From: Escherichia phage vB_EcoM_SYGD1
Sequence record: MW883059
DNA length: 64,000 bases
Strand: one strand, 5' to 3'
Part shown: piece after piece, positions 1 through 64,000 of the stretch
Position numbering within the stretch: the first letter of the stretch is position 1
Layout: every line of letters starts with the position of its first letter
Made by a program: the position numbers and the translations under genes
The notes under the pieces: generated by a model
Database searches by the model: none
What the model was told of the DNA's origin: nothing
Seen by the model: only the letters and a program-made list of their open reading frames with translations

Positions 1-1035
1 ATTCCGGTTTTATTGGCAAAAGAATACGATAAAACACTTAAGCTGGTAAATGATTGTGATATTCTAGTTATCAATTCAGTTCCTGCTACTTCAGTTGAAG
101 AAGACACTATTAATAACTATAAAAAAATTATTGATAACATTAAACCTTCGGTTCGTGTTGTAGTTTATCAGCATGACCATTCTTCTCTTTCTTTGCGTCG
201 AAATTTGGGATTAGAAGAAACTGTTCGTCGAGCTGATGTTATTTTTAGCCATTCTGATAATGGTGATTTTAATAAAGTTTTAATGAAAGAATGGTATCCG
301 GAAACAGTTTCTCTGTTTGATGATATTGAAGAAGCACCGACTGTATATAACTTTCAGCCTCCCATGGATATTGCGAAGGTTCGATCAACCTACTGGAAAG
401 ATGTTTCTGAAATTAACATGAATATCAACCGTTGGATTGGTCGTACTACTACATGGAAAGGCTTTTATCAGATGTTTGATTTTCACGAAAAACATCTTAA
501 ACCTGCAGGACTAAGTACTATTATGGAAGGTCTGGAACGTTCTCCAGCGTTCATTCCTATTAAAGAAAAAGGAATTCCATACGAGTATTATCGTCTTCAT
601 CAAGTAGACCAAATTAAAATTGCTCCTAATTTGCCGACGCAAATTCTTGACCGTTATGTAAATAGCGAAATGCTTGAACGCATGAGTAAATCCGGATTTG
701 GTTATCAGCTGAGTAAATTAGATAAAAAATATCTACAACGTTCTTTAGAATATACTCATCTCGAGCTTGGTGCATGTGGAACAATTCCAGTATTTTGGAA
801 ATCTACTGGTGAAAATTTAAAATTCCGTGTTGATAATACTCCGTTAATTTCACATGATAGCGGTATCGTTTGGTTTGATGAAAATGACATGGAATCAACA
901 TTTGAACGTATTAAAGAACTGTCATCTGACCGAGCTCTTTATGACCGTGAACGTGAAAAAGCTTATGAATTTTTGTATCAGCATCAAGATTCAAGCTTCT
1001 GCTTTAAAGAACAGTTTGACATTATTACAAAATAA
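1..1035 (+). CDS. agt: DNA alpha-glucosyltransferase, 5'-truncated at window edge
   Basis: Frame-1 translation from nt 1 (IPVLLAKEYDKTLKLVNDCDIL...DSSFCFKEQFDIITK) matches my recollection of T4 alpha-gt almost residue for residue; the true start lies upstream of the window, the track start at 13 is an internal TTG. Confidence 0.9.
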   Translation: MPVLLAKEYDKTLKLVNDCDILVINSVPATSVEEDTINNYKKIIDNIKPSVRVVVYQHDHSSLSLRRNLGLEETVRRADVIFSHSDNGDFNKVLMKEWYPETVSLFDDIEEAPTVYNFQPPMDIAKVRSTYWKDVSEINMNINRWIGRTTTWKGFYQMFDFHEKHLKPAGLSTIMEGLERSPAFIPIKEKGIPYEYYRLHQVDQIKIAPNLPTQILDRYVNSEMLERMSKSGFGYQLSKLDKKYLQRSLEYTHLELGACGTIPVFWKSTGENLKFRVDNTPLISHDSGIVWFDENDMESTFERIKELSSDRALYDREREKAYEFLYQHQDSSFCFKEQFDIITK

Positions 1036-1051
1036 AGGGCTTCGGCCCTTT
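1034..1051 (+). terminator. intrinsic terminator hairpin (AAAGGGC-TTCG-GCCCTTT) after agt
   Basis: Perfect GC stem with UUCG tetraloop followed by T-rich tract, read directly. Confidence 0.6.
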
Positions 1052-1211
1052 AGCTTTATACGGAGTTTGATATAATGATATTTCTTGGATATGTGATACT
1101 TTTTCTCGCATTTTATCTATTCACTAGAGCATGTTGGATTGGGTTCTTTAGCACTCCAGATGGATTTATTTCAATAATTTTATTTTGCATTTCAATGACG
1201 GTTCTTGATAT

Positions 1212-2231
1212 ATGAAAATTTTAAATTTAGGTGATTGGCATTTAGGCGTTAAAGCTGATGATGAGTGGATTCAATCAATCCAGTTGGATGGAATTAAGCA
1301 AGCGATAGAATATTCTAAGAAAAACGGAATTACTACATGGATTCAATACGGTGATATTTTTGATGTGCGAAAAGCAATCACACATAAAACTATGGAGTTC
1401 GCCCGTGAAATAGTTCAAATGCTTGATGACGTTGGAATCACATTACATACTATTGTAGGAAATCACGATCTCCACTATAAAAATGTAATGCATCCAAATG
1501 CTTCTACTGAGCTTTTGGCTAAATATCCTAATGTTAAAGTATATGATAAGCCTACTACAGTAGATTTTGACGGATGTTTGATTGATTTAATTCCTTGGAT
1601 GTGCGAAGAAAATACTGGTGAAATTCTTGAACATATCAAAACTTCATCTGCTTCTTTTTGTGTCGGTCACTGGGAGCTGAATGGATTTTATTTTTATAAA
1701 GGAATGAAATCTCACGGTCTTGAACCTGATTTCCTTAAGACTTATAAAGAAGTGTGGTCTGGTCACTTCCATACTATCTCTGAGGCTGCTAACGTCAGAT
1801 ATATTGGGACACCATGGACACTAACTGCAGGTGACGAGAATGACCCTCGCGGGTTCTGGATGTTTGATACAGAAACAGAACGAATGGAATTTATTCCAAA
1901 CAACACTACTTGGCATCGTCGAATTCAATACCCATTTAAGGGAAAAATTGACTATAAAGATTTTACAAATCTATCAGTACGTGTTATAGTAACTGAGGTA
2001 GACAAAAATCTGACGAAGTTCGAATCTGAACTAGAAAAAGTTGTACATTCATTACGAGTTGTGTCAAAGATTGATAACTCTGTCGAGTCAGATGATAGTG
2101 AAGAAGTTGAAGTTCAATCTCTTCAGACATTGATGGAAGAATACATTAATGCAATTCCAGACATCACTGATTCTGATCGCGAAGCACTTATTCAATATGC
2201 AAATCAGTTATATGTAGAGGCAACACAATGA
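1212..2231 (+). CDS. 47: gp47 recombination endonuclease subunit (Mre11-like phosphoesterase)
   Basis: 339 aa; phosphoesterase motifs (LGDWHLG, GNHD, GHxH); position upstream of gp46 as in T4. Confidence 0.9.
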   Translation: MKILNLGDWHLGVKADDEWIQSIQLDGIKQAIEYSKKNGITTWIQYGDIFDVRKAITHKTMEFAREIVQMLDDVGITLHTIVGNHDLHYKNVMHPNASTELLAKYPNVKVYDKPTTVDFDGCLIDLIPWMCEENTGEILEHIKTSSASFCVGHWELNGFYFYKGMKSHGLEPDFLKTYKEVWSGHFHTISEAANVRYIGTPWTLTAGDENDPRGFWMFDTETERMEFIPNNTTWHRRIQYPFKGKIDYKDFTNLSVRVIVTEVDKNLTKFESELEKVVHSLRVVSKIDNSVESDDSEEVEVQSLQTLMEEYINAIPDITDSDREALIQYANQLYVEATQ

Positions 2232-2491
2232 CTTTTGATGAATTTAAAAATGATATGATGAGTCAGCATTTTGAATGCGAAGTAAAAGATGATATTGGTC
2301 ATAAAGAAATTATTGAATATTGGTTTGAACCACTAGAGGTTGAAGATAATTGTATTAAAAAGGTCACGGTCTGCACTGACTGGGCTGTATCTTTTAACTT
2401 CAACATTTTAGATAATGACACACCTAAATCATTACAAGATATGGCTGTATCTTGTATTAAGGATGCATACTGTGAAGTTTTCGACATTTGA
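2228..2491 (+). CDS. hypothetical small protein
   Basis: ORF start overlaps the gene 47 stop (ATGA); no recognisable motif. Confidence 0.4.
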   Translation: MTFDEFKNDMMSQHFECEVKDDIGHKEIIEYWFEPLEVEDNCIKKVTVCTDWAVSFNFNILDNDTPKSLQDMAVSCIKDAYCEVFDI

Positions 2492-2678
2492 CATTAACGA
2501 TGAATTCATAGCAAATATTGATTACGCCGAAGAAGATTCTAGATATGTTGGAATAATTTATATCACATCAAAAGCAGCACAAGGTGTTGTTTGCATGGCT
2601 GAATTTGATGAATACTTTTTAGATTATGATGATATGATAGAATGGTCTAAAAGATACATTAAAAGGAATCTTTTGTGA
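2415..2678 (+). CDS. hypothetical small protein (start uncertain, overlaps previous ORF in another frame)
   Basis: ORF only; could also be the second half of a frameshifted gene. Confidence 0.3.
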   Translation: MTHLNHYKIWLYLVLRMHTVKFSTFDINDEFIANIDYAEEDSRYVGIIYITSKAAQGVVCMAEFDEYFLDYDDMIEWSKRYIKRNLL

Positions 2679-3529
2679 AGAATTTTAAACTTGATATTAA
2701 TAATGAATTTTTAATAAAAGAATTAGTTGAAAAATTAGCGTTGAGTGAAGAAGACGCCAAGTTTTACATTAATTTTATTTCTATGAATTCAACTGTTAAA
2801 ACTCTAGGTAAAACGGAAGCACATCACGTGCTTCCTAAATCAATATTTCCTGAATATTTAAAATCTACATGGAATTTAGTTAATTTAAGTCATTTTAATC
2901 ATTTCAAAGCACATTTCTTATTAGCAAAAGGTAAAAATGGAAAAATGCTAAATGCTTTAAATAGAATGATGTCAGGAAAAACATATAAAAATTTATCTTT
3001 AGCCGAAGTTGATTTAATAGCTGCTGAATATAGTTTTATAAAACAAGATGTAAGTGACATAATATCAAAAAGGCTTCAACAGTATTATTCAAATCCGCAA
3101 AATAGAAATGCTGCTAGAGAAAGGGCATTAAAATATTTTTCAGTAGCAAAAAATAGAAAAGATAACAAAGAAAGATTAAATAATTTTAAAACAAAACAAA
3201 AAATTTCAATGGCTTCAAGGGAATGGTTTAATAACGAAGAAAATAAAATTAAACACCAAAGGGCTGTTCGCGCTGCTTTATCAAAACCTGAATATAAAAT
3301 AGCTATATCAAATTCAGTAGCTGCTAGTTGGAAAAATCCGGAGATTAGAAAAGCTCATATAGCATCTCGACGAAAAGGCTATCATTGGGATAATAAAGAT
3401 AAATTGTATGAATTGTGGATATCATATAATCGTCCTAAACATGTGATGTTTAGGAAAATGCTAGTTAAGAATGGATATCCAATAGAGGCTTCATTACAGG
3501 CTTTAGTTAAAGAATTTTCTTCATTGTGA
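2675..3529 (+). CDS. HNH-family homing endonuclease-like protein (Mob-like) inserted between genes 47 and 46
   Basis: 284 aa, basic and Lys/Asn-rich; EAHHVLPKS ... NLVNLSHFNHFKAH resembles the HNH core (HH ... N ... H); GTG start overlaps the upstream stop. Confidence 0.55.
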   Translation: MKNFKLDINNEFLIKELVEKLALSEEDAKFYINFISMNSTVKTLGKTEAHHVLPKSIFPEYLKSTWNLVNLSHFNHFKAHFLLAKGKNGKMLNALNRMMSGKTYKNLSLAEVDLIAAEYSFIKQDVSDIISKRLQQYYSNPQNRNAARERALKYFSVAKNRKDNKERLNNFKTKQKISMASREWFNNEENKIKHQRAVRAALSKPEYKIAISNSVAASWKNPEIRKAHIASRRKGYHWDNKDKLYELWISYNRPKHVMFRKMLVKNGYPIEASLQALVKEFSSL

Positions 3530-3544
3530 ACAATTGGATACAGA

Positions 3545-5233
3545 ATGAAATCATTTAAACTTAATAGAGTAAAATATAAAAATATAATGTCAGTTGGTCA
3601 AAATGGAGTTGACATTCAACTAGATAAGGTTCAAAAAACTCTTATTACTGGACGAAATGGCGGTGGTAAGTCTACTATGTTAGAAGCCATCACATTTGGG
3701 CTTTTCGGCAAGCCATTCCGTGATGTAAAGAAAGGTCAATTAATAAACAGCACAAATAAGAAAGAACTTTTAGTTGAACTGTGGATGGAATATGATGAGA
3801 AAAAGTACTATATCAAAAGAGGACAAAAACCAAACGTTTTCGAAATCACCGTTAACGGTACACGTCTTAATGAATCTGCCAGCAGTAAAGATTTCCAAGC
3901 AGAATTTGAACAGCTTATCGGAATGTCATATGCCAGTTTCAAGCAGATTGTTGTCCTTGGTACAGCAGGGTATACCCCTTTCATGGGTTTGTCGACCCCT
4001 GCGCGAAGAAAGCTTGTGGAAGACCTGCTTGAGGTAGGAACATTAGCTGAAATGGATAAGCTTAATAAAGCACTAATACGTGAATTAAATTCACAAAACC
4101 AAGTACTTGATGTTAAAAAAGATAGTATTATCCAACAAATTAAAATATATAATGATAACGTTGAACGCCAGAAAAAATTAACTGGTGATAACCTTACTCG
4201 TCTGCAGAATATGTATGACGATTTGGCAAAGGAAGCTAGAACGCTAAAATCGGAAATAGAAGAAGCTAATGAAAGATTAGTTAATATTGTTTTGGATGAA
4301 GACCCGACTGATGCATTTAATAAAATCGGTCAAGAAGCAGTTTTAATTAAATCAAAAATTGACTCGTATAATAAAGTCATTAATATGTATCACGAAGGTG
4401 GATTATGTCCAACCTGTTTGTCACAATTAAGTTCCGGTGATAAAGTTGTTTCTAAAATTAAAGATAAAGTTTCTGAATGCACGCATTCGTTTGAACAGCT
4501 TTCAACACATCGTGATAATTTAAAAGTTCTTGTTGATGAATACCGAGATAATATTAAAACCCAGCAGACGTTGGCAAATGATATTCGCAATAAAAAGCAA
4601 TCTCTAATCACGACGGTAGATAAAGCTAAAAAAGTTAAAGCAGCTATAGAAAAAGCATCATCTGAGTTTATTGACCATGCTGATGAAATAGCACTGCTTC
4701 AAGAAGAACTTGATAAAATTGTTAAGACAAAAACTAATTTAGTAATGGAAAAATACCACAGAGGAATTTTGACTGATATGCTCAAAGATTCTGGTATTAA
4801 AGGTGCTATTATTAAAAAGTACATTCCATTATTTAATAAGCAGATTAACCATTATCTTAAAATAATGGAAGCGGATTATGTGTTTACATTAGATGAAGAA
4901 TTTAATGAGACAATTAAATCCCGTGGTCGTGAAGATTTTAGTTATGCTTCATTTAGTCAAGGTGAAAAAGCACGAATTGATATTGCTCTTTTATTTACTT
5001 GGCGTGATATTGCTGAAAAAGTTTCAGGTGTTAAAATAAGTTGTTTATTTCTTGATGAAGTGTATGACGGTGCATTTGATGCTGAAGGTATTAAAAATGT
5101 GGCTAAAATTTTAGATGGTTTGAAGGATACCAACTTCTTCATAATTTCGCATAAAGACCATGACCCACAGGAATATGGTCAGCACATTCAAATGGAAAAA
5201 GTTGGTAGATTTAGTTTAGCTAAGATTAGCTAG
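3545..5233 (+). CDS. 46: gp46 recombination endonuclease ATPase subunit (Rad50/SbcC-like)
   Basis: 562 aa; Walker A GRNGGGKST near the N-terminus, long coiled-coil middle with CPTC zinc hook, Walker B/D-loop LFLDEVYDGAFD near the C-terminus. Confidence 0.9.
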   Translation: MKSFKLNRVKYKNIMSVGQNGVDIQLDKVQKTLITGRNGGGKSTMLEAITFGLFGKPFRDVKKGQLINSTNKKELLVELWMEYDEKKYYIKRGQKPNVFEITVNGTRLNESASSKDFQAEFEQLIGMSYASFKQIVVLGTAGYTPFMGLSTPARRKLVEDLLEVGTLAEMDKLNKALIRELNSQNQVLDVKKDSIIQQIKIYNDNVERQKKLTGDNLTRLQNMYDDLAKEARTLKSEIEEANERLVNIVLDEDPTDAFNKIGQEAVLIKSKIDSYNKVINMYHEGGLCPTCLSQLSSGDKVVSKIKDKVSECTHSFEQLSTHRDNLKVLVDEYRDNIKTQQTLANDIRNKKQSLITTVDKAKKVKAAIEKASSEFIDHADEIALLQEELDKIVKTKTNLVMEKYHRGILTDMLKDSGIKGAIIKKYIPLFNKQINHYLKIMEADYVFTLDEEFNETIKSRGREDFSYASFSQGEKARIDIALLFTWRDIAEKVSGVKISCLFLDEVYDGAFDAEGIKNVAKILDGLKDTNFFIISHKDHDPQEYGQHIQMEKVGRFSLAKIS

Positions 5234-5942
5234 GTTTATATTTACAATTATCATTATGCCATCTTGATAAATTTCCGAAAGTGGTAACTTTACCACAATG
5301 GACGCAAGTACCAGTCTTTTCAGTTTTCTTGCGTCCATTTGGATTTTTCTTGCAGAAATTTCTATGCGCTGCGATAACGCATTTCTTGCCTATCATTCCG
5401 CAGAATTCGCAGGATGTTTCTTCAAGAACGATTGCTTTAAGCCCGTTTGAGATATTATTTCTGTGTTCTTTAGACATTGGCGGTCTAACTTTAGGATTGG
5501 GGTGATTTGGGCAGTTATCAAAATGCCATCGATTCATATTCCCGCTTAATCCAGACTTACCGCAATGTGGACAAGTTAGTCTTGCTTTATTAGCTACTGC
5601 ATCGGACATTTTCTTTCGTGTCTCTTGGGAGAACTCTTTATTCTTTTCTATTTCCCAGAGTTTACGACGAATCCAGCCGAAAGTTTTATTGTTACGTTTA
5701 GCGTATTTCGTAGAAACTGTCATCATGTTAGCAGCATAGACTAATTTTGGTTCAGAAGGATAAATTTTTACTAAAAGTTGATGAGCTACATAGTGCTCTT
5801 CTGGTGTTAAATCTACTAAGTTTGAAGCATCATCGCTGCCATTTAAACAGCGTGGTATAATGTGATGAGATTCAGTATAGCAATCAAGTTTTCGAGATTT
5901 AGCATTAGAGATTAACTTTTCATAAATTAGTTTATAATTCAT
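5226..5942 (-). CDS. HNH homing endonuclease with three C-terminal zinc-finger repeats, antisense to flanking early genes
   Basis: 238 aa; N-terminal HNH core YTESHHIIPRCLNGSDDASNLVDLTPEEHYVAH; three repeats of CxxCG...(R/N)WHxDNC; 3' end overlaps the gene 46 stop by 8 nt on the opposite strand. Confidence 0.75.
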   Translation of the reverse strand: MNYKLIYEKLISNAKSRKLDCYTESHHIIPRCLNGSDDASNLVDLTPEEHYVAHQLLVKIYPSEPKLVYAANMMTVSTKYAKRNNKTFGWIRRKLWEIEKNKEFSQETRKKMSDAVANKARLTCPHCGKSGLSGNMNRWHFDNCPNHPNPKVRPPMSKEHRNNISNGLKAIVLEETSCEFCGMIGKKCVIAAHRNFCKKNPNGRKKTEKTGTCVHCGKVTTFGNLSRWHNDNCKYKPS

Positions 5943-5993
5943 AACATATCCTTTTGATACAGCGAGTGATAAACATATTTATACGGAGGAACT

Positions 5994-6185
5994 GTGGCAG
6001 AATATTCAACTGGACAGCATCTATTAACTATTCCTGAAATAAAACGATATATTCTGAGAAATAATTTTTCTAATGAAGAGCATATAGTTACTGAATCTAT
6101 GCTTAAGAATGCATTTAAATCAGAATATACGAAAATAATGTCCAACAGGAATGAAGCTTGGACTGTTACTGATTATTATGACTAA
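5994..6185 (+). CDS. hypothetical small protein (T4 45.2 position)
   Basis: 63-aa ORF upstream of rpbA; position only. Confidence 0.35.
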   Translation: MAEYSTGQHLLTIPEIKRYILRNNFSNEEHIVTESMLKNAFKSEYTKIMSNRNEAWTVTDYYD

Positions 6186-6194
6186 AGGTGTATT

Positions 6195-6584
6195 ATGACT
6201 AAAATTACTGTGAATTATACTGTTGATGTAAAAGATATTCAGCCAAAACACGTGCGTTCTGAATCAAATCCACAAAACCAAAATAAAATTCGTCGAGCAT
6301 GGGTTTTGTCTCTTTCTAATAACGCAATGGAAGTTATTCAGAACAAAATTAAATCTGCACCTGCTCGTCATGCGTATTATGAAGCTATCGATCGTGAAGT
6401 GAGTGATAAATGGATTGAACTGATGCGCAAACATACGGCAGAATCTCTAAACGCTGGTGCCAAATTTATTATGACTTCATGCGGTGAACGCCTTGAAGAT
6501 GATTATTGCGGTAATGCAGATGAACGTCTAATTGTTGCTGCTCAAATTGTTGCGGAAACAATTGCTGCTGATTTTAATCGTTAA
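6195..6584 (+). CDS. rpbA: RNA polymerase-binding protein RpbA
   Basis: 129 aa, matching the T4 RpbA size; located immediately upstream of gene 45. Confidence 0.65.
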
Positions 6585-6639
6585 TTGCTTTATTAAATTA
6601 GTTATAAAATTAAATCTCATTTGAATTGAAGGAAATTAC

Positions 6640-7326
6640 ATGAAACTGTCTAAAGATACTACTGCTCTGCTCAAAAATTTCGCTACTATTAACTCTGGTA
6701 TTATGCTTAAATCCGGTCAATTTATTATGACTCGCGCGGTTAATGGTACAACTTATGCAGAAGCAAATATTTCTGACACTATTGATTTTGATGTAGCGAT
6801 TTACGATTTGAACGGTTTTCTTGGTATTCTGTCTCTCGTTAATGATGATGCAGAAATTTCCCAGTCAGAAGATGGTAATATTAAAATTGCTGACGCCCGT
6901 TCAACAATTTTTTGGCCAGCAGCTGATCCGAGTACAGTAGTTGCTCCTAATAAACCAATTCCATTCCCGGTAGCATCTGTTGTTACTGAAATTAAAGCTG
7001 AAGACCTTCAACAGCTGTTGCGTGTATCTCGCGGTCTGCAGATTGATACAATTGCTATCACAGTAAAAGAAGGTAAAATTGTAATTAACGGTTTTAACAA
7101 AGTAGAAGATTCTGCTTTGACCCGTGTTAAATATTCTTTGACTCTTGGTGATTATGATGGTGAAAATACATTTAATTTCATTATCAATATGGCAAATATG
7201 AAAATGCAACCAGGAAATTATAAACTTCTGCTTTGGGCAAAAGGTAAACAAGGCGCTGCTAAATTTGAAGGTGAACACGCGAATTATGTAGTAGCTCTTG
7301 AAGCTGATTCTACCCACGACTTTTAA
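6640..7326 (+). CDS. 45: gp45 sliding clamp
   Basis: 228 aa; N-terminus MKLSKDTTALLKNFATINSGIMLKSGQ matches my recollection of T4 gp45. Confidence 0.9.
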   Translation: MKLSKDTTALLKNFATINSGIMLKSGQFIMTRAVNGTTYAEANISDTIDFDVAIYDLNGFLGILSLVNDDAEISQSEDGNIKIADARSTIFWPAADPSTVVAPNKPIPFPVASVVTEIKAEDLQQLLRVSRGLQIDTIAITVKEGKIVINGFNKVEDSALTRVKYSLTLGDYDGENTFNFIINMANMKMQPGNYKLLLWAKGKQGAAKFEGEHANYVVALEADSTHDF

Positions 7327-7327
7327 T

Positions 7328-7345
7328 AAAGGGCTTCGGCCCTTT
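7328..7345 (+). terminator. intrinsic terminator hairpin (AAAGGGC-TTCG-GCCCTTT)
   Basis: Same UUCG-tetraloop hairpin as at 1034, followed by T-rich tract, after gene 45. Confidence 0.55.
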
Positions 7346-7362
7346 ATAATTTACACTAAAAC

Positions 7363-8337
7363 TTGAATGAGGAAATTATGATTACTGTAAATGAAAAAGA
7401 ACACATTCTTGAACAGAAATATCGTCCATCTACTATCGATGAATGTATTCTTCCCGCCTTTGATAAAGAAACCTTTAAATCTATTACAAGTAAAGGTAAG
7501 ATTCCACATATTATTCTTCATTCTCCTTCTCCAGGAACAGGTAAAACAACCGTAGCAAAAGCATTGTGTCATGATGTAAATGCTGATATGATGTTTGTGA
7601 ATGGGTCAGATTGTAAAATTGATTTCGTTCGCGGTCCTTTGACTAATTTTGCTAGTGCAGCTTCATTTGATGGTCGTCAAAAAGTAATCGTTATTGATGA
7701 ATTTGACCGTTCAGGGTTAGCAGAGTCTCAGCGACATCTTCGTTCCTTTATGGAAGCTTATAGTTCAAACTGTAGTATTATTATTACTGCTAACAATATT
7801 GATGGTATTATTAAACCACTTCAGTCACGCTGCCGAGTTATTACGTTCGGTCAACCGACCGATGAAGATAAAATTGAAATGATGAAGCAGATGATTCGTC
7901 GATTGACTGAAATCTGTAAGCATGAAGGAATTGCTATAGCTGATATGAAAGTTGTAGCAGCTTTGGTTAAAAAGAATTTTCCTGATTTTCGTAAAACTAT
8001 CGGCGAGCTCGATAGTTATTCATCTAAAGGTGTTTTGGATGCTGGTATTTTATCACTGGTTACTAACGATCGTGGTGCTATTGATGATGTTCTTGAATCT
8101 CTCAAAAATAAAGATGTTAAACAGCTCAGAGCTTTAGCACCAAAATATGCAGCTGATTATTCGTGGTTCGTAGGTAAACTTGCCGAAGAAATTTATACAC
8201 GCGTAACTCCGCAAAGTATTATTCGTATGTATGAAATTGTTGGTGAAAATAACCAGTATCATGGAATTGCGGCTAATACGGAATTACATTTAGCATATCT
8301 TTTCATTCAATTGGCATGCGAAATGCAGTGGAAGTGA
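7363..8337 (+). CDS. 44: gp44 clamp-loader large subunit (AAA+ ATPase)
   Basis: 324 aa; Walker [11 protein letters not shown], Walker [12 protein letters not shown] motif (LQSRCRVI). Confidence 0.9.
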
Positions 8338-8338
8338 T

Positions 8339-8824
8339 ATGAGCTTATTTGAAGATGATATTCAATTAAACGAGCATCAAGTTGCTTGGTATTCAAAAGA
8401 TTGGACAGCTGTCCAATCTGCTGCTGATTCTTTTAAGGAAAAAGCTGAAAATGAATTTTTTGAAATAATTGGAGCTATTAATAATAAAACTAAATGCTCT
8501 ATTGCTCAAAAAGATTATTCAAAATACATGGTTGAGAATGCATTATCACAATTTCCTGAATGCATGCCAGCTGTATATGCTATGAATTTAATTGGATCAG
8601 GTTTAAGCGATGAAGCCGAAGTATTGATTATTAAGTTACTTGCTAAGCGGTATCAAGTTAATACAAATGATGCAATTAACTATAAATCAATTCTTACTAA
8701 AAATGGAAAACTTCCTTTAGTATTAAAAGAACTAAAAGGTTTAGTCACGGATGATTTTTTGAAAGAAGTGACTAAGAACGTAAAAGAACAGAAACAACTT
8801 AAAAAACTAGCATTGGAATGGTAA
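8339..8824 (+). CDS. 62: gp62 clamp-loader small subunit
   Basis: 161-aa ORF with start overlapping the gene 44 stop (TGATATG); position between 44 and regA. Confidence 0.65.
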
Positions 8825-8825
8825 A

Positions 8826-9194
8826 ATGATTGAAATTACTCTTAAAAAACCTGAAGATTTTCTGAAAGTAAAAGAAACTTTGACTCGTATGGGAATTGCT
8901 AATAATAAAGATAAAGTTCTGTATCAGTCCTGTCATATTCTTCAGAAAAAAGGACTATACTATATCGTTCATTTTAAAGAAATGCTTCGTATGGATGGCC
9001 GTCAGGTTGAAATGACAGAAGAAGATGAAGTTCGTCGTGATTCGATTGCATGGCTGTTAGAAGATTGGGGACTGATTGAAATCGTTCCTGGTCAAAGAAC
9101 TTTTATGAAAGATTTAACCAATAACTTCCGAGTTATTTCTTTTAAACAAAAACATGAATGGAAACTCGTTCCTAAATATACGATTGGCAATTAA
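8826..9194 (+). CDS. regA: RegA translational repressor
   Basis: 122 aa as in T4 RegA; located directly upstream of gene 43. Confidence 0.8.
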   Translation: MIEITLKKPEDFLKVKETLTRMGIANNKDKVLYQSCHILQKKGLYYIVHFKEMLRMDGRQVEMTEEDEVRRDSIAWLLEDWGLIEIVPGQRTFMKDLTNNFRVISFKQKHEWKLVPKYTIGN

Positions 9195-9196
9195 GC

Positions 9197-9214
9197 AAGG
9201 GGCTTCGGCCCCTT
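9197..9214 (+). terminator. intrinsic terminator hairpin (AAGGGGC-TTCG-GCCCCTT)
   Basis: GC stem with UUCG loop followed by ATTT, after regA. Confidence 0.55.
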
Positions 9215-9272
9215 ATTTGGAGTATAATATATCAAGAGCCTAATAACTCGGGCTATAAACTAAGGAATATCT

Positions 9273-11969
9273 ATGAAAGAATTTTATATCTCTATCGAAA
9301 CAGTCGGAAATAATATTGTTGAGCGTTATATTGATGAAAACGGAAAGGAACGTACTCGTGAAGTAGAATATCTTCCGACTATGTTTAGGCACTGTAAGGA
9401 AGAGTCAAAATACAAAGACATTTATGGTAAAAACTGTGCTCCTCAAAAATTTCCATCAATGAAAGATGCACGAGATTGGATGAAACGAATGGAAGACATC
9501 GGTCTCGAAGCTCTCGGTATGAACGATTTTAAACTCGCTTATATCAGTGATACATATGGTTCAGAAATTGTTTATGACCGAAAATTTGTTCGTGTAGCTA
9601 ACTGCGACATTGAGGTTACTGGCGATAAATTTCCTGACCCAATGAAAGCAGAATATGAAATTGATGCTATCACTCATTATGATTCAATTGACGACCGTTT
9701 TTACGTCTTTGATTTGTTGAATTCAATGTACGGTTCAGTATCAAAATGGGATGCAAAGTTAGCTGCTAAGCTTGACTGCGAAGGTGGTGATGAAGTTCCT
9801 CAAGAAATTCTTGACCGAGTAATTTATATGCCATTCGATAATGAGCGTGATATGCTCATGGAATATATTAATCTCTGGGAACAGAAACGACCTGCTATTT
9901 TTACTGGTTGGAATATTGAGGGATTTGACGTTCCGTATATCATGAATCGTGTTAAAATGGTTCTCGGCGAACGTAGTATGAAACGCTTCTCTCCAATCGG
10001 TCGAGTAAAATCTAAACTAATTCAAAATATGTACGGTAGCAAAGAAATTTATTCTATTGATGGCGTATCTATTCTTGATTATTTAGATTTGTACAAAAAA
10101 TTCGCATTTACTAATTTGCCATCATTCTCTTTGGAATCAGTTGCTCAACATGAAACCAAAAAAGGTAAATTACCGTACGATGGTCCTATTAATAAACTTC
10201 GTGAGACTAATCATCAACGATACATTAGTTATAACATCATTGACGTAGAATCAGTTCAAGCAATTGATAAAATTCGTGGGTTTATCGATCTAGTTTTAAG
10301 TATGTCTTATTACGCTAAAATGCCTTTTTCTGGTGTAATGAGTCCTATTAAAACTTGGGATGCTATTATTTTTAACTCATTGAAAGGTGAACATAAGGTT
10401 ATTCCTCAACAAGGTTCGCACGTTAAACAGAGTTTTCCAGGTGCATTTGTATTTGAACCTAAACCGATTGCTCGTCGATACATTATGAGTTTTGACTTGA
10501 CATCTCTGTATCCTAGCATTATTCGTCAGGTTAACATTAGTCCTGAGACTATTCGTGGACAGTTTAAAGTTCATCCAATTCATGAATATATCGCAGGAAC
10601 AGCTCCTAAGCCAAGTGATGAATATTCTTGCTCTCCGAATGGATGGATGTATGATAAGCACCAAGAAGGTATCATTCCAAAGGAAATCGCTAAAGTATTT
10701 TTCCAGCGTAAAGATTGGAAAAAGAAAATGTTCGCCGAAGAAATGAATGCCGAAGCTATTAAAAAGATTATTATGAAAGGTGCAGGGTCTTGTTCAACTA
10801 AACCGGAAGTTGAACGATATGTTAAGTTCAATGATGATTTCTTAAATGAATTATCAAATTACACCGAATCTGTTCTTAATAGTCTGATCGAAGAATGTGA
10901 AAAAGCAGCTACACTTGCTAACACAAATCAGCTGAACCGTAAAATTCTTATTAACAGTCTTTATGGTGCTCTTGGTAACATTCATTTCCGTTACTATGAT
11001 TTGCGAAATGCTACTGCTATCACAATTTTTGGTCAAGTTGGTATTCAGTGGATTGCTCGTAAAATTAATGAATATCTGAATAAAGTATGTGGAACTGATG
11101 GTGAAGATTTCATCGCAGCAGGTGATACTGATTCGGTATATGTCTGCGTAGATAAAGTTATTGAAAAAGTAGGTCTTGACCGCTTTAAAGAACAAAATGA
11201 TTTAGTTGAATTTATGAATCAGTTTGGTAAGAAAAAGATGGAACCTATGATTGATGTTGCATATCGTGAGTTATGTGATTATATGAATAACCGCGAGCAT
11301 CTGATGCATATGGACCGTGAAGCTATTTCTTGCCCTCCACTTGGTTCAAAGGGTGTTGGTGGATTTTGGAAAGCGAAAAAACGTTATGCTCTGAACGTTT
11401 ATGATATGGAAGATAAACGATTTGCTGAACCGCATCTAAAAATCATGGGTATGGAAACTCAACAGAGTTCAACACCAAAAGCAGTACAAGAAGCTCTCGA
11501 AGAAAGTATTCGTCGTATTCTTCAGGAAGGCGAAGAGTCTGTCCAAGAATACTACAAGAACTTTGAGAAAGAATATCGTCAACTTGACTATAAAGTTATT
11601 GCTGAAGTAAAAACCGCGAACGATATAGCGAAATATGACGATAAAGGTTGGCCAGGATTTAAATGCCCGTTCCACATTCGTGGGGTGCTAACTTATCGTC
11701 GAGCTGTTAGTGGTTTAGGTGTAGCTCCAATTTTGGATGGAAATAAGGTAATGGTTCTTCCATTACGTGAAGGAAATCCATTTGGTGACAAGTGCATTGC
11801 TTGGCCATCAGGCACAGAACTTCCAAAAGAAATTCGTTCTGATGTACTGTCTTGGATTGACTACTCAACTTTGTTCCAAAAATCGTTTGTTAAACCGCTT
11901 GCGGGTATGTGTGAATCGGCGGGTATGGACTATGAAGAAAAAGCTTCGTTAGACTTCCTGTTTGGCTGA
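9273..11969 (+). CDS. 43: gp43 DNA polymerase (family B) with 3'-5' exonuclease domain
   Basis: 898 aa; Exo I motif VANCDIEV, polymerase motif A DLTSLYPS, motif C GDTDSVY. Confidence 0.95.
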   Translation: MKEFYISIETVGNNIVERYIDENGKERTREVEYLPTMFRHCKEESKYKDIYGKNCAPQKFPSMKDARDWMKRMEDIGLEALGMNDFKLAYISDTYGSEIVYDRKFVRVANCDIEVTGDKFPDPMKAEYEIDAITHYDSIDDRFYVFDLLNSMYGSVSKWDAKLAAKLDCEGGDEVPQEILDRVIYMPFDNERDMLMEYINLWEQKRPAIFTGWNIEGFDVPYIMNRVKMVLGERSMKRFSPIGRVKSKLIQNMYGSKEIYSIDGVSILDYLDLYKKFAFTNLPSFSLESVAQHETKKGKLPYDGPINKLRETNHQRYISYNIIDVESVQAIDKIRGFIDLVLSMSYYAKMPFSGVMSPIKTWDAIIFNSLKGEHKVIPQQGSHVKQSFPGAFVFEPKPIARRYIMSFDLTSLYPSIIRQVNISPETIRGQFKVHPIHEYIAGTAPKPSDEYSCSPNGWMYDKHQEGIIPKEIAKVFFQRKDWKKKMFAEEMNAEAIKKIIMKGAGSCSTKPEVERYVKFNDDFLNELSNYTESVLNSLIEECEKAATLANTNQLNRKILINSLYGALGNIHFRYYDLRNATAITIFGQVGIQWIARKINEYLNKVCGTDGEDFIAAGDTDSVYVCVDKVIEKVGLDRFKEQNDLVEFMNQFGKKKMEPMIDVAYRELCDYMNNREHLMHMDREAISCPPLGSKGVGGFWKAKKRYALNVYDMEDKRFAEPHLKIMGMETQQSSTPKAVQEALEESIRRILQEGEESVQEYYKNFEKEYRQLDYKVIAEVKTANDIAKYDDKGWPGFKCPFHIRGVLTYRRAVSGLGVAPILDGNKVMVLPLREGNPFGDKCIAWPSGTELPKEIRSDVLSWIDYSTLFQKSFVKPLAGMCESAGMDYEEKASLDFLFG

Positions 11970-11981
11970 TAGAATAAATCT

Positions 11982-12004
11982 AGGGACCTCCGGGTCCCTT
12001 TTTC
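11982..12004 (+). terminator. intrinsic terminator hairpin (AGGGACC-TCCG-GGTCCCT + T5)
   Basis: Perfect 7-bp GC-rich stem and T-tract immediately after the gene 43 stop. Confidence 0.6.
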
Positions 12005-12086
12005 ATACAAGTAATATAAATCTATACTTAGGAAAAATAGGTGATTCTGGACCTCTGGAATTCATTAAAATTTTTTTCACAAAACT

Positions 12087-12116
12087 GTTTACATCCCTGT
12101 TCTTCCGTGGTACTAT
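12087..12116 (+). promoter_or_regulatory. T4-type early promoter (-35 GTTTAC, 18-nt spacer, extended -10 TGgTACTAT)
   Basis: GTTTAC at 12087-12092, TACTAT at 12111-12116, AT-rich UP-like tract upstream; followed by a conserved leader and RBS GGAG before the ATG at 12151. Confidence 0.6.
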
Positions 12117-12150
12117 ACAACTATCAACTGATACGGATTTGGAGAATAAA

Positions 12151-12531
12151 ATGAAAATCGCTATTTTGGTTATTGCATTGGGTCTTACTGGTTGTGTAGC
12201 TCAAGGACCGGTAGTAAATCAATCTGATGTAGGAAAAATTGTAAACTGTTCAAGCAAATTTTATAATCCTAATGTTAAGTGTTATAAAGAAGCTCCAAAA
12301 CAGACAGTAGAACAAATGCAGGCGAATTTTGACGAAGCTATTCGCCCAGATGAATCTGCTCAAGCATATCGTAATTCGGATATAATTACACGCGAAGAAA
12401 AAATTGAAAACTACTGTGCTGAACTTTGGGCAAATTGGGCTAATAATTACCAATGGCGTACTGGTAAAAATGCTCCGATGGAGTATGTAGTGAATTCTTA
12501 TAATTCATGCGTAAAAAATTTGACTAAGTGA
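12151..12531 (+). CDS. putative lipoprotein (signal peptide with lipobox LTG-C)
   Basis: MKIAILVIALGLTGC is a typical lipoprotein signal and lipobox; own promoter and RBS. The track ORF 11962..12531 is an in-frame read-through of the promoter and leader, not the real N-terminus. Confidence 0.55.
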   Translation: MKIAILVIALGLTGCVAQGPVVNQSDVGKIVNCSSKFYNPNVKCYKEAPKQTVEQMQANFDEAIRPDESAQAYRNSDIITREEKIENYCAELWANWANNYQWRTGKNAPMEYVVNSYNSCVKNLTK

Positions 12532-12538
12532 GGAAAAG

Positions 12539-12790
12539 ATGGAAACTTTAGTAGCAGGTTCAATTTTTATGGTTTTAGTTTCAGGCGTGTTGGCTATTAT
12601 TATATACATGCTTCCATGGTTCATCGCCTTGATGCGTGGGTCAAAATCGACAGTAGGAATCTTTTTCACATCTTTACTGTTTAACTGGTCAATTATTGGT
12701 TGGTTTATTACCTTTATTTGGTCAATTGCAGGTGAAACTAAAAAATCTGCACAGCAAAATCAAGTAATTATCATCAGAGAGAAGGAATGA
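12539..12790 (+). CDS. imm: Imm superinfection immunity membrane protein
   Basis: 83 aa with two hydrophobic helices; size and position between 43 and 42 match T4 Imm. Confidence 0.75.
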   Translation: METLVAGSIFMVLVSGVLAIIIYMLPWFIALMRGSKSTVGIFFTSLLFNWSIIGWFITFIWSIAGETKKSAQQNQVIIIREKE

Positions 12791-12943
12791 AAAGCAAAAT
12801 TTTAACAGTATTGCTTTTAATCTTGATGATTATAATAAGTATATACTATAGCGTAACGGTTCCTTGTATGATTCCGACACTTATTATAGGTTGGGGTTTA
12901 TTACTGTTACAAGTTAAATATGAATGTATCAATTGAGGTTTAA

Positions 12944-13684
12944 ATGATTAGTGACTCTATGACAGTTGAAGAAATCCGTCTTCATTTGGGGCTTGCATTA
13001 AAGGAAAAAGATTTCGTAGTTGATAAAACTGGCGTTAAAACTATTGAAATTATTGGCGCATCATTTGTAGCAGATGAACCGTTTATTTTTGGCGCTCTTA
13101 ATGATGAATACATTCAGCGTGAACTTGAATGGTATAAATCTAAAAGTTTGTTTGTTAAAGATATTCCGGGTGAAACACCAAAGATTTGGCAACAGGTAGC
13201 ATCTTCTAAAGGCGAAATTAACTCGAATTATGGTTGGGCTATCTGGTCAGAAGATAACTATGCCCAGTATGATATGTGTTTAGCTGAGCTTGGTCAAAAT
13301 CCTGATTCTCGACGTGGTATCATGATTTATACTCGTCCATCCATGCAATTTGACTACAATAAAGATGGCATGTCAGATTTCATGTGTACGAATACAGTAC
13401 AGTACCTGATTCGTGATAAGAAAGTCAATGCAGTAGTTAACATGAGAAGTAATGATTGTTGGGCAGGCTATCGTAATGATTATGCATGGCAAAAATACGT
13501 ATTAGATAAATTAGTATCTGATTTGAATACAGGCGACCCGTCGCGGCAATATAAAGCAGGTTCTATTATATGGAATGTTGGAAGTCTTCATGTGTACGAA
13601 AATCAATTTTATTTAGTTGACCATTGGTGGAACACCGGTGAAACTCACATTGCTAAAAAGGATTATACCGGAAAATGGAAGTAA
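12944..13684 (+). CDS. 42: gp42 dCMP hydroxymethylase
   Basis: 246 aa, thymidylate-synthase-like fold; same length and position as T4 gp42. Confidence 0.9.
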   Translation: MISDSMTVEEIRLHLGLALKEKDFVVDKTGVKTIEIIGASFVADEPFIFGALNDEYIQRELEWYKSKSLFVKDIPGETPKIWQQVASSKGEINSNYGWAIWSEDNYAQYDMCLAELGQNPDSRRGIMIYTRPSMQFDYNKDGMSDFMCTNTVQYLIRDKKVNAVVNMRSNDCWAGYRNDYAWQKYVLDKLVSDLNTGDPSRQYKAGSIIWNVGSLHVYENQFYLVDHWWNTGETHIAKKDYTGKWK

Positions 13685-14316
13685 ATGTTCCACATGTTTA
13701 TAAGTATAAACATCCTAAAACTAAAAAGTGGTATATAGGAAGTCATGATGGTCACAACCCGAATTATGATGGTTCGGGTGTAGTTTGGCAGCATGCTAAA
13801 AAGAAATATGGAATAAAATCCTTTAATAAAGAAATATTATATGAAGGACCGATGTTTAGACAAGTTGAAGAAATTATTTTAACTTGTTTAGATGCTGCTA
13901 ATTGCCCGGATTCATATAATTTAAAGAATGAAGCGTGGGGAGGAAGTTTTCCAGGTAAATTAAATGGAATGTACGGTAAGAAACTATCTCCAGAAGAAAG
14001 ATATAAATGTGGAAATGCCTTTCGTGGAATCAAGCGTCCTGATCATTCTAAAAGAATGAAAGGCGAAGGTAATCCAATGTATGGTAAAAATGAGCAGGCA
14101 TATGGAATTATAAATCGAGCAAAGGAAAATTCTGGTAAAACTTATGAAGAAATTTTTGGCGCAGAAAAAGCTAAAATAATTAAAGAAACGATGTCTAAAA
14201 ATCGTAAAGGAAAACCTCATAATTTGATAGAAAAAATATGTCCGCATTGCGGACTAAAAGGACGTGGGCCAAATATGACAAGATACCATTTTGACAAATG
14301 TAAGGCACTTAAATGA
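13675..14316 (+). CDS. GIY-YIG homing endonuclease (Seg-like) with C-terminal zinc finger
   Basis: N-terminal GIY-YIG motifs VYKYKH ... KKWYIGSH; C-terminal CPHCGLKGRGPNMTRYHFDKC; start overlaps the gene 42 stop. Confidence 0.7.
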   Translation: MEVNVPHVYKYKHPKTKKWYIGSHDGHNPNYDGSGVVWQHAKKKYGIKSFNKEILYEGPMFRQVEEIILTCLDAANCPDSYNLKNEAWGGSFPGKLNGMYGKKLSPEERYKCGNAFRGIKRPDHSKRMKGEGNPMYGKNEQAYGIINRAKENSGKTYEEIFGAEKAKIIKETMSKNRKGKPHNLIEKICPHCGLKGRGPNMTRYHFDKCKALK

Positions 14317-15155
14317 TTCAATTCGTAATTCCAAGCTATCAACGCGTAGGGGCAGTTTCTGCCCTTGATATGTTTCCATCTGATTATGAACCACATATTG
14401 TAGTACGTGAACACGAAGAAAAAGCTTATTATGATGCTTATGGGTCTAGAGCTAAAATTATAACTATTCCTGATGATGTCAATGGAATTGCTGGTACTCG
14501 TAAAGCGATTACTGATATGTATGCAGGTCAACGAATTTGGATGATCGATGATGATACTACTATTCGTATGAGTTCAATGCGAAAGAAAGATGATCGTCGC
14601 TGTGTAGATAAAATTAATCAGTTAACCCGTGAACAGTTCTATGAATTGATTCAATACGTTGAAGATGCTATGGATTGCGGGTATTATCATGGTCATGCTC
14701 GTCTACCTATTTTTAAAATTACTTCATCTTGGGGTAATTATCGTGAAAATTCATATGGATTCACGAATACATGGTATGACCTCGGGAAACTTACAACAGA
14801 ACAAATTGGGTATGGAAAAATTGATTTATGCGAAGATATGTATGCATTTCTCAATTTAATTAATCAAGGTTATCCGCATTTGGCTTTGTTCAAATATCTG
14901 GTTGTGTCTGGAAAAGCACAAGCTCCTGGCGGATGTAGTTCAATTCGTAGTAATTCAAAACATAATAGAGCTCTTGAGCAAATCAATAGAGAGTTTCCAG
15001 AGCAAGCTCGTTGGAAAACATCGAATATTGAAAAGAGAAAATCGTTGGGTGAAGAAGACGAGCCATTAAAGGTTCTTCGTATGTGTGTTTCACGTAAAGA
15101 AAAGTCAGAAGCATTTCATAAGTTTAATGCTATTCATCCAATAGCAGTTGATTAA
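14313..15155 (+). CDS. putative DNA-modifying glycosyltransferase (GT-A-like, DxD motif), not T4-type beta-gt
   Basis: 280 aa with WMIDDDTTI; occupies the T4 beta-gt position between 42 and uvsX but does not resemble T4 beta-gt (351 aa) as I recall it. Confidence 0.5.
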   Translation: MIQFVIPSYQRVGAVSALDMFPSDYEPHIVVREHEEKAYYDAYGSRAKIITIPDDVNGIAGTRKAITDMYAGQRIWMIDDDTTIRMSSMRKKDDRRCVDKINQLTREQFYELIQYVEDAMDCGYYHGHARLPIFKITSSWGNYRENSYGFTNTWYDLGKLTTEQIGYGKIDLCEDMYAFLNLINQGYPHLALFKYLVVSGKAQAPGGCSSIRSNSKHNRALEQINREFPEQARWKTSNIEKRKSLGEEDEPLKVLRMCVSRKEKSEAFHKFNAIHPIAVD

Positions 15156-15173
15156 TGCCTAAATTTATTGTGT

Positions 15174-15179
15174 TATAAT
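15174..15179 (+). promoter_or_regulatory. extended -10 promoter element (TGT-TATAAT) upstream of uvsX
   Basis: TGTTATAAT read directly; no clear GTTTAC -35 at standard spacing. Confidence 0.35.
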
Positions 15180-15232
15180 TACCCTATCTTTAACCAGTGA
15201 GGAAAATATAATGATGCCTATGGAAAAAATGA

Positions 15233-16162
15233 ATGTCTATTGCAGATTTAAAATCCCGTTTGATTAAAGCTTCCACTTCTAAAATGACTGCTGAACTGAC
15301 TACATCTAAATTCTTTAATGAAAAGGATGTAATCCGTACAAAAATCCCAATGCTTAATATCGCTATTTCCGGTGCGATTGATGGCGGTATGCAGTCTGGT
15401 TTAACTATTTTTGCAGGTCCTTCTAAACACTTTAAATCAAATATGTCTTTGACTATGGTTGCGGCGTATTTGAACAAATATCCTGACGCGGTTTGTCTAT
15501 TTTATGATAGCGAATTTGGTATTACTCCAGCTTATTTGCGGTCCATGGGAGTTGACCCTGAACGAGTAATTCATACGCCAATTCAGTCAGTTGAACAACT
15601 GAAAATTGATATGGTGAATCAGCTTGAAGCTATCGAGCGCGGTGAAAAAGTTATTGTATTCATCGACTCAATCGGTAATATGGCTTCTAAGAAAGAAACG
15701 GAAGATGCCTTGAATGAAAAATCTGTGGCAGATATGACTCGTGCTAAATCACTGAAGTCATTATTCCGTATTGTTACTCCTTATTTTAGTATTAAAAACA
15801 TTCCATGTGTTGCGGTTAACCATACAATTGAAACAATTGAAATGTTTAGTAAAACCGTGATGACAGGTGGTTGTGTTATTGCTGGTACTAAAATCCAGAT
15901 GTCCGATGGTTCTACTAAAGCAGTTGAAGATATTCGTCCAGGTGAGCGTGTTAAAACCATGGTCGGTGATAATGAAGTAACTTATGTTTGGGACCCCGAA
16001 ACTCTGGCTGAAGGTACTCCTGAATGTTTCGAAATTGAATTCGAAGACGGTTATAAAGTAACTACTTCAGATACTCACAAGTTCCTGGTAATGGTTAAAG
16101 ACATTCCAACTTGGGTTGAAGCTAAAGATTTAGTAGCTGGAATGGATTGTGTTGTAAGGTAA
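15233..16162 (+). CDS. uvsX: UvsX recombinase N-terminal fragment (residues 1-213) fused to an intein N-half (96 aa), then stop
   Basis: The first 213 aa are near-identical to T4 UvsX as I recall it (Walker A GPSKHFKS). From Cys214 (nt 15872) the sequence CVIAGTKIQ...TSDTHKFLV...MDCVVR has intein block A/B character and ends at tandem TAA TAA stops. Confidence 0.85.
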   Translation: MSIADLKSRLIKASTSKMTAELTTSKFFNEKDVIRTKIPMLNIAISGAIDGGMQSGLTIFAGPSKHFKSNMSLTMVAAYLNKYPDAVCLFYDSEFGITPAYLRSMGVDPERVIHTPIQSVEQLKIDMVNQLEAIERGEKVIVFIDSIGNMASKKETEDALNEKSVADMTRAKSLKSLFRIVTPYFSIKNIPCVAVNHTIETIEMFSKTVMTGGCVIAGTKIQMSDGSTKAVEDIRPGERVKTMVGDNEVTYVWDPETLAEGTPECFEIEFEDGYKVTTSDTHKFLVMVKDIPTWVEAKDLVAGMDCVVR

Positions 16163-16165
16163 TAA

Positions 16166-16207
16166 ATATGGGTACCGGACTAATGTATATTTTTGAGGTA
16201 CCCATAT
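16166..16207 (+). promoter_or_regulatory. perfect 11-bp hairpin (ATATGGGTACC / GGTACCCATAT) sequestering the RBS and start codon of the endonuclease gene
   Basis: The 3' arm (16197-16207) covers the last GG of the GAGG Shine-Dalgarno and the AT of the ATG at 16206; 20-nt loop; AATAAATA (16161-16168) immediately 5' resembles a late promoter. Confidence 0.55.
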
Positions 16208-16928
16208 GAATTTTGTCTATAAAATTGTGTTCAACGATAGAATTAAAAACGGCACTCCGCCATATTACTACATAGGGAGCAAGACAAATGCTTCTTATGT
16301 AGATGGTAAGATTATTGACGCCCACGGTCGTGAGTACTATGGCTCATCGAGATATCCCGGATATCATGATTTTATCAATAATGTTACTGTTGAAATATTG
16401 GAGCAATATGATGATATTAAACACACTAAACTGCTAGAGCGCGAAAATTTCTATCAGAAACAAGTAAATGTTAAAACAAATCCAGATTATTTTAATTTAG
16501 ATTATGCTTGTGGGCATAATTCATATGCTAATGCTGATTTTGCATCATACAAGCATTATATAACAGGTAAATGTATTCGTCTTGAAAGAAACCATCCGCT
16601 TGTTAAATCTGGTGTGTATGTTGGCGTCACAAAAGGCGTGAAATCTTCTGATGAACACCGTAAGCACATATCAGAAGGTATTACCGGAGAAAACAATGGG
16701 TTCTATGGTAAGAAACACACTAAAGAAACAATTAATAAAATATCAGAAAAAGCAAAGAAAAGATTAAAGCATTCCCATCCTAGACAAAAAGGTGTTATCA
16801 TAAACGGTATTGAATACCGGGGCGTCAGACCTGCTGCAAGAGCGTTGGGAATTAATCCTAACACAATTATCAACAAAATTAAAGCTAATATAAAAGGATG
16901 GGCTTATGCAGTAGATGCACGCGGTTAA
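16206..16928 (+). CDS. free-standing GIY-YIG homing endonuclease (Seg-like) located between the two uvsX fragments
   Basis: 240 aa; GIY-YIG motifs FVYKIVF ... PPYYYIGSK; own RBS; different reading frame from the upstream uvsX fragment; paralogous to the ORF at 60053..60685. Confidence 0.75.
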   Translation: MNFVYKIVFNDRIKNGTPPYYYIGSKTNASYVDGKIIDAHGREYYGSSRYPGYHDFINNVTVEILEQYDDIKHTKLLERENFYQKQVNVKTNPDYFNLDYACGHNSYANADFASYKHYITGKCIRLERNHPLVKSGVYVGVTKGVKSSDEHRKHISEGITGENNGFYGKKHTKETINKISEKAKKRLKHSHPRQKGVIINGIEYRGVRPAARALGINPNTIINKIKANIKGWAYAVDARG

Positions 16929-17036
16929 GGCATTCGAAGATATGGTAAAAGAATTTGGAATGAACATGACAATCAAGATTATGCTTTCATGAAATATGTA
17001 TATTGAAACTAGCTACTACGAAACACAAGGTAAAGT

Positions 17037-17684
17037 ATGAAAATTAAATCTGTTAAATCTGTTGGTAAAAAAGAAGTCTATGATTTGTCTGTTGCTGACG
17101 TCGAGCATTATGTTTTAGAAAATGGTATCGTTACACACAACACAGGCGTAATGTATTCGGCTGATACTGTGTTCATTATCGGTAAGCGTCAGATTAAAGA
17201 TGGTTCTGATCTTCAAGGGTATCAATTTGTTCTAAATGTAGAAAAATCTCGTACCGTTAAAGAAAAAAGTAAATTCTTTATTGATGTTAAATTTGACGGT
17301 GGTATCGATCCTTATTCTGGATTGTTAGATATGGCTCTAGAATTAGGATTTGTAGTAAAACCTAAAAATGGCTGGTATGCTCGTGAATTTCTTGACGAAG
17401 AAACCGGCGAGATGATTCGCGAAGAAAAATCTTGGCGTGCAAAAGATACCAATTGCACTACATTCTGGGGTCCTTTATTTAAGCATCAACCATTCCGAGA
17501 TGCTATTAAACGTGCTTATCAGTTAGGTGCTATTGATAGTAATGAAATTGTTGAAGCTGAAGTTGATGAATTGATTAACTCAAAGGTTGAAAAATTTAAA
17601 TCTCCAGAAAGTAAAAACAAATCAGCAGCTGATTTAGAAACTGACCTAGATCAGTTAAGTGATATGGAAGAATTTAATGAATAA
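17037..17684 (+). CDS. uvsX: intein C-half (35 aa) fused to the UvsX recombinase C-terminal fragment (180 aa)
   Basis: After ...IVTHN the sequence TGVMYSADTVFIIGKRQIKDG...SDMEEFNE matches the T4 UvsX C-terminal half as I recall it; RBS AAGG precedes the ATG at 17037. Confidence 0.85.
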   Translation: MKIKSVKSVGKKEVYDLSVADVEHYVLENGIVTHNTGVMYSADTVFIIGKRQIKDGSDLQGYQFVLNVEKSRTVKEKSKFFIDVKFDGGIDPYSGLLDMALELGFVVKPKNGWYAREFLDEETGEMIREEKSWRAKDTNCTTFWGPLFKHQPFRDAIKRAYQLGAIDSNEIVEAEVDELINSKVEKFKSPESKNKSAADLETDLDQLSDMEEFNE

Positions 17685-18015
17685 AGATGATTTAGATTTA
17701 GAAATTATCGACGAATCCCCCTCTTCGGAGGGGGAAGAAGAAAGAAAAGAACGTCTTTTTAATGAATCCCTTAAGATAATTAAATCTGCCATGGAAAATG
17801 TTATCCAGGAGATTATCATTAAACTAGAAGATGGTTCTACACACATTGTGTATGTGACAAAATTAGATTGGGTTGATGGAAAAGTCGTAATGGACTTTGC
17901 TGTTCTTGACCAAGAAAGAAAAGCTGAGTTAGCTCCTCATGTAGAAAAATGTATTACAATGCAACTACAAGATGCATTTAATAAAAGGTCAAAGAAAAAA
18001 TTTAAATTCTTTTAA
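17659..18015 (+). CDS. 40: gp40 head-vertex assembly protein
   Basis: Position between uvsX and 41; the track start is GTG, an alternative ATG start at 17677 overlaps the uvsX stop. Confidence 0.55.
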   Translation: MIWKNLMNKDDLDLEIIDESPSSEGEEERKERLFNESLKIIKSAMENVIQEIIIKLEDGSTHIVYVTKLDWVDGKVVMDFAVLDQERKAELAPHVEKCITMQLQDAFNKRSKKKFKFF

Positions 18016-18024
18016 GGAGTAAGT

Positions 18025-19452
18025 GTGGTAGAAATTATTCTTTCTCATCTCATATTTGATCAAGCTTATTTTTCAAAAGTTTGGCCATATATGGATTCAG
18101 AATATTTTGAAAGTGGTCCAGCTAAAAATACATTCAAATTAATTAAATCTCATGTTAATGAGTACCATAGCGTTCCATCTATTAATGCGTTAAATGTTGC
18201 ATTAGAAAATAGTTCATTTACTGAAACAGAATATTCTGGTGTAAAAACACTTATTTCAAAACTAGCCGATTCTCCGGAAGACCACAGCTGGTTAGTAAAA
18301 GAAACAGAAAAATATGTTCAGCAAAGGGCGATGTTTAATGCTACGTCTAAAATAATTGAAATTCAAACTAATGCTGAGCTTCCTCCGGAAAAACGCAATA
18401 AGAAAATGCCGGATGTTGGTGCTATTCCTGACATCATGCGTCAAGCATTATCAATTTCATTTGATAGCTACGTTGGCCATGATTGGATGGATGACTATGA
18501 AGCACGTTGGCTATCTTATATGAATAAAGCTCGTAAGGTTCCATTTAAACTCAAAATTCTAAATAAAATTACTAAAGGCGGAGCTGAAACTGGAACACTG
18601 AACGTTTTAATGGCTGGTGTTAACGTTGGTAAGTCATTAGGTCTGTGTTCATTGGCAGCAGATTATTTACAGCTCGGTCATAATGTTCTTTACATTTCCA
18701 TGGAAATGGCAGAAGAAGTCTGTGCTAAACGTATTGACGCTAATATGCTCGATGTTTCTCTTGATGACATTGATGATGGGCATATTTCTTATGCTGAGTA
18801 TAAAGGAAAAATGGAAAAATGGCGTGAGAAATCTACTCTCGGCCGTTTAATCGTTAAGCAATATCCTACTGGTGGAGCAGACGCTAATACATTTCGATCG
18901 CTTTTAAACGAATTAAAGCTCAAGAAGAATTTTGTTCCAACAATCATTATTGTTGACTATCTAGGTATTTGTAAATCTTGCCGCATCAGAGTTTACTCAG
19001 AAAATAGTTACACAACTGTTAAAGCCATTGCAGAGGAATTGCGTGCTCTGGCTGTTGAAACCGAAACTGTTCTTTGGACTGCAGCACAGGTTGGTAAGCA
19101 AGCTTGGGATTCTTCTGATGTTAACATGAGCGATATTGCAGAATCTGCCGGTCTTCCAGCAACAGCCGATTTTATGCTTGCGGTCATTGAAACCGAGGAG
19201 TTAGCAGCTGCTGAACAACAACTAATTAAGCAAATCAAATCACGATATGGTGATAAGAATAAATGGAATAAGTTTTTGATGGGTGTTCAAAAAGGAAATC
19301 AGAAATGGGTAGAAATTGAACAAGATTCTACTCCAACTGAAGTTAACGAAGTAGCAGGTTCACAGCAGATTCAGGCTGAACAGAACCGCTATCAAAGAAA
19401 CGAATCCACCCGAGCTCAGTTAGATGCTTTGGCGAATGAATTAAAATTTTAG
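18025..19452 (+). CDS. 41: gp41 replicative DNA helicase (DnaB-like)
   Basis: 475 aa as in T4 gp41; Walker A GVNVGKS, Walker B IIIVDYLG. Confidence 0.9.
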   Translation: MVEIILSHLIFDQAYFSKVWPYMDSEYFESGPAKNTFKLIKSHVNEYHSVPSINALNVALENSSFTETEYSGVKTLISKLADSPEDHSWLVKETEKYVQQRAMFNATSKIIEIQTNAELPPEKRNKKMPDVGAIPDIMRQALSISFDSYVGHDWMDDYEARWLSYMNKARKVPFKLKILNKITKGGAETGTLNVLMAGVNVGKSLGLCSLAADYLQLGHNVLYISMEMAEEVCAKRIDANMLDVSLDDIDDGHISYAEYKGKMEKWREKSTLGRLIVKQYPTGGADANTFRSLLNELKLKKNFVPTIIIVDYLGICKSCRIRVYSENSYTTVKAIAEELRALAVETETVLWTAAQVGKQAWDSSDVNMSDIAESAGLPATADFMLAVIETEELAAAEQQLIKQIKSRYGDKNKWNKFLMGVQKGNQKWVEIEQDSTPTEVNEVAGSQQIQAEQNRYQRNESTRAQLDALANELKF

Positions 19453-19481
19453 TTTACAAGCTGACAAGACTATGATATAGT
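19452..19481 (+). promoter_or_regulatory. T4-type early promoter (GTTTAC-N18-TATAGT) with an 8-bp inverted repeat spanning spacer and -10
   Basis: GTTTAC 19452-19457, TATAGT 19476-19481; inverted repeat CAAGACTA / TAGTCTTG at 19464-19471 and 19482-19489. Confidence 0.5.
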
Positions 19482-19510
19482 AGTCTTGTTGGTTAAATGA
19501 GGAGATTGTT

Positions 19511-19693
19511 ATGGAATTGGTAAAGGTAGTTTTTATGGGGTGGTTTAAGAATGAAAGCATGTTTACTAAAGAAATCACAATGATGAAAGACGACGTTCAA
19601 TGGGCTACTACTCAATATGCTGAAGTTAATAAAGCATTAGTTAAAGCTTTCATTGATGACAAGAAAGTATGCGAAGTGGATTGCCGAGGGTAA
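19511..19693 (+). CDS. dmd: Dmd-like small protein (antitoxin against host RnlA/LsoA in T4)
   Basis: 60 aa, same length as T4 Dmd; position just downstream of gene 41. Confidence 0.55.
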   Translation: MELVKVVFMGWFKNESMFTKEITMMKDDVQWATTQYAEVNKALVKAFIDDKKVCEVDCRG

Positions 19694-19694
19694 T

Positions 19695-19916
19695 ATGCAT
19701 ATCGTTTTATTTAAACCTACTCCGTATAATGTCAGGAAAAATACTCAATTCAAGGCACTTATTGCGGATACGTGGGAATTGGTGTTAGATATTCCAGCAG
19801 AAGAAAGTCCTCCATTTGGTCGAGTGGAATTTATTAAGTTTGCTGTGCGCCCTACGAAGCGACAGATTCGCCAATGCAAAAGAGACTTTCGTAAAATAGT
19901 CAAGTTAGAGAAATAG
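19695..19916 (+). CDS. hypothetical small protein
   Basis: ATG at 19695 preceded by GAGG; the longer track ORF from 19653 overlaps dmd. Confidence 0.35.
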   Translation: MHIVLFKPTPYNVRKNTQFKALIADTWELVLDIPAEESPPFGRVEFIKFAVRPTKRQIRQCKRDFRKIVKLEK

Positions 19917-19939
19917 TTATTGATGCTAGTAAAATAGTA

Positions 19940-19969
19940 GTTTACAAGCTGATAGAGTTGTGTTATAGT
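19940..19969 (+). promoter_or_regulatory. T4-type early promoter (GTTTAC-N18-TATAGT) with an inverted repeat in the spacer
   Basis: GTTTAC 19940-19945, TATAGT 19964-19969; inverted repeat GCTGATAG / CTATCAGC flanks the -10. Confidence 0.5.
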
Positions 19970-20000
19970 AATTCTATCAGCTAATCGCGGAGAAAAGAAA

Positions 20001-20255
20001 ATGATGCTAGTTAATAGAGAATATCAGTTTAAATCAGAAGAAGATTTTGAAAAATTCGCAAGTGGTTGTGAACTGAATAGACGCACAGCTAAAGTCATAG
20101 GATTAAAACCCTTTACAGTTCTAGATTGTGAAGTTTCTAAATTCCGCAGAGGGTGTTCTATTAGCGGTCATGCTCTGGTTGATGGGAACACATTTTTCTT
20201 TGTTTTTAGCGTCAGAGAACTTTTATTGATTAACGAACTTGAGGAAATAAAATAG
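20001..20255 (+). CDS. hypothetical small protein
   Basis: 84-aa ORF downstream of an early promoter. Confidence 0.4.
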   Translation: MMLVNREYQFKSEEDFEKFASGCELNRRTAKVIGLKPFTVLDCEVSKFRRGCSISGHALVDGNTFFFVFSVRELLLINELEEIK

Positions 20256-20312
20256 TTTACTTTTGTTGGAAATTGAGATACTATATAAACATAAACTACT
20301 GAGGAGATTATC

Positions 20313-20606
20313 ATGAAAAAATTTGTTTTTGCTGCAATTTTTGCTTTGGCTTCTTGTACTGCTCAGCCTGCTATGGCAGGTTATGATAAAGATTTGTGTG
20401 AATGGTCTATGACTGCAGATCAGACTGAGGTTGAAACTCAGATTGAAGCAGATATTATGAATATCGTTGAGCGTGATCGCCCTGAAATGAAAGCTGAAGT
20501 ACAAAAACAACTTAAGTCTGGTGGTGTAATGCAGTATAATTACGTTTTGTATTGTGATAAAAACTTCAATAATAAAAATATCATCGCTGAAGTGGTAGGT
20601 GAATAA
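20313..20606 (+). CDS. sp: Sp (spackle)-like periplasmic protein with signal peptide
   Basis: 97 aa, the length of T4 Sp; N-terminal signal peptide MKKFVFAAIFALASCTAQPAMA; RBS GAGGAG. Confidence 0.55.
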   Translation: MKKFVFAAIFALASCTAQPAMAGYDKDLCEWSMTADQTEVETQIEADIMNIVERDRPEMKAEVQKQLKSGGVMQYNYVLYCDKNFNNKNIIAEVVGE

Positions 20607-20618
20607 TTAGAGGCTAAT

Positions 20619-20783
20619 ATGAAAACGTTTAAAGAATTTATTAAAGAAGATATGGTAGCTGGAGATTCAGGTGGTAATCCTGAAAATATCTCTACTGGAA
20701 CAACGTCAGGCGCTGTAGTAAATAAAGGTCCTGAACAGATTCCTAAAAAGAAAAAAGAGGAATCTAAAGAAAAAGAAGAGTAA
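20619..20783 (+). CDS. hypothetical small Lys/Glu-rich protein
   Basis: 54-aa ORF with RBS, tightly packed before gene 61; below the track length cutoff. Confidence 0.35.
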   Translation: MKTFKEFIKEDMVAGDSGGNPENISTGTTSGAVVNKGPEQIPKKKKEESKEKEE

Positions 20784-20786
20784 AAA

Positions 20787-21815
20787 ATGTCATCAATACC
20801 TTGGATTGATAATGAGTTTGCATATCGTGCGCTAGCTCATTTACCTAAATTCACACAAGTAAATAATAGTTCAACTTTTAAATTACGGTTTAGATGCCCT
20901 GTTTGTGGAGATTCAAAAACCGACCAAAATAAAGCTCGTGGATGGTATTATGGCGATAATAATGAAGGAAATATTCATTGCTATAACTGTAACTATCATG
21001 CACCAATCGGAATATATTTAAAGGAGTTTGAACCTGATTTATATCGTGAGTATATCTTTGAAATAAGAAAAGAAAAAGGTAAAAGTCGTCCAGTAGAAAA
21101 ACCTAAAGAACTTCCTAAACAACCCGAGAAGAAAATAATTAAATCTCTTCCGTCATGCATTAGATTAGATAAACTGACGGAAGACCATCCAATTATAAAA
21201 TACGTAAAAGCTCGTTGTATTCCAAAGGATAAATGGAAATATCTTTGGTTTACAACCGAATGGCCTAAATTAGTTAATAGCATAGCACCGGGAACATATA
21301 AAAAGGAAATACCTGAGCCTCGTCTTGTTATTCCAATTTATAATGCTAATGGAAAAGCTGAGTCTTTTCAAGGACGTGCATTAAAGAAAGATGCTCCTCA
21401 AAAATATATCACCATCAAAGCTTATCCTGAGGCAACAAAAATCTATGGTGTTGAACGAGTTAAAGATGGTGATGTATATGTTCTAGAAGGACCTATAGAT
21501 TCACTTTTTATTGAAAATGGTATAGCTATTACAGGTGGTCAATTAGACCTAGAAATTGTTCCATTTAAAGATAGACGTGTGTGGGTTTTAGATAATGAAC
21601 CTCGTCATCCTGACACTATTAAACGAATGACTAAATTAGTTGATGCAGGAGAAAGGGTTATGTTTTGGGACAAATCTCCCTGGAAATCAAAAGATGTTAA
21701 TGATATGATTAGAAAGGAAGGTGCAACCCCTGAACAAATTATGGAATATATGAAAAATAATATTGCTCAAGGGTTGATGGCTAAAATGCGTCTATCTAAA
21801 TATGCTAAGATTTAA
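20787..21815 (+). CDS. 61: gp61 DNA primase
   Basis: 342 aa as in T4 gp61; N-terminal zinc ribbon CPVCGDS ... CYNC; TOPRIM-like acidic motifs. Confidence 0.9.
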   Translation: MSSIPWIDNEFAYRALAHLPKFTQVNNSSTFKLRFRCPVCGDSKTDQNKARGWYYGDNNEGNIHCYNCNYHAPIGIYLKEFEPDLYREYIFEIRKEKGKSRPVEKPKELPKQPEKKIIKSLPSCIRLDKLTEDHPIIKYVKARCIPKDKWKYLWFTTEWPKLVNSIAPGTYKKEIPEPRLVIPIYNANGKAESFQGRALKKDAPQKYITIKAYPEATKIYGVERVKDGDVYVLEGPIDSLFIENGIAITGGQLDLEIVPFKDRRVWVLDNEPRHPDTIKRMTKLVDAGERVMFWDKSPWKSKDVNDMIRKEGATPEQIMEYMKNNIAQGLMAKMRLSKYAKI

Positions 21816-22012
21816 ATTAACCCAACTAAAGCAAATGCTAAATCTACGAATGTATCAAGAGTAATTACTGGAATACTAACGCCATGAGCGAGAGCAACTG
21901 GCGATAAAACAAAATTCCAAAGTAAAATTCCTATCATAGCAGAAATAGTAAAAGCTATACGTTTTTTATTACCTTTGATGGCATTAACAAGTGCCATTAA
22001 TTTTTGTACCAT
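21812..22012 (-). CDS. small membrane protein (two predicted TM helices) on the opposite strand
   Basis: 66 aa, hydrophobic; strong SD on the minus strand (TAAGGAGGACAT-ATG); its stop overlaps the gene 61 stop. Confidence 0.45.
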   Translation of the reverse strand: MVQKLMALVNAIKGNKKRIAFTISAMIGILLWNFVLSPVALAHGVSIPVITLDTFVDLAFALVGLI

Positions 22013-22040
22013 ATGTCCTCCTTATTGCTTTATATATTTA

Positions 22041-22049
22041 TTGTATAAT
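22041..22049 (+). promoter_or_regulatory. extended -10 promoter element (TGT-TATAAT) upstream of gene 56
   Basis: TTGTATAAT read directly, about 40 nt upstream of the gene 56 ATG. Confidence 0.35.
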
Positions 22050-22085
22050 TAATCTACTAACCCATGAATTGAAAGGAAAAATAAC

Positions 22086-22601
22086 ATGCCACATTTCAAC
22101 GAATGTAGTCATCTGATCGAAGGCGCTGATAAAGCTCAAAATGAATACTGGGATATTCTCGGTGATGAAAAAGACCCGCTGCAGGTTATGCTTGATATGC
22201 AGAAATCTTTGCAGGTTCGTTTAGCAAATGACCGCGAATACTGCTATCATCCAGATAAATTAGAAACTGCCGGTGATGTTGTTTCTTGGATGCGTGAACA
22301 AAAAGACTGTATTGATGATGAATTCCGCGAACTTCTGACTTCTCTTGGTGAAATGTCACGTGGTGAAAAAGATGCATCGGCAGTTTGGAAAAAATGGAAA
22401 GCACGTTATATTGAAGCGCAAGAAAAACGCATTGATGAAATGTCCCCAGAAGATCAGCTCGAAATTAAATTTGAGCTTGTGGATATATTTCATTTCGTAT
22501 TAAATATGTTTGCTGGCCTTGGAATGAATGCGGAAGAAATTTTTAAACTTTATTATTTGAAAAATAAACATAATTTTGAACGTCAAGATAATGGGTATTA
22601 A
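22086..22601 (+). CDS. 56: gp56 dCTPase/dUTPase (MazG-like)
   Basis: 171 aa as in T4 gp56; conserved acidic helical motifs. Confidence 0.8.
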   Translation: MPHFNECSHLIEGADKAQNEYWDILGDEKDPLQVMLDMQKSLQVRLANDREYCYHPDKLETAGDVVSWMREQKDCIDDEFRELLTSLGEMSRGEKDASAVWKKWKARYIEAQEKRIDEMSPEDQLEIKFELVDIFHFVLNMFAGLGMNAEEIFKLYYLKNKHNFERQDNGY

Positions 22602-23265
22602 ACAAAAATTTTATAGAACATATATAGTAAAAGTTAGGACGCCGAAAGGCGTCTTTTGGTACGCTGGGAAACATGAATCATTTATTGTAAATCCATATGA
22701 TGATAAATATCCGGGTTCAGGCAAAATACTATGGAACATATATCGTAAGTATGGTTTTAATTATAAAATACGTTGGTCAAAATGCCATGGTTCTAGAGAA
22801 AAATCATATGAAGTTGAACGCGAGCTAATATCTGCATTAAAACGTAAACACCCAGATACTTGCATTAATATTTCTCCTGGTGGTCAGGGTGGAGAAGGAA
22901 GAAAATGGACTGAGCAACAACGATTAGAACATAAACTTAGATTAAACAACCCTGAAACAAAAACTCGGATGAAGAATTCACAACGTATAGCCCAAAATAG
23001 AGCAGAACGAAAAGCTCGGCAATCTGAAGTAATGAAAAAGTTTTATTCAAATGGCGGAAATAAAAAGATTTCAGAAGGAACTTCAAGGGCGCAAAGAAAA
23101 GCACCGCATTGGCATGAACCACTTAAAAGCGAAATACACGAGTTATGGGTTTCTTTAGGTAAACCAGCAACAGGCCCGGTTGTAAAGGCGCTTAAAGGAA
23201 AATATGATGTAACAAGTTCAGCTCTTAAGAATTTAATTTACTTATTCAGAAAAGAAGATGTATAA
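22576..23265 (+). CDS. GIY-YIG homing endonuclease (SegF-like, adjacent to gene 56)
   Basis: 229 aa; motifs FYRTYIVKV ... VFWYAGKH; basic C-terminal DNA-binding region; start overlaps the end of gene 56. Confidence 0.65.
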   Translation: MNVKIMGIKQKFYRTYIVKVRTPKGVFWYAGKHESFIVNPYDDKYPGSGKILWNIYRKYGFNYKIRWSKCHGSREKSYEVERELISALKRKHPDTCINISPGGQGGEGRKWTEQQRLEHKLRLNNPETKTRMKNSQRIAQNRAERKARQSEVMKKFYSNGGNKKISEGTSRAQRKAPHWHEPLKSEIHELWVSLGKPATGPVVKALKGKYDVTSSALKNLIYLFRKEDV

Positions 23266-23268
23266 ATA
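23261..23268 (+). promoter_or_regulatory. late promoter TATAAATA upstream of soc
   Basis: Exact TATAAATA about 30 nt upstream of the soc start. Confidence 0.6.
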
Positions 23269-23298
23269 ATCATGTAATTTAAATAAAAGGAGAATTAC

Positions 23299-23544
23299 AT
23301 GGCTAGTACTCGCGGTTATGTTAATATCAAAACATTTGAGCAGAAATTAGATGGAAATAAGAAAATTGAAGGAAAGGAAATTTCTGTAGCTTTCCCTCTT
23401 TATTCTGACGTTCACAAAATTTCTGGTGCTCATTACCAGACATTCCCTTCAGAAAAAGCAGCATATACTACTGTATATGAAGAAAATCAACGTGCTGCGT
23501 GGATTGCTGCAAACGAAGATTTGTGGAAAGTAACTGGTGAATAA
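23299..23544 (+). CDS. soc: Soc small outer capsid protein
   Basis: 81 aa; MASTRGYVNIKTFEQKLDGNKKIEG... matches T4 Soc as I recall it. Confidence 0.85.
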   Translation: MASTRGYVNIKTFEQKLDGNKKIEGKEISVAFPLYSDVHKISGAHYQTFPSEKAAYTTVYEENQRAAWIAANEDLWKVTGE

Positions 23545-23548
23545 TTTC

Positions 23549-23574
23549 AAGGACTCCTTCGGGAGTCCTTTTTT
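23549..23574 (+). terminator. intrinsic terminator (AAGGACTCC-TTCG-GGAGTCCTT + T-tract)
   Basis: 9-bp stem with UUCG loop directly after soc. Confidence 0.6.
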
Positions 23575-23584
23575 CATTTTACCG

Positions 23585-23614
23585 GTTTACTTTCCAAAAT
23601 GAGTATGGTATAAT
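23585..23614 (+). promoter_or_regulatory. T4-type early promoter (GTTTAC-N18-TATAAT)
   Basis: GTTTAC 23585-23590, TATAAT 23609-23614. Confidence 0.55.
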
Positions 23615-23640
23615 AGAATTATCTTATAGAGGAGAGCACT

Positions 23641-23847
23641 ATGTTAAATCGCTGGATTAAACCAAACGAAGATTTAGATATTATCATTTCACGACATGTA
23701 ATGAAGAAATATGAACTACAGCCATGGTCTACAGAAGTTGTTGTACATTCATTTATGATGTACGCAGATGGTTCTGTCGAATTTAATGCAGAGATTCGAT
23801 ATGATTATGGCGAGAAGCAAGTTGAATTCAAGAGAGGCTTTTTGTAA
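23641..23847 (+). CDS. hypothetical small protein
   Basis: 68-aa ORF with RBS GGAGAG. Confidence 0.4.
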   Translation: MLNRWIKPNEDLDIIISRHVMKKYELQPWSTEVVVHSFMMYADGSVEFNAEIRYDYGEKQVEFKRGFL

Positions 23848-24188
23848 TGTTTATCTTTAATTGGTTTAAAAATTTCTTTACAGATTTTTTCTCTACGACT
23901 CCTGGAGAAGGTGTAGTTCCTATTTCAAATGACTACCTTCCTTTAACTGTAGTTGAATATGTTTATATGGGAGATGGAACAGTAGAAGCAGTTACTATGA
24001 CTTATGAAGAAGCCCAGGAATATTATAAAAATCCTTGGCGTTGGTCAACACCTACTACATCATCTAATACGCAGAATACACAGTCTAGTTCTGATTCATA
24101 TGACACTAATGTTCCTGTTCATGTATGGACGGGCGATTCATGTGGAAGTTCTTGTGATTCTAGTTGTTCATCTACATCTTGTGATTGA
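23847..24188 (+). CDS. hypothetical protein with Ser/Cys-rich C-terminus
   Basis: 113-aa ORF; C-terminus [18 protein letters not shown]. Confidence 0.4.
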
Positions 24189-24682
24189 GGAAAATTATGG
24201 AAGCGATTTTGTTTGAAATGTATATTAGCAGTGATAGCATGGCGTTTGCTAAAGATATTCCAATTACAGTAGCAGTAATGATTGATAAAAGATATGATAA
24301 TAACATGTATCTAGTAGAAGATTTTATTTCAATGCCAGTTCCAGAAGATGCTGAAATAAAACTTAAAAAGATCGGAATTATTGAAACTGTACGAAATTCT
24401 CCATTTATGTCAATTCAAGCATTTACTAAATCTAACTATATTGATGTTGCTGAATCATATTATAACAATAAACCATTGCCATTATATTCATATGATTCAA
24501 TATATGACTGGAAAATAGATAAGGGAAATAAATTTATAATTACAGAAGAAAATGCACTATCATATTTTATTACCTCTTTATGGAATAATTTAAATCCAAA
24601 TTTACTCAAAATTCATAAATTTGACGATGCTCCTACTGTTGTTTTAGGTAAAACAAATGAAAGTTCTGAAGAAAATGCTTGA
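24185..24682 (+). CDS. hypothetical protein (T4 mrh position)
   Basis: 165-aa ORF; assignment by position only. Confidence 0.35.
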
Positions 24683-24860
24683 ATGGTTCAGTAGACCAAA
24701 CTCAATGTACATTGATGATGGTTGGGTTGAACAGGCAAATAAAGAAATGCAGAACGAATCAGAAGAATGGATGAAATCAATGATTAGTGCTGAGAAAGAA
24801 AAGAAACTAGAACGCTCAGCGCTTAAATTGATGAGAGATATCTATGGGGATAAATCATGA
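24657..24860 (+). CDS. hypothetical small protein
   Basis: ORF only. Confidence 0.3.
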
Positions 24861-25013
24861 ACAGAGATATGACGTTAGAAGAGGCTAAAGATAAAGCAAA
24901 TGAAGCACTGGATTTGCTTCTTAAAATCGGTAGTAAAATGATGGAAGAAAATGAGAAATATATCCAGGAAAACAAAATTCCTGACGGCCCATTAGTAGGC
25001 AAGAGGAAATCAC

Positions 25014-25484
25014 ATGATTGAAGTAGCAAAACATTATTCAATAGAATTTATGTCTAAAGAAGGTAAATCAGTAAATACACTTGATAAAAAATGCTCATTA
25101 ATTATTCCTTTAGCAGAAAATCCGGATATTTTAATTAAAGATATAAAAGAAAGAAAATATCCAGAAAATGTTATTCTAATTATAAAGCATACTGAAGATA
25201 TTTTGCAGAATACTGATTCACCATTTTCTTCTTCTGAAGCTTTAACTATTAAAGGCTATAAAAGAGCTCATGAATATGGTCTTTTTGACCTGTTTGAAGA
25301 CGATAAAGTTAAATTAGCGAGTCAACCTTCTAAAAGTAAAACATTCATTATTGAAGATATTAAAGATATAAATGCATTTGTTAAGATGGTCTGGGCTCAT
25401 TTTGATGTTGGACTACGCTGGAGAATGTCCGAAGAAGAAAGAAAGATTATTGAAGCTAATCGTTATTTTGGTTTTTATCGCTAG
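25014..25484 (+). CDS. hypothetical protein
   Basis: 156-aa ORF. Confidence 0.4.
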
Positions 25485-25492
25485 GAATTAAT

Positions 25493-25675
25493 ATGGATTT
25501 ATTTGAGATGTTAGAAGATAATCATTCTACGAATATCCAGAATGATTCTAGTGATTATAAGAAAGAGTACCGTATAGTATTACAGAATTATGGAATTGAA
25601 GCCCCAGATGCTCTTCTAGAAGAACTAGCTTCATACCATCTTGACCCTCCGCCCTGGGCTCCCTGGGCAAAATAA
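25493..25675 (+). CDS. hypothetical small protein
   Basis: 60-aa ORF. Confidence 0.3.
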   Translation: MDLFEMLEDNHSTNIQNDSSDYKKEYRIVLQNYGIEAPDALLEELASYHLDPPPWAPWAK

Positions 25676-25686
25676 TTCAAAAAGTT

Positions 25687-25716
25687 GTTTACTTTCCTTC
25701 CTAACAATGATATGAT
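25687..25716 (+). promoter_or_regulatory. T4-type early promoter (GTTTAC-N18-TATGAT)
   Basis: GTTTAC 25687-25692, TATGAT 25711-25716. Confidence 0.5.
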
Positions 25717-25730
25717 AGCTTCTGAAGTAT

Positions 25731-26366
25731 ATGGAGGCTATCATGATTATTAATCTTGCAGATGTTGAACAATTATCTATAAAAGCTGAAAGTGTCGATT
25801 TTCAATATGATATGTATAAAAAAGTCTGTGAAAAATTTACTGACTTTGAGCAGTCAGTTCTTTGGCAATGTATGGAAGCCAAAAAGAATGAAGCTCTTCA
25901 TCAGCAGTTGAATAAAATCATTAAAAAGCATTTAACTAAATCGCCTTATCAGCTATATCGTGGTATATCAAAATCGACAAAAGAACTCATTAAAGATTTA
26001 CAAGTTGGAGAAGTGTTTTCAACGAACAGAGTAGATTCATTTACTACTAGTTTGCATACAGCGTGTTCTTTTTCTTATGCTGAATATTTCACTGAAATAG
26101 TACTTCGCTTAAAAACTGATAAAGCTTTTAATTACTCTGACCATATCAGCGATATTATACTTTCTTCTCCTAATACTGAGTTTAAGTATACATATGAAGA
26201 TACTGATGGATTAGATTCAGAACGTACTGATAACTTAATGATGATTGTACGTGAACAAGAATGGATGATTCCAATTGGAAAGTATAAAATAACTTCTATT
26301 TCAAAAGAAAAATTACACGATTCATTTGGAACATTTAAAGTGTATGATATTGAGGTAGTTGAATGA
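25731..26366 (+). CDS. modB: ModB-like arginine mono-ADP-ribosyltransferase
   Basis: 211 aa; R / S-x-S / E-x-E-type motifs (LYRGIS, FTTSL, EQEWMIP); first of a tandem paralog pair as in T4 modB-modA. Confidence 0.5.
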   Translation: MEAIMIINLADVEQLSIKAESVDFQYDMYKKVCEKFTDFEQSVLWQCMEAKKNEALHQQLNKIIKKHLTKSPYQLYRGISKSTKELIKDLQVGEVFSTNRVDSFTTSLHTACSFSYAEYFTEIVLRLKTDKAFNYSDHISDIILSSPNTEFKYTYEDTDGLDSERTDNLMMIVREQEWMIPIGKYKITSISKEKLHDSFGTFKVYDIEVVE

Positions 26367-26965
26367 AATACTCAGTAATGCAACTAAAAGATTTTAAAAT
26401 AAAATCAATGGATGCATCGGTGCGTGCTTCTATTCGTGAAGAATTACTTTCTGAAGGGTTTAATTTATCTGAAATTGAACTTTTAATTCATTGTATTACT
26501 AATAAGCCAGACGATCATTCTTGGTTAAATGAAATAATCAAATCTCGTTTGGTTCCAAACGATAAACCTCTTTGGAGAGGTGTTCCAGTCGAGACTAAAC
26601 AGGTGTTAAATCAAGGAATTGATATTATTACATTTGATAAAGTCGTATCAGCTTCATATGATAAAAATATAGCTCTACATTTTGCTTCTGGATTAGAATA
26701 CAACACACAAGTTATTTTTGAATTCAAAGCTCCTATGGTGTTTAATTTCCAGGAGTATGCTATAAAAGCTTTACGTTGTAAAGAATATAGTCCGAGTTTT
26801 AAGTTTCCGGATAGCCATCGTTATCGTAATATGGAATTAGTTTCAGATGAACAGGAAGTAATGATACCAGCTGGAAGTGTATTTAGAATTGCAGATAGAT
26901 ATGAGTATAAAAAGCATTCAACATACACTATCTATACTCTTGATTTTGAAGGATTTAATCTATAA
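26363..26965 (+). CDS. modA: ModA-like arginine mono-ADP-ribosyltransferase
   Basis: 200 aa; LWRGVP, VSASY, EQEVMIP motifs; paralog of the upstream ORF. Confidence 0.5.
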   Translation: MKYSVMQLKDFKIKSMDASVRASIREELLSEGFNLSEIELLIHCITNKPDDHSWLNEIIKSRLVPNDKPLWRGVPVETKQVLNQGIDIITFDKVVSASYDKNIALHFASGLEYNTQVIFEFKAPMVFNFQEYAIKALRCKEYSPSFKFPDSHRYRNMELVSDEQEVMIPAGSVFRIADRYEYKKHSTYTIYTLDFEGFNL

Positions 26966-27022
26966 TGGAAGGACTTAGATTCATTATACCATGAAAGTTT
27001 TAAAGCATTTTTCATAAAGTTG

Positions 27023-27051
27023 TTTACAAGCTGAAGTAAAAATGTTATAGT
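27023..27051 (+). promoter_or_regulatory. T4-type early promoter (GTTTAC-N17-TATAGT)
   Basis: GTTTAC 27023-27028, TATAGT 27046-27051. Confidence 0.5.
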
Positions 27052-27081
27052 ATAAGTAGTTAACCCGTCCGTGAGAAAAAT

Positions 27082-27828
27082 ATGAAACTGTCTAAAAATC
27101 AAATTCGTAAAATTACACGTCGTTTAGAGCATACTCAGGCATCTGCCAAAAGACGTTCTAAAGATTTTAACTTAGACTTCAATTACATTAAGAACATTTT
27201 AGATCAGAAAGTTTGCGCTTACTCAGGAGAACCTTTTGATAATCGTATTGAAGGAGAGAAATTATCATTAGAACGTTTTGATAATAACGTTGGATACATT
27301 AAAGGGAATGTTATTGCAGTAAAGAAAAAGTATAATACATTTCGTTCTGATTATACTTTAGAAGAGTTGATTGAAAAGCGTGATTTATTTGCTTTGCGAA
27401 TTGGTCGTTCATCTGCGAAAAAAGTTCATAAACTAAATTTAGATGAAAAGAAATGGACTAAAATCAAAAAGACTTATAATCAAATTAAAGCTATACAGAA
27501 AAAACGTGAAAACCGAATTGAACACATTTCTCAGCTTTCTAAATCAAAACAAACTTCTGACGTTAAGCTAACGATTATAGCACTTAAAGCTCGTATTGAT
27601 GGTTCTCGTATAGCAGAAGGCGCTGAAGTTGTTAAATTGAACGTTCTTCTTAAAGGCTCGGATTGGAAAACTGTGAAAAAGTTGTCAGAAGCAGAAATGC
27701 AATATGATATGTGTGATAAAATTATTCAAGGTGTAGAGCGGTATCAAAACTTGTCTTTTATTGATAAACTTAAACTGAAAAGAGGATACCCGCTAAATTG
27801 TTCAATTTTTAAACTTATCCGAGGATAA
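27082..27828 (+). CDS. hypothetical basic protein (T4 srd position)
   Basis: 248-aa ORF between modA and dda; assignment by position and size only. Confidence 0.35.
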   Translation: MKLSKNQIRKITRRLEHTQASAKRRSKDFNLDFNYIKNILDQKVCAYSGEPFDNRIEGEKLSLERFDNNVGYIKGNVIAVKKKYNTFRSDYTLEELIEKRDLFALRIGRSSAKKVHKLNLDEKKWTKIKKTYNQIKAIQKKRENRIEHISQLSKSKQTSDVKLTIIALKARIDGSRIAEGAEVVKLNVLLKGSDWKTVKKLSEAEMQYDMCDKIIQGVERYQNLSFIDKLKLKRGYPLNCSIFKLIRG

Positions 27829-27829
27829 T

Positions 27830-28141
27830 ATGTTTTATGTATATGCGATAGTGTATAGAGATAAAGATGGATTTGCAGTGCCTGTTCCGCTTGATGAACA
27901 TCGTCCTGCTGTATTTTTTGAAAGGGAGATTGCTGATAAAGTTTTTACAACTCTTAAAGAGCAGTATCGACTAGCTTTAGGTATGGGAATTCCAAGATTA
28001 GTTGAGACTCCACGTAAGTTCTGGTTTAATAAGCTTGAAATGAAACACGTTAAACTAGATGCGGAGACGCAAAGATTATATCGGCGAATTTTAGATACTG
28101 GGCGTATTGTTAGTATACCAATTGCAGGGAATTTACGATGA
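27830..28141 (+). CDS. hypothetical small protein
   Basis: 103-aa ORF immediately upstream of dda. Confidence 0.4.
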   Translation: MFYVYAIVYRDKDGFAVPVPLDEHRPAVFFEREIADKVFTTLKEQYRLALGMGIPRLVETPRKFWFNKLEMKHVKLDAETQRLYRRILDTGRIVSIPIAGNLR

Positions 28142-29457
28142 CATTTGATGATTTGACAGAAGGCCAGAAAAATGCCTTTAACATCGTTATGAGGGCTATT
28201 AAAGAAAAGAAACATCATGTAACTATTAATGGACCTGCTGGTACTGGTAAGACTACTCTTACTAAGTTCATCATTGAAGCCTTAATATCTACGGGCGAAA
28301 CTGGCATTATTTTAGCAGCTCCTACTCATGCAGCTAAAAAGATTCTTTCAAAACTGTCAGGGAAAGAAGCGAGTACTATTCACAGTATTCTTAAAATTAA
28401 CCCAGTAACATACGAAGAAAACGTTCTTTTTGAACAAAAAGAAGTACCGGATTTAGCCAAATGTAGAGTATTAATCTGCGACGAAGTGTCAATGTATGAT
28501 AGAAAGCTATTTAAAATTCTGCTTTCAACTATTCCGCCGTGGTGTACTATAATTGGAATAGGCGATAATAAGCAAATTAGACCCGTTGACCCAGGAGAAA
28601 ACACTGCTTATATCAGTCCATTCTTTACGCATAAAGATTTTTATCAGTGTGAACTCACTGAAGTTAAACGTAGTAATGCTCCTATTATTGATGTAGCTAC
28701 TGATGTTCGTAATGGTAAGTGGATTTATGATAAAATTGTTGACGGGCATGGAGTACGTGGATTTACTGGTGATACCGCTTTACGCGATTTTATGGTAAAT
28801 TATTTTTCAATCGTCAAATCGCTAGATGATTTGTTTGAAAATCGTGTAATGGCATTTACGAATAAATCTGTTGATAAGTTAAATAGCATTATTCGTAAAA
28901 AGATTTTTGAAACTGATAAAGATTTTATCGTTGGTGAAATTATTGTAATGCAGGAACCATTAATTAAAACATATAAAATTGATGGAAAGCCTGTGTCAGA
29001 AATTATTTTTAATAACGGACAATTAGTTCGTATTATAGAAGCAGAATATACATCGACGTTTGTTAAAGCTCGTGGTGTTCCTGGAGAATATCTAATTCGT
29101 CATTGGGATTTAACAGTAGAAACTTACGGCGATGATGAATATTATCGTGAAAAGATTAAAATAATTTCATCTGATGAAGAGCTGTATAAGTTTAATTTAT
29201 TTTTAGGTAAAACTGCAGAAACTTACAAAAATTGGAATAAAGGCGGAAAGGCTCCGTGGAGCGATTTTTGGGATGCTAAATCCCAATTTAGTAAAGTGAA
29301 AGCACTTCCTGCATCAACATTCCATAAAGCACAGGGTATGTCTGTAGACCGTGCTTTCATCTATACACCCTGTATTCATTATGCAGACGCTGAATTGGCT
29401 CAACAGCTTCTTTATGTTGGTGTAACACGTGGTCGTTATGATGTGTTTTATGTGTGA
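28138..29457 (+). CDS. dda: Dda DNA helicase (SF1B)
   Basis: 439 aa as in T4 Dda; Walker A GPAGTGKTT, Walker B LICDEVSM. Confidence 0.85.
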   Translation: MTFDDLTEGQKNAFNIVMRAIKEKKHHVTINGPAGTGKTTLTKFIIEALISTGETGIILAAPTHAAKKILSKLSGKEASTIHSILKINPVTYEENVLFEQKEVPDLAKCRVLICDEVSMYDRKLFKILLSTIPPWCTIIGIGDNKQIRPVDPGENTAYISPFFTHKDFYQCELTEVKRSNAPIIDVATDVRNGKWIYDKIVDGHGVRGFTGDTALRDFMVNYFSIVKSLDDLFENRVMAFTNKSVDKLNSIIRKKIFETDKDFIVGEIIVMQEPLIKTYKIDGKPVSEIIFNNGQLVRIIEAEYTSTFVKARGVPGEYLIRHWDLTVETYGDDEYYREKIKIISSDEELYKFNLFLGKTAETYKNWNKGGKAPWSDFWDAKSQFSKVKALPASTFHKAQGMSVDRAFIYTPCIHYADAELAQQLLYVGVTRGRYDVFYV

Positions 29458-29463
29458 GGATAT

Positions 29464-29724
29464 ATGATTAACATCAATTCAAAATATTTAAATCGTCTAA
29501 TAGATGGTATAAAGAAGCATACTGATAAGCAAGATAATCTCAGTGTTATGGTAACAGGAGCTGAGCTCCTTTATAAGCTTAATCTTATAAGTGATACTAT
29601 ACTAGCAATTAAACGAATTGAAAAACAATCATATCATAGTAATACAGATACGGTAATTACATTAGATGAAAGTGTCTGTAAGCTGCTGATTAAATTTGAG
29701 GAAGCTATTCGTGGAAATAACTAA
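29464..29724 (+). CDS. hypothetical small protein, first of three tandem paralogs
   Basis: 86-aa ORF with RBS GAGG. Confidence 0.4.
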   Translation: MININSKYLNRLIDGIKKHTDKQDNLSVMVTGAELLYKLNLISDTILAIKRIEKQSYHSNTDTVITLDESVCKLLIKFEEAIRGNN

Positions 29725-29956
29725 AGACCAGTTTTATCTACTTCAAGATAAAGTGAGCGAAATTTATGAAATAGCTTATAGTAAAAATCGCAAAAACGTG
29801 AAAATTGAATCGGGAAAGTTAATGCTTCAATTGGAAGAAATTGAACGAGATTTGATTGCATTAGAATTCTTTTGCGGTGAAGTGAAAACTGTTACAATCA
29901 GTGATTATGTTTTAGGTGAAATTAGCCATCTTTATAAGGCGGTTATTAATGATTGA
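29711..29956 (+). CDS. hypothetical small protein, second tandem paralog
   Basis: Probable GTG start at 29711 preceded by GAGGAAG (track start 29696 is TTG); shares the ...LEEI.(R/K)D...(V/I)...(S/Q)DY.(L/V)G(E/Q)I pattern with the next ORF. Confidence 0.4.
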   Translation: MEITKDQFYLLQDKVSEIYEIAYSKNRKNVKIESGKLMLQLEEIERDLIALEFFCGEVKTVTISDYVLGEISHLYKAVIND

Positions 29957-30191
29957 ATTAAGTTTGCATCAGTTTAAATCTCTTATGGCAAATGTTAAAG
30001 CTGTCATTCAAGAAAATCCAGGACCTGATAATGTTACTATTCGCGAAAAAGCTTCAAAGATAGTATACAGTCTTGAAGAGATACAAAAAGATATTGAATC
30101 TATGGCAAAATTTATTGATGAGCCCATTAATAAAGTTTATATCCAAGATTATACTGTAGGTCAAATTCGCGATTTAGCGAGGAAAATTTAA
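29949..30191 (+). CDS. hypothetical small protein, third tandem paralog
   Basis: ATG at 29949 overlaps the upstream stop (ATGATTGA); clear sequence similarity to the previous ORF. Confidence 0.4.
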   Translation: MIELSLHQFKSLMANVKAVIQENPGPDNVTIREKASKIVYSLEEIQKDIESMAKFIDEPINKVYIQDYTVGQIRDLARKI

Positions 30192-30874
30192 TGTTTGATT
30201 TTATTATAGATTTTGAAACAATGGGAAGCGGTGAAAAGGCAGCTGTTATTGATTTGGCTGTTATTGCCTTTGATCCTAATCCAGAAGTAGTTGAAACGTT
30301 TGATGAATTAGTTTCGCGCGGCATTAAAATCAAGTTTGATTTAAAAAGTCAAAAAGGACATCGTCTTTTTACTAAAAGCACTATCGAATGGTGGAAAAAT
30401 CAATCTCCTGAAGCTCGAAAAAATATTGCACCATCAGATGAAGATGTAAGCACTATCGATGGTATTGTAAAATTTAATGATTACATCAATGCGCATAATA
30501 TCGATCCTTGGAAATCTCAAGGCTGGTGCCGTGGAATGTCATTTGATTTTCCGATTTTAGTCGATCTCATTCGCGATATTCAACGTCTTAATGGCGTTTC
30601 TGAGAATGAGCTTGACACATTTAAGTTAGAACCATGTAAATTCTGGAATCAGCGTGATATTCGTACCAGAATTGAAGCACTTCTGCTTGTTCGTGATATG
30701 ACCACGTGTCCTCTTCCAAAAGGAACTTTAGATGGATTCGTTGCACATGATTCTATTCATGATTGTGCGAAAGACATCCTGATGATGAAGTATGCTTTGC
30801 GATATGCTATGGGTCTTGAAGATGCTCCGTCAGAAGAAGAGTGCGATCCTCTATCTCTTCCAACAAAACGATAA
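30191..30874 (+). CDS. dexA: DexA exonuclease A (DEDD family 3'-5' exonuclease)
   Basis: 227 aa as in T4 DexA; N-terminal FIIDFETMG Exo I-type motif. Confidence 0.75.
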   Translation: MFDFIIDFETMGSGEKAAVIDLAVIAFDPNPEVVETFDELVSRGIKIKFDLKSQKGHRLFTKSTIEWWKNQSPEARKNIAPSDEDVSTIDGIVKFNDYINAHNIDPWKSQGWCRGMSFDFPILVDLIRDIQRLNGVSENELDTFKLEPCKFWNQRDIRTRIEALLLVRDMTTCPLPKGTLDGFVAHDSIHDCAKDILMMKYALRYAMGLEDAPSEEECDPLSLPTKR

Positions 30875-30880
30875 AAAGTT

Positions 30881-30910
30881 GTTTACTTCCTCGGTTAGTT
30901 GTGGTATTAT
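30881..30910 (+). promoter_or_regulatory. T4-type early promoter (GTTTAC-N18-TATTAT)
   Basis: GTTTAC 30881-30886, TATTAT 30905-30910. Confidence 0.5.
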
Positions 30911-30937
30911 AACACCATAGCTACTGAGGATAATAAA

Positions 30938-31438
30938 ATGAAAATTTATCGTGTTGAATCATCTTTTAGTATTCTTAATTATGAAGATGCTATAACAATA
31001 CGTCGAAATCTTTGTGTTCAAATAACGCCGTACAGGAGTATAATAGATTCATGGAGCGAAGAGTGGCTATTACACGTAGGTTATGACAGACCTAATTTTA
31101 TGCATCATAGCGATAATAATAAAAGAATTCCTTTACCACACGAAGATAAACTATTAGTTAAAAACGCTAATATAGTAATTAATACTAAGTTCAAGAAAGA
31201 TTATGTTGGAGTAGAATATCATATTCCAGGATGGTTTATAGCTCTTTATCATTTTGCTTTCGCTAGTGAATATGATATGATGAGATGGTTCACACGAGAA
31301 GAGCGGGAAGAATTATCTTCTAAAGGATTTTATCTCGCTGTATACGAAGTTCCTGAAGATGAAGTTATCATTGGCGGGCACCAAGTAATGTTCCGTAAAT
31401 CCCATGCTGAGCTCGTAGATTTTATTGAAATGAGATAA
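30938..31438 (+). CDS. hypothetical protein
   Basis: ATG at 30938 downstream of promoter and RBS GAGGA; the track start at 30899 lies inside the promoter. Confidence 0.4.
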   Translation: MKIYRVESSFSILNYEDAITIRRNLCVQITPYRSIIDSWSEEWLLHVGYDRPNFMHHSDNNKRIPLPHEDKLLVKNANIVINTKFKKDYVGVEYHIPGWFIALYHFAFASEYDMMRWFTREEREELSSKGFYLAVYEVPEDEVIIGGHQVMFRKSHAELVDFIEMR

Positions 31439-31440
31439 TT

Positions 31441-31983
31441 ATGAAATTTAATTATAATCCTGAATACACACCAAATCCGGTAGCTAAACTGATTGATTTT
31501 GATGTTGTAAGCACTTATGTATGCCCTGTTAAACCACTGGAAATTAAGGAACCTACTATGACTACCGCTATTGAAATCGGCAAAACCTACAAACTAGTTG
31601 AACCTGAAATTAAAACTAATGCCTTGATTTCCGGCTATAAAACTTTGACTGATGTTTTTGGTGAAGGCGAATTTACTGTTGAAGACTTTGAAAAAAGTAA
31701 ATGGTTTACTAAATCTTATATTGTCCACGGTCGTCGTTTAGACAATAACAAAATAGAGAAAATCCTGGTTTATGAGGCAGAGTTCATCCTGTTCCAAGAA
31801 GTTGAAGAACAAGACCCTACAGACCTTCTAACTCGTGCTGTAGCTATCAAGACTCCATTTATTTCGGTCTGTGGTTGGGTAACAGACCAGTGGATTGAAG
31901 ATGGTGTTGAACTTCTGAACGTTGTTCACGCAGGTGATTTTAGTGTAGTACCTCGTAGTGCAGTGGTAGCTATTTTGAATTAA
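31441..31983 (+). CDS. hypothetical protein, paralog of the downstream MotB-like ORF
   Basis: C-terminal WVTDQWIEDGVELLNVVHAGDFSVVP parallels YITDQWVEDGVKLYNVVFLGTYKVIP in the ORF at 32060. Confidence 0.45.
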   Translation: MKFNYNPEYTPNPVAKLIDFDVVSTYVCPVKPLEIKEPTMTTAIEIGKTYKLVEPEIKTNALISGYKTLTDVFGEGEFTVEDFEKSKWFTKSYIVHGRRLDNNKIEKILVYEAEFILFQEVEEQDPTDLLTRAVAIKTPFISVCGWVTDQWIEDGVELLNVVHAGDFSVVPRSAVVAILN

Positions 31984-31985
31984 TA

Positions 31986-32015
31986 GTTTACAAACTCTTG
32001 GGACCAGAGTATAAT
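31986..32015 (+). promoter_or_regulatory. early promoter (GTTTAC-N18-TATAAT) whose -10 lies in the loop of a GGGACC/GGTCCC hairpin
   Basis: GTTTAC 31986-31991, TATAAT 32010-32015; stem 32000-32005 / 32016-32021. Confidence 0.45.
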
Positions 32016-32059
32016 GGTCCCGTGGAGTATAAAATCTTTTTAACAAGTGAGAGATAACT

Positions 32060-32548
32060 ATGATTATTAATATTGGTGAATTAGCTCGTGTATCTGATAA
32101 ATCCCGTTCTAAAGCAGCAGGAAAATTGGTCGAAATTGTAAGCATTCAGCTTAAACACGGCGTTAAAGATGAAGATTCTGAAGTAAAAGTGCGTATCATT
32201 CCTAAAGATGGAAAGTCTAAACCTCAGTTTGGCTATGTTCGTGCGAAATTTCTTGAATCTGCGTTTTTGAAAGCTGTTCCTGCTAAAGGAATTGAAACGA
32301 TTGATACTTCGCATGTAGGTGTAGACTTTAAGTGGAAACTCGGTCAGGCTATTAAGTTCATTGCTCCTTGTGAATTTAAATTTATCAAAGATGATGGTGT
32401 GGCTGTTTATACTCGTGCTATGTGTGCATACATTACCGATCAGTGGGTAGAAGATGGTGTTAAGCTGTACAACGTGGTATTTTTAGGAACATACAAAGTC
32501 ATTCCTGAAAGCTGGATTAAACACTATAGCAAAGCTCTCTATGCATAA
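32060..32548 (+). CDS. MotB-like protein
   Basis: 162 aa, the size of T4 MotB; paralog of the upstream ORF; assignment by size and position. Confidence 0.4.
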   Translation: MIINIGELARVSDKSRSKAAGKLVEIVSIQLKHGVKDEDSEVKVRIIPKDGKSKPQFGYVRAKFLESAFLKAVPAKGIETIDTSHVGVDFKWKLGQAIKFIAPCEFKFIKDDGVAVYTRAMCAYITDQWVEDGVKLYNVVFLGTYKVIPESWIKHYSKALYA

Positions 32549-32645
32549 AGTTTAAAATTTTTTCATAAAACTATATACATCAGTAGTTGATTATGGTACT
32601 ATATCAATATCAACTACTGATACAGAAAACAACTTGGAGAATAAA

Positions 32646-32915
32646 ATGGAAAACTTAATTATCATCGAACAATCTTTCAACGATTATGGTATGGCTTATG
32701 GTTATCGTGCGATAATGGAAGATTCTCGTGGATGTGTTATCGATATTGCAGAATGTAAAGATTTACTGCAGCTTTTGAAGATTGTTCGCAAAAATTGGGA
32801 TTGTGAAAACATTAAAGCTCGTGTTGTAACGGAAGAAGAAACTGTTTTTCATGATGTAAAATTCGCCAAAGGTGCTGCTACTCTTCTGAAACGCATCGCT
32901 CCACTGTTCAATTAA
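32646..32915 (+). CDS. hypothetical small protein
   Basis: ATG at 32646 after the conserved leader and GGAG; the track start at 32634 is TTG within the leader. Confidence 0.4.
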   Translation: MENLIIIEQSFNDYGMAYGYRAIMEDSRGCVIDIAECKDLLQLLKIVRKNWDCENIKARVVTEEETVFHDVKFAKGAATLLKRIAPLFN

Positions 32916-32928
32916 TGAGGAAATTGTA

Positions 32929-33144
32929 ATGAAACGCAAAATTGTTCAGAACTGCACTAATGATGAATTTGAAGATGTATTATTCGATCCAGATTTGGTA
33001 GTAGTTCAAAAGGAACACACCATTAAGTTTACTCACTTAACTTCGGTTTATGTTTATGAAAAGGTTGGTGATAAACAGCCAATTTACGGTGTATTTCGTG
33101 AAATTACTGAAGATGGCACAACTTACTGGAAGGAAATTTATTAA
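32929..33144 (+). CDS. hypothetical small protein
   Basis: 71-aa ORF with RBS GAGGAA. Confidence 0.4.
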
Positions 33145-33563
33145 TGGCTATTAGATTTGAAGTTAATAAATGGTATCAATTTAAAAATAAACAAGCTCAA
33201 GAAAATTTTATTAAAGACCATACTGATAACGGAATCTATGCACGACGTTTAGGTATGTATCCTTTTAAAATTTTAGATGTGGACGCTCTTGGGCGTCCTA
33301 TTAAAATTTTGTCATCTACTGGAAATTTAGTACTATCTTCTGGTAAAGATGTTTTGGATGAAGACTTTATTTGGCTTTCAAAAAGTGAAGCTGGGTTCTT
33401 TGATGAAGTGAAAAATCCATATCAGGCAGCTGAAGAGCAAGAGCAGGAAGAGCAAGAACAAATAGAAGATTTCACCGAATTTCCTGTCATGAAAGTTACT
33501 ATTGAAAATAATGAGCAGGCCTGGTCCTTGTATCAGATGTTGAAAGCACACTTTAAGGAATAA
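33144..33563 (+). CDS. hypothetical protein with acidic [10 protein letters not shown] tract
   Basis: 139-aa ORF. Confidence 0.4.
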
Positions 33564-33565
33564 TT

Positions 33566-33742
33566 ATGCCAATGTATGATTATAAATGCCAATCCGAAGA
33601 TTGTGGGCATGAATATGAAAAAATTAAAAAGATTTCTGAACGAGAAAATGATGTTTGCCCTAAATGTCATCGTTTGTCTACTCGTCGGCCTTCTGCTCCT
33701 AAGCATGTGAATGGCGGATTTTACGACTTACTTAAAGGGTGA
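33566..33742 (+). CDS. small zinc-ribbon protein (FmdB-like CxxC ... CxxC)
   Basis: 58 aa: MPMYDYKCQSEDCGHEYEKIK...DVCPKCHRL; RBS AAGGA; below the track length cutoff. Confidence 0.45.
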   Translation: MPMYDYKCQSEDCGHEYEKIKKISERENDVCPKCHRLSTRRPSAPKHVNGGFYDLLKG

Positions 33743-34116
33743 TTATGTTTAAAATCGGTAAGAAATATCGTGTTCGCGAAGGTGAAGAAAAGAAATATCT
33801 ACTTTCTGCTATTTATAGGAATGGTTCTATTAATGCCGTAATATCTACAAGCGAATTTATCGTTGAAGATATGAAAGGTAATAATGTTACAATGATTAGT
33901 ACAGCATCTGGAAATGATGGAAAAATTCTTCACAGTTTTCAGAGTAATGTTCTAATTTATGATGAAGAATTTGACTTCTTCGAAGAAGTTCCTGAAGATT
34001 TTGATTTTGAATGCACTATCACTATGAAATCTGGTGACCCTCTTTCTTTTACAGTTAAAGATGAAAGAAGTCGCTTGAGAATTATTAGTCTCCTTCAAGC
34101 CATTAAATTTGAGTGA
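33739..34116 (+). CDS. hypothetical protein
   Basis: 125-aa ORF (GTG start in track; alternative ATG at 33745). Confidence 0.4.
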   Translation: MIMFKIGKKYRVREGEEKKYLLSAIYRNGSINAVISTSEFIVEDMKGNNVTMISTASGNDGKILHSFQSNVLIYDEEFDFFEEVPEDFDFECTITMKSGDPLSFTVKDERSRLRIISLLQAIKFE

Positions 34117-34381
34117 AATTATGAAATATGTTAATCGTTCTATCGCGGCATTAGTATTAGCAGTGTCTTTAGTAGGATGTACTGATGCTGATAATGCAAC
34201 CAAAGTTTTGTCTTCAAGTGGTTTTACTAATATTGAAATCACTGGATATAATTGGTTCGGTTGTTCTGAAAATGATTTCCAACATACTGGATTTCGTGCT
34301 GTTGGACCTACCGGGCAGAAAGTAGAAGGAACAGTATGTTCTGGTCTATTCTTCAAGGATTCGACTATCCGTTTTAAATAA
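34109..34381 (+). CDS. putative small lipoprotein
   Basis: Signal peptide and lipobox ...LAVSLVGC; 90 aa. Confidence 0.45.
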   Translation: MSEIMKYVNRSIAALVLAVSLVGCTDADNATKVLSSSGFTNIEITGYNWFGCSENDFQHTGFRAVGPTGQKVEGTVCSGLFFKDSTIRFK

Positions 34382-34398
34382 AAGGCCTTCGGGCCTTT
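34381..34398 (+). terminator. intrinsic terminator hairpin (AAAGGCC-TTCG-GGCCTTT)
   Basis: UUCG-tetraloop hairpin followed by T-rich sequence. Confidence 0.55.
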
Positions 34399-34447
34399 AG
34401 CTTTATGATTACCGGAGTATAATATTCCCGAAACCAAACGAGGATAA

Positions 34448-36268
34448 GTGATGATTAAGAATGAAATTAAAATTCTGAGCGATATTGAACATATCAAAAA
34501 GCGTAGCGGCATGTACATTGGCTCTTCTGCTAATGAAATGCATGAGCGCTTTCTGTTTGGTAAATGGGAAAGTGTTCAGTATGTACCTGGTCTTGTTAAG
34601 CTTATTGATGAAATTATCGATAACTCAGTAGATGAAGGTATTCGTACTAAGTTTAAATTCGCAAATAAAATTAATGTTACTATTAAAAACAATCAAGTAA
34701 CAGTTGAAGATAACGGTCGCGGTATTCCACAAGCGATGGTTAAAACACCTACCGGTGAAGAAATTCCTGGTCCAGTTGCTGCATGGACTATTCCAAAAGC
34801 AGGTGGTAACTTCGGTGATGATAAAGAACGCGTCACTGGTGGTATGAACGGTGTTGGTTCTAGTTTAACTAACATTTTTTCTGTGATGTTTGTCGGTGAA
34901 ACTGGTGATGGTCAAAATAATATTGTAGTTCGTTGTTCAAACGGCATGGAAAATAAATCGTGGGAAGATATTCCTGGAAAATGGAAAGGAACTCGCGTTA
35001 CTTTCATTCCTGATTTTATGTCATTTGAAACTAATGAGCTATCTCAAGTTTATCTTGACATTACACTAGATCGTCTCCAGACACTTGCAGTAGTTTATCC
35101 TGATATTCAATTTACCTTTAATGGTAAAAAGGTTCAGGGTAATTTTAAGAAATATGCACGCCAATATGATGAACATGCTATCGTTCAAGAACAAGAAAAC
35201 TGTTCTATCGCGGTTGGTCGTTCACCGGATGGTTTTCGTCAATTAACGTACGTCAATAACATTCATACTAAGAATGGTGGCCATCATATTGACTGCGTTA
35301 TGGATGATATTTGTGAAGACCTTATTCCGCAAATCAAACGTAAATTCAAAATTGATGTAACTAAAGCACGTGTTAAAGAATGTTTGACTATCGTTATGTT
35401 TGTTCGTGATATGAAAAACATGCGATTTGATTCTCAAACTAAAGAGCGTTTGACTTCTCCATTTGGTGAAATCCGTAGTCATATTCAACTTGATGCTAAA
35501 AAGATTTCACGTGCTATTTTAAATAATGAAGCAATTTTAATGCCAATTATTGAAGCTGCCTTGGCTCGTAAATTGGCGGCAGAAAAAGCAGCAGAAACTA
35601 AAGCAGCTAAAAAGGCTTCTAAAGCTAAGGTTCATAAACATATTAAAGCGAATCTTTGCGGTAAAGATGCTGACACTACTCTTTTCTTGACTGAGGGTGA
35701 TTCTGCTATCGGATATCTTATTGATGTTCGTGATAAAGAACTTCATGGTGGTTATCCATTGCGTGGTAAAGTTCTTAACAGTTGGGGTATGTCATATGCT
35801 GATATGCTTAAAAACAAAGAACTGTTTGATATTTGCGCAATCACTGGATTGGTTCTTGGTGAAAAAGCTGAAAACTTGAATTATCATAATATTGCTATTA
35901 TGACTGATGCTGACCATGATGGTCTAGGAAGCATTTATCCTTCTCTGCTAGGATTTTTTAGTAATTGGCCAGAACTGTTTGAACAAGGAAGAATTCGCTT
36001 TGTCAAAACTCCTGTAATCATCGCTCAGGTCGGTAAAAAACAAGAATGGTTTTATACAGTCGCTGAATATGAGAGTGCCAAAGATGCTCTACCTAAACAT
36101 AACATCCGTTATATTAAGGGACTTGGCTCTTTGGAAAAATCTGAATATCGTGAGATGATTCAAAACCCAGTATATGATGTTGTTAAACTTCCTGAGAATT
36201 GGAAAGAGCTTTTTGAAATGCTCATGGGAGATAATGCTGACCTTCGTAAAGAATGGATGAGCCAATAG
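34448..36268 (+). CDS. 39: gp39 DNA topoisomerase II large (ATPase, GyrB-like) subunit, continuous 39+60 form
   Basis: 606 aa; GHKL ATPase motifs (DNSVDEG, GRGIP, GGMNGVGSS) and TOPRIM region; no separate gene 60 and no bypass-type interruption. Confidence 0.9.
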   Translation: MMIKNEIKILSDIEHIKKRSGMYIGSSANEMHERFLFGKWESVQYVPGLVKLIDEIIDNSVDEGIRTKFKFANKINVTIKNNQVTVEDNGRGIPQAMVKTPTGEEIPGPVAAWTIPKAGGNFGDDKERVTGGMNGVGSSLTNIFSVMFVGETGDGQNNIVVRCSNGMENKSWEDIPGKWKGTRVTFIPDFMSFETNELSQVYLDITLDRLQTLAVVYPDIQFTFNGKKVQGNFKKYARQYDEHAIVQEQENCSIAVGRSPDGFRQLTYVNNIHTKNGGHHIDCVMDDICEDLIPQIKRKFKIDVTKARVKECLTIVMFVRDMKNMRFDSQTKERLTSPFGEIRSHIQLDAKKISRAILNNEAILMPIIEAALARKLAAEKAAETKAAKKASKAKVHKHIKANLCGKDADTTLFLTEGDSAIGYLIDVRDKELHGGYPLRGKVLNSWGMSYADMLKNKELFDICAITGLVLGEKAENLNYHNIAIMTDADHDGLGSIYPSLLGFFSNWPELFEQGRIRFVKTPVIIAQVGKKQEWFYTVAEYESAKDALPKHNIRYIKGLGSLEKSEYREMIQNPVYDVVKLPENWKELFEMLMGDNADLRKEWMSQ

Positions 36269-36297
36269 TTTACTTTACCACAAGGATGTGGTATAAT
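36268..36297 (+). promoter_or_regulatory. T4-type early promoter (GTTTAC-N18-TATAAT)
   Basis: GTTTAC 36268-36273, TATAAT 36292-36297. Confidence 0.55.
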
Positions 36298-36322
36298 TAA
36301 TTGGGCAAATGAGGATATTGAA

Positions 36323-36526
36323 ATGAAATCATATAGAGTAAATTTAGAACTTTTTGATAAAGCAGTTCATCGAGAATATAGAATCATTCAACGCTTTTTC
36401 GATATGGGAGAAGCCGAAGAGTTTAAAAACCGCTTTAAGGATATTAGAGATAAAATTCAATCCGACACCGCAACTAAAGATGAACTACTAGAAGTTGCTG
36501 AAGTTATTAAACGCAATATGAATTAA
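36323..36526 (+). CDS. hypothetical small protein (rIIA.1 position)
   Basis: 67-aa ORF with RBS GAGGA. Confidence 0.4.
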
Positions 36527-36536
36527 TGAGGAAATT

Positions 36537-38714
36537 ATGATTATCACCACCGAAAAAGAAACAATTCTTGGTAATGGTTCTAAATCAAAAGCATTTAGCA
36601 TCGCAGCAAATCCTAAAGTATTTAAAATTCTATCATCTGATTTGTATACAAACAAGATTCGTGCAGTAGTCCGTGAATTGATTACCAACATGATTGATGC
36701 CCATGCTCTCAATGGAAATCCTGAAAAATTTATCATTCAAGTTCCAGGACGATTAGATCCGCGATTTGTTTGCCGAGATTTTGGTCTGGGCATGAGTGAT
36801 TTTGATATTCAGGGCGATGATAATTCTCCTGGGTTGTATAATTCATACTTTAGTTCATCTAAGGCTGAATCTAATGATTTCATTGGTGGATTTGGTTTAG
36901 GTTCTAAATCTCCGTTTAGTTATACTGATACATTTAGTATTACTTCATATCATAAAGGTGAAATTCGTGGTTATGTAGCTTACATGGATGGTGATGGTCC
37001 ACAAATTAAACCTACATTCGTAAAAGAAATGGGTCCAGATGATAAAACTGGTATTGAAATCGTAGTTCCAGTTGAAGAAAAAGACTTTAGAAACTTTGCT
37101 TATGAAGTTTCTTATATTATGCGACCATTCAAAGATTTGGCTATCATTAATGGTCTTGACCGTGAAATTGATTATTTTCCGGATTTTGATGACTATTACG
37201 GCGTAAATCCAGAAAGATACTGGCCAGATCGTGGTGGATTGTATGCTATCTATGGCGGTATTGTTTATCCTATTGATGGTGTTATTAGAGACCGTAACTG
37301 GTTAAGCATCCGCAATGAAGTGAATTACATTAAGTTTCCAATGGGTTCACTTGATATTGCTCCATCGCGTGAGGCTCTTTCACTAGATGATCGTACTCGT
37401 AAAAATATTATTGAGCGCGTCAAAGAGCTTAGTGAGAAGGCATTCAATGAAGATGTAAAACGATTTAAAGAATCTACATCTCCTCGTCATACATACCGTG
37501 AATTGATGAAGATGGGATATTCTGCTCGAGATTATATGATTAGTAATTCGGTCAAATTCACGACTAAAAATCTGTCATATAAAAAGATGCAGAGCATGTT
37601 TGAACCTGACAGTAAGTTATGCAATGCAGGGGTTGTGTATGAAGTAAATCTTGACCCTCGACTGAAACGCATTAAGCAAAGCCATGAAACTTCAGCCGTT
37701 GCATCAAGCTATCGTCTGTTTGGTATTAATACGACAAAAATTAATATTGTTATTGATAATATTAAAAATCGCGTTAATATTGTCCGTGGATTAGCACGTG
37801 CATTAGATGATAGTGAATTTAATAACACTTTGAATATTCATCACAATGAGCGTCTTTTGTTTATTAATCCGGAAGTAGAATCGCAGATTGATTTGCTTCC
37901 TGATATTATGGCAATGTTTGAAAGTGATGAAGTTAACATTCATTATTTGTCAGAAATTGAAGCTTTAGTTAAAAGTTATATTCCAAAGGCAGTAAAAAGT
38001 ACAGCTCCTCGTCCTAAAACTGCTACTGCATTTAAGTTTGAAATTAAAGACGGGCGTTGGGAAAAAGAGGAACTGTTTACGCTCACATCAGAAGCAGATG
38101 AAATTACTGGTTATGTAGCATACATGCATCGTTCTGATATTTTCTCTATGGATGGTACTACATCGCTTTGTCATCCATCTACGAGTATTTTGACTCGTAT
38201 GGCTAATCTTATTGGCATTAATGAATTTTATGTTATTCGTCCGCTTTTGCAGAAAAAGGTAAAAGAACTTGGTCAGTGCCAATGTATTTTTGAAACTCTG
38301 CGTGATTTATATGTAGATGCTTTTGATGATGTAGATTATGATAAGTATGTAGGTTATTCAAGTTCAGCTAAACGATATATTGATAAAATTATTAAGTATC
38401 CTGAACTAGATTTTATGATGAAGTACTTCAGTGTAGATGAAGTTTCTGAAGAATATACACGACTCGCTAATATGGTTAGTTCATTACAGGGTGTATATTT
38501 CAACGGTGGAAAAGATACCATCGGTCATGACATCTGGACAGTAACTAATCTTTTTGATATATTATCAAATAATGCTTCAAAAAACAGTGATAAAATGGTT
38601 GCTGAGTTTACCAAGAAATTCCGTATTGTTTCCGACTTCATCGGTTATCGCAACTCTTTAAGTGATGATGAAGTTTCCCAAATCGCTAAAACTATGAAGG
38701 CCCTTGCGGCCTAA
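36537..38714 (+). CDS. rIIA: rIIA protector from prophage-induced early lysis
   Basis: 725 aa, the exact T4 rIIA length; N-terminal GHKL-like ATPase features; followed by rIIB. Confidence 0.9.
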
Positions 38715-38725
38715 TAAGGAAAATT

Positions 38726-39664
38726 ATGTACAATATTAAATGCCTGACCAAAAACGAACAAGCTGAAATTGTTAAACTGTATTCAAGTGGTAATTATACC
38801 CAACAGGAATTGGCTGATTGGCAAGGTGTATCAGTGGACACAATCCGTCGTGTTTTGAAAAATGCTGAAGAAGCTGAGCGTTCCAAAGTTACCATTAGCG
38901 GTGACATTACAGTTGAAGTTAAGAGTGATGTAGCTATTGCTCCAGTTGCTAAATCTGACATTATTTGGAATGCATCTAAAAAATTCATTTCAATTACTGT
39001 TGATGGCGTAACTTATAACGCAACTCCTAATACTCATTCAAACTTCCAGGAAATTCTTAATCTGCTTGTTGCAGATAAATTGGAAGAAGCGGCACAAAAA
39101 ATTAATGTTCGTCGCGCCGTTGAAAAATATATTTCCGGTGATGTTCGAATTGAAGGTGGAAGCCTGTTCTATCAAAATATTGAATTGCGGTCTGGTTTAG
39201 TTGATCGTATTCTCGATTCGATGGAAAAAGGTGAAAACTTTGAATTTTATTTTCCGTTCCTGGAAAATCTGCTGGAAAACCCAAGCCAAAAAGCAGTATC
39301 TCGACTCTTTGATTTCTTGGTAGCAAACGATATTGAAATTACAGAAGACGGCTACTTCTATGCTTGGAAAGTAGTTCGCAGCAATTACTTTGACTGTCAT
39401 TCAAATACTTTTGATAACAGTCCTGGTAAAGTAGTTAAAATGCCACGTACTCGTGTGAATGACGATGATACACAAACCTGTTCTCGTGGTCTACATGTAT
39501 GTTCTAAATCTTATATTCGTCACTTTGGCAGTTCAACCAGCCGAGTTGTAAAAGTTAAAGTACATCCTCGCGATGTAGTATCAATTCCGATTGATTACAA
39601 CGATGCTAAAATGCGTACCTGTCAATACGAAGTAGTTGAAGACGTTACTGAACAATTTAAATAA
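38726..39664 (+). CDS. rIIB: rIIB protector from prophage-induced early lysis
   Basis: 312 aa, the exact T4 rIIB length; position after rIIA. Confidence 0.9.
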   Translation: MYNIKCLTKNEQAEIVKLYSSGNYTQQELADWQGVSVDTIRRVLKNAEEAERSKVTISGDITVEVKSDVAIAPVAKSDIIWNASKKFISITVDGVTYNATPNTHSNFQEILNLLVADKLEEAAQKINVRRAVEKYISGDVRIEGGSLFYQNIELRSGLVDRILDSMEKGENFEFYFPFLENLLENPSQKAVSRLFDFLVANDIEITEDGYFYAWKVVRSNYFDCHSNTFDNSPGKVVKMPRTRVNDDDTQTCSRGLHVCSKSYIRHFGSSTSRVVKVKVHPRDVVSIPIDYNDAKMRTCQYEVVEDVTEQFK

Positions 39665-39679
39665 GGGCTTCGGCCCTTA
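39662..39679 (+). terminator. intrinsic terminator hairpin (TAAGGGC-TTCG-GCCCTTA)
   Basis: UUCG-tetraloop hairpin at the rIIB stop. Confidence 0.5.
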
Positions 39680-39692
39680 ACTAAGGAAAATT

Positions 39693-39887
39693 ATGTTAGG
39701 TTATCAAGCACGAGTAAAAGAAGAATACGATCAATTAATGCTCAAAATTAATGCACTGAGCAAATTTTTAGAAAGCACAAAGTTTCTAACGATTAATGAA
39801 GTTGAACAAGAATTACTGCTTTCACAATTTACCTCAATGAAATCTTACGCGGATTGTTTAGAGAAAAGAATTGCGCAATTCAAATAA
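39693..39887 (+). CDS. hypothetical small protein
   Basis: 64-aa ORF. Confidence 0.4.
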   Translation: MLGYQARVKEEYDQLMLKINALSKFLESTKFLTINEVEQELLLSQFTSMKSYADCLEKRIAQFK

Positions 39888-39890
39888 AAT

Positions 39891-39908
39891 AAGGGGCTTC
39901 GGCCCTTT
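39891..39908 (+). terminator. intrinsic terminator hairpin (AAGGGGC-TTCG-GCCCTTTT)
   Basis: UUCG hairpin plus T-tract. Confidence 0.5.
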
Positions 39909-39925
39909 TGTTTTAAGGAAAAATT

Positions 39926-40255
39926 ATGATTTATTGTATGAATATCGGTGATTCCGACATAAAAGAGATTAAACTGCACGGAAATCATCACGCTAATATT
40001 GTGTACTGCAATAAATTTGAGTTTGGTCACGAAAAACTTGGAGTTCTTTACTGCAATGATGTTATAATCATGGATAAAAAGGAACTCGATGAACTCGACC
40101 GTGAGTCTTTAGATGAAAATGACAGAATTTATTATGGTACTCTTAAAGTATATAACGCTTATCTCAGCGGTAAAAAGGAAAGTCTAAATGCAGAAAACGA
40201 ATCCGGGTTTACAGAGACTATTTCAGATTCCGACATTTACCCTATCGAACAATGA
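39926..40255 (+). CDS. hypothetical protein
   Basis: 109-aa ORF; overlaps the next ORF. Confidence 0.35.
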   Translation: MIYCMNIGDSDIKEIKLHGNHHANIVYCNKFEFGHEKLGVLYCNDVIIMDKKELDELDRESLDENDRIYYGTLKVYNAYLSGKKESLNAENESGFTETISDSDIYPIEQ

Positions 40256-40745
40256 TTTGACTAGTGAAATGAAGGTCAAAATTGCTGATACAGCAAGATA
40301 CTCTTTAAAACAAAACCCGAACCAGGATAAAGCAGAAGTTATCGAAAGATGCCGTATCGCCGTGTACGCAGAGTTTTTTGTAGCAGATTGGCTAAGCGGG
40401 TATGTTAACAAAGGCCAAGAGGATGTTAATGACCCGTATACATACGCATGGGATGTATTGGCACACCCAAGATACTGCGGGCTTCGTGTAGAAGTTAAGA
40501 CACATCAAACTGACTCACGTTGGATTTCGGTAACAACCGGATGCAGCGGAGAGTATCCATACGGTTCTGGAATAAATCTAGGGCCCATTCTGAATCATCA
40601 GGTCGCTGACTGTATAATTATATTCAACACTAAAGAAATTCATCCAGGTGTCATCCAGTACACTCCGAAGTTCATCGGTGATAGAGAAGACCTTCGTAAG
40701 GTTGTAAGAAAAAGCAACTACAACGGATGGTATCTTTCCATTTAA
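40188..40745 (+). CDS. denB: DenB-like endonuclease IV
   Basis: 185 aa, the size of T4 DenB, in the expected position after rIIB; true start uncertain. Confidence 0.55.
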   Translation: MQKTNPGLQRLFQIPTFTLSNNDLTSEMKVKIADTARYSLKQNPNQDKAEVIERCRIAVYAEFFVADWLSGYVNKGQEDVNDPYTYAWDVLAHPRYCGLRVEVKTHQTDSRWISVTTGCSGEYPYGSGINLGPILNHQVADCIIIFNTKEIHPGVIQYTPKFIGDREDLRKVVRKSNYNGWYLSI

Positions 40746-40761
40746 AAAATTTCACAAAACA

Positions 40762-40791
40762 GTTTACATACCACAAGGACTGTGGTACTAT
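40762..40791 (+). promoter_or_regulatory. T4-type early promoter (GTTTAC-N18-TGgTACTAT) with conserved leader
   Basis: GTTTAC 40762-40767, TACTAT 40786-40791; leader ACAACTATCAACTGATGCGGATTTGGAGAATAAA-ATG. Confidence 0.6.
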
Positions 40792-40825
40792 ACAACTATC
40801 AACTGATGCGGATTTGGAGAATAAA

Positions 40826-41032
40826 ATGTTTACTACAGCTGAATTAAAACGAGCAAAAGCTAAGAAAGGGCAAGGAAAATATAAAGCTGAATTAGTTAAA
40901 GAACTTCAGTTTGCTGAGGCTGAATTGAATTCAATGATTATTCAAAATGCTCCAGAAACTGAAATTGCTCTTAAACGTATTGTGAATAAGTGTCTTCGTG
41001 ATGCAATCGTCGATCTTTTAGCGGATTATTGA
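40826..41032 (+). CDS. hypothetical small protein
   Basis: ATG at 40826 after the conserved leader; the track start at 40727 reads through the promoter. Confidence 0.4.
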   Translation: MFTTAELKRAKAKKGQGKYKAELVKELQFAEAELNSMIIQNAPETEIALKRIVNKCLRDAIVDLLADY

Positions 41033-41301
41033 GTAAAATGAAATTTAAATTTTATTACGCTAAACATAAAATAACTGATGAGTTTGTGTCAGTTGAATAT
41101 TCTAGCGATGATGAAGGTATGATTTATACTCGCTTGGGACTATCGCACTGGGAGTCTGACACGCCTTATTTTTCAACTCTCGAAGAAATTACACGCTTAG
41201 TTAATGGTCATATGAATGATCACTGGGATGTAATTCTTTCAGATAGTCTTAAAGCGGCTATTAATAGTAATGAAATGAAAATCGCTGGGATTGAACTATG
41301 A
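41029..41301 (+). CDS. hypothetical small protein
   Basis: 90-aa ORF. Confidence 0.4.
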   Translation: MSKMKFKFYYAKHKITDEFVSVEYSSDDEGMIYTRLGLSHWESDTPYFSTLEEITRLVNGHMNDHWDVILSDSLKAAINSNEMKIAGIEL

Positions 41302-41486
41302 GTTCATTATGGTGGTGTTTTGTTTGGTTAATTAGTATTCCATTAATTTGTTTAACATTTACTTTTGTGATGAGGTTATTATGAAAATTTTGAATTCTGT
41401 ACTTATTGCTTGTGCGTGGTGGGTTGCACAAGTTTCGGCAGTGGTGATTGGTATTCACATTTATTACGAATATTTTTAAAAAAGTT

Positions 41487-41516
41487 GTTTACAAGACTGT
41501 TCCTCTGTGGTATTAT
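41487..41516 (+). promoter_or_regulatory. T4-type early promoter (GTTTAC-N18-TATTAT)
   Basis: GTTTAC 41487-41492, TATTAT 41511-41516. Confidence 0.5.
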
Positions 41517-41544
41517 TACCCTATCAACTACGGAGGAACAGAAA

Positions 41545-41658
41545 ATGAAAAAGATTGTTAAAGCTATATGGAATGTAGTTATAATACTAGTAGTTTTAAG
41601 TATATTCCCAATCGTTTTAATGATTGATGTATTAAACGCTTACTTTGGATTTATGTGA
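41545..41658 (+). CDS. small hydrophobic membrane peptide
   Basis: 37 aa, one TM helix; ATG after RBS GGAGGA. Confidence 0.35.
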   Translation: MKKIVKAIWNVVIILVVLSIFPIVLMIDVLNAYFGFM

Positions 41659-41863
41659 GGAAAATATGAAGCGTAAACGCAGTGCTTTTACATTTATGGA
41701 ATGGTTTTTCGATAATATTTTTCCGGCTTTATTCATTTTCATGCTGATTTTCGCCTTGGGGTCAGTTGTGGTTGGAATCTATTTGATGGCGGTTGTCGGA
41801 ATGGATATTCACCAAAATGGTTTAAAATCTGTGGTTGAAACAATTTGGAATGGTGTAAAATGA
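41645..41863 (+). CDS. small membrane protein
   Basis: 72 aa with two hydrophobic segments; RBS GAGGAAAA. Confidence 0.4.
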   Translation: MDLCEENMKRKRSAFTFMEWFFDNIFPALFIFMLIFALGSVVVGIYLMAVVGMDIHQNGLKSVVETIWNGVK

Positions 41864-41978
41864 TGAATTTGCTGAGTGGTTGGTTTTATATTCTTATGTT
41901 TTACATTGGTGCAAATTTCCCATATTGGATGGGATGGTCAACAACTGCATTTGGATTTTATACTCCCTGAGGTGAATT

Positions 41979-42194
41979 ATGAAAATTTTTAAAGATGTAA
42001 AGGTCGGTGAAATTTTTTGCTTAGATAATGGTGATCAGTTAATTCGTATTTCACCTCTTAAGAGCACTAGCGAGAAAATGACAGTTAACGCTACTTTAGC
42101 AAATAACAGTAATGAACGTTTCTGTATTGAAAATGATACTGAAACTTATACTGTAGAAGAATTCTGGGAATTAAGTGCCGACTGCGACGATTAA
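41979..42194 (+). CDS. hypothetical small protein
   Basis: 71-aa ORF with RBS GAGG. Confidence 0.4.
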   Translation: MKIFKDVKVGEIFCLDNGDQLIRISPLKSTSEKMTVNATLANNSNERFCIENDTETYTVEEFWELSADCDD

Positions 42195-42254
42195 TTTATC
42201 GGCCGTATGAATACATACGGCCTTGGAGTAGAAAATAATTTAGAGGAAATCAAT

Positions 42255-42698
42255 ATGAAATACATGACTGTTACTGATCTGAATAATGCAGGCGCAACTG
42301 TTATTGGTACAATCAAGGGCGGTGAATGGGTTTTTGGAACTCCGCATAAAGACATTTTGTCTAACCCTGGATTTTACTTTTTAGTAAGTGAATTCGATGG
42401 TTCATGCGTATCTGCACGATTTTATGTAGGTAATCAGCGTTCTAAGCAAGGATTCAGCGCAGTTCTAAGTCATATTCGTCAACGCCGGTCTCAGCTTGCG
42501 TGTACTATTGCAAATAACAATATGGTATACACAGTATTTTATCTGCCTGCTTCTAAGATGAAACCTCTGACGACAGGATTTGGAAAAGGTCAGTTAGCTT
42601 TGGCGTTTACTCGTAACCATCATTCTGAGTATCAAACGCTTGAAGAAATGAATCGTATGTTGGCTGATAACTTTAAATTTGTTTTGCAGGCATATTAA
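42255..42698 (+). CDS. ndd: Ndd nucleoid disruption protein
   Basis: [25 protein letters not shown]... matches my recollection of T4 Ndd; ATG at 42255 after GAGGAAA (the track start at 42207 is upstream). Confidence 0.65.
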
Positions 42699-42785
42699 TG
42701 AGTAATTTCCACAACGAACACGTGATGCAGTTCTATCGTAACAATCTTAAAACCAAAGGCGTCTTCGGACGCCAGTGAGGAAAAT

Positions 42786-42941
42786 ATGAATATTGCGAAA
42801 CTATTAGGAGTTATTTCATTTATTTGTTGGATAGTAGCATGTGTTTTAACTATCTGTATCGATGCTAGCAGTGTGTTTTCACAAGCTTTAGCCCAGGGTA
42901 TGTGTGCATATTTAACATTTGTGTTGTTATCTAATGATTAA
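42786..42941 (+). CDS. ac: Ac-like small membrane protein (acridine sensitivity locus)
   Basis: 51-aa hydrophobic ORF with RBS GAGGAAAA located between ndd and 52; below the track cutoff. Confidence 0.4.
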   Translation: MNIAKLLGVISFICWIVACVLTICIDASSVFSQALAQGMCAYLTFVLLSND

Positions 42942-43074
42942 GAAAATCTTGGGCTACTCAGTAGCCCTTGCTGCTTTATTGGTAGCACTATATTATGGAG
43001 TAATGTTCGGATTAATTCAAGTCGTGCTTTTCATTTCTGATGTTATTATGGCACTACATTCACTAGTATGGTAA
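42934..43074 (+). CDS. small hydrophobic membrane peptide
   Basis: 46-aa ORF overlapping the upstream stop; below the track cutoff. Confidence 0.3.
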   Translation: MIKKILGYSVALAALLVALYYGVMFGLIQVVLFISDVIMALHSLVW

Positions 43075-43078
43075 ATTT

Positions 43079-44407
43079 ATGCAACTGAATAATCGCGATT
43101 TAAAAAGTATCATTGATAATGAAGCATTGGCTTATGCTATGTACACGGTTGAAAATCGTGCTATTCCAAATATGATTGATGGATTTAAGCCAGTTCAACG
43201 ATTTGTTATTGCTCGAGCTCTTGATTTGGCGCGAGGAAATAAAGATAAGTTTCACAAACTCGCTTCTATTGCAGGTGGTGTAGCTGACCTTGGATATCAT
43301 CATGGTGAAAACTCCGCACAAGATGCGGGGGCTTTGATGGCTAACACTTGGAATAATAACTTTCCTTTGTTAGATGGTCAAGGAAACTTTGGTTCTCGTA
43401 CCGTTCAAAAAGCAGCAGCAAGTCGTTATATTTTTGCTCGTGTAAGTAAAAATTTCTATAGCGTATATAAAGATACTGAATATGCTCCGGTACATCAAGA
43501 TAAAGAACACATTCCGCCTGCTTTCTATTTGCCTATTATTCCTACCGTTCTTCTTAATGGTGTTTCCGGTATTGCAACTGGTTATGCAACTTACATTCTT
43601 CCTCATAGTGTTTCTTCTGTCAAGAAAGCTGTATTGCAAGCTCTTCAAGGAAAGAAAGTAACTAAACCGAAGGTAGAATTCCCAGAATTTCGTGGTGAAG
43701 TCGTTGAAATTGACGGTCAATATGAAATTCGTGGAACGTACAAGTTTACTTCACGAACTCAAATGAATATCACTGAGATTCCGTATAAGTATGATCGTGA
43801 AACTTATGTGAGTAAAATCTTAGACCCGCTTGAAGATAAAGGCTTCATTACGTGGGATGATGCTTGTGGTGAGCATGGCTTTGGCTTTAAAGTTAAATTC
43901 CGCAAAGAATACTCTTTGAGCGATAACGAAGAAGAACGTCACGCGAAAATTATGAAAGACTTCGGGTTGATTGAGCGTCGTTCCCAGAATATTACCGTTA
44001 TTAATGAGAAAGGAAAGCTGCAAGTTTACGACAACGTAGTTGATTTAATCAAAGACTTCGTTGAAGTTCGTAAAACTTATGTCCAAAAACGAATTGATAA
44101 CAAAATCAAAGAAACTGAATCAGCATTTCGTCTAGCCTTTGCCAAGGCACATTTCATTAAGAAAGTAATTTCAGGTGAAATTGTTGTGCAAGGTAAAACT
44201 CGTAAAGAACTGACCGAAGAACTTTCTAAAATTGATATGTATTCTTCTTATGTTGATAAACTAGTCGGAATGAATATTTTTCATATGACTTCCGACGAAG
44301 CAAAGAAACTTGCTGAAGAAGCTAAAGCTAAGAAAGAAGAAAACGAATATTGGAAAACTACTGATGTAGTTACCGAATACACTAAAGATTTAGAGGAAAT
44401 CAAATGA
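43079..44407 (+). CDS. 52: gp52 DNA topoisomerase II medium (GyrA-like) subunit
   Basis: 442 aa, close to T4 gp52; GyrA-like N-terminus (AYAMYTVENRAIPNMIDGFKPVQR). Confidence 0.9.
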   Translation: MQLNNRDLKSIIDNEALAYAMYTVENRAIPNMIDGFKPVQRFVIARALDLARGNKDKFHKLASIAGGVADLGYHHGENSAQDAGALMANTWNNNFPLLDGQGNFGSRTVQKAAASRYIFARVSKNFYSVYKDTEYAPVHQDKEHIPPAFYLPIIPTVLLNGVSGIATGYATYILPHSVSSVKKAVLQALQGKKVTKPKVEFPEFRGEVVEIDGQYEIRGTYKFTSRTQMNITEIPYKYDRETYVSKILDPLEDKGFITWDDACGEHGFGFKVKFRKEYSLSDNEEERHAKIMKDFGLIERRSQNITVINEKGKLQVYDNVVDLIKDFVEVRKTYVQKRIDNKIKETESAFRLAFAKAHFIKKVISGEIVVQGKTRKELTEELSKIDMYSSYVDKLVGMNIFHMTSDEAKKLAEEAKAKKEENEYWKTTDVVTEYTKDLEEIK

Positions 44408-44553
44408 GTCCATTCATAGGTATTACAAGCGCTGCATTAGTATCTGGTGGCATTTTACTAGCGGGTTTAGGTGTTGTTCCAGCTGTAGCAGGAGGTCTTC
44501 TTGCGTTCGGCATTCAACGTGTTATCATGACAGTTATCACAGTCATGCAGTAA
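44404..44553 (+). CDS. small hydrophobic Gly/Ala-rich membrane peptide (52.1 position)
   Basis: 49 aa; ATG overlaps the gene 52 stop (ATGA). Confidence 0.3.
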   Translation: MSPFIGITSAALVSGGILLAGLGVVPAVAGGLLAFGIQRVIMTVITVMQ

Positions 44554-44557
44554 TTTT

Positions 44558-44585
44558 AGGGAGAGCCGAGGCTCTCCCTTTTTAT
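44558..44585 (+). terminator. intrinsic terminator (AGGGAGAGCC-GAG-GCTCTCCCT + T-tract)
   Basis: 10-bp perfect stem followed by TTTTTATTTT. Confidence 0.6.
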
Positions 44586-44607
44586 TTTAAAATTTTTTCA
44601 CAAAACG

Positions 44608-44637
44608 GTTTACAACCAAAGCATACTGTGGTACTAT
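44608..44637 (+). promoter_or_regulatory. T4-type early promoter (GTTTAC-N18-TGgTACTAT) with conserved leader, upstream of motA
   Basis: GTTTAC 44608-44613, TACTAT 44632-44637; leader ACAACTATCAACT... Confidence 0.6.
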
Positions 44638-44678
44638 ACAACTATCAACTACTGATACAGAATTACGGAGATTAGAAA

Positions 44679-45314
44679 ATGTCTAAAGTAACTTACATCA
44701 TCAAAGCTTCTAACGATGTTCTGAATGAAAAAACTGCTGCGATTTTAATTACCATTGCTAAGAAAGATTTCATTACAGCTGCAGAAGTTCGTGAGGTGCA
44801 TCCAGATTTAGGTAATGCAGTAGTTAATAGTAATATTGGGGTATTGATTAAAAAAGGCTTGGTGGAGAAATCTGGTGATGGATTAATCATTACTGGTGAA
44901 GCTCAGGATATTATTTCAAATGCAGCAACTTTATACGCACAGGAAAATGCTCCGGAACTACTGAAAAAACGAGCAACTCGTAAAGCTCGCGAAATTACTT
45001 CTGATATGGAAGAAGATAAAGACCTCATGCTAAAACTTTTAGATGAAAATGGATTTGTTCTTAAAAAGGTTGAAACTTATCGTAGTAACTATCTCGCTAT
45101 TTTAGAAAAACGCACTCACGGAATTCGTAATTTTGAAATTAACAACAATGGAAATATGCGAATTTTTGGATACAAAATGATGGAACATCATATCCAAAAA
45201 TTTACTGATATCGGTATGTCATGTAAAATCGCTAAAAACGGTAATGTGTATCTTGACATTAAACGCTCGGCAGAAAACATTGAAGCTGTAATCACCGTAG
45301 CATCTGAACTGTGA
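44679..45314 (+). CDS. motA: MotA middle-transcription activator
   Basis: 211 aa, the T4 MotA length; position downstream of gene 52. Confidence 0.8.
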   Translation: MSKVTYIIKASNDVLNEKTAAILITIAKKDFITAAEVREVHPDLGNAVVNSNIGVLIKKGLVEKSGDGLIITGEAQDIISNAATLYAQENAPELLKKRATRKAREITSDMEEDKDLMLKLLDENGFVLKKVETYRSNYLAILEKRTHGIRNFEINNNGNMRIFGYKMMEHHIQKFTDIGMSCKIAKNGNVYLDIKRSAENIEAVITVASEL

Positions 45315-45324
45315 GGAATAAATA

Positions 45325-45654
45325 ATGAACAAGTTAGAAATTATCAATGAACTCCGTCGCTGTGCAGAACCCACCCAAGAGGGGTGGGATATCTGGTACC
45401 ACGGAGCTTATCTTGGAACTATCGTAAAGATTAAGACTGGCAAATACATGATTATTCGTGAAAGTAAAGATGCTCCAGTAGGTATTCGCAATAATTTCAT
45501 GGCAGCGATAAGTTCCTTTACGGATTCAGCTTACGAAATTTACCTTGCTGATTATAAAGAATTCCAGGAATCTCAACCAGTTATTCGCTCAATTGGTGTT
45601 AACAAAGCTCAACAGAAAACTTTGTGGCAGCGTATCAAAGGATGGTTTAAATGA
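45325..45654 (+). CDS. hypothetical small protein
   Basis: 109-aa ORF with RBS GAGGAA. Confidence 0.4.
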
Positions 45655-45917
45655 ATCCATTTATTAATCGTTTAAAAATGTTGAATGTTCCTTTATCTCG
45701 TGAGACTCCAGAAAGTCTTGTTGAAAAATTTAAAGCGCATGGTTATAAATGTACAGAAGAAGATATTCTTACAGAAGTTCCGGAAATCTGTTGGCAGACC
45801 GCATACTGGGATGAAAACCAAAAGTACCAACGACGGATTGTTTGCGCAGCCAACCGTTTTAGATTAAAAGATGGACGAACTCTTATTATTCCGGGTGCTC
45901 GTCATTATTCTATGTAG
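45651..45917 (+). CDS. hypothetical small protein (an open frame continues past the stop in another frame)
   Basis: 88-aa ORF; a second frame stays open from about 45911 to 46089. Confidence 0.35.
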
Positions 45918-46089
45918 TTAAACCTCAATTAGTTACTCAGCAAGTTTGTGATGATGACCAAGGGTTTATTGATCAATATAGTAATTATTGGACACGTGAA
46001 GAAGCAATGATTATTGCAACTTACGCTGGACAAGTACGTATTGAACGTGGTGGTAGTGAAAAAGAACTTTACTCTGAGGACCTTTACTA

Positions 46090-46386
46090 ATGAATATTAA
46101 AAAGTTTCAAATTGATGGAATTATGAATCAAATCCAGGCATTGGAATATGCCAATAAAATGATGTCAACCAAATGGGGAATTTATGCCAATGAACCGGCA
46201 TTTCAGTTCTGTAATATGGAATTCACTAAAAAGCTCGTAGGAAAAGATTATGTATGTCCATTTAGTTCCCCAATAAATGGAATGCTAAAGCCGGCTTTAC
46301 GCGATCTTTATATTGCGATGAACGAAGAAATGATAAAAGAACTAAAACGTCAACTGAAGGTGATTCAATTTGGCCAGGGAAATTAA
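46090..46386 (+). CDS. hypothetical small protein
   Basis: 98-aa ORF. Confidence 0.4.
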   Translation: MNIKKFQIDGIMNQIQALEYANKMMSTKWGIYANEPAFQFCNMEFTKKLVGKDYVCPFSSPINGMLKPALRDLYIAMNEEMIKELKRQLKVIQFGQGN

Positions 46387-46588
46387 TTCAAAATCCGATT
46401 ATTTTAACTCTCTCAATGATAAAGATAAAAATCTAATACGGCATTTTATTGTTGAGATGGGATATACTGATACACGTGATTTAAGAGAACATATATTTGA
46501 ATGTGGTGTAGCTAAAAAGTTTTCATTCACATGCAAATGTTTAAGAGAGGTAATTCAGCATTATGAACAATTTAGTCGCAAAACATAA
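46370..46588 (+). CDS. hypothetical small protein
   Basis: 72-aa ORF. Confidence 0.3.
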   Translation: MAREINSKSDYFNSLNDKDKNLIRHFIVEMGYTDTRDLREHIFECGVAKKFSFTCKCLREVIQHYEQFSRKT

Positions 46589-46671
46589 TTTTAATAGAGC
46601 TTCTGTCCATAAAGATAAGAAGAAAGCGTTTAAAGAATCTAATCGCAAACAGAAACATAAGGGGAAGGTCT

Positions 46672-46950
46672 ATGATTATTGATTCTCAATCTGTAGTTCA
46701 ATATACAATAAAAATTGATATTCTAGAAAAGCTATATAAGTTTCTACCAAATTTATACCACTCAATTGTTAATGAATTAGTTGAAGAACTACATCTCGAG
46801 AATAATGATTTCTTGGTTGGAACTTATAAAGACCTCTCAAAAGCAGGATATTTTTACGTAATTCCAGCTCCAGGAAAAAGTATTGATGATGTATTAAAAA
46901 CTATAATGATTTACGTCCATGATTACGAAATTGAAGATTATTTCGAATGA
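46672..46950 (+). CDS. arn: Arn-like anti-restriction protein
   Basis: 92 aa, acidic, immediately upstream of asiA as T4 arn; assignment by size and position. Confidence 0.5.
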   Translation: MIIDSQSVVQYTIKIDILEKLYKFLPNLYHSIVNELVEELHLENNDFLVGTYKDLSKAGYFYVIPAPGKSIDDVLKTIMIYVHDYEIEDYFE

Positions 46951-47111
46951 GTCATAATCTTGAAAAGGTAATCGAGCATAATGTAGCTCAGGAACGCGAG
47001 TCGTTCAAGGAATTCGTAGAAAAAATTTTTGAAGAAAATAACACAGACCAGTTTACAAATCAAGTGTCTGATGATATTATAATAAAGTCAACTAATTGAG
47101 TGGTATAGTTA

Positions 47112-47384
47112 ATGAATAAAAACATTGATACAGTTCGTGAAATTATTACTGTTGCGTCTATTTTGATTAAATTTTCCAGAGAAGATATTGTTGAGAATCG
47201 TGCTAATTTTATCGCATTTCTGAATGAGATTGGAGTAACGCATGAAGGTAGAAAGTTAAATCAGAATTCATTCCGTAAAATTGTTTCTGAATTAACCCAA
47301 GAAGATAAGAAAACCCTCATCGACGAATTCAACGAGGGTTTTGAGGGTGTATATCGATATCTAGAGATGTATACAAACAAATAA
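47112..47384 (+). CDS. asiA: AsiA anti-sigma-70 factor
   Basis: 90 aa; MNKNIDTVREIITVASILIKFSREDIVENRANFIAFLNEIG... matches T4 AsiA as I recall it. Confidence 0.85.
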   Translation: MNKNIDTVREIITVASILIKFSREDIVENRANFIAFLNEIGVTHEGRKLNQNSFRKIVSELTQEDKKTLIDEFNEGFEGVYRYLEMYTNK

Positions 47385-48041
47385 TTATTTAGCCCTTCCT
47401 AATATTCTGGCCGCCTGAGAACATATTGATTCAAGGCGGTCATTACTTATATGATCATTTCTATACCAGTACATGGTTATTGTTCCAGCATAGATATTAT
47501 CCAAATTGAAATATGGACAACTGTACATGTAATTTATTTCGGGAGTAGGCTTTTTAGTTGGCAAAAAAGCAAATTTTGAGTCGGAATAATAATGACGTCC
47601 ATTTAAATGAACTGTATATTCATCCATAGTTTTATCAACAGGATATCCTCCAAGTGATTTTTCGCTTATTGTTGAAGGTAATTTTCCTTCATATGCTATA
47701 ATATCAACAAAATAGTTTAAGTTTTTAGGGCGGAAAGAATACACCGCACTAAAGTCTGCCTCAGATGATATATGAACTATCTGGAGTTGTTCCAGGGCGA
47801 CAGATTCAAAGCGTGCAGTTCTTTCCTTTTCAATAATTTCACTGTATGTTTCATACTTTGATTGCTTATAGTACTCAAAGAAACTATCTCCCCTATACCA
47901 AACAATCGCCATCATAAATAAAAGAATTACGACAGCTACTCGGGAAGCAAGAACTTTCCCGGTAGCGTTATCTTTGAACAAGCGATCTAGAACACCCAAC
48001 AGAATATCAGAGGGCGAAAATGATATTCTAGGTGCTGCCAT
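47385..48041 (-). CDS. t: holin T
   Basis: 218 aa, the T4 T-holin length; single N-terminal TM segment and large periplasmic domain; directly downstream of gene 38 on the same strand. Confidence 0.8.
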   Translation of the reverse strand: MAAPRISFSPSDILLGVLDRLFKDNATGKVLASRVAVVILLFMMAIVWYRGDSFFEYYKQSKYETYSEIIEKERTARFESVALEQLQIVHISSEADFSAVYSFRPKNLNYFVDIIAYEGKLPSTISEKSLGGYPVDKTMDEYTVHLNGRHYYSDSKFAFLPTKKPTPEINYMYSCPYFNLDNIYAGTITMYWYRNDHISNDRLESICSQAARILGRAK

Positions 48042-48071
48042 AGACCCTCCTTTTAAGGATATTTATTCAAA

Positions 48072-48860
<789 letters not shown>

Positions 48861-51800
48861 TTATACTCCAAAGAGAGGCGTTTTCAATTCTTTAATTTCT
48901 TCACTCATTTCCTGAATAGCCTTAATTAAAAGCGCGTTCACAGCAGAGTTAGAAATTGTTAAAATTTCTTCTGGGTTATCCTGAGATCCGACACTAGAAG
49001 TGCTAACAGCTTCCGGTAATACTTCTTGCAAATCCTGTGCGATAATACCAATCTCATGGCCGATAACTTCGCGGTCAGAAAGAGATTTAACTTTATCATA
49101 GGTTTTAACTTTGAGTTTATTTACCTTATCCACCGCATTCTCTTCGTAGTCTTCAACATTAATTTTCAGACGACGGTCAGAACGAATATAAACGTCGTTA
49201 CAATATACAGCAGCACCAGCAGTAAAATCACCGTTAAATGCAAATGCATAATCATTCCCACCCACATGCAATGCAACATGAGGATTACCACCGCCAGCAT
49301 GAACACCCATCGCCGCAAGGTGCTGTTCGCCCCAATGAGTAGCTTTCCAAATGTTATATGCTTGATTTCGTGAGTCCTGACAGTCTACCAACAATCCAGC
49401 CGGACGCGCTCTCCAGTCTACCCATGCACCACCGGAAATATCACCACGGATAAGAGCGTATTCACTATTATATGGAACACGCTCTCCCGCTTTAATCATT
49501 GCACCCTGAAAGTGATGACTAAATGAACCCCCATGATTATTTCGTATATGTAAAATACCATCATCTGTAGCCCAGATAACAGCCTTTTCTGCCTCGCTAT
49601 CATCTCTAAACCAGATATGGCGAGCACCAGCAGAGTTTTTGATAGTGATCCCGCTAGATCCATGCACGGTAAAAGTGCCAGCAACATCAAACATCAAACT
49701 GTTATCTGTCTTGCGTTCTGTATAGAAGTGATAACCTTTGGAATCACCGACTTCCATCACTGCCGAGCGACCAACTTCTGAATTTCCCCAATTATTGATA
49801 TGGAATCGTTCAGAGCTATTATTCATCTGATTTAGGTATAATGCACCATCAGTAAATGTTTCGCCAAAGAAACGAGTTTTAATTGCACCTGTCGCTAAAG
49901 TACGTTCAGTGGAAAAATGAGCGCCTTGACTATCTTCTAACTGGATGATGTTATCACGAGCATTATTACTATCACCCCAATGGTTAAATTTAAAATAATC
50001 TCGTGATCCTAAACGTCCGGCGTCAAAAGTCATCACGCCTTTCATGTTAATATCACCGTCGACCAGAACATTATCCGGGAAGTTAACAGTACCGTCTTGA
50101 TTAAAACGAGACGTATGGCCTTGTGAACCATCTTCTTTCAGATGATGAATAACGAATGTACCTGAACTAATCTCAGTACCTAAAGACCAAACGGCTTTAC
50201 CATTTAAAAACTTCTGTTTAACAATAGGATAATATTTGCTTATAGCATCATCATCAATTTCCTGGAAAATAGGAGCCGCTTGAGCATATTGAATGTCATA
50301 ACCACCAGCGCCTGCGCCATGACCAGTAAATTTAATATAGCCGTTTGCTGCGAACGTATTGTAACTTGATTGTAAATCTGGAATAGTAACTTTACCGGTA
50401 TCTAAAGCCATACTAAACGGGCGAAGTGGACCGATATCGCCATGTTTACCTTCACCATAAGCAGTTGGAATAATATGAAGACTGTTTTCTGAGCGACGGA
50501 AAATAGCTCCATAATCTGCGTTCCAAATGCGAAGCGCATTCACTGCTCCAGATGAAATTTCGCCTGTTGTGTGAACTCCTCTATTTCCAGCAGTAACACC
50601 AGATGATTCAAATGAACCATTGACGTTCATTTCTACTTCACCAGTAGTAAGTCTTTGAATATAACTCATCCAACTAGTTGCGTCAGAAATTTCCATAACG
50701 TTTTTACGATTACCTACACTAGGATTAGTAAACGTATTACCCCATACAGAAATTGTCATATTATCAACTGAGCTGCTACCAGTTGTGTTACCTCTAAACA
50801 TCAGTGTAGAAGCATTATTACGTCCATCAATATTAACCGAACCACCAATAACGTCAATATTGCCTGGAGTAACTAACAAACCGCCATGAGTATTAATGTT
50901 TGTAGTACCCTTACCGCGGAAATAATGATGATAGTTACCGCCTTGATAATATCCCAAAAGAGTCTGACCATCTCCAAACGCGTTATTATCGTGATAAGTA
51001 ACTACAGTTGCAAGAGCATAATTTTCAGTTGGAGGAGTAGTCAAATCAGTACCATTTACAGAATAACCCATAACCATTTTTCTAAGGCTAGTGGTTTCCG
51101 CCGGACCAGAAAGGAAAGTTTTTGTACCGTTGTTTACCGTAAAAAAATATCCATCCTGGTGCCATTTTAACCCGGTGTCATTATCACCAAGAGCAATTGA
51201 TGCAGTTCCTAATTCAGAATATCCTTTATTGCCACCAGGAGTACCAACAGAAATAGAATGACCGGCTTTCAATCCACCGGCCCAGTTAAACGACCAAAGA
51301 TAAGTGTCTAAGCCATCTCCGGAATACCAGGTTATTCCGTCATTAACATTAACTTCATGGAATATACCAGATCCTACGGCATTTCGCATAACACGGAGGT
51401 GGTTAATAGCCGTTTCGCTTTCTGCCAATGGAGTGTTATTTGATAATGAAGATATATCATAATCGCTCGTAGATTTATTATTAGTAATAACTCTATTTGT
51501 CAAAATCTGAGGAGTTGACATAGATTTCCATGCTGATACTTCAGGTGAAGTAAATAGGCCACTGCCTGAAAATGCATAGGTGCTTTCATCACCAGCGGCG
51601 TAGTCTTTAACGCGGATATTAACTACTTGCGTAGTTAATCCATCATTAGCCGGGGCATAAATGATTCCACGTTCACGATCAGCTGAATCATGAAAACGAA
51701 CATGTGCTGTACCTGAACTTTTTGTAATAAGTTCTCCGCCTTCGGTCATAATCTGCCCGGCGGCAATAATATCGCGAGTTACTCGAGCAATACCAGTTAA

Positions 51801-52061
51801 ATTAAAATTACCTGTCTGAGTGAAAGTGCCATTTAAAGTATAATCACCAGTTTGATTATAGTTTCCTGTATGAATAACATTCCCGTCAATGCTACCGCCT
51901 TTAGCAAAACCCAGATCAATAATATTTCCTTGGTCGTCTTTAGTAAAAAGTACGCGGTCTTTTAAGTTTATAGCCAATTCACCTTCGGCTAATACTGAAG
52001 CGGCAGGACGGGCTCCTGCAGTTTTGCTTCTTTTAAATTGTATTTGTTTTAAAGTAGCCAT
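48861..52061 (-). CDS. 37: gp37 long tail fibre distal subunit
   Basis: 1066 aa; N-terminus MATLKQIQFKRSKTAGARPAASVLAEGELAINLKDRVLFTKDDQGNIIDLGF; start coupled to the gene 36 stop. Confidence 0.9.
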   Translation of the reverse strand: MATLKQIQFKRSKTAGARPAASVLAEGELAINLKDRVLFTKDDQGNIIDLGFAKGGSIDGNVIHTGNYNQTGDYTLNGTFTQTGNFNLTGIARVTRDIIAAGQIMTEGGELITKSSGTAHVRFHDSADRERGIIYAPANDGLTTQVVNIRVKDYAAGDESTYAFSGSGLFTSPEVSAWKSMSTPQILTNRVITNNKSTSDYDISSLSNNTPLAESETAINHLRVMRNAVGSGIFHEVNVNDGITWYSGDGLDTYLWSFNWAGGLKAGHSISVGTPGGNKGYSELGTASIALGDNDTGLKWHQDGYFFTVNNGTKTFLSGPAETTSLRKMVMGYSVNGTDLTTPPTENYALATVVTYHDNNAFGDGQTLLGYYQGGNYHHYFRGKGTTNINTHGGLLVTPGNIDVIGGSVNIDGRNNASTLMFRGNTTGSSSVDNMTISVWGNTFTNPSVGNRKNVMEISDATSWMSYIQRLTTGEVEMNVNGSFESSGVTAGNRGVHTTGEISSGAVNALRIWNADYGAIFRRSENSLHIIPTAYGEGKHGDIGPLRPFSMALDTGKVTIPDLQSSYNTFAANGYIKFTGHGAGAGGYDIQYAQAAPIFQEIDDDAISKYYPIVKQKFLNGKAVWSLGTEISSGTFVIHHLKEDGSQGHTSRFNQDGTVNFPDNVLVDGDINMKGVMTFDAGRLGSRDYFKFNHWGDSNNARDNIIQLEDSQGAHFSTERTLATGAIKTRFFGETFTDGALYLNQMNNSSERFHINNWGNSEVGRSAVMEVGDSKGYHFYTERKTDNSLMFDVAGTFTVHGSSGITIKNSAGARHIWFRDDSEAEKAVIWATDDGILHIRNNHGGSFSHHFQGAMIKAGERVPYNSEYALIRGDISGGAWVDWRARPAGLLVDCQDSRNQAYNIWKATHWGEQHLAAMGVHAGGGNPHVALHVGGNDYAFAFNGDFTAGAAVYCNDVYIRSDRRLKINVEDYEENAVDKVNKLKVKTYDKVKSLSDREVIGHEIGIIAQDLQEVLPEAVSTSSVGSQDNPEEILTISNSAVNALLIKAIQEMSEEIKELKTPLFGV

Positions 52062-52069
52062 AAGTCCTC

Positions 52070-52726
52070 TTAATAATAGCCGAAATCTTGAACAGAATCC
52101 TTAATAACAATTTGATCAAATCGTGGAACATGCGAAGGTTGAGATGCAGGATTCTGTGAAAAAAGGTTTGGCGCAGTTAAATTTCCTGTCATAGTATCTC
52201 CAGAGCGTAATACTCTAGAGTTTGCGTTTGCTGTAACAATATTTATTGCTCCATCAACATAATCTTTCCGTGTAAGGTCATAATTATTTACTGGAGATAA
52301 TGAAGCTGCGCGTATTTGTGATGCTTCAATTACACCCTTTGAGCTAATATCTCCATTTCGCGTGTTAATTACTACAGTTCTACCTGCTGTTCCTTGTGAT
52401 GATTTAAAACCAATACCATACCACGAAACAATATCCATATTTGTAGTATCATACGTGGCATTATCACCAGGACCAGCAAAAATACCATTGTCACCTGACC
52501 CTGCACCAGGAACAGTCATTCCTTTGTTAAAAATTACTTTATTTAAATACGTACCACCATTAGCTTTAGAAACGAAATCGTTATCAGCAGCTTGTGGTTT
52601 ATTGTATTCTGAATATATTTTAAATGATTTATAGAGTACATCGTCACCGGCTGGATTCAATGGAAAATTTCCTTGATGCCAAATGACAGAGCCTCCAGTT
52701 GTTGAACCTACTTTTAAATCAGCCAT
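52070..52726 (-). CDS. 36: gp36 long tail fibre distal connector
   Basis: 218 aa; conserved N-terminus MADLKVGSTTGGSVIWHQGNFPLNPAGDD. Confidence 0.85.
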   Translation of the reverse strand: MADLKVGSTTGGSVIWHQGNFPLNPAGDDVLYKSFKIYSEYNKPQAADNDFVSKANGGTYLNKVIFNKGMTVPGAGSGDNGIFAGPGDNATYDTTNMDIVSWYGIGFKSSQGTAGRTVVINTRNGDISSKGVIEASQIRAASLSPVNNYDLTRKDYVDGAINIVTANANSRVLRSGDTMTGNLTAPNLFSQNPASQPSHVPRFDQIVIKDSVQDFGYY

Positions 52727-52749
52727 TGTATGCCCCTTTATTTTAATAG

Positions 52750-52757
52750 TATTTATA
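52750..52757 (-). promoter_or_regulatory. late promoter TATAAATA (minus strand) upstream of gene 36
   Basis: Plus strand reads TATTTATA at 52750-52757. Confidence 0.55.
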
Positions 52758-52763
52758 AAGAAA

Positions 52764-52783
52764 AAGGGAACCCGAAGGCTCCC
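52764..52783 (-). terminator. minus-strand hairpin (AGGGAGCC-UUCG-GGUUCCCU) downstream of gene 35
   Basis: Forms a UUCG tetraloop with one G-U pair only when read on the minus strand, followed by a U-tract there. Confidence 0.5.
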
Positions 52784-52788
52784 TCAAT

Positions 52789-53904
52789 TTAAACTTCTCT
52801 AAATTCTTGTCCAAACACTTTACCAGTTTTAGACGATGCTTGCGTAGGAAGTACCATTATATCCGGAGGTGAAGCAGATTCACAGACATAATTAACTCGA
52901 ATACCATTGACGCCAAATTCAGCAGGTTTTGAAATTCCGCCATTTCTTGATACTTCAGAAAAGCTTAAATTTCTCATGCCACCTTGACCTGCTTGGGCAG
53001 TTCTTTGTGCATATATCGTAAATCCCGCTGCATTTTCTGGAATAACTACATAATCTTCCTTTAATTCCCATGACCCAGCTTGTCCGGTAAACTCAGCATA
53101 TGTTGAAGAAATATATCCATTCGATTCATCATAAAAACGGATAGATATATTTGTAGTTCCAAGCGCAAGTAAATCGGCATCAGCATATAACTGCGCTTTA
53201 AGATAAAGAACATCGCCAGGAATTAAATTATAATCAGATAATTTACTTATCGCGGATGAAGTTGGTAAACGTGCAATTTCGTTATTAGTTCCACCAACCG
53301 CTGACATAAATTGCTCAACGCTTTCATATGTTCTTTTAGGAAATCCTGTAGCTCCAACGTCTTCTAAACTGTCAAATACAACATCTAAAATAGTTTGATA
53401 ATCATCTGTGCTTTTTCTATTACTTAGTTTAACATGTTCTAACGCAATAGCTCTTTTAGAAGATGTATAAAAGGCAGCATATGATACGTCAAATCTTGAC
53501 AATATAGAATCAGATGGAAAAGCAGACGTTCCTGTGGCTCTTAGCCAAGATACTACTTCAGGAGGAAAATTAACCTTTCCGCTAGTTAATATAGCAACAA
53601 GTCTATTATTCGTCAAAGAGTCCATGAAACTAACAAAAGCAGCTGATGTGGTATCATTTGAAGTCGAAAAAGCATATGACTTACTATCTACTAATGCTCC
53701 TGTAGAAGGGTCAAAAACTCTTAAATGAAGACCTGCGTTAAATGTTTGACTTCCGATAGGATTATCCTGAAATTTGACATATGGTCCTGCTGTAGAAAGC
53801 GGGCAAGAACCCGCTATGCTTATTTTATATCTTACTGAATTGCTTTCCGATAAAAATGGCGTTTGGACATATCCTTGTCCAAACTCTGCCATAAATTTTT
53901 CCAT
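52789..53904 (-). CDS. 35: gp35 long tail fibre hinge connector
   Basis: 371 aa, close to T4 gp35; located between 34 and 36. Confidence 0.85.
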   Translation of the reverse strand: MEKFMAEFGQGYVQTPFLSESNSVRYKISIAGSCPLSTAGPYVKFQDNPIGSQTFNAGLHLRVFDPSTGALVDSKSYAFSTSNDTTSAAFVSFMDSLTNNRLVAILTSGKVNFPPEVVSWLRATGTSAFPSDSILSRFDVSYAAFYTSSKRAIALEHVKLSNRKSTDDYQTILDVVFDSLEDVGATGFPKRTYESVEQFMSAVGGTNNEIARLPTSSAISKLSDYNLIPGDVLYLKAQLYADADLLALGTTNISIRFYDESNGYISSTYAEFTGQAGSWELKEDYVVIPENAAGFTIYAQRTAQAGQGGMRNLSFSEVSRNGGISKPAEFGVNGIRVNYVCESASPPDIMVLPTQASSKTGKVFGQEFREV

Positions 53905-53912
53905 AATACCTC

Positions 53913-56900
53913 TTATTCAACCCATTCAAATTTAACCGTTTTATTCACTGGGTCAGGAATAATGCGAACATTACCAATTCGTAAGAAATCACGAATAGTA
54001 AGATTCCCCATTATAGCATTATCAGATGGTAAAGCACCAATATCAGATGGCTGAGGAGGGTTACCCCCATCAAATACCTGAACAAAACTTGACCAAGAGT
54101 TTTTGGTTTTCTGCCATGTACGCGTCCAGCGAGTGGTGCGCGCTTCTGGGGTCGTTGGATAAGTAATCCAATCTTGGTAAAGCGAATCGAGTGTGTTACC
54201 AAATTGAGTCAGCGTACCAGGAGATTTAACCTCTTCACCGCGTTCTAAGTATGGAAGTCCAGTCACTTCATTAGTTTTTTCAACCATCTTAAAATAACCC
54301 GGGAACTGGTTATAAGTGGCTGAATCATTAATATCGATTGACCAGAATCCTACAGTATCAGATGTTGGCGCACGGGTATATAAATCAGAGGTTTTAGTAC
54401 CTTGAGAACGAATTCTCGAGTTAACAGTTAAACCACCTGAAGTTATAGTAGCACCTTTGGCAATGATTAAGCTTTCACCAATTGTAACCTGACCAGATTG
54501 ATTATTAATTGATAATGGGCGTAATCCATTAAATCCACCAGTCTGATCGCCAGATGCAGTAAGCATAAAATAGGTGTTAGCAGCATCATTACGAATAAAG
54601 AATCCATAATCACCGTTTATTGCTCTAAAAGCATTCGACGATTTACTGATAAATTCGCCATTAGCAGTAACTGAACTACCGAATGTTGCAACGCCGTTCG
54701 CGTTCAAAGAACCTAAAGCATTCACATTTATTGGCATTACAGTACCATTAATGCTAAATGCTATATTACCATCTTTATCGCGTTGAGAATAAAAGTGATA
54801 AGATGTTTCATCACTAACTTCAAATACGGTAGAACGTGTTGTGTTTGATTCCCCACTAAATTGATTCCCCCACACGCTGACTGTCATTGTTTGAGCCGGG
54901 TTCGTTCCAGTTTGAGGTCCTTTCTCAAAAATCAGACGAGTTGCTGTTCCATCAGTATTAGAAATGGTTAGTGTACTATTTGCTGAAACTGATCCACCAA
55001 ACGTAGCAGTACTAGATGATACAAGAGGGGCACTCAGATTCGTTTGTTGGGTTAAGGTTAGTGAACCATTAACCGTCTGTGCAATATCCCTACGAATGAA
55101 CTGAGATGAATCTAGACCATCCAGTAAATTACTATCTACGGCTTTTGCTTTTAACGGCAAATAATTTGCTAATACACGGTTTAATTCATATGGTGATACT
55201 GCATAGCTATTTTTCTCATATAGCTCTAAGTTCTGTGTAGAACCAACTGTATCATTACCAACGAATGTAATTGAACCGGATGAAGTTTTAACAAAACCTC
55301 TTATCGCAGTAGTAGCTGCCCAAGTAGGTTCACTCTGCACAATCCATTTTAAATTTTTTGGAGATACAGCAGTATTTGCTGACGTTCCAGTCACAGTTTC
55401 AGACTGAGTTGCAACTTTAATAACACCTTCTTGTGCTTCAGTAGATTTAGTACCTAAAAGCTTTTTAGGAGTTATTAAAACATTATCTAATTTTCCTGCA
55501 GCAGCTTCAACTTGTGTAGCTACACGAAGTGTACCACGCTGTGTCTCATTTGCTTCAAGAATATTAAGGGTATAATGGTCCCAGAGAGTTCCTGATTCAA
55601 CTAATCCAGATAGAGCAACAACAGAAGTACGATCAGTACTATTAAATCTAGTTTTAATTTTTAATGGTGTAGAGATACGAGTATCGTCGACGCCTGCGTC
55701 GAATTCAACTTGTGTAGCAATTTCAGCTATACCACTTAAACTTTCAGTTGCTTTACGGTCATTTAAAGTTTTAGGAGTGACTGCACGAGTATAATCAGTT
55801 CCTGTATTAACTTCACTTTGCGTAGCAATTTCAATTAAACCAATTCTTCCATCAGTTGATGTCTTTTTATGTAACGTTTCTGGCGTTACAACCGCATTTG
55901 CCCATCCTTCTTGGCTTTGCCCAGCAATTACTTCACTTTCAACTGCTAAAATTACTGCACCTTGTTGTGTTGGAGTAGCTTTATACTGATCCAAAGCTTT
56001 AGGCGAAACAACTAAATTATTGGTGCTTTTATTATAAACGTTTGTACCATTTAATTCACGACTAGAAGCTGGAGTAGCTCCTGCAGTAGATACAAAGGTT
56101 ACAATACCAGATAATGATTCAGAACCTTGTCGAGCTTGAAGCTTTTTAGGAGTGATGATTGTAGTATCATCAGTACCTGCATTAGTTTCTTGCTGTGTAG
56201 CAATTTCAGCAACACCTCTACGAGTTTCTGTGGCAGTTCTTTCATTCAGCTTTTTAGGAGTGATGATAATATCATCAGCAAAAGAGAATGTAGTATCCTG
56301 GTTCACTTGGGCAGTAGTTGCTATTCTTGCGATACCTCTGCGAGTTTCTGTAGCAGTACGGTTAGCTAATGTTTCTGGTGTAATTGCTAATTCTTTTTGC
56401 GGAGAATTTTCTAAATCAGCATTTGCTTGAGCTTGTGTAGCTAAAGCTATTACGCCTAATCTTGCTCTAGTAGAATCATTTAAAGAATCAACTCTTTCAA
56501 CTGTTGGCACGTTTTGCTGCACCACCCAGTATTTTCCATCAGAATCTTCTATATAAGCAAGCTGTAAAACTGGAACATAATTAGTTTCGCCGTTAAAAAC
56601 TAATTCTTGAACAGTCACCCATTTAGTTTCAGGCGGATATTCTGAACGTTTTGGGAATTGCAGCAATTGAACTGAAGAAGCAATTTTATCTTCACCGGCA
56701 GCTTTGATTTTAACTGTTTGGCCTTTTCTCATGTAATTCATGGAAATTTTAACAGTATCACCAATGGAAATATTAGTTGGAAGCTGAAGTTCAATTGTTT
56801 GGGTTGTTCCGTTATTCGCTCCAAATACCATAACTTCTTCATTTGGACGAATACTAGAATTAGTTGTTATAATACGTAAACGTGCTTTACTATCACCGTC

Positions 56901-57785
56901 AAACAATCTCCACAATTTTTCATTATCATCATACATCAAGAAACCATCAATCGATGTACGGCCTTCAATGGAATGAGTTCCAACTTCTTGCACTGAAGTT
57001 GTTTCATCGTATGTAGTAACAATTGTATGATAAAGTGGATTTAATTTGTCTAAATCGACGAAATTAATAATATCGCCATGATTAGCAAATCTCGGAAGTT
57101 TAATATTAATCGCCGCGGCTGAAGTAAATCTGCGCACGATAAAATCGTTAGATTGCGCCTGATAAAGACTTGCCGGTGTTACGACTACAGCTTCTCTGCT
57201 ATAATCAGCAACATACATTTGCCACAGACGATTACTAAAAATTAAAACTATCTGCGATTTTGGATGAGTCATTAGTACTGAACGTACTTGTTCGCCTCTG
57301 AAGTTTACAATACTTTGCACTGGAGCTACAATTAAAACTTGGTTAACACCAGGTTTTCCACCAATATCTTGAAGAACGATAGTATCTCCATCAATTGGAG
57401 AAGATGGCAAAGTAAATGTAATGTCATTACCGGCTGCAGTATCAACTGAAATTGATTCGCCTGACTTTAATTGATAAGGTCCTGATGAAACAGTTGTCCA
57501 ATTAGCATCAGTACGTAATGATCTCCAACGTACGCTATTAAAAGCTCCTGCTGGTTTTGGAATATCATTTATAGCAGCCCAAAAGCGGTTATCATAAATG
57601 ATTACAAAATCTTTTAAATATCCACGAGTTGGATCGTATTGTTGAACTGTGTTTTCTTGAATTAAGTAATCAACGTTAACACCGTCAGTTCCTACGGTAC
57701 GATCAGCTAAAGCTACGTTGATTATTTTATCGCCACCTGCGTCCAGACCGTCTTCTGCTCTGAACTTTCTTTTAATCTCGGCCAT
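53913..57785 (-). CDS. 34: gp34 long tail fibre proximal subunit
   Basis: 1290 aa, close to T4 gp34; N-terminus MAEIKRKFRAEDGLDAGGDKIINVALADR. Confidence 0.9.
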   Translation of the reverse strand: MAEIKRKFRAEDGLDAGGDKIINVALADRTVGTDGVNVDYLIQENTVQQYDPTRGYLKDFVIIYDNRFWAAINDIPKPAGAFNSVRWRSLRTDANWTTVSSGPYQLKSGESISVDTAAGNDITFTLPSSPIDGDTIVLQDIGGKPGVNQVLIVAPVQSIVNFRGEQVRSVLMTHPKSQIVLIFSNRLWQMYVADYSREAVVVTPASLYQAQSNDFIVRRFTSAAAINIKLPRFANHGDIINFVDLDKLNPLYHTIVTTYDETTSVQEVGTHSIEGRTSIDGFLMYDDNEKLWRLFDGDSKARLRIITTNSSIRPNEEVMVFGANNGTTQTIELQLPTNISIGDTVKISMNYMRKGQTVKIKAAGEDKIASSVQLLQFPKRSEYPPETKWVTVQELVFNGETNYVPVLQLAYIEDSDGKYWVVQQNVPTVERVDSLNDSTRARLGVIALATQAQANADLENSPQKELAITPETLANRTATETRRGIARIATTAQVNQDTTFSFADDIIITPKKLNERTATETRRGVAEIATQQETNAGTDDTTIITPKKLQARQGSESLSGIVTFVSTAGATPASSRELNGTNVYNKSTNNLVVSPKALDQYKATPTQQGAVILAVESEVIAGQSQEGWANAVVTPETLHKKTSTDGRIGLIEIATQSEVNTGTDYTRAVTPKTLNDRKATESLSGIAEIATQVEFDAGVDDTRISTPLKIKTRFNSTDRTSVVALSGLVESGTLWDHYTLNILEANETQRGTLRVATQVEAAAGKLDNVLITPKKLLGTKSTEAQEGVIKVATQSETVTGTSANTAVSPKNLKWIVQSEPTWAATTAIRGFVKTSSGSITFVGNDTVGSTQNLELYEKNSYAVSPYELNRVLANYLPLKAKAVDSNLLDGLDSSQFIRRDIAQTVNGSLTLTQQTNLSAPLVSSSTATFGGSVSANSTLTISNTDGTATRLIFEKGPQTGTNPAQTMTVSVWGNQFSGESNTTRSTVFEVSDETSYHFYSQRDKDGNIAFSINGTVMPINVNALGSLNANGVATFGSSVTANGEFISKSSNAFRAINGDYGFFIRNDAANTYFMLTASGDQTGGFNGLRPLSINNQSGQVTIGESLIIAKGATITSGGLTVNSRIRSQGTKTSDLYTRAPTSDTVGFWSIDINDSATYNQFPGYFKMVEKTNEVTGLPYLERGEEVKSPGTLTQFGNTLDSLYQDWITYPTTPEARTTRWTRTWQKTKNSWSSFVQVFDGGNPPQPSDIGALPSDNAIMGNLTIRDFLRIGNVRIIPDPVNKTVKFEWVE
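55445..56455 (-). repeat. degenerate tandem repeats of about 27 aa within gp34 ((I/V)(T/S)PxxL...(K/R)(A/T/S)T(E/D)...G(I/V)..(I/V)AT(Q/T)); boundaries approximate
   Basis: At least seven copies read in the gp34 translation, e.g. ITPETLANRTATETRRGIARIATTAQV and IITPKKLNERTATETRRGVAEIATQQET. Confidence 0.5.
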
Positions 57786-57819
57786 TCTCCCGGGCTCCTA
57801 TTGTGTTTTCAATAATAAG

Positions 57820-57827
57820 TATTTATA
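57820..57827 (-). promoter_or_regulatory. late promoter TATAAATA (minus strand) upstream of gene 34
   Basis: Plus strand reads TATTTATA at 57820-57827, about 35 nt upstream of the gp34 start. Confidence 0.6.
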
Positions 57828-57830
57828 CTT

Positions 57831-57860
57831 GTTTACTTTAAGATTTTGATGGTATATAAT
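57831..57860 (+). promoter_or_regulatory. T4-type early promoter (GTTTAC-N18-TATAAT) for rnh, divergent from the gene 34 late promoter
   Basis: GTTTAC 57831-57836, TATAAT 57855-57860. Confidence 0.55.
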
Positions 57861-57889
57861 AGAAATCTCACTAATTGAACGAGGTTCAT

Positions 57890-58807
57890 ATGGATTTAGA
57901 AATGATGCTGGATGAAGATTACAAAGAAGGAATCTGCTTAATTGACTTTAGTCAAATTGCACTTTCGACTGCTTTAGTAAACTTTCCAGATAAAGAAAAA
58001 ATTAATTTATCAATGGTTCGTCATTTGATATTGAACTCAATTAAGTTTAATGTCAAAAAAGCAAAAACTCTTGGATACACTAAAATTGTACTGTGTATCG
58101 ATAACGCAAAATCAGGATATTGGCGTCGTGATTTTGCTTATTACTATAAGAAAAACCGCGGAAAAGCACGAGAAGAATCTACTTGGGACTGGGAAGGTTA
58201 TTTTGAATCCAGTCATAAAGTTATAGATGAATTGAAAGCTTATATGCCATACATTGTTATGGATATTGATAAGTATGAAGCAGATGATCACATTGCTGTT
58301 CTTGTTAAAAAGTTCTCTTTAGAAGGACACAAGATTTTAATCATTTCATCGGATGGTGACTTTACTCAACTTCACAAATACCCAAATGTTAAGCAATGGT
58401 CACCGATGCATAAGAAATGGGTTAAAATTAAAAGCGGTTCTGCTGAAATTGATTGCATGACTAAAATTCTTAAGGGTGATAAAAAGGATAACGTCGCTTC
58501 AGTTAAAGTACGATCTGACTTTTGGTTTACCAGAGTTGAAGGCGAACGAACTCCTTCAATGAAAACATCTATTGTTGAAGCTATTGCTAATGACCGTGAG
58601 CAAGCTAAGGTGCTTCTCACTGAATCTGAATATAATCGATATAAAGAAAATTTAGTTCTAATTGATTTTGATTATATTCCTGATAATATTGCTTCAAACA
58701 TTGTGAATTACTATAATTCATATAAATTACCACCGCGTGGCAAAATTTATTCATATTTTGTAAAAGCGGGTCTTTCTAAATTAACTAATAGCATTAATGA
58801 ATTTTGA
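57890..58807 (+). CDS. rnh: RNase H (FEN-1-like 5'-3' exonuclease)
   Basis: MDLEMMLDEDYKEGICLIDFSQIALSTAL... matches T4 RNase H as I recall it; ATG at 57890 preceded by GAGG (the track start at 57875 is TTG). Confidence 0.85.
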   Translation: MDLEMMLDEDYKEGICLIDFSQIALSTALVNFPDKEKINLSMVRHLILNSIKFNVKKAKTLGYTKIVLCIDNAKSGYWRRDFAYYYKKNRGKAREESTWDWEGYFESSHKVIDELKAYMPYIVMDIDKYEADDHIAVLVKKFSLEGHKILIISSDGDFTQLHKYPNVKQWSPMHKKWVKIKSGSAEIDCMTKILKGDKKDNVASVKVRSDFWFTRVEGERTPSMKTSIVEAIANDREQAKVLLTESEYNRYKENLVLIDFDYIPDNIASNIVNYYNSYKLPPRGKIYSYFVKAGLSKLTNSINEF

Positions 58808-58815
58808 GGTGAATA

Positions 58816-59085
58816 ATGGCTAAAAAAGAAATGGTTGAATTTGATGAAGCTATCCATGGCGAAGACTTGGCTAAATTTATTAAAGAAGCATCTGATCATA
58901 AACTGAAAATTTCCGGTTATAATGAATTGATTAAAGATATTCGAATTCGTGCTAAAGATGAACTTGGTGTTGATGGTAAGATGTTTAATCGTTTATTAGC
59001 TTTGTATCATAAAGATAACCGTGATGTGTTTGAAGCTGAAACTGAAGAGGTAGTTGAACTTTATGACACAGTTTTCTCTAAATGA
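58816..59085 (+). CDS. dsbA: DsbA-like late-transcription dsDNA-binding protein
   Basis: 89 aa, the T4 DsbA size; position between rnh and 33. Confidence 0.55.
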   Translation: MAKKEMVEFDEAIHGEDLAKFIKEASDHKLKISGYNELIKDIRIRAKDELGVDGKMFNRLLALYHKDNRDVFEAETEEVVELYDTVFSK

Positions 59086-59401
59086 TATTCGTCCGGTCGA
59101 TGAGACCGGTCTTTCAGAAAAAGAACTTTCAATTAAGAAAGAAAAGGATGAAATTGCAAAACTGCTTGATCGTCAAGAAAATGGATTTATTATTGAAAAA
59201 ATGGTAGAAGAGTTTGGAATGAGTTATCTTGAAGCTACGACAGCATTCTTGGAAGAAAATTCTATTCCTGAAACTCAATTTGCTAAATTTATTCCTTCGG
59301 GTATAATTGAAAAAATTCAGTCAGAAGCTATTGACGAAAATCTTTTACGTCCTTCTGTTGTTCGTTGTGAAAAAACTAATACATTAGATTTTCTACTATG
59401 A
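59054..59401 (+). CDS. 33: gp33 late transcription co-activator
   Basis: 115 aa, acidic; position upstream of gene 59. Confidence 0.55.
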   Translation: MNFMTQFSLNDIRPVDETGLSEKELSIKKEKDEIAKLLDRQENGFIIEKMVEEFGMSYLEATTAFLEENSIPETQFAKFIPSGIIEKIQSEAIDENLLRPSVVRCEKTNTLDFLL

Positions 59402-60051
59402 TTAAACTCCGCATGCCTGCTGGTGGTGAAAGATATATTGATGGTAAATCAGTTTATAAATTATACTTAATGATAAAACAACATATGAATGGAAAGTATG
59501 ATGTAATTAAGTATAATTGGTGCATGCGGGTGTCTGATGCCGCTTATCAAAAGCGAAGGGATAAGTATTTTTTCCAGAAGTTATCAGAAAAATATAAATT
59601 AAAGGAACTTGCTTTAATCTTTATAAGCAATCTTGTTGCTAACCAGGATGCTTGGATTGGTGACATCTCTGACGCTGATGCACTTGTGTTTTATCGTGAA
59701 TATATCGGACGCTTAAAGCAAATTAAATTTAAGTTTGAAGAAGATATTCGCAATATTTATTATTTTAGTAAAAAAGTTGAAGTTTCTGCTTTTAAAGAAA
59801 TTTTTGAATATAATCCAAAAGTTCAATCAAGTTATATTTTTAAACTACTTCAATCGAATATAATTTCGTTTGAGACGTTTATCTTGCTTGATTCGTTTTT
59901 AAATATAATTGATAAACATGATGAACAGACTGATAATTTAGTCTGGAATAATTATTCTATAAAGTTAAAGGCTTATAGAAAAATTTTAAATATTGATTCG
60001 CAGAAAGCTAAAAGTGTTTTCATTGAAACTGTGAAATCTTGTAAGTATTAA
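59398..60051 (+). CDS. 59: gp59 helicase loader
   Basis: 217 aa, the exact T4 gp59 length; position upstream of gene 32. Confidence 0.75.
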   Translation: MIKLRMPAGGERYIDGKSVYKLYLMIKQHMNGKYDVIKYNWCMRVSDAAYQKRRDKYFFQKLSEKYKLKELALIFISNLVANQDAWIGDISDADALVFYREYIGRLKQIKFKFEEDIRNIYYFSKKVEVSAFKEIFEYNPKVQSSYIFKLLQSNIISFETFILLDSFLNIIDKHDEQTDNLVWNNYSIKLKAYRKILNIDSQKAKSVFIETVKSCKY

Positions 60052-60052
60052 T

Positions 60053-60685
60053 ATGAATATAGTATATTGGTTTACATTTGAAGACCGTATCAAAAATAAG
60101 ACTCCGCCGTACTACTATATCGGCAGTAAATTAAATTGCTCATTTGAGAATGGAATAATATATGACTCTTCCGGAAAGGAATACTGGAGTTCGTGTAAAC
60201 AAAAAAGATTTTTAAATGCGGTAATGCTTCAAAAACCGAGCGTTAAAATAATTCAAATTGATGATGATTTGGATGTTATTGAAGCAGAGCGAAAATACCA
60301 ACTTGAAGTAAATGCCAGAGATAATCCAGACTATTTTAATCTGGTATATGCCGGTGGCGGATTTGGTGTGAGTGGTGAAACTCATCCAGCCAAAGACCCG
60401 GAAGTTAGAGAGCATATGAGATTGGCTAATTATATGAACCGTGACGATTTTAGACCTTGGAAAACATCACGAGCTAATATAGAGTCTTGGAAATTATCTC
60501 ATATTGCTTACGAGAATTATGTGTTATTATTATCCTCTAATCTGTACGGTAAAACTCCTGGATGGCGAAGAGTTAAAGGTAATATAAATATAACTGATAC
60601 AACTGCTAAATCGATGGTAAAGTATTTCAATTCAGGTTGGATACCTCTCGAAGACCCAGAGTATTGCGAATTATGCCAGCTATGA
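60053..60685 (+). CDS. GIY-YIG homing endonuclease (SegG-like, between genes 59 and 32)
   Basis: 210 aa; IVYWFTF ... PPYYYIGSK; paralog of the endonuclease inside uvsX (shared NPDYFNL block). Confidence 0.7.
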   Translation: MNIVYWFTFEDRIKNKTPPYYYIGSKLNCSFENGIIYDSSGKEYWSSCKQKRFLNAVMLQKPSVKIIQIDDDLDVIEAERKYQLEVNARDNPDYFNLVYAGGGFGVSGETHPAKDPEVREHMRLANYMNRDDFRPWKTSRANIESWKLSHIAYENYVLLLSSNLYGKTPGWRRVKGNINITDTTAKSMVKYFNSGWIPLEDPEYCELCQL

Positions 60686-60735
60686 GGTAAAGTGTCATAG
60701 CACCAACTGTTAATTAAATTAAAAAGGAAATAAAA

Positions 60736-61644
60736 ATGTTTAAACGTAAATCTACTGCTGAACTCGCTGCACAAATGGCTAAACTGGCTGGAAATAAAGG
60801 TGGTTTTTCTTCTGAAGATAAAGGCGAGTGGAAACTGAAACTCGATAATGCGGGTAACGGTCAAGCAGTAATTCGTTTTCTTCCGTCTAAAAATGATGAA
60901 CAAGCACCATTCGCACTTCTTGTAAATCACGGTTTCAAGAAAAATGGTAAATGGTATATCGAAACATGCTCATCTACCTACGGTGATTACGATTCTTGTC
61001 CAGTATGTCAGTACATCAGTAAAAATGATTTGTACAATACTGACAATAAAGAGTACGGTCTTGTTAAACGTAAAACTTCTTACTGGGCTAACATTCTTGT
61101 TGTAAAAGACCCAGCTGCTCCAGAAAATGAAGGTAAAGTATTTAAATACCGTTTCGGTAAGAAAATCTGGGATAAAATCAATGCAATGATTGCAGTTGAT
61201 GTTGAAATGGGTGAAACTCCGGTTGATGTAACTTGTCCGTGGGAAGGTGCTAACTTTGTACTGAAAGTTAAACAAGTTTCTGGTTTTAGTAACTACGACG
61301 AATCTAAATTCCTGAATCAATCTGCGATTCCAAACATTGATGATGAATCTTTCCAGAAAGAATTGTTCGAACAAATGGTTGACCTTTCTGAAATGACTTC
61401 TAAAGATAAATTCAAATCGTTTGAAGAACTGAGCACTAAGTTCAGTCAAGTTATGGGAACTGCTGCTATGGGTGGTGCCGCAGCAACTGCCGCTAAGAAA
61501 GCTGATAAAGTTGCTGATGATTTGGATGCATTTAATGTTGATGACTTCAAAACAAAAACTGAAGATGATTTTATGAGCTCAAGCTCTGGCAGTTCATCTA
61601 GTGCTGATGACACGGACCTGGATGACCTTTTGAATGACCTTTAA
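60736..61644 (+). CDS. 32: gp32 single-stranded DNA-binding protein
   Basis: 302 aa; N-terminus [17 protein letters not shown], zinc-binding Cys/His residues, acidic Ser/Asp-rich C-terminal tail. Confidence 0.9.
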
Positions 61645-61666
61645 TAGATTATATTACTAATTAATT

Positions 61667-61690
61667 GGGGACCCTAGAGGTCCCCTTTTT
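61667..61690 (+). terminator. intrinsic terminator (GGGGACC-CTAGAG-GTCCCC + T6)
   Basis: Stem-loop plus T-tract after gene 32. Confidence 0.6.
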
Positions 61691-61716
61691 TATTTCAAAA
61701 ATTTTTTCACAAAACG

Positions 61717-61746
61717 GTTTACAGGCATAAAGCTTTATGGTACTAT
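61717..61746 (+). promoter_or_regulatory. T4-type early promoter (GTTTAC-N18-TGgTACTAT) with conserved leader
   Basis: GTTTAC 61717-61722, TACTAT 61741-61746. Confidence 0.6.
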
Positions 61747-61789
61747 ACAACTATCGGCAATACTGCTGATGATTAAAGAGGAAAATAAC

Positions 61790-62017
61790 ATGGCTAAAAT
61801 TGATATTGATGTTGTTGATTTTGAATATATTGAAGAAATTATTCGTAATCGTTATCCTGAACTCCGTATTACAAGCGCACTAAATGACCCCAATTGCAAT
61901 GTTTCAGTTGTTATTGAAGGTCCTTTAAATCGTCTTAAACAATTTATGGTTAATGAATATTGTGACGGTATGGATGCTGAAGATGTAGAATTTTACACAG
62001 GATTTATTGAGCAGTAA
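61790..62017 (+). CDS. hypothetical small protein
   Basis: ATG at 61790 after GAGGAAAA; the track start at 61769 is in the leader. Confidence 0.4.
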
Positions 62018-62061
62018 TTATTAAGGGGCTATCAAGCCCCTATTAAAATGAGGAAAACACA

Positions 62062-62427
62062 ATGTATATTGGTAGAAAATATGAACTTGTTCCAAGACTT
62101 ATTGATACATTTATTAATTATCGCCCGCGTTCTAATTCATCAATAGTTAAAATTATTCGAGATAATGGCGGATGGTTTGAAGTTAAAGAAGCTTTCTCTG
62201 CTGATGGATTTAGAGTAATAAAACACATTAAATGCGCAAATGGAAAGCATTTTTACTTCAACGTCTGCGAAGACGAATTTCATTGTTTCCGCGAGTATAA
62301 AGAACCAACTTCTGAAGAAGATGAAGTCGAAGACAAGGTTTCTGGCGTAACAAAAATTCACTGCATTGTAGATGAAAACAATGTAGATGAAATCATTGAA
62401 CTTTTGCGAAAAACTTTCAAAAAGTAG
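62062..62427 (+). CDS. hypothetical protein
   Basis: 121-aa ORF with RBS GAGGAAA. Confidence 0.4.
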   Translation: MYIGRKYELVPRLIDTFINYRPRSNSSIVKIIRDNGGWFEVKEAFSADGFRVIKHIKCANGKHFYFNVCEDEFHCFREYKEPTSEEDEVEDKVSGVTKIHCIVDENNVDEIIELLRKTFKK

Positions 62428-62456
62428 TTTACATCAGGGTAGTAGTGTGATACTAT
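62427..62456 (+). promoter_or_regulatory. T4-type early promoter (GTTTAC-N18-TACTAT)
   Basis: GTTTAC 62427-62432, TACTAT 62451-62456. Confidence 0.5.
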
Positions 62457-62481
62457 TACCCTATCAACTAAGGAGAATAAA

Positions 62482-62724
62482 ATGAGATTACAACGCCAGA
62501 GCATCAAAGATTCAGAAGTTAGAGGTAAATGGTATTTTAATATCATCGGTAAAGATTCTGAACTTGTTGAAAAAGCTGAACTTCTTTTGCGTGATATGGG
62601 ATGGGAAGATGAATGCGATGGATGCCCTCTTTATGAGGATGGAGAAAGCGCAGGGTTTTGGATTTACCATTCTGATGTTGAACAGTTTAAAGCTGATTGG
62701 AAAATTGTGAAAAAGTCTGTTTAA
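62482..62724 (+). CDS. hypothetical small protein
   Basis: 80-aa ORF with RBS AAGGAG. Confidence 0.4.
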   Translation: MRLQRQSIKDSEVRGKWYFNIIGKDSELVEKAELLLRDMGWEDECDGCPLYEDGESAGFWIYHSDVEQFKADWKIVKKSV

Positions 62725-62734
62725 GGAAAATAAT

Positions 62735-63561
<827 letters not shown>

Positions 63562-63580
63562 AATAACGCGTGGCGGAAAT

Positions 63581-63928
63581 ATGAATTTTAATTATTACCC
63601 TATTCTATTAGAAAAAGACACGAAACAGCCAAAGTGGCAGGGTCCTCAGTTTATTAAAGGTGTCTATCAATTAGTAGTTCCTAAAGACAAGATTTATAGC
63701 AGTTGTTTCACTGAATCCGCTTGCAGTATTTTCGGTAATAGTTCTCCGTATTGGAATTTTGACATAAAGCTGGATAGAAATATCGATATTTGGTTGAAAG
63801 CTATGGATATTGGTAATATCATGTTTGATGAGAATAATTATCATATTATTGGTCGCTTTTCCAAACGTGGTAAAGAATTATATTTCACACCTGAAATTGA
63901 GAGAAAATTTGATGCTAAACCGTATTGA
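63581..63928 (+). CDS. hypothetical protein
   Basis: 115-aa ORF downstream of frd. Confidence 0.4.
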   Translation: MNFNYYPILLEKDTKQPKWQGPQFIKGVYQLVVPKDKIYSSCFTESACSIFGNSSPYWNFDIKLDRNIDIWLKAMDIGNIMFDENNYHIIGRFSKRGKELYFTPEIERKFDAKPY

Positions 63929-64000
63929 TTATTTAGCTTCATAAAATGTATTATAATTTATATAAGGTACTAAATGAAACAATACCAAGATTTAATTAAA

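Follow-up and report, generated by a model that had tools for sequence, protein, structure and literature searches.

The uvsX gene of Escherichia phage vB_EcoM_SYGD1 very probably harbors a mobile cassette, in which two class-1 intein halves would restore UvsX by trans-splicing and an I-TevI-like homing endonuclease gene lies between them. The analysed window, i.e. the whole stretch of 64,000 nucleotides (sequence record MW883059), contains this locus at positions 15233-17684, and all its parts are on the plus strand.

Organization of the uvsX locus

Three ORFs occupy the locus, and the content that an earlier note on this DNA had ascribed to them was borne out in every detail by the ORF list and the sequence. 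ORF1 (15233-16162, 309 aa) encodes UvsX residues 1-213, the N-extein (15233..15871, ending in ...TVMTGG), followed by 96 aa. As the earlier note had described, this tail starts with Cys (CVIAGTKIQ), contains DTHKF (within SDTHKF) and is closed by TAA TAA (16160-16165); with its final residues DCVVR and the tandem stops, the N-terminal intein half spans 15872..16165. ORF2 (16206-16928, 240 aa) lies in another frame than ORF1, with GAGG 7 nt 5' of its ATG. ORF3 (17037-17684, 215 aa), preceded by the ribosome-binding site AAGG (17027-17030) 6 nt 5' of its ATG, starts with MKIKSVKSVGKKEVYDLSVADVEHYVLENGIVTHN and continues with Thr and the remainder of UvsX. Its first 35 codons (MKIKSVKSVGKK...GIVTHN; 17037..17141) are the C-terminal intein half, and the next 180 codons plus stop (17142..17684), beginning with Thr+1 and GVMYSADTVF, are the C-extein. 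Excision of the 1,270-bp cassette (15872-17141) and joining of the flanks yields a UvsX of 393 aa. The gene order at the locus (43...42, glucosyltransferase, uvsX, 40, 41) is that of T4.

The same three ORFs with the same stops were found in eight GenBank/RefSeq records, representing six independently sequenced Tequatrovirus isolates with 94.5-99.2% identity across 2,452 bp, and the same stops and ORFs also occur in metagenome contigs. This recurrence rules out an assembly artefact. The stop at 16160-16165 is real, as the earlier note had presumed, and not a sequencing error in a gene that reads through.

UvsX exteins and insertion site

Joining residues 1-213 of ORF1 with residues 36-215 of ORF3 gave a 393-aa protein identical at 393/393 positions to the intact UvsX of phage vB-Eco-KMB39, another Tequatrovirus, in agreement with the expectation of about 393 aa collinear with T4 UvsX. 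The joined protein matched the sequence of the T4 UvsX crystal structure 3IO5 with E = 3e-203, the N-extein matched RecA/UvsX profiles, and the C-extein matched PF21134 T4_UVSX_C (E = 2e-39). These matches identify the host protein as the UvsX recombinase, the T4-type RecA homologue, at full length including its C-terminal domain.

The cassette is positioned exactly between the codons of Gly213 and Thr214. In the alignment with E. coli RecA the break falls between ...TTGG and N, where the DNA-binding region L2 ends. The exteins have dN/dS values of 0.02-0.24, and the cassette-bearing allele differs from an intein-less allele by 17 nucleotides, all at third codon positions and without any amino-acid change. 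Over 45 bp on either side of the insertion the sequence is identical to that of an intein-less allele, except for one silent change at +30, and recoding of the homing site in cassette-bearing alleles was rejected on these grounds. Since the flanking homing-site DNA is not recoded, immunity must come from the insertion itself. At the same site, between GG and T or S, full-length UvsX homologues carry contiguous cis mini-inteins of the same family. We propose that these are the evolutionary precursors, with a route from contiguous mini-intein to fractured gene.

A naturally split intein

The profile check that the earlier note had suggested favored an intein: the joined halves passed the curated thresholds of Pfam Intein_splicing PF14890 (43.1 bits; cut-off 35.8) and TIGR01445 intein_Nterm (25.6 bits; cut-off 24.5), and IntC passed that of TIGR01443 intein_Cterm (29.9 bits; cut-off 15.6). 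Hint-type Pfam matches were also obtained for the N-terminal half. Either half by itself scored under the Pfam cut-off, as expected because the domain is split. Sequence matches in the PDB were Npu DnaE (1e-5) and gp41-1 (3e-4). The N-terminal half aligned with Npu DnaE IntN, block B included, and the C-terminal half with residues 2-36 of Npu DnaE IntC.

Cys214 of ORF1, directly after ...TVMTGG, is the first intein residue and is Cys in 12/12 loci and in the metagenomic homologues. In block B, SDTH aligned to TKDH of Npu DnaE, so that the His is kept and the usual Thr position is occupied by Ser; the His is nearly invariant in the homologue alignment. Blocks F/G end in ...GIVTHN followed by T in ORF3, and HN is followed by T or S in all homologues. 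In total, none of the 12 GenBank loci compared, and none of the metagenomic homologues, has lost Cys1, the His of block B, the final HN or the +1 Thr/Ser, although the intein halves overall are only 54-56% identical among loci with these invariant catalytic positions. The split is located at the canonical endonuclease-insertion position of inteins. IntN has a net charge of -9, with an acidic patch at residues 41-60, and the first 12 residues of IntC have a net charge of +5. The dN/dS was 0.05-0.2 for the N-terminal half (11 homologues) and 0.02-0.18 for the C-terminal half, values that indicate purifying selection on both. Taken together, these features support a naturally split class-1 intein of 96 + 35 aa (Cys1 / His-Asn / Thr+1).

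Two positions count against splicing, namely the Ser in place of the usual block-B Thr, and the Thr as +1 nucleophile. In this role, Thr generally reacts less readily than Cys or Ser. An AlphaFold model of a contiguous homologue (P0019) was of low confidence (pLDDT 54).

Proposed trans-splicing and its alternatives

From the sequence features above we infer that trans-splicing restores full-length UvsX. The invariance of Cys1, the block-B His, the penultimate His, the terminal Asn and the +1 Thr/Ser at such low overall intein identity is the pattern expected of catalysis and not of mere binding. It makes it unlikely that the halves are only a non-splicing, non-covalent clamp, leaving a two-chain UvsX with the HINT domain attached, even though T4-like phages tolerate gene fracture that involves no intein, as in the split NrdA of Aeh1 (PMC2677866 cites Aeh1 nrdA and gene 43 of phage 25), and Thr+1 together with the block-B Ser could mean weak chemistry. 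Moreover, the insertion lies where the DNA-binding region L2 ends, and a 131-aa domain left in place there would probably prevent the filament from functioning.

In T4, uvsX mutants still grow, although their burst is reduced. Their viability would be compatible with a uvsX pseudogene, disrupted by the endonuclease insertion in phages that manage without their own recombinase, and GenBank annotators have treated the pieces as separate or hypothetical genes. Such inactivation is nevertheless very improbable in view of the 17 synonymous versus 0 non-synonymous differences from the intact allele, the low extein dN/dS over large distances, and the start codons and ribosome-binding sites of both halves, which are kept in about 20 phages of many genera.

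A sequencing or assembly artefact, or a group I intron with endonuclease that restores uvsX by RNA splicing, comparable to T-even introns with GIY-YIG endonucleases such as I-TevI (PMC2988022) and possible in the L2 region of phage recA genes (PMC3239194), has a negligible probability, as the stops and ORFs recur in six independent isolates and in contigs from metagenomes, the inserted segments code for intein halves that continue the reading frames of the exteins, and no Rfam family, intron or otherwise, matched within 15000-17900 even at E = 1, whereby both group I and group II introns were rejected.

The endonuclease gene

The free-standing gene between the intein halves (16206..16928) is, as predicted from its sequence and modelled fold, an I-TevI-like GIY-YIG/NUMOD3 putative homing endonuclease. 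Its product has an N-terminal GIY-YIG-type catalytic domain, followed by NUMOD3 (40.2 bits; cut-off 20.4) and a helix-turn-helix DNA-binding region. PHROG homing-endonuclease families matched with E = 1e-25, and the I-TevI DNA-binding domain 1i3j matched with E = 2e-4. Alignment with T4 I-TevI by hhalign gave E = 1.6e-5 and a probability of 79%, with ERENF common to both. The AlphaFold model had a pLDDT of 86, and >90 over residues 1-100. Its best two PDB matches were 1i3j (probability 1.00) and 1ln0 (probability 0.97, TM 0.63, rmsd 4.0 Å), the DNA-binding and catalytic domains of I-TevI, respectively. The motifs VYK (Y5), YYIGS (Y22, I23, G24) and the catalytic Glu and Asn (E80 and N97) are invariant or nearly so in the alignment. 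There is an insertion after YIG, and the candidate catalytic R50 is Arg/Lys in most, not all, of 13 sequences.

The earlier note's GIY-YIG endonuclease of 240 aa, with its own ribosome-binding site and in another frame, hence stood as far as the motifs and the fold of both domains are concerned, but not at the level of the curated GIY-YIG profiles. Pfam PF01541 (GIY-YIG) did not match even at E = 10, and the match to TIGR01453, spanning residues 58-227, just missed the cut-off (53.9 versus 56.05 bits), so the family assignment rests on the motifs and the predicted fold. Orthology with T4 SegA was rejected (25% identity over 71 residues, E = 0.02); it is another ORF, at 13675-14316, that resembles T4 SegA (32% identity, E = 5e-9).

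Control region of the endonuclease gene

An RNA hairpin with a perfect stem of 11 bp and a loop of 20 nt was found directly before the endonuclease gene (16166..16207; 16166-16176 paired with 16197-16207), with a fold energy of -19 kcal/mol (z = -1.96). Its 3' arm masks the last two G of GAGG and the first two bases, A and T, of the endonuclease start codon. An equivalent hairpin was present at the same place in 10/12 related loci, with compensatory changes in the stem, from GGGTACC/GGTACCC to GGATACC/GGTATCC to GCGGATAC/GTATCCGC. A late-promoter-like box, AATAAATA (16161..16168), overlaps both the stop codons and the hairpin's 5' arm and agrees at 7/8 positions with the T4 box TATAAATA. Exact TATAAATA was absent from the locus in the window and was found in or adjoining the corresponding hairpin of PM2, PspYZU05 and TG1. 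A hairpin combined with a late promoter is a known design for I-TevI, segB and mobE (PMC2988022), and a hairpin, often with TATAAATA, is known for fractured genes (PMC2677866).

Within the hairpin region, GGTACCGGACTAATGTAT (16171..16188) resembles the uvsX insertion site, with 15/18 bases identical and colinear with the reconstituted intein-less junction of GGT and ACAGGCGTAATGTAT. The match had a shuffle p = 0.002, and the background in the window was about 0.002 per 56-nt segment. TAATG (16181-16185) in CTAATGTA was invariant among seven loci, where other bases vary in only one or two, even though the stretch sits in the hairpin loop. The similarity is suggestive of a candidate operator mimicking the uvsX homing site.

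The endonuclease gene does not overlap the C-terminal gene in the window. Instead, they are separated by a spacer of 108 nt (16929-17036), which comparison among loci identified as the decayed remnant of a small ORF of 55-61 aa that is intact in PM2, PspYZU05 and Thanatos-1. A residual mini-ORF of 14 codons (16996-17040) overlaps the ATG of ORF3 (ATGA). The spacer is 34 bp longer in HY03 and carries a larger deletion in RPN226. An ATGA overlap of endonuclease and C-half was found in CF-SP2, UFV01, Lion_ER11, SEA1, TG1 and EniLVp02, and such an overlap is thus a frequent but not strict trait of fractured genes. Because the spacer after the endonuclease gene is decaying, the copy in the window may no longer be fully mobile. 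A possible MotA-type middle promoter in the spacer, considered by eye, was dropped as its spacing was unfit and the region is deleted in RPN226. Scans of 15000-17800 gave fewer sigma-70 promoter-like sites than in shuffles and no terminators on the plus strand.

Distribution and mobility

The arrangement recurred in six further Tequatrovirus isolates and, outside this genus, in about 14 T4-like phages. Its distribution is patchy: 8 of the 598 uvsX-matching records carry the cassette, and 27 phage records do so overall. Among a Gelderlandvirus, a Karamvirus and a Klebsiella phage, the cassette is 99.5-99.6% identical, whereas their extein DNA is only 76-84% identical, and the tract of identity extends beyond the cassette by 12-24 nt on the left and by 3 nt on the right. 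Near-identity of the cassette in three genera with such divergent flanking uvsX indicates recent homing between phage genera.

Proposed mechanism

If uvsX is transcribed as one message, ORF1 and ORF3 would each be translated from the ribosome-binding site seen in front of it. On this long transcript, the hairpin would hide the ribosome-binding site and start codon of the endonuclease. Late transcripts starting at the box at the hairpin foot would be without the 5' arm, as for I-TevI, segB and mobE, so that the endonuclease would be produced only late. IntN, which is acidic, would associate with the basic N-terminus of IntC, and the two halves would fold into a HINT domain. According to the canonical mechanism, a thioester at Cys1, attack by Thr+1 and cyclisation of the terminal Asn would then lead to a Gly213-Thr214 peptide bond. 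Given the residues present and the colinearity of the exteins, the products would be the 393-aa UvsX and free fragments of 96 and 35 aa. During mixed infection, the endonuclease would cut intein-less uvsX near the insertion point and repair would copy in the whole cassette. Homing by cleavage and repair copying is strongly supported by the near-identical cassette in divergent phage backgrounds.

Comparison with known systems

Fractured genes were described from ocean metagenomes at gp41, NrdA, NrdJ, IMPDH, DnaE, ligase and terminase loci (Dassa et al. 2009, PMC2677866). The earlier note's comparison with such loci was apt, as the arrangement in uvsX matches theirs, hairpin included. Shared features are a host gene in two same-strand ORFs in order, split-intein halves at the break, a break at the endonuclease-insertion position with a free-standing GIY-YIG gene between the halves, a hairpin 5' of the endonuclease start, often with TATAAATA, opposite local charges on the halves, and a T4-like phage gene of DNA metabolism as host. 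In most related uvsX loci the endonuclease stop also overlaps the start of the downstream half, in contrast to the decaying spacer in the window. Unlike the earlier cases, uvsX and the post-GG site at the L2 end are outside the eight host types of that paper, in which UvsX appears only as a neighbouring ORF (PMC2677866), and the uvsX copies come from cultivable coliphages and other isolates instead of metagenome reads. The uvsX cassette hence belongs to the fractured-gene class of Dassa et al. 2009; new are the host gene, the site and its presence in cultivable coliphages.

Naturally split PolB inteins are known from cultured T4-like phages (Aes123 PolB1 and CP21 PolB1; PMC11923092, PMC12707363). 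Like the UvsX intein, they are split at the endonuclease position in a replication/recombination gene. However, they are cysteine-less, with an IntN of 120 aa in a DNA polymerase, whereas the UvsX intein is a 96 + 35 aa class-1 intein (Cys1/His-Asn/Thr+1) in a recombinase. GenBank entries of several cultured phages have contained the uvsX sequence since about 2015, with its pieces annotated as separate genes. Because of these records and the known split PolB inteins (PMC11923092), the uvsX case is less unusual than the earlier note implied. In the openly searchable full-text literature, including some of the phage genome papers, no account of a UvsX intein was found.

The best solved-structure sequence matches of the UvsX intein, the split inteins Npu/Ssp DnaE and gp41-1, are split at the same position, with an IntC of 35-36 aa, and likewise combine an acidic IntN with a basic N-terminus of IntC, but the similarity is only distant (E = 1e-5 to 3e-4). 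In DnaE, the two halves come from unlinked loci, no endonuclease accompanies them and the +1 residue is Cys, whereas the UvsX halves share one locus with the endonuclease between them and have Thr at +1. The M. leprae RecA intein, like the uvsX cassette, targets the L2 region of a RecA-family gene, a likeness at the level of the region, but is contiguous with an internal endonuclease. The same conserved, functionally critical DNA-binding region is targeted in recA of Bacillus phage 0305phi8-36 by a group I intron with I-Bth0305I (PMC3239194), an RNA intron instead of a split intein.

The endonuclease resembles I-TevI in its two-domain GIY-YIG + NUMOD3/helix-turn-helix build, its hairpin/late-promoter control (PMC2988022) and a possible operator resembling the homing site. 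It is not an orthologue of I-TevI, nor of SegA, the known uvsX-cutting T4 endonuclease. In contrast to I-TevI and Seg endonucleases, which are encoded in an intron or between genes, it is located inside a split intein.

Implications

A wider reading, possible though we rather doubt it, combines two ideas: UvsX of T4-like phages as an unrecognised intein hot-spot with at least three sites, and self-repression of the endonuclease through an operator that mimics its homing site. The hot-spot may comprise the P-loop, the start of L2 and the end of L2, each with contiguous and split inteins, and natural three-piece UvsX genes may exist in which a middle extein of 11-13 residues is the L2 loop itself and depends on two different split inteins to be joined to its neighbours. 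In the coliphage copy, self-repression may have tuned harmless a selfish element residing in the recombinase needed for its own homing.

If the trans-splicing cassette is confirmed, a natural split intein with a homing endonuclease resides in a classical, genetically tractable T-even coliphage. UvsX has a well-characterised biochemistry and a simple mutant phenotype. Its structure has been solved (T4 UvsX, 3IO5). Three processes that could until now be deduced mainly from metagenome reads or heterologous expression would become testable: trans-splicing as it occurs naturally in vivo, the homing of an entire split-intein cassette, and the proposed evolution of a fractured gene from a contiguous mini-intein. 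Moreover, the 96 + 35-aa Cys1/Thr+1 pair, with its many natural variants, is a candidate tool for protein ligation. RefSeq and PHROGs name the two uvsX halves "DNA repair protein" and "recombinase", as separate families, and thereby mislead uvsX-based annotation and core-gene phylogenies.

Structure of the uvsX locus

The uvsX locus comprises three open reading frames, and the description of these frames in the earlier note was exact according to both the ORF list and the raw sequence. ORF1 (15233-16162, 309 aa) encodes UvsX residues 1-213 followed by 96 in-frame residues that start with Cys (IntN), and is closed by the tandem stops TAA TAA at 16160-16165. ORF2 (16206-16928, 240 aa) encodes the endonuclease in a frame that differs from ORF1, with a GAGG 7 nt 5' of its ATG. 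ORF3 (17037-17684, 215 aa) opens with the 35-residue IntC, whose last two residues are His-Asn, and continues with Thr and the remaining part of UvsX. The inserted DNA, hereafter the cassette, covers 1,270 bp (15872-17141). The gene order around the locus is DNA polymerase, gene 42, beta-glucosyl-HMC-alpha-glucosyltransferase, uvsX, 40 and 41, a neighbourhood characteristic of T-even phages of the T2/T6 type. Over the 20 kb from 10000 to 30000, the closest genome in the phage collection was BYEP01 (96.0% identity), which places the window in Tequatrovirus.

Joining ORF1 residues 1-213 to ORF3 residues 36-215, as proposed earlier, yielded 393 residues, all identical to the uninterrupted UvsX of phage vB-Eco-KMB39. 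The joined exteins also match the crystal-structure sequence of T4 UvsX (E = 3e-203), and the predicted tryptic peptide across the junction is ...TVMTGGTGVMYSADTVFIIGK. The extein DNA has 17 differences from the intein-less allele, each a silent change at a third codon position, which indicates that the split uvsX is under the same purifying selection as the intact gene. In an alignment with E. coli RecA, the break comes directly after the conserved ...TTGG, where the L2 DNA-binding region ends on its C-terminal side. An intein in M. leprae RecA and a group I intron in a Bacillus phage recA are also known to target L2 (PMC3239194).

The split intein

IntN and IntC searched separately gave Hint/intein matches below threshold. 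When the halves were joined, the 131 residues bore out the proposed intein by exceeding the Pfam Intein_splicing cut-off (43.1 vs 35.8 bits), and they also scored above the cut-offs of TIGR01443 (30 bits, cut-off 15.6) and TIGR01445 (25.6 bits, cut-off 24.5). A designed repeat protein that occupied the two top rows of the sequence search with the intein halves was rejected as a repeat artefact. The 35-aa IntC aligns to residues 2-36 of Npu IntC, which places the split at the canonical endonuclease-insertion position. All splicing residues are present, namely Cys1, the block-B His, the penultimate His, the terminal Asn and the +1 Thr; block B reads SDTH, compared with TKDH in Npu. The net charge of IntN is -9, and its residues 41-60 form an acidic patch; the first 12 residues of IntC carry a charge of +5. 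Dassa et al. discuss cyanobacterial DnaE pairs that have this charge polarity. The predicted structure of a contiguous intein homologue was a poor model.

The uvsX locus fits in every respect the fractured-gene class (PMC2677866), in which intein halves split a host gene and flank an endonuclease gene. Naturally split inteins were already known from the DNA polymerase of cultured T4-like phages (PMC11923092, PMC12707363). What appears to be new is the host gene and the site, the occurrence in ordinary coliphages, and the clear transfer across genera. We found no description of a UvsX intein in the full-text literature searched, and a mention in other literature or in intein registries is possible. 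GenBank and RefSeq name the uvsX pieces as separate proteins, and one record mentions a HintC domain. Likewise, the halves are separate families or products called "DNA repair protein" or "recombinase" in PHROGs (phrog_8337, phrog_18112) and RefSeq (NC_031047, NC_054937), an annotation artefact that is spreading into new phage genomes.

The endonuclease gene

The earlier assignment of ORF2 to the GIY-YIG endonucleases stood with respect to its motifs and its I-TevI-like structural model, but not with respect to the domain libraries: the protein had no match to the Pfam GIY-YIG domain, and its score against the group I intron endonuclease family TIGR01453 (53.9 bits) was below the cut-off of 56.05. 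In Pfam, NUMOD3 was above threshold and a NUMOD1/helix-turn-helix match was weak, while PHROGs assigned the protein to two homing-endonuclease families (E = 1e-25). In a sequence search, its C-terminal part matched 1i3j, the DNA-binding domain of I-TevI (E = 2e-4). An AlphaFold model built with 13 homologues (pLDDT 86, >90 over the first 100 residues) had this DNA-binding domain as best PDB match (probability 1.00), followed by the I-TevI catalytic domain (probability 0.97, TM 0.63). VYK, YYIGS, E80 and N97 are conserved in the family alignment, and the ERENF motif is common to the ORF2 protein and T4 I-TevI. We therefore accept the product as a divergent Seg-like GIY-YIG enzyme with predicted activity. 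T4 SegA is known to cut uvsX (PMC2988022); sequence comparison with T4 SegA ruled out that the ORF2 protein is its orthologue. A 9-kb ENA metagenome contig encodes a protein (P0001) identical to the ORF2 endonuclease.

A second free-standing Seg-like homing endonuclease gene (13675-14316) lies between gene 42 and the glucosyltransferase gene, overlapping the start of the latter; its 213-aa product has 32% identity with T4 SegA (E = 5e-9). The gene occurs in 77 Tequatrovirus records and is absent from BYEP01 and HY03. Counting ORF2, the phage has a pair of endonuclease genes no more than 3 kb from uvsX.

Putative control elements upstream of the endonuclease

Between the stops of ORF1 and the endonuclease ATG, a perfect 11-bp inverted repeat (16166-16176 / 16197-16207) encloses a 20-nt loop. 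The 3' arm of the predicted hairpin (-19 kcal/mol, z = -1.96) takes in half of the GAGG together with the A and T of the ATG. Of 12 related loci that were compared, 10 have a hairpin at the equivalent position, and stem substitutions are compensatory within the closest group of loci. At the foot of the 5' arm, AATAAATA (16161-16168) matches the T4 late promoter box at 7 of 8 positions; more distant relatives have an exact TATAAATA within the hairpin. The same arrangement was demonstrated by experiment for I-TevI and described for I-TevII, I-TevIII, segB and Aeh1 mobE (PMC2988022). In this type of control, early and middle read-through transcripts fold and thereby conceal the ribosome-binding site, while late transcripts start within the hairpin and are translated (PMC2988022). 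Dassa et al. reported it for 15 of the 16 endonucleases from fractured genes (PMC2677866). We infer that the hairpin and box in the window act like an I-TevI-type late switch.

Within the hairpin, just 5' of the endonuclease gene, GGTACCGGACTAATGTAT (16171-16188) is identical at 15 of 18 positions to, and colinear with, the intein-less junction GGT/ACAGGCGTAATGTAT (p about 0.002 by two background estimates). HY03, RPN226 and Pm5461 show the same likeness, which is weaker in CF-SP2 and SEA1. In the core CTAATGTA, located in the loop, TAATG is invariant in all seven aligned loci, and the flanking bases differ in just one or two of them. This recalls I-TevI, whose operator mimics its own homing site. 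The segment may be an operator of that kind, or alternatively a footprint of the history of the element.

Distribution and mobility

Eight of the 598 records matching uvsX contain the complete three-ORF arrangement, representing six isolates (BYEP01, SP21535, ELT1, pSe_SNUABM_01, HY03 and RPN226). A tblastn search with IntN raised the number to 27 records altogether, with further carriers in Gelderlandvirus, Karamvirus, a Klebsiella phage, Bragavirus, Tegunavirus, Jiangsuvirus, Shewanella phage Thanatos-1 and two Vibrio phages. Every uvsX copy in the isolate loci compared has the same insertion site (GG/C...HN/T).

The 1,157-bp cassettes of Salmonella phage CF-SP2 (Gelderlandvirus), Enterobacter phage UFV01 (Karamvirus) and Klebsiella phage Lion_ER11 (L003 3628-4784; equivalent positions in L004 and L005) share 99.5-99.6% pairwise identity, compared with only 76-84% in the uvsX DNA on either side. 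Mismatches restart 12-24 nt leftward and 3 nt rightward of the cassette, so that its borders are sharp. Near-identical cassettes in divergent flanks indicate that this unit, bounded exactly by the intein ends, moved recently between phage genera with very short co-conversion tracts. The cleavage site should accordingly lie near the insertion point. The reverse case was found in two Proteus phages, with exteins 96-98% identical and cassettes only 67% identical. Allele comparison rejected a recoding of the intein-less target in cassette-bearing alleles; hence, protection must come from the interruption itself.

Pairwise dN/dS values relative to the window were 0.05-0.2 for IntN, 0.02-0.18 for IntC and 0.02-0.24 for the exteins. 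The endonuclease diverges much faster, with 62% amino-acid identity where the intein has 92%. In Thanatos-1 (L008 2778-3431), an unrelated GIY-YIG gene of the classical type, overlapping the stop of the N-part, has taken its place; in Vibrio phage vB_VmeM-32 (L012 2784-3185) the endonuclease is truncated to 133 aa, and in Yersinia phage TG1 (L011 2792-3799; two tblastn pieces, only the C-terminal 201 aa annotated) it is apparently disrupted. The intein halves are intact in all three phages. Endonuclease turnover with a retained intein is the decay expected in the homing cycle; uvsX depends on the intein.

The endonuclease gene is separated from the C-terminal uvsX gene by a 108-nt spacer (16929-17036), the decayed remnant of a 55-61-aa ORF, which is intact in Proteus phage PM2 (L007 3614-3796), PspYZU05 (L010 3679-3864) and Thanatos-1 (L008 3433-3600). 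The spacer is 34 bp longer in HY03 and has a larger deletion in RPN226. A residual 14-codon ORF (16996-17040) overlaps the start of the C-terminal uvsX gene (ATGA).

Contiguous forms and other UvsX inteins

An exhaustive profile search, followed by inspection of the matches, revealed contiguous mini-inteins of the same family and at the same site, between GG and T or S, in full-length UvsX/RecA-like proteins of 477-510 aa. These forms have a linker of 4-30 residues where the window copy is split. Such a contiguous mini-intein corresponds to the precursor that Dassa et al. assume in their gene-breaking model.

Contiguous mini-inteins at this site were seen in the metagenomic UvsX homologues P0064, P0069, P0085, P0097, P0052, P0054, P0061 and P0066. 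The same set has extra inteins, contiguous or split, at the P-loop site (after GPSxHFK) and at the L2 start (after NHxY..), and UvsX looks like a multi-site intein hot-spot.

In T4-like metagenomic contigs, uvsX is divided over three ORFs by two different split inteins 13 residues apart, with two HNH-type endonuclease genes between the pieces (L018 4346-7747, a Logan SRR30164251 contig; likewise L019 and L020). The 142-aa middle ORF of L018 consists of IntC(A), the 13-residue extein TQEMYSKTVVSGG, which is the L2 loop, and IntN(B). Mature UvsX would here need two trans-splicing reactions; we know of no described natural three-piece case.

In another contig (L016 257-5486, ENA ERZ15610583), the halves of a fractured uvsX with a +1 Ser are separated by two large HNH-like ORFs of 554 and 503 aa. 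This uvsX is followed directly by a 161-aa ORF (P0019) that overlaps its 3' end and encodes the same intein as a free-standing, contiguous copy, with only ...KGG left before Cys1 and SETI after His-Asn.

Follow-up and report, generated by a model that had tools for sequence, protein, structure and literature searches.

How might an endonuclease gene that lies inside uvsX be kept from translation while the uvsX fragments around it are transcribed early? The question is raised by the genome of Escherichia phage vB_EcoM_SYGD1 (MW883059), of which a stretch of 64,000 nucleotides, here called the window, was analysed. The window is 95-99% identical to Tequatrovirus genomes, and this identity, together with boxes at late genes, points to a phage with gp55-dependent late transcription via the TATAAATA box. 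The uvsX gene of this Tequatrovirus lies in two same-strand open reading frames and is fractured at the intein insertion point by a split intein. The parts of the locus are the following.

15155 to 15179, + strand: uvsX promoter-like region read from the sequence, with TGCCTAA (resembling a MotA box) and an extended -10, TGtTATAAT, at 15171-15179
15233 to 15871, + strand: uvsX N-extein, 213 codons ending in ...KTVMTGG, taken from the open reading frame list, a Pfam RecA match and a by-eye alignment with T4 UvsX (junction at nt 639)
15872 to 16162, + strand: split intein N-half, 96 codons, CVIAG...TSDTHKF...DCVVR, with its stop TAA at 16160-16162
16206 to 16928, + strand: free-standing homing endonuclease, 240 aa, with an N-terminal GIY-YIG-type domain (VYK...YYIGS), NUMOD3 and a NUMOD1-like C-terminus
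16929 to 17036, + strand: spacer between endonuclease and uvsX-C, variable among close relatives, with the AAGG ribosome-binding site of uvsX-C at 17027-17030
17037 to 17141, + strand: split intein C-half, 35 codons, MKIKS...VTHN, matching Pfam Intein_splicing positions 122-155
17142 to 17684, + strand: uvsX C-extein, beginning with the +1 Thr (TGVMYSADT...), Pfam T4_UVSX_C 1.9e-39

The catalytic residues of an intein are present in both halves, as TVMTGG/CVIAG...TSDTHKF... up to the stop and as MKIKS...VTHN/TGVMYSADT (Cys1, TxxH, the terminal HN and the +1 Thr), and protein trans-splicing into a full-length UvsX of roughly 44 kDa is predicted. The N-half has Pfam matches to Hint, Vint and Intein_splicing, all under the curated cut-offs; its sequence matches in the PDB are the Npu DnaE, gp41-1 and Pho RadA inteins, and the segment was found in 27 phage records. 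With a host gene split between two intein halves and an endonuclease gene between them, the locus would belong to the fractured-gene class (Dassa 2009).

What kind of endonuclease is it? NUMOD3 was matched by Pfam at 3.3e-10, the PHROG matches are homing endonuclease families, and residues 1-103 are 45.7% identical to T4 SegG. Pfam gave no GIY-YIG domain match at E <= 0.01; the family alignment has VYK(3-6)...YYIGS(20-25), with E80 and N97 invariant. The gene is, by its motifs and relatives, probably a SegG-like GIY-YIG/NUMOD3 homing endonuclease placed between the two split-intein halves. A scan of IMG/VR with the endonuclease returned only the Pm5461 genome again and NUMOD3-only matches. These assignments correct annotations in which the uvsX halves and the endonuclease appear as 'hypothetical' or as separate 'RecA' proteins.

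The short interval between the stop of uvsX-N and the start of the endonuclease gene holds an inverted repeat.

16166 to 16176, + strand: 5' arm, ATATGGGTACC, the perfect reverse complement of the 3' arm
16177 to 16196, + strand: loop of 20 nt; its 5' part, GGACTAATGTA, is conserved across homologues, and its 3' part, which contains the GA of the Shine-Dalgarno sequence, varies in length and sequence
16195 to 16198, + strand: Shine-Dalgarno GAGG, with a 7-nt spacer to the endonuclease ATG at 16206-16208
16197 to 16207, + strand: 3' arm, GGTACCCATAT, running from the GG of GAGG through the 7-nt spacer to the AT of the ATG

A first-pass annotation had described a perfect 11-bp hairpin over the Shine-Dalgarno sequence and start codon, and both its coordinates and its letters proved exact. 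Does such a structure hold in a long transcript? The further claim that it occludes the ribosome-binding site and start codon there is borne out by RNA folding: in read-through contexts of 250-500 nt the paired bases of the Shine-Dalgarno sequence and AUG have a probability of 0-0.07 of being unpaired, with 0.00 for the GG. Opening the endonuclease ribosome-binding site would cost 14.9 kcal/mol, which ties for the highest value in the window, where 62 gene starts on the + strand have a median of 4.65. In isolation the hairpin folds at -15.8 kcal/mol (z = -3.6), and none of 200 shuffles is equally stable.

Could the stem be a chance palindrome round a GGTACC (KpnI) core, without function? Of perfect stems that are 11 bp or longer and enclose loops of 3-40 nt, the window has nine and its dinucleotide shuffles have 1.3 +/- 1.2, so that one such stem somewhere in 64 kb is unsurprising, and the folding z of the 71-nt context of the hairpin is only -1.9. 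Against chance, the stem sits exactly on the ribosome-binding site; among the stems of at least 10 bp in the window, 16166-16176/16197-16207 is the only one with an arm over a real open reading frame start.

Comparison of homologues also bears on this. The pair 16172/16201 changes from G-C to A-U in RPN226 and in Gelderlandvirus and Karamvirus relatives; SEA1 has additional double changes in the stem, and in Pm5461 the stem is shortened on both sides in a matched way. Over five distinct homologues, the only sequences on which the covariation count rests, 96% of cells are paired and three pairs have changed on both sides, as much as is reached by 4 of 500 shuffles. The stem is retained in genera whose endonuclease protein is 61-69% identical, and its architecture recurs in the wider family. 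Judged from these compensatory changes, the stem is under selection, and a functionless palindrome is scarcely credible.

If the lock is real, long transcripts should reach it. The promoter-like region at 15155-15179 is the presumed origin of pre-replicative read-through transcripts, by analogy with T4, where uvsX is a middle/early gene; the T4 GenBank and RefSeq records carry no annotated promoter features. A pattern scan of 14800 to 18200 found no + strand terminator-like site, including between uvsX-N and the endonuclease. As no such site separates uvsX-N from the endonuclease and a sigma-70-type extended -10 lies upstream of uvsX, read-through into the endonuclease gene is expected. The scan also bears on whether the hairpin might itself stop early transcripts behind uvsX-N as an intrinsic terminator, or have them cut there as an element of RNA processing or stability. 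The stem is stable and intergenic, with a UUUU run 5 nt past it, as such a role would suggest. The negative scan, the 20-nt loop and the non-adjacent U run speak against it, and transcripts ending at this point would leave out uvsX-C, 40 and 41, none of which has a convincing conserved promoter to itself. The class of Rho-independent terminators, with a GC-rich stem, a loop of 3-8 nt and an immediate U tract, does not accommodate the structure. No Rfam family matches it either: within 15900-17100 an E-value search gave nothing but a chance miRNA match on the opposite strand. A terminator or processing role is therefore very improbable.

In the spacer between the endonuclease and uvsX-C, a candidate MotA-type middle promoter (TGCTTTCA at 16982-16989, TATATT at 16999-17004) was considered and rejected; its spacing is short and the sequence is missing in RPN226.

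How, then, might the lock be opened? Two further features lie at its 5' edge.

16161 to 16168, + strand: AATAAATA, a gp55-type late-promoter box, A(-13) variant, sharing bases with the stop codon and with the 5' arm (its first 3 nt)
16174, + strand: predicted late +1 (box end + 6), inside the 5' arm

A late-promoter-like octamer with one mismatch had been placed immediately 5' of the arm. The octamer is present, and its mismatch is the A(-13) variant, the commonest natural variant of T4 late promoters, found in 9 of 50 listed sites (PMC2988020); its position needs correcting, as it overlaps the first three bases of the arm and the last two of the uvsX-N stop (TAA, 16160-16162). In other T4-like phages position -13 is A or T (PMC1524935). 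Is the box a by-product of AT-richness? ATAAATA occurs 14 times on both strands of the window, against 37.6 +/- 6.0 expected, and this 2.7-fold depletion argues that it is not. The other (T/A)ATAAATA copies in the window lie 18-34 nt upstream of the starts of late genes 34, 36, t and soc. ATAAATA is kept in RPN226 and in the group of CF-SP2, UFV01, EnC07 and Lion_ER11. The motif and its position are those of a T4-type hairpin with an internal late promoter, which is predicted here.

The T4 late box lies at -13 to -6 (PMC1524935), which puts the +1 at 16174, within the 5' arm; promoter activity and this exact start are both predicted. A transcript from 16174 keeps three of the 11 arm bases (ACC) and lacks the other eight. 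The cost of opening the ribosome-binding site falls to 3.3-3.5 kcal/mol, against 14.9 in read-through RNA, and the predicted late leader, 16174-16230, is almost without structure (MFE -2.7, z = +1.95; of 200 shuffles, 199 fold equally well or better). Transcripts beginning at 16172-16176 were folded as alternatives; with a start at 16172 instead of 16174, the GG of the Shine-Dalgarno sequence would remain paired in a 5-bp GUACC/GGUAC helix.

The box and the stem do not always travel together. The box decays to ATTAAATA in Pm5461 and to AATAAATG in SEA1, both of which retain the stem; in some lineages, then, the stem may be important independently of the promoter. The SEA1 stem has ceased to cover the homologous ATG.

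Is the arrangement found beyond the close homologues? It occurs at uvsX in cultured Tequatrovirus coliphages and in at least eight other Straboviridae lineages. Homologous endonucleases at 33-48% identity, from other phages and metagenomes, lie behind intein-N tails with hairpins that are present but cannot be aligned. A NATAAATA box stands 22-37 nt upstream of the ATG in 13 of 17 of these diverged homologues and in 2 of 61 control starts (Fisher p = 1e-9), and for most of these homologues opening is predicted to become 6-21 kcal/mol cheaper. Neither box nor occlusion is present in three relatives outside inteins. Architecture rather than sequence is thus kept across many Straboviridae genera and metagenomic relatives, which argues that the timing of the endonuclease may be under real selection, even with no intron folding to protect.

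Taken together, the hairpin is probably a cis-acting translational lock on the endonuclease, released late by a built-in promoter. This conclusion is carried by the hairpin itself, by its dominance in the folding energies, by its retention in evolution and by the joint occurrence of hairpin and box throughout the family. The endonuclease gene would ride within the pre-replicative uvsX-40-41 transcription unit, and transcripts from upstream of uvsX would read through uvsX-N and intein-N, so that 16166-16176 pairs with 16197-16207. Half of the Shine-Dalgarno sequence, the spacer and two bases of the AUG would be buried, and hence no 30S initiation would take place on the endonuclease, while both uvsX halves would be translated, each from its own ribosome-binding site. 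After the onset of DNA replication, RNA polymerase with gp55, gp33 and gp45 would recognise AATAAATA and start near A16174. The late RNA, shorn of most of the 5' arm, would have a 32-nt unstructured leader and a free ribosome-binding site; as only this RNA does, the endonuclease would be made only late. It is on this ground that we infer the timing of the protein. The logic of an early block and a late release, as first proposed for this endonuclease, is thereby supported by computation and comparison, through the occlusion, the release from 16174, the covariation and the recurrence in the family. Some early leakage may be expected, since the uvsX-N stop lies 3 nt before the 5' arm and terminating ribosomes may open the outer pairs.

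The same closeness raises another question. Could translation, rather than transcription, work the gate? Synthesis of the endonuclease would then depend wholly on ribosomes that come to the end of uvsX-N, open the stem and start again at an overlapping ATGA. In a variant, ribosomes would re-initiate on a short upstream reading frame and translate through the stem. Output would follow uvsX-N translation, at a low ratio, and not time.

16168 to 16209, + strand: short upstream reading frame, MGTGLMYIFEVPI followed by its stop, starting inside the 5' arm; its TGA at 16207-16209 overlaps the endonuclease ATG at 16206 (ATGA)

The 3-nt distance from the TAA at 16160-16162 to the arm is as coupling would have it, and so is the ATG at 16168, which has AAGG 8 nt upstream in addition to the overlap of its frame with the endonuclease start. 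In SEA1 the uvsX-N stop shares bases with an upstream, in-frame ATG that has a strong GAGG, and in Thanatos-1 and VmeM-32, where the hairpin is absent, the endonuclease is annotated as starting before uvsX-N has ended. The short frame itself is poorly kept, however. It is lost in RPN226 and the CF-SP2 group, with loop-length differences of 1 and 4 nt, and Pm5461 lacks its ATG; all of these keep the stem, so the frame is probably incidental. The distance from stop to arm, moreover, varies from 3 to about 30 nt across the family. The helicase of the ribosome is said to be active about 11 nt 3' of the P-site codon, as Takyar et al. reportedly found in 2005. With that reach, about 2 of the 11 bp are all that would be opened on termination, a point against coupling, which also leaves the family-wide late-promoter box unexplained. 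Coupling in either form is rather unlikely.

Might the inverted repeat act as DNA? Here the repeat and the conserved loop segment would bind the endonuclease, mimic its homing site in uvsX and repress its own late promoter. Such an operator could act alongside the RNA lock.

16171 to 16188, + strand: GGTACCGGACTAATGTAT, a speculative operator-like mimic, which matches the spliced uvsX extein junction, a possible homing site, at 15 of 18 bases

The segment is likewise identical at 15 of 18 positions to the intein-less T4 junction, and the Pm5461 counterpart matches at 14 of 18. When the spacer of each locus was compared with its own spliced uvsX by a 20-mer scan and Smith-Waterman alignment, the best spacer alignment over the whole 1.2-kb extein coincided exactly with the junction only for the window and RPN226. 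The alignment score is not significant, though, being reached by 21% and 78% of shuffles. CF-SP2 and SEA1 have only 11 of 18 identities, and in more distant members of the family the best match lies away from the junction. The 5' half of the loop is conserved where loops normally vary freely, and the endonuclease has I-TevI-like NUMOD3 and NUMOD1-like DNA-binding modules. There is also a precedent in I-TevI, whose operator shares 15 of 20 bases with the homing site and lies across the late promoter (PMC2988022). Changes in the stem, on the other hand, preserve pairing over sequence, which points to RNA. An operator is therefore unlikely. That 16171-16188 might do double duty, as part of the RNA lock and as a DNA operator mimicking the extein junction, with I-TevI-like autorepression inside a split intein, is equally doubtful. 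If the operator reading were true, cultured coliphages such as HY03, ELT1 and BYEP01 would for the first time make a fractured gene accessible to genetics, so that endonuclease timing, autorepression and trans-splicing could be studied together. A by-eye likeness of the PM2, EniLVp02 and PspYZU05 leaders to uvsX ...TCGGCTGATAC failed in the Smith-Waterman and 20-mer comparison.

How does the proposed late-released lock compare with known systems? The precedent invoked for endonuclease translation that is released late is real for gene e, I-TevI/II/III, segB and Aeh1 mobE, and the T4-type switch has been demonstrated experimentally for gene e, I-TevI and Aeh1 mobE (PMC3014915, PMC2988022). Nearest to the present locus are the fractured genes of Dassa 2009 (PMC2677866), in which hairpins were found in 15 of 16 endonuclease 5' UTRs and TATAAATA in 10. 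There, as here, the host gene is broken at the intein point, a same-strand endonuclease reading frame of GIY-YIG type lies between intein-N and intein-C, an RNA hairpin stands upstream of or over the start codon, and a T4-type late box lies in or at the hairpin. The box is in the loop in those loci, whereas here an A(-13) variant lies at the 5' edge of the 5' arm. Their sequences are metagenomic (GOS) assemblies, with gp41, IMPDH, DnaE, NrdA/J, ligase and terminase rather than uvsX as hosts; here the host gene is uvsX and the phages are cultured. The mechanism is not new, and the arrangement of hairpin plus TATAAATA has already been described for split-intein fractured genes (PMC2677866); the uvsX locus is a further, well-supported case. 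It also means that fractured genes, first known from metagenomic assemblies, could be studied by experiment in cultured phages of E. coli, Shigella and Salmonella.

I-TevI of the T4 td intron, like the uvsX endonuclease on the present reading, is a GIY-YIG enzyme in an early/middle unit, with its ribosome-binding site sequestered in long RNAs and a late promoter so positioned that late RNAs lose the 5' strand; a homing-site-like operator may be a further likeness. It differs in its setting, a group I intron whose folding the lock protects as well, and in that its switch has been shown experimentally, whereas the switch in the uvsX locus is predicted and the surrounding element is a split intein, so that there is no RNA splicing to protect. 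The classic T4 switch, with a late promoter in a hairpin, would thus extend to an endonuclease nested in a split intein of uvsX. In Aeromonas phage Aeh1, according to the accounts of Gibb & Edgell (2007, 2009) given in PMC2988022 and PMC2677866, the free-standing endonuclease gene mobE similarly splits an essential gene of DNA metabolism into two reading frames within one operon. In those accounts MobE is an HNH enzyme and the late box is CTAAATA; nrdA appears there as split without an intein, so that its halves assemble non-covalently.

The T4 genes e (lysozyme) and soc are also late genes carried on early read-through RNAs, in which the initiation region is masked by upstream sequence that late RNAs lack. 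Unlike the endonuclease, these are ordinary genes of the phage and not mobile, and the sequences of their stems bear no relation to the one here. In the window, soc has TATAAATA at 23261, its ATG at 23299 and an opening cost of 9.4.

The uvsX gene at 15233-17684 is a 'fractured gene', in which a free-standing, SegG-like homing endonuclease ORF (16206-16928) lies between the halves of a split intein:

15233-16162, + strand: ORF with the UvsX N-extein (213 aa, ...KTVMTGG) and a 96-aa intein-N (CVIAG...TSDTHKF...DCVVR)
17037-17684, + strand: ORF with a 35-aa intein-C (...VTHN) and the C-extein (TGVMYSADT...)

T4 UvsX is uninterrupted across the junction (...KTVMGGG-TGPMYSADT...), and in a PDB search the joined intein halves match the Npu DnaE, cyanophage gp41-1 and Pho RadA inteins. 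The intervening ORF of 240 codons, which starts at ATG 16206, is of GIY-YIG type at its N-terminus (VYK...YYIGS), with a significant NUMOD3 motif, a weak NUMOD1 motif and matches to PHROG homing-endonuclease families; its residues 1-103 are 45.7% identical to T4 SegG. The phage is a Tequatrovirus, with 99.2% identity to BYEP01 over 15233-17700, and the uvsX flanks are 95-99% identical to about 480 T4-like records. Annotations in phage records often call the pieces of this locus 'hypothetical' or make two RecA-like genes of them. The spacer between endonuclease and uvsX-C (16929-17036) differs between near-identical phages: ELT1 and HY03 have an extra 34 nt with flanking CATTC repeats, RPN226 is without most of it, and the CF-SP2 ORFs on either side overlap. 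The spacer also holds a MotA-box-like TGCTTTCA (16982-16989) with TATATT (16999-17004), a combination that is not conserved. A second seg-like endonuclease ORF, of 213 aa, lies at 13675-14316, with a 10-nt overlap with the end of gene 42; it has a PHROG homing-endonuclease match and a weak NUMOD3. ELT1, HY03 and RPN226 have this ORF and BYEP01, SP21535 and pSe_SNUABM_01 do not, so it is a presence/absence polymorphism.

Is the endonuclease translated from RNA that enters from upstream of uvsX? No terminator-like site is found on the + strand from 14800 to 18200, an extended -10 sequence, TGtTATAAT (15171-15179), lies upstream of uvsX, and T4 uvsX-40-41 is a pre-replicative unit; thus early and middle read-through RNA should include the endonuclease. 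Its start lies in a hairpin:

16166-16176, + strand: 5' arm ATATGGGTACC, exact reverse complement of the 3' arm
16197-16207, + strand: 3' arm GGTACCCATAT, 20 nt away from the 5' arm

The order in the window is ...GTT GTA AGG TAA, then TAAATATGGGTACCGGACTAATGTATATTTTTGAGGTACCCAT, then ATG AAT TTT... The 3' arm covers the GG of GAGG (16195-16198), a 7-nt spacer and the AT of the ATG, and the perfect 11-bp complementarity over Shine-Dalgarno (SD) and start codon described in the first-pass annotation is exact. The hairpin folds in isolation at -15.8 kcal/mol (z = -3.6; none of 200 shuffles folds as well); its 71-nt context has a folding z of only -1.9. RNA folding, a check proposed with the original claim, bears it out, as the stem is the dominant structure in 250- and 500-nt read-through contexts, where the SD GG has a probability of 0.00 of being unpaired and the AU of AUG one of 0.01-0.07. 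The ribosome binding site (RBS) opening cost (positions -13 to +5 forced open) is 14.9-15.1 kcal/mol in read-through RNA, which ties for the top among the 62 + strand gene starts of the window (median 4.65, 90th percentile 8.0 kcal/mol); that of soc, a known case of such control, is 9.4 kcal/mol. It is proposed that the endonuclease would go untranslated from read-through RNA because its RBS is held paired in the stem. A terminator or processing site was rejected as a role for the hairpin, since the defining features of such sites are lacking.

Late in infection, gp55-dependent initiation within the 5' arm would yield a short open leader. The candidate promoter is as follows:

16161-16168, + strand: late-promoter box AATAAATA, overlapping the uvsX-N stop TAA (16160-16162) and three bases at the start of the 5' arm

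This octamer had been placed immediately 5' of the hairpin; it is present, but because of the three shared bases it should be described as overlapping the 5' edge. T4 late promoters carry TATAAATA at -13 to -6, and position -13 is A or T in other T4-like phages (PMC1524935); of 50 listed T4 late sites, 32 are perfect and nine have A at -13, the commonest variant (PMC2988020). The ATAAATA core is depleted about 2.7-fold on both strands of the window (14 copies versus 37.6 +/- 6.0 expected). Only six copies are on the + strand, one of them at the endonuclease. Copies lie 18-34 nt upstream of gene 34, gene 36, holin t and soc, and the holin t box, 18 nt upstream of the start (48041, - strand), is the same variant as that of the endonuclease. 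The variant is also present 22 nt upstream of a 66-aa ORF (22012, - strand). As the box ends at 16168, the +1 is predicted at A16174, and RNA from there would keep only ACC of the 5' arm. In the predicted late RNAs the RBS opening cost is 3.3-3.5 kcal/mol, under the window median, and the leader 16174-16230 has unusually little structure (MFE -2.7, z = +1.95; a fold at least as stable in 199 of 200 shuffles). By folding, a start two bases earlier, at 16172, would keep a 5-bp helix still pairing the SD GG.

Could the hairpin be a chance palindrome without function? Perfect stems (loops of 3-40 nt, whole window against dinucleotide shuffles) are enriched as a class: there are nine of at least 11 bp versus 1.3 +/- 1.2 in shuffles, and 19 of at least 10 bp versus 4.1 (about 4.6-fold). 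Given that yield from shuffles, a lone 11-bp stem is not improbable. The endonuclease hairpin is the only one of these stems with an arm on the start of a real gene, and the comparative data rule chance out. The hairpin is identical in six Tequatrovirus records. GGGTACC/GGTACCC becomes GGATACC/GGTATCC, a G-C to A-U double change, in RPN226, CF-SP2 (Gelderlandvirus), the Karamviruses UFV01 and EnC07 and Klebsiella phage Lion_ER11, with loops 1 or 4 nt shorter. In Proteus phage Pm5461, a Bragavirus whose endonuclease is 69% identical, the stem is 9 bp long, ATAGATACC/GGTATCTAT, with two bases gone from the 3' arm and a matching G to A in the 5' arm, such that the stem still spans SD to the AT of the ATG. 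Salmonella phage SEA1 keeps its stem, GCGGATAC/GTATCCGC, via two more double changes; the homologous ATG (L011, the SEA1 locus, 2001) is now 15 nt downstream, outside the conserved stem (locus 1940-2003). A new in-frame upstream ATG (L011 1950) has a strong GAGG and overlaps the uvsX-N stop; translation may in truth begin there, which would put the hairpin within the first 12 codons. Across the five distinct sequences, standard pairs make up 96.2% of cells and both sides change at three of 11 pairs, a level reached by 4 of 500 shuffles; slid registers give 19-53% pairing. Every variant folds alone into the stem (-10 to -15 kcal/mol), and every stem change points in the same direction, though the sample is small.

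The 5' arm also holds the start of a small upstream ORF (uORF):

16168-16209, + strand: uORF of 13 codons (MGTGLMYIFEVPI, then stop), starting in the 5' arm, its TGA overlapping the endonuclease ATG (ATGA)

This overlap favours coupling of endonuclease translation to termination of uvsX-N or the uORF, but the uORF frame or ATG is lost where the stem is kept (the frame in RPN226, CF-SP2 and Pm5461), and the stop-to-arm distance ranges from 3 to about 30 nt across the family. Given the position of the ribosomal helicase, moreover, termination should open the stem by only about 2 bp. Coupling would at most be a leak pathway.

Hairpin and box together extend well beyond close relatives. A tblastn search with the intein-N segment finds split uvsX in 27 phage records, spanning Tequatro-, Gelderland-, Karam-, Braga-, Jiangsu- and Tegunavirus plus Vibrio and Shewanella phages; among them are Proteus PM2, Pseudomonas PspYZU05, Yersinia TG1, Shewanella Thanatos-1, Vibrio VmeM-32 and EniLVp02. 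The intervening endonucleases of this diverged set are homologues, 33-48% identical to the enzyme of the window (Thanatos-1, with a different GIY-YIG enzyme between the halves, is the exception), and their leaders are not alignable with its leader. PM2, PspYZU05 and TG1 have a perfect TATAAATA in the hairpin 5' arm or loop and the SD on the 3' arm; the EniLVp02 box is CTAAATA, of Aeh1 type. A metagenome scan adds eight distinct loci of like design behind intein-N-like tails. NATAAATA lies 22-37 nt upstream of the ATG in 13 of 17 intein-associated loci versus 2 of 61 control gene starts of the window (Fisher p = 1e-9), counts that are non-independent because the loci are homologous. From read-through to predicted late RNA, the calculated opening cost is predicted to drop by 6-21 kcal/mol in 11 of these 13, e.g. 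from 16.6 to 3.2 in PM2, 13.6 to 3.3 in TG1, and 13.6 to 2.8 and 25.5 to 4.2 in two further loci (L056 and L059). In three relatives outside inteins the box is absent and the opening cost low (1.9-5.4). The design is kept while stem sequences are fully replaced, which indicates selection on the hairpin/box architecture. The TG1 endonuclease (L050, the TG1 locus, 2145-3099) is split between two frames, with an N-terminal piece of 133 aa directly after the hairpin and an annotated C-terminal piece of 201 aa, and is probably a frameshifted pseudogene; the locus retains the perfect box and the RBS-occluding hairpin.

Might the leader act as DNA, an operator mimicking the homing site? GGTACCGGACTAATGTAT (16171-16188) matches the spliced extein junction of the phage itself (GGT, then ACAGGCGTAATGTAT) at 15 of 18 positions, and likewise the intein-less T4 junction, a pairing that recalls the operator and homing site of I-TevI. 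In the loop, the 5' half is conserved, and the spacer's best local alignment to the whole extein falls on the junction, but the score is inside the shuffle range and not significant, and the likeness is absent from distant family members. The putative operator is interesting but unproven.

A hairpin lock with late-promoter release is the best-supported reading, and a probable one. The structure and its conservation are established computationally; promoter use, the exact +1 and timing are suggested by the sequence and T4 precedents. The earlier proposal that the hairpin limits the endonuclease in read-through RNA and that late transcripts free the RBS thus finds support of a computational and comparative kind. 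Gene e is repressed about 100-fold by such a structure, ends have been mapped for I-TevI, where hairpin deletion gives a phenotype, and RBS sequestration by a hairpin has been demonstrated for Aeh1 mobE (PMC3014915; PMC2988022). The closest match to the uvsX arrangement is the metagenomic fractured genes of Dassa et al., in which 15 of the 16 5' UTRs of endonucleases have a hairpin, in ten cases with TATAAATA, read by analogy with mobE; uvsX is there only a neighbouring ORF and not among the host genes (PMC2677866). No description of a split-intein uvsX was found in the literature searched, and therefore the locus in cultured coliphages may be undescribed. The regulatory device itself is already known in kind, and a specialist would expect such a switch; of value are the unusually clean comparative support and the tractable phages for testing it.

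Three other perfect hairpins of 12, 10 and 13 bp (5297-5339, 19947-19982 and 32579-32621) occur where the + strand has no long ORF; two of them are intergenic, and that at 5297-5339 is inside the - strand ORF 5226-5942. After dexA, at 30880-30940, there is a T4-type early promoter (GTTTAC, 17 nt, TATTAT), whose upstream CCTCGG is able to base-pair with CTGAGG, the Shine-Dalgarno of the ORF that follows (ATG 30938). The RBS opening cost of this ORF is 14.9 kcal/mol in read-through RNA, and a comparable switch, with 'own-promoter-only' translation, may operate here on an early gene.
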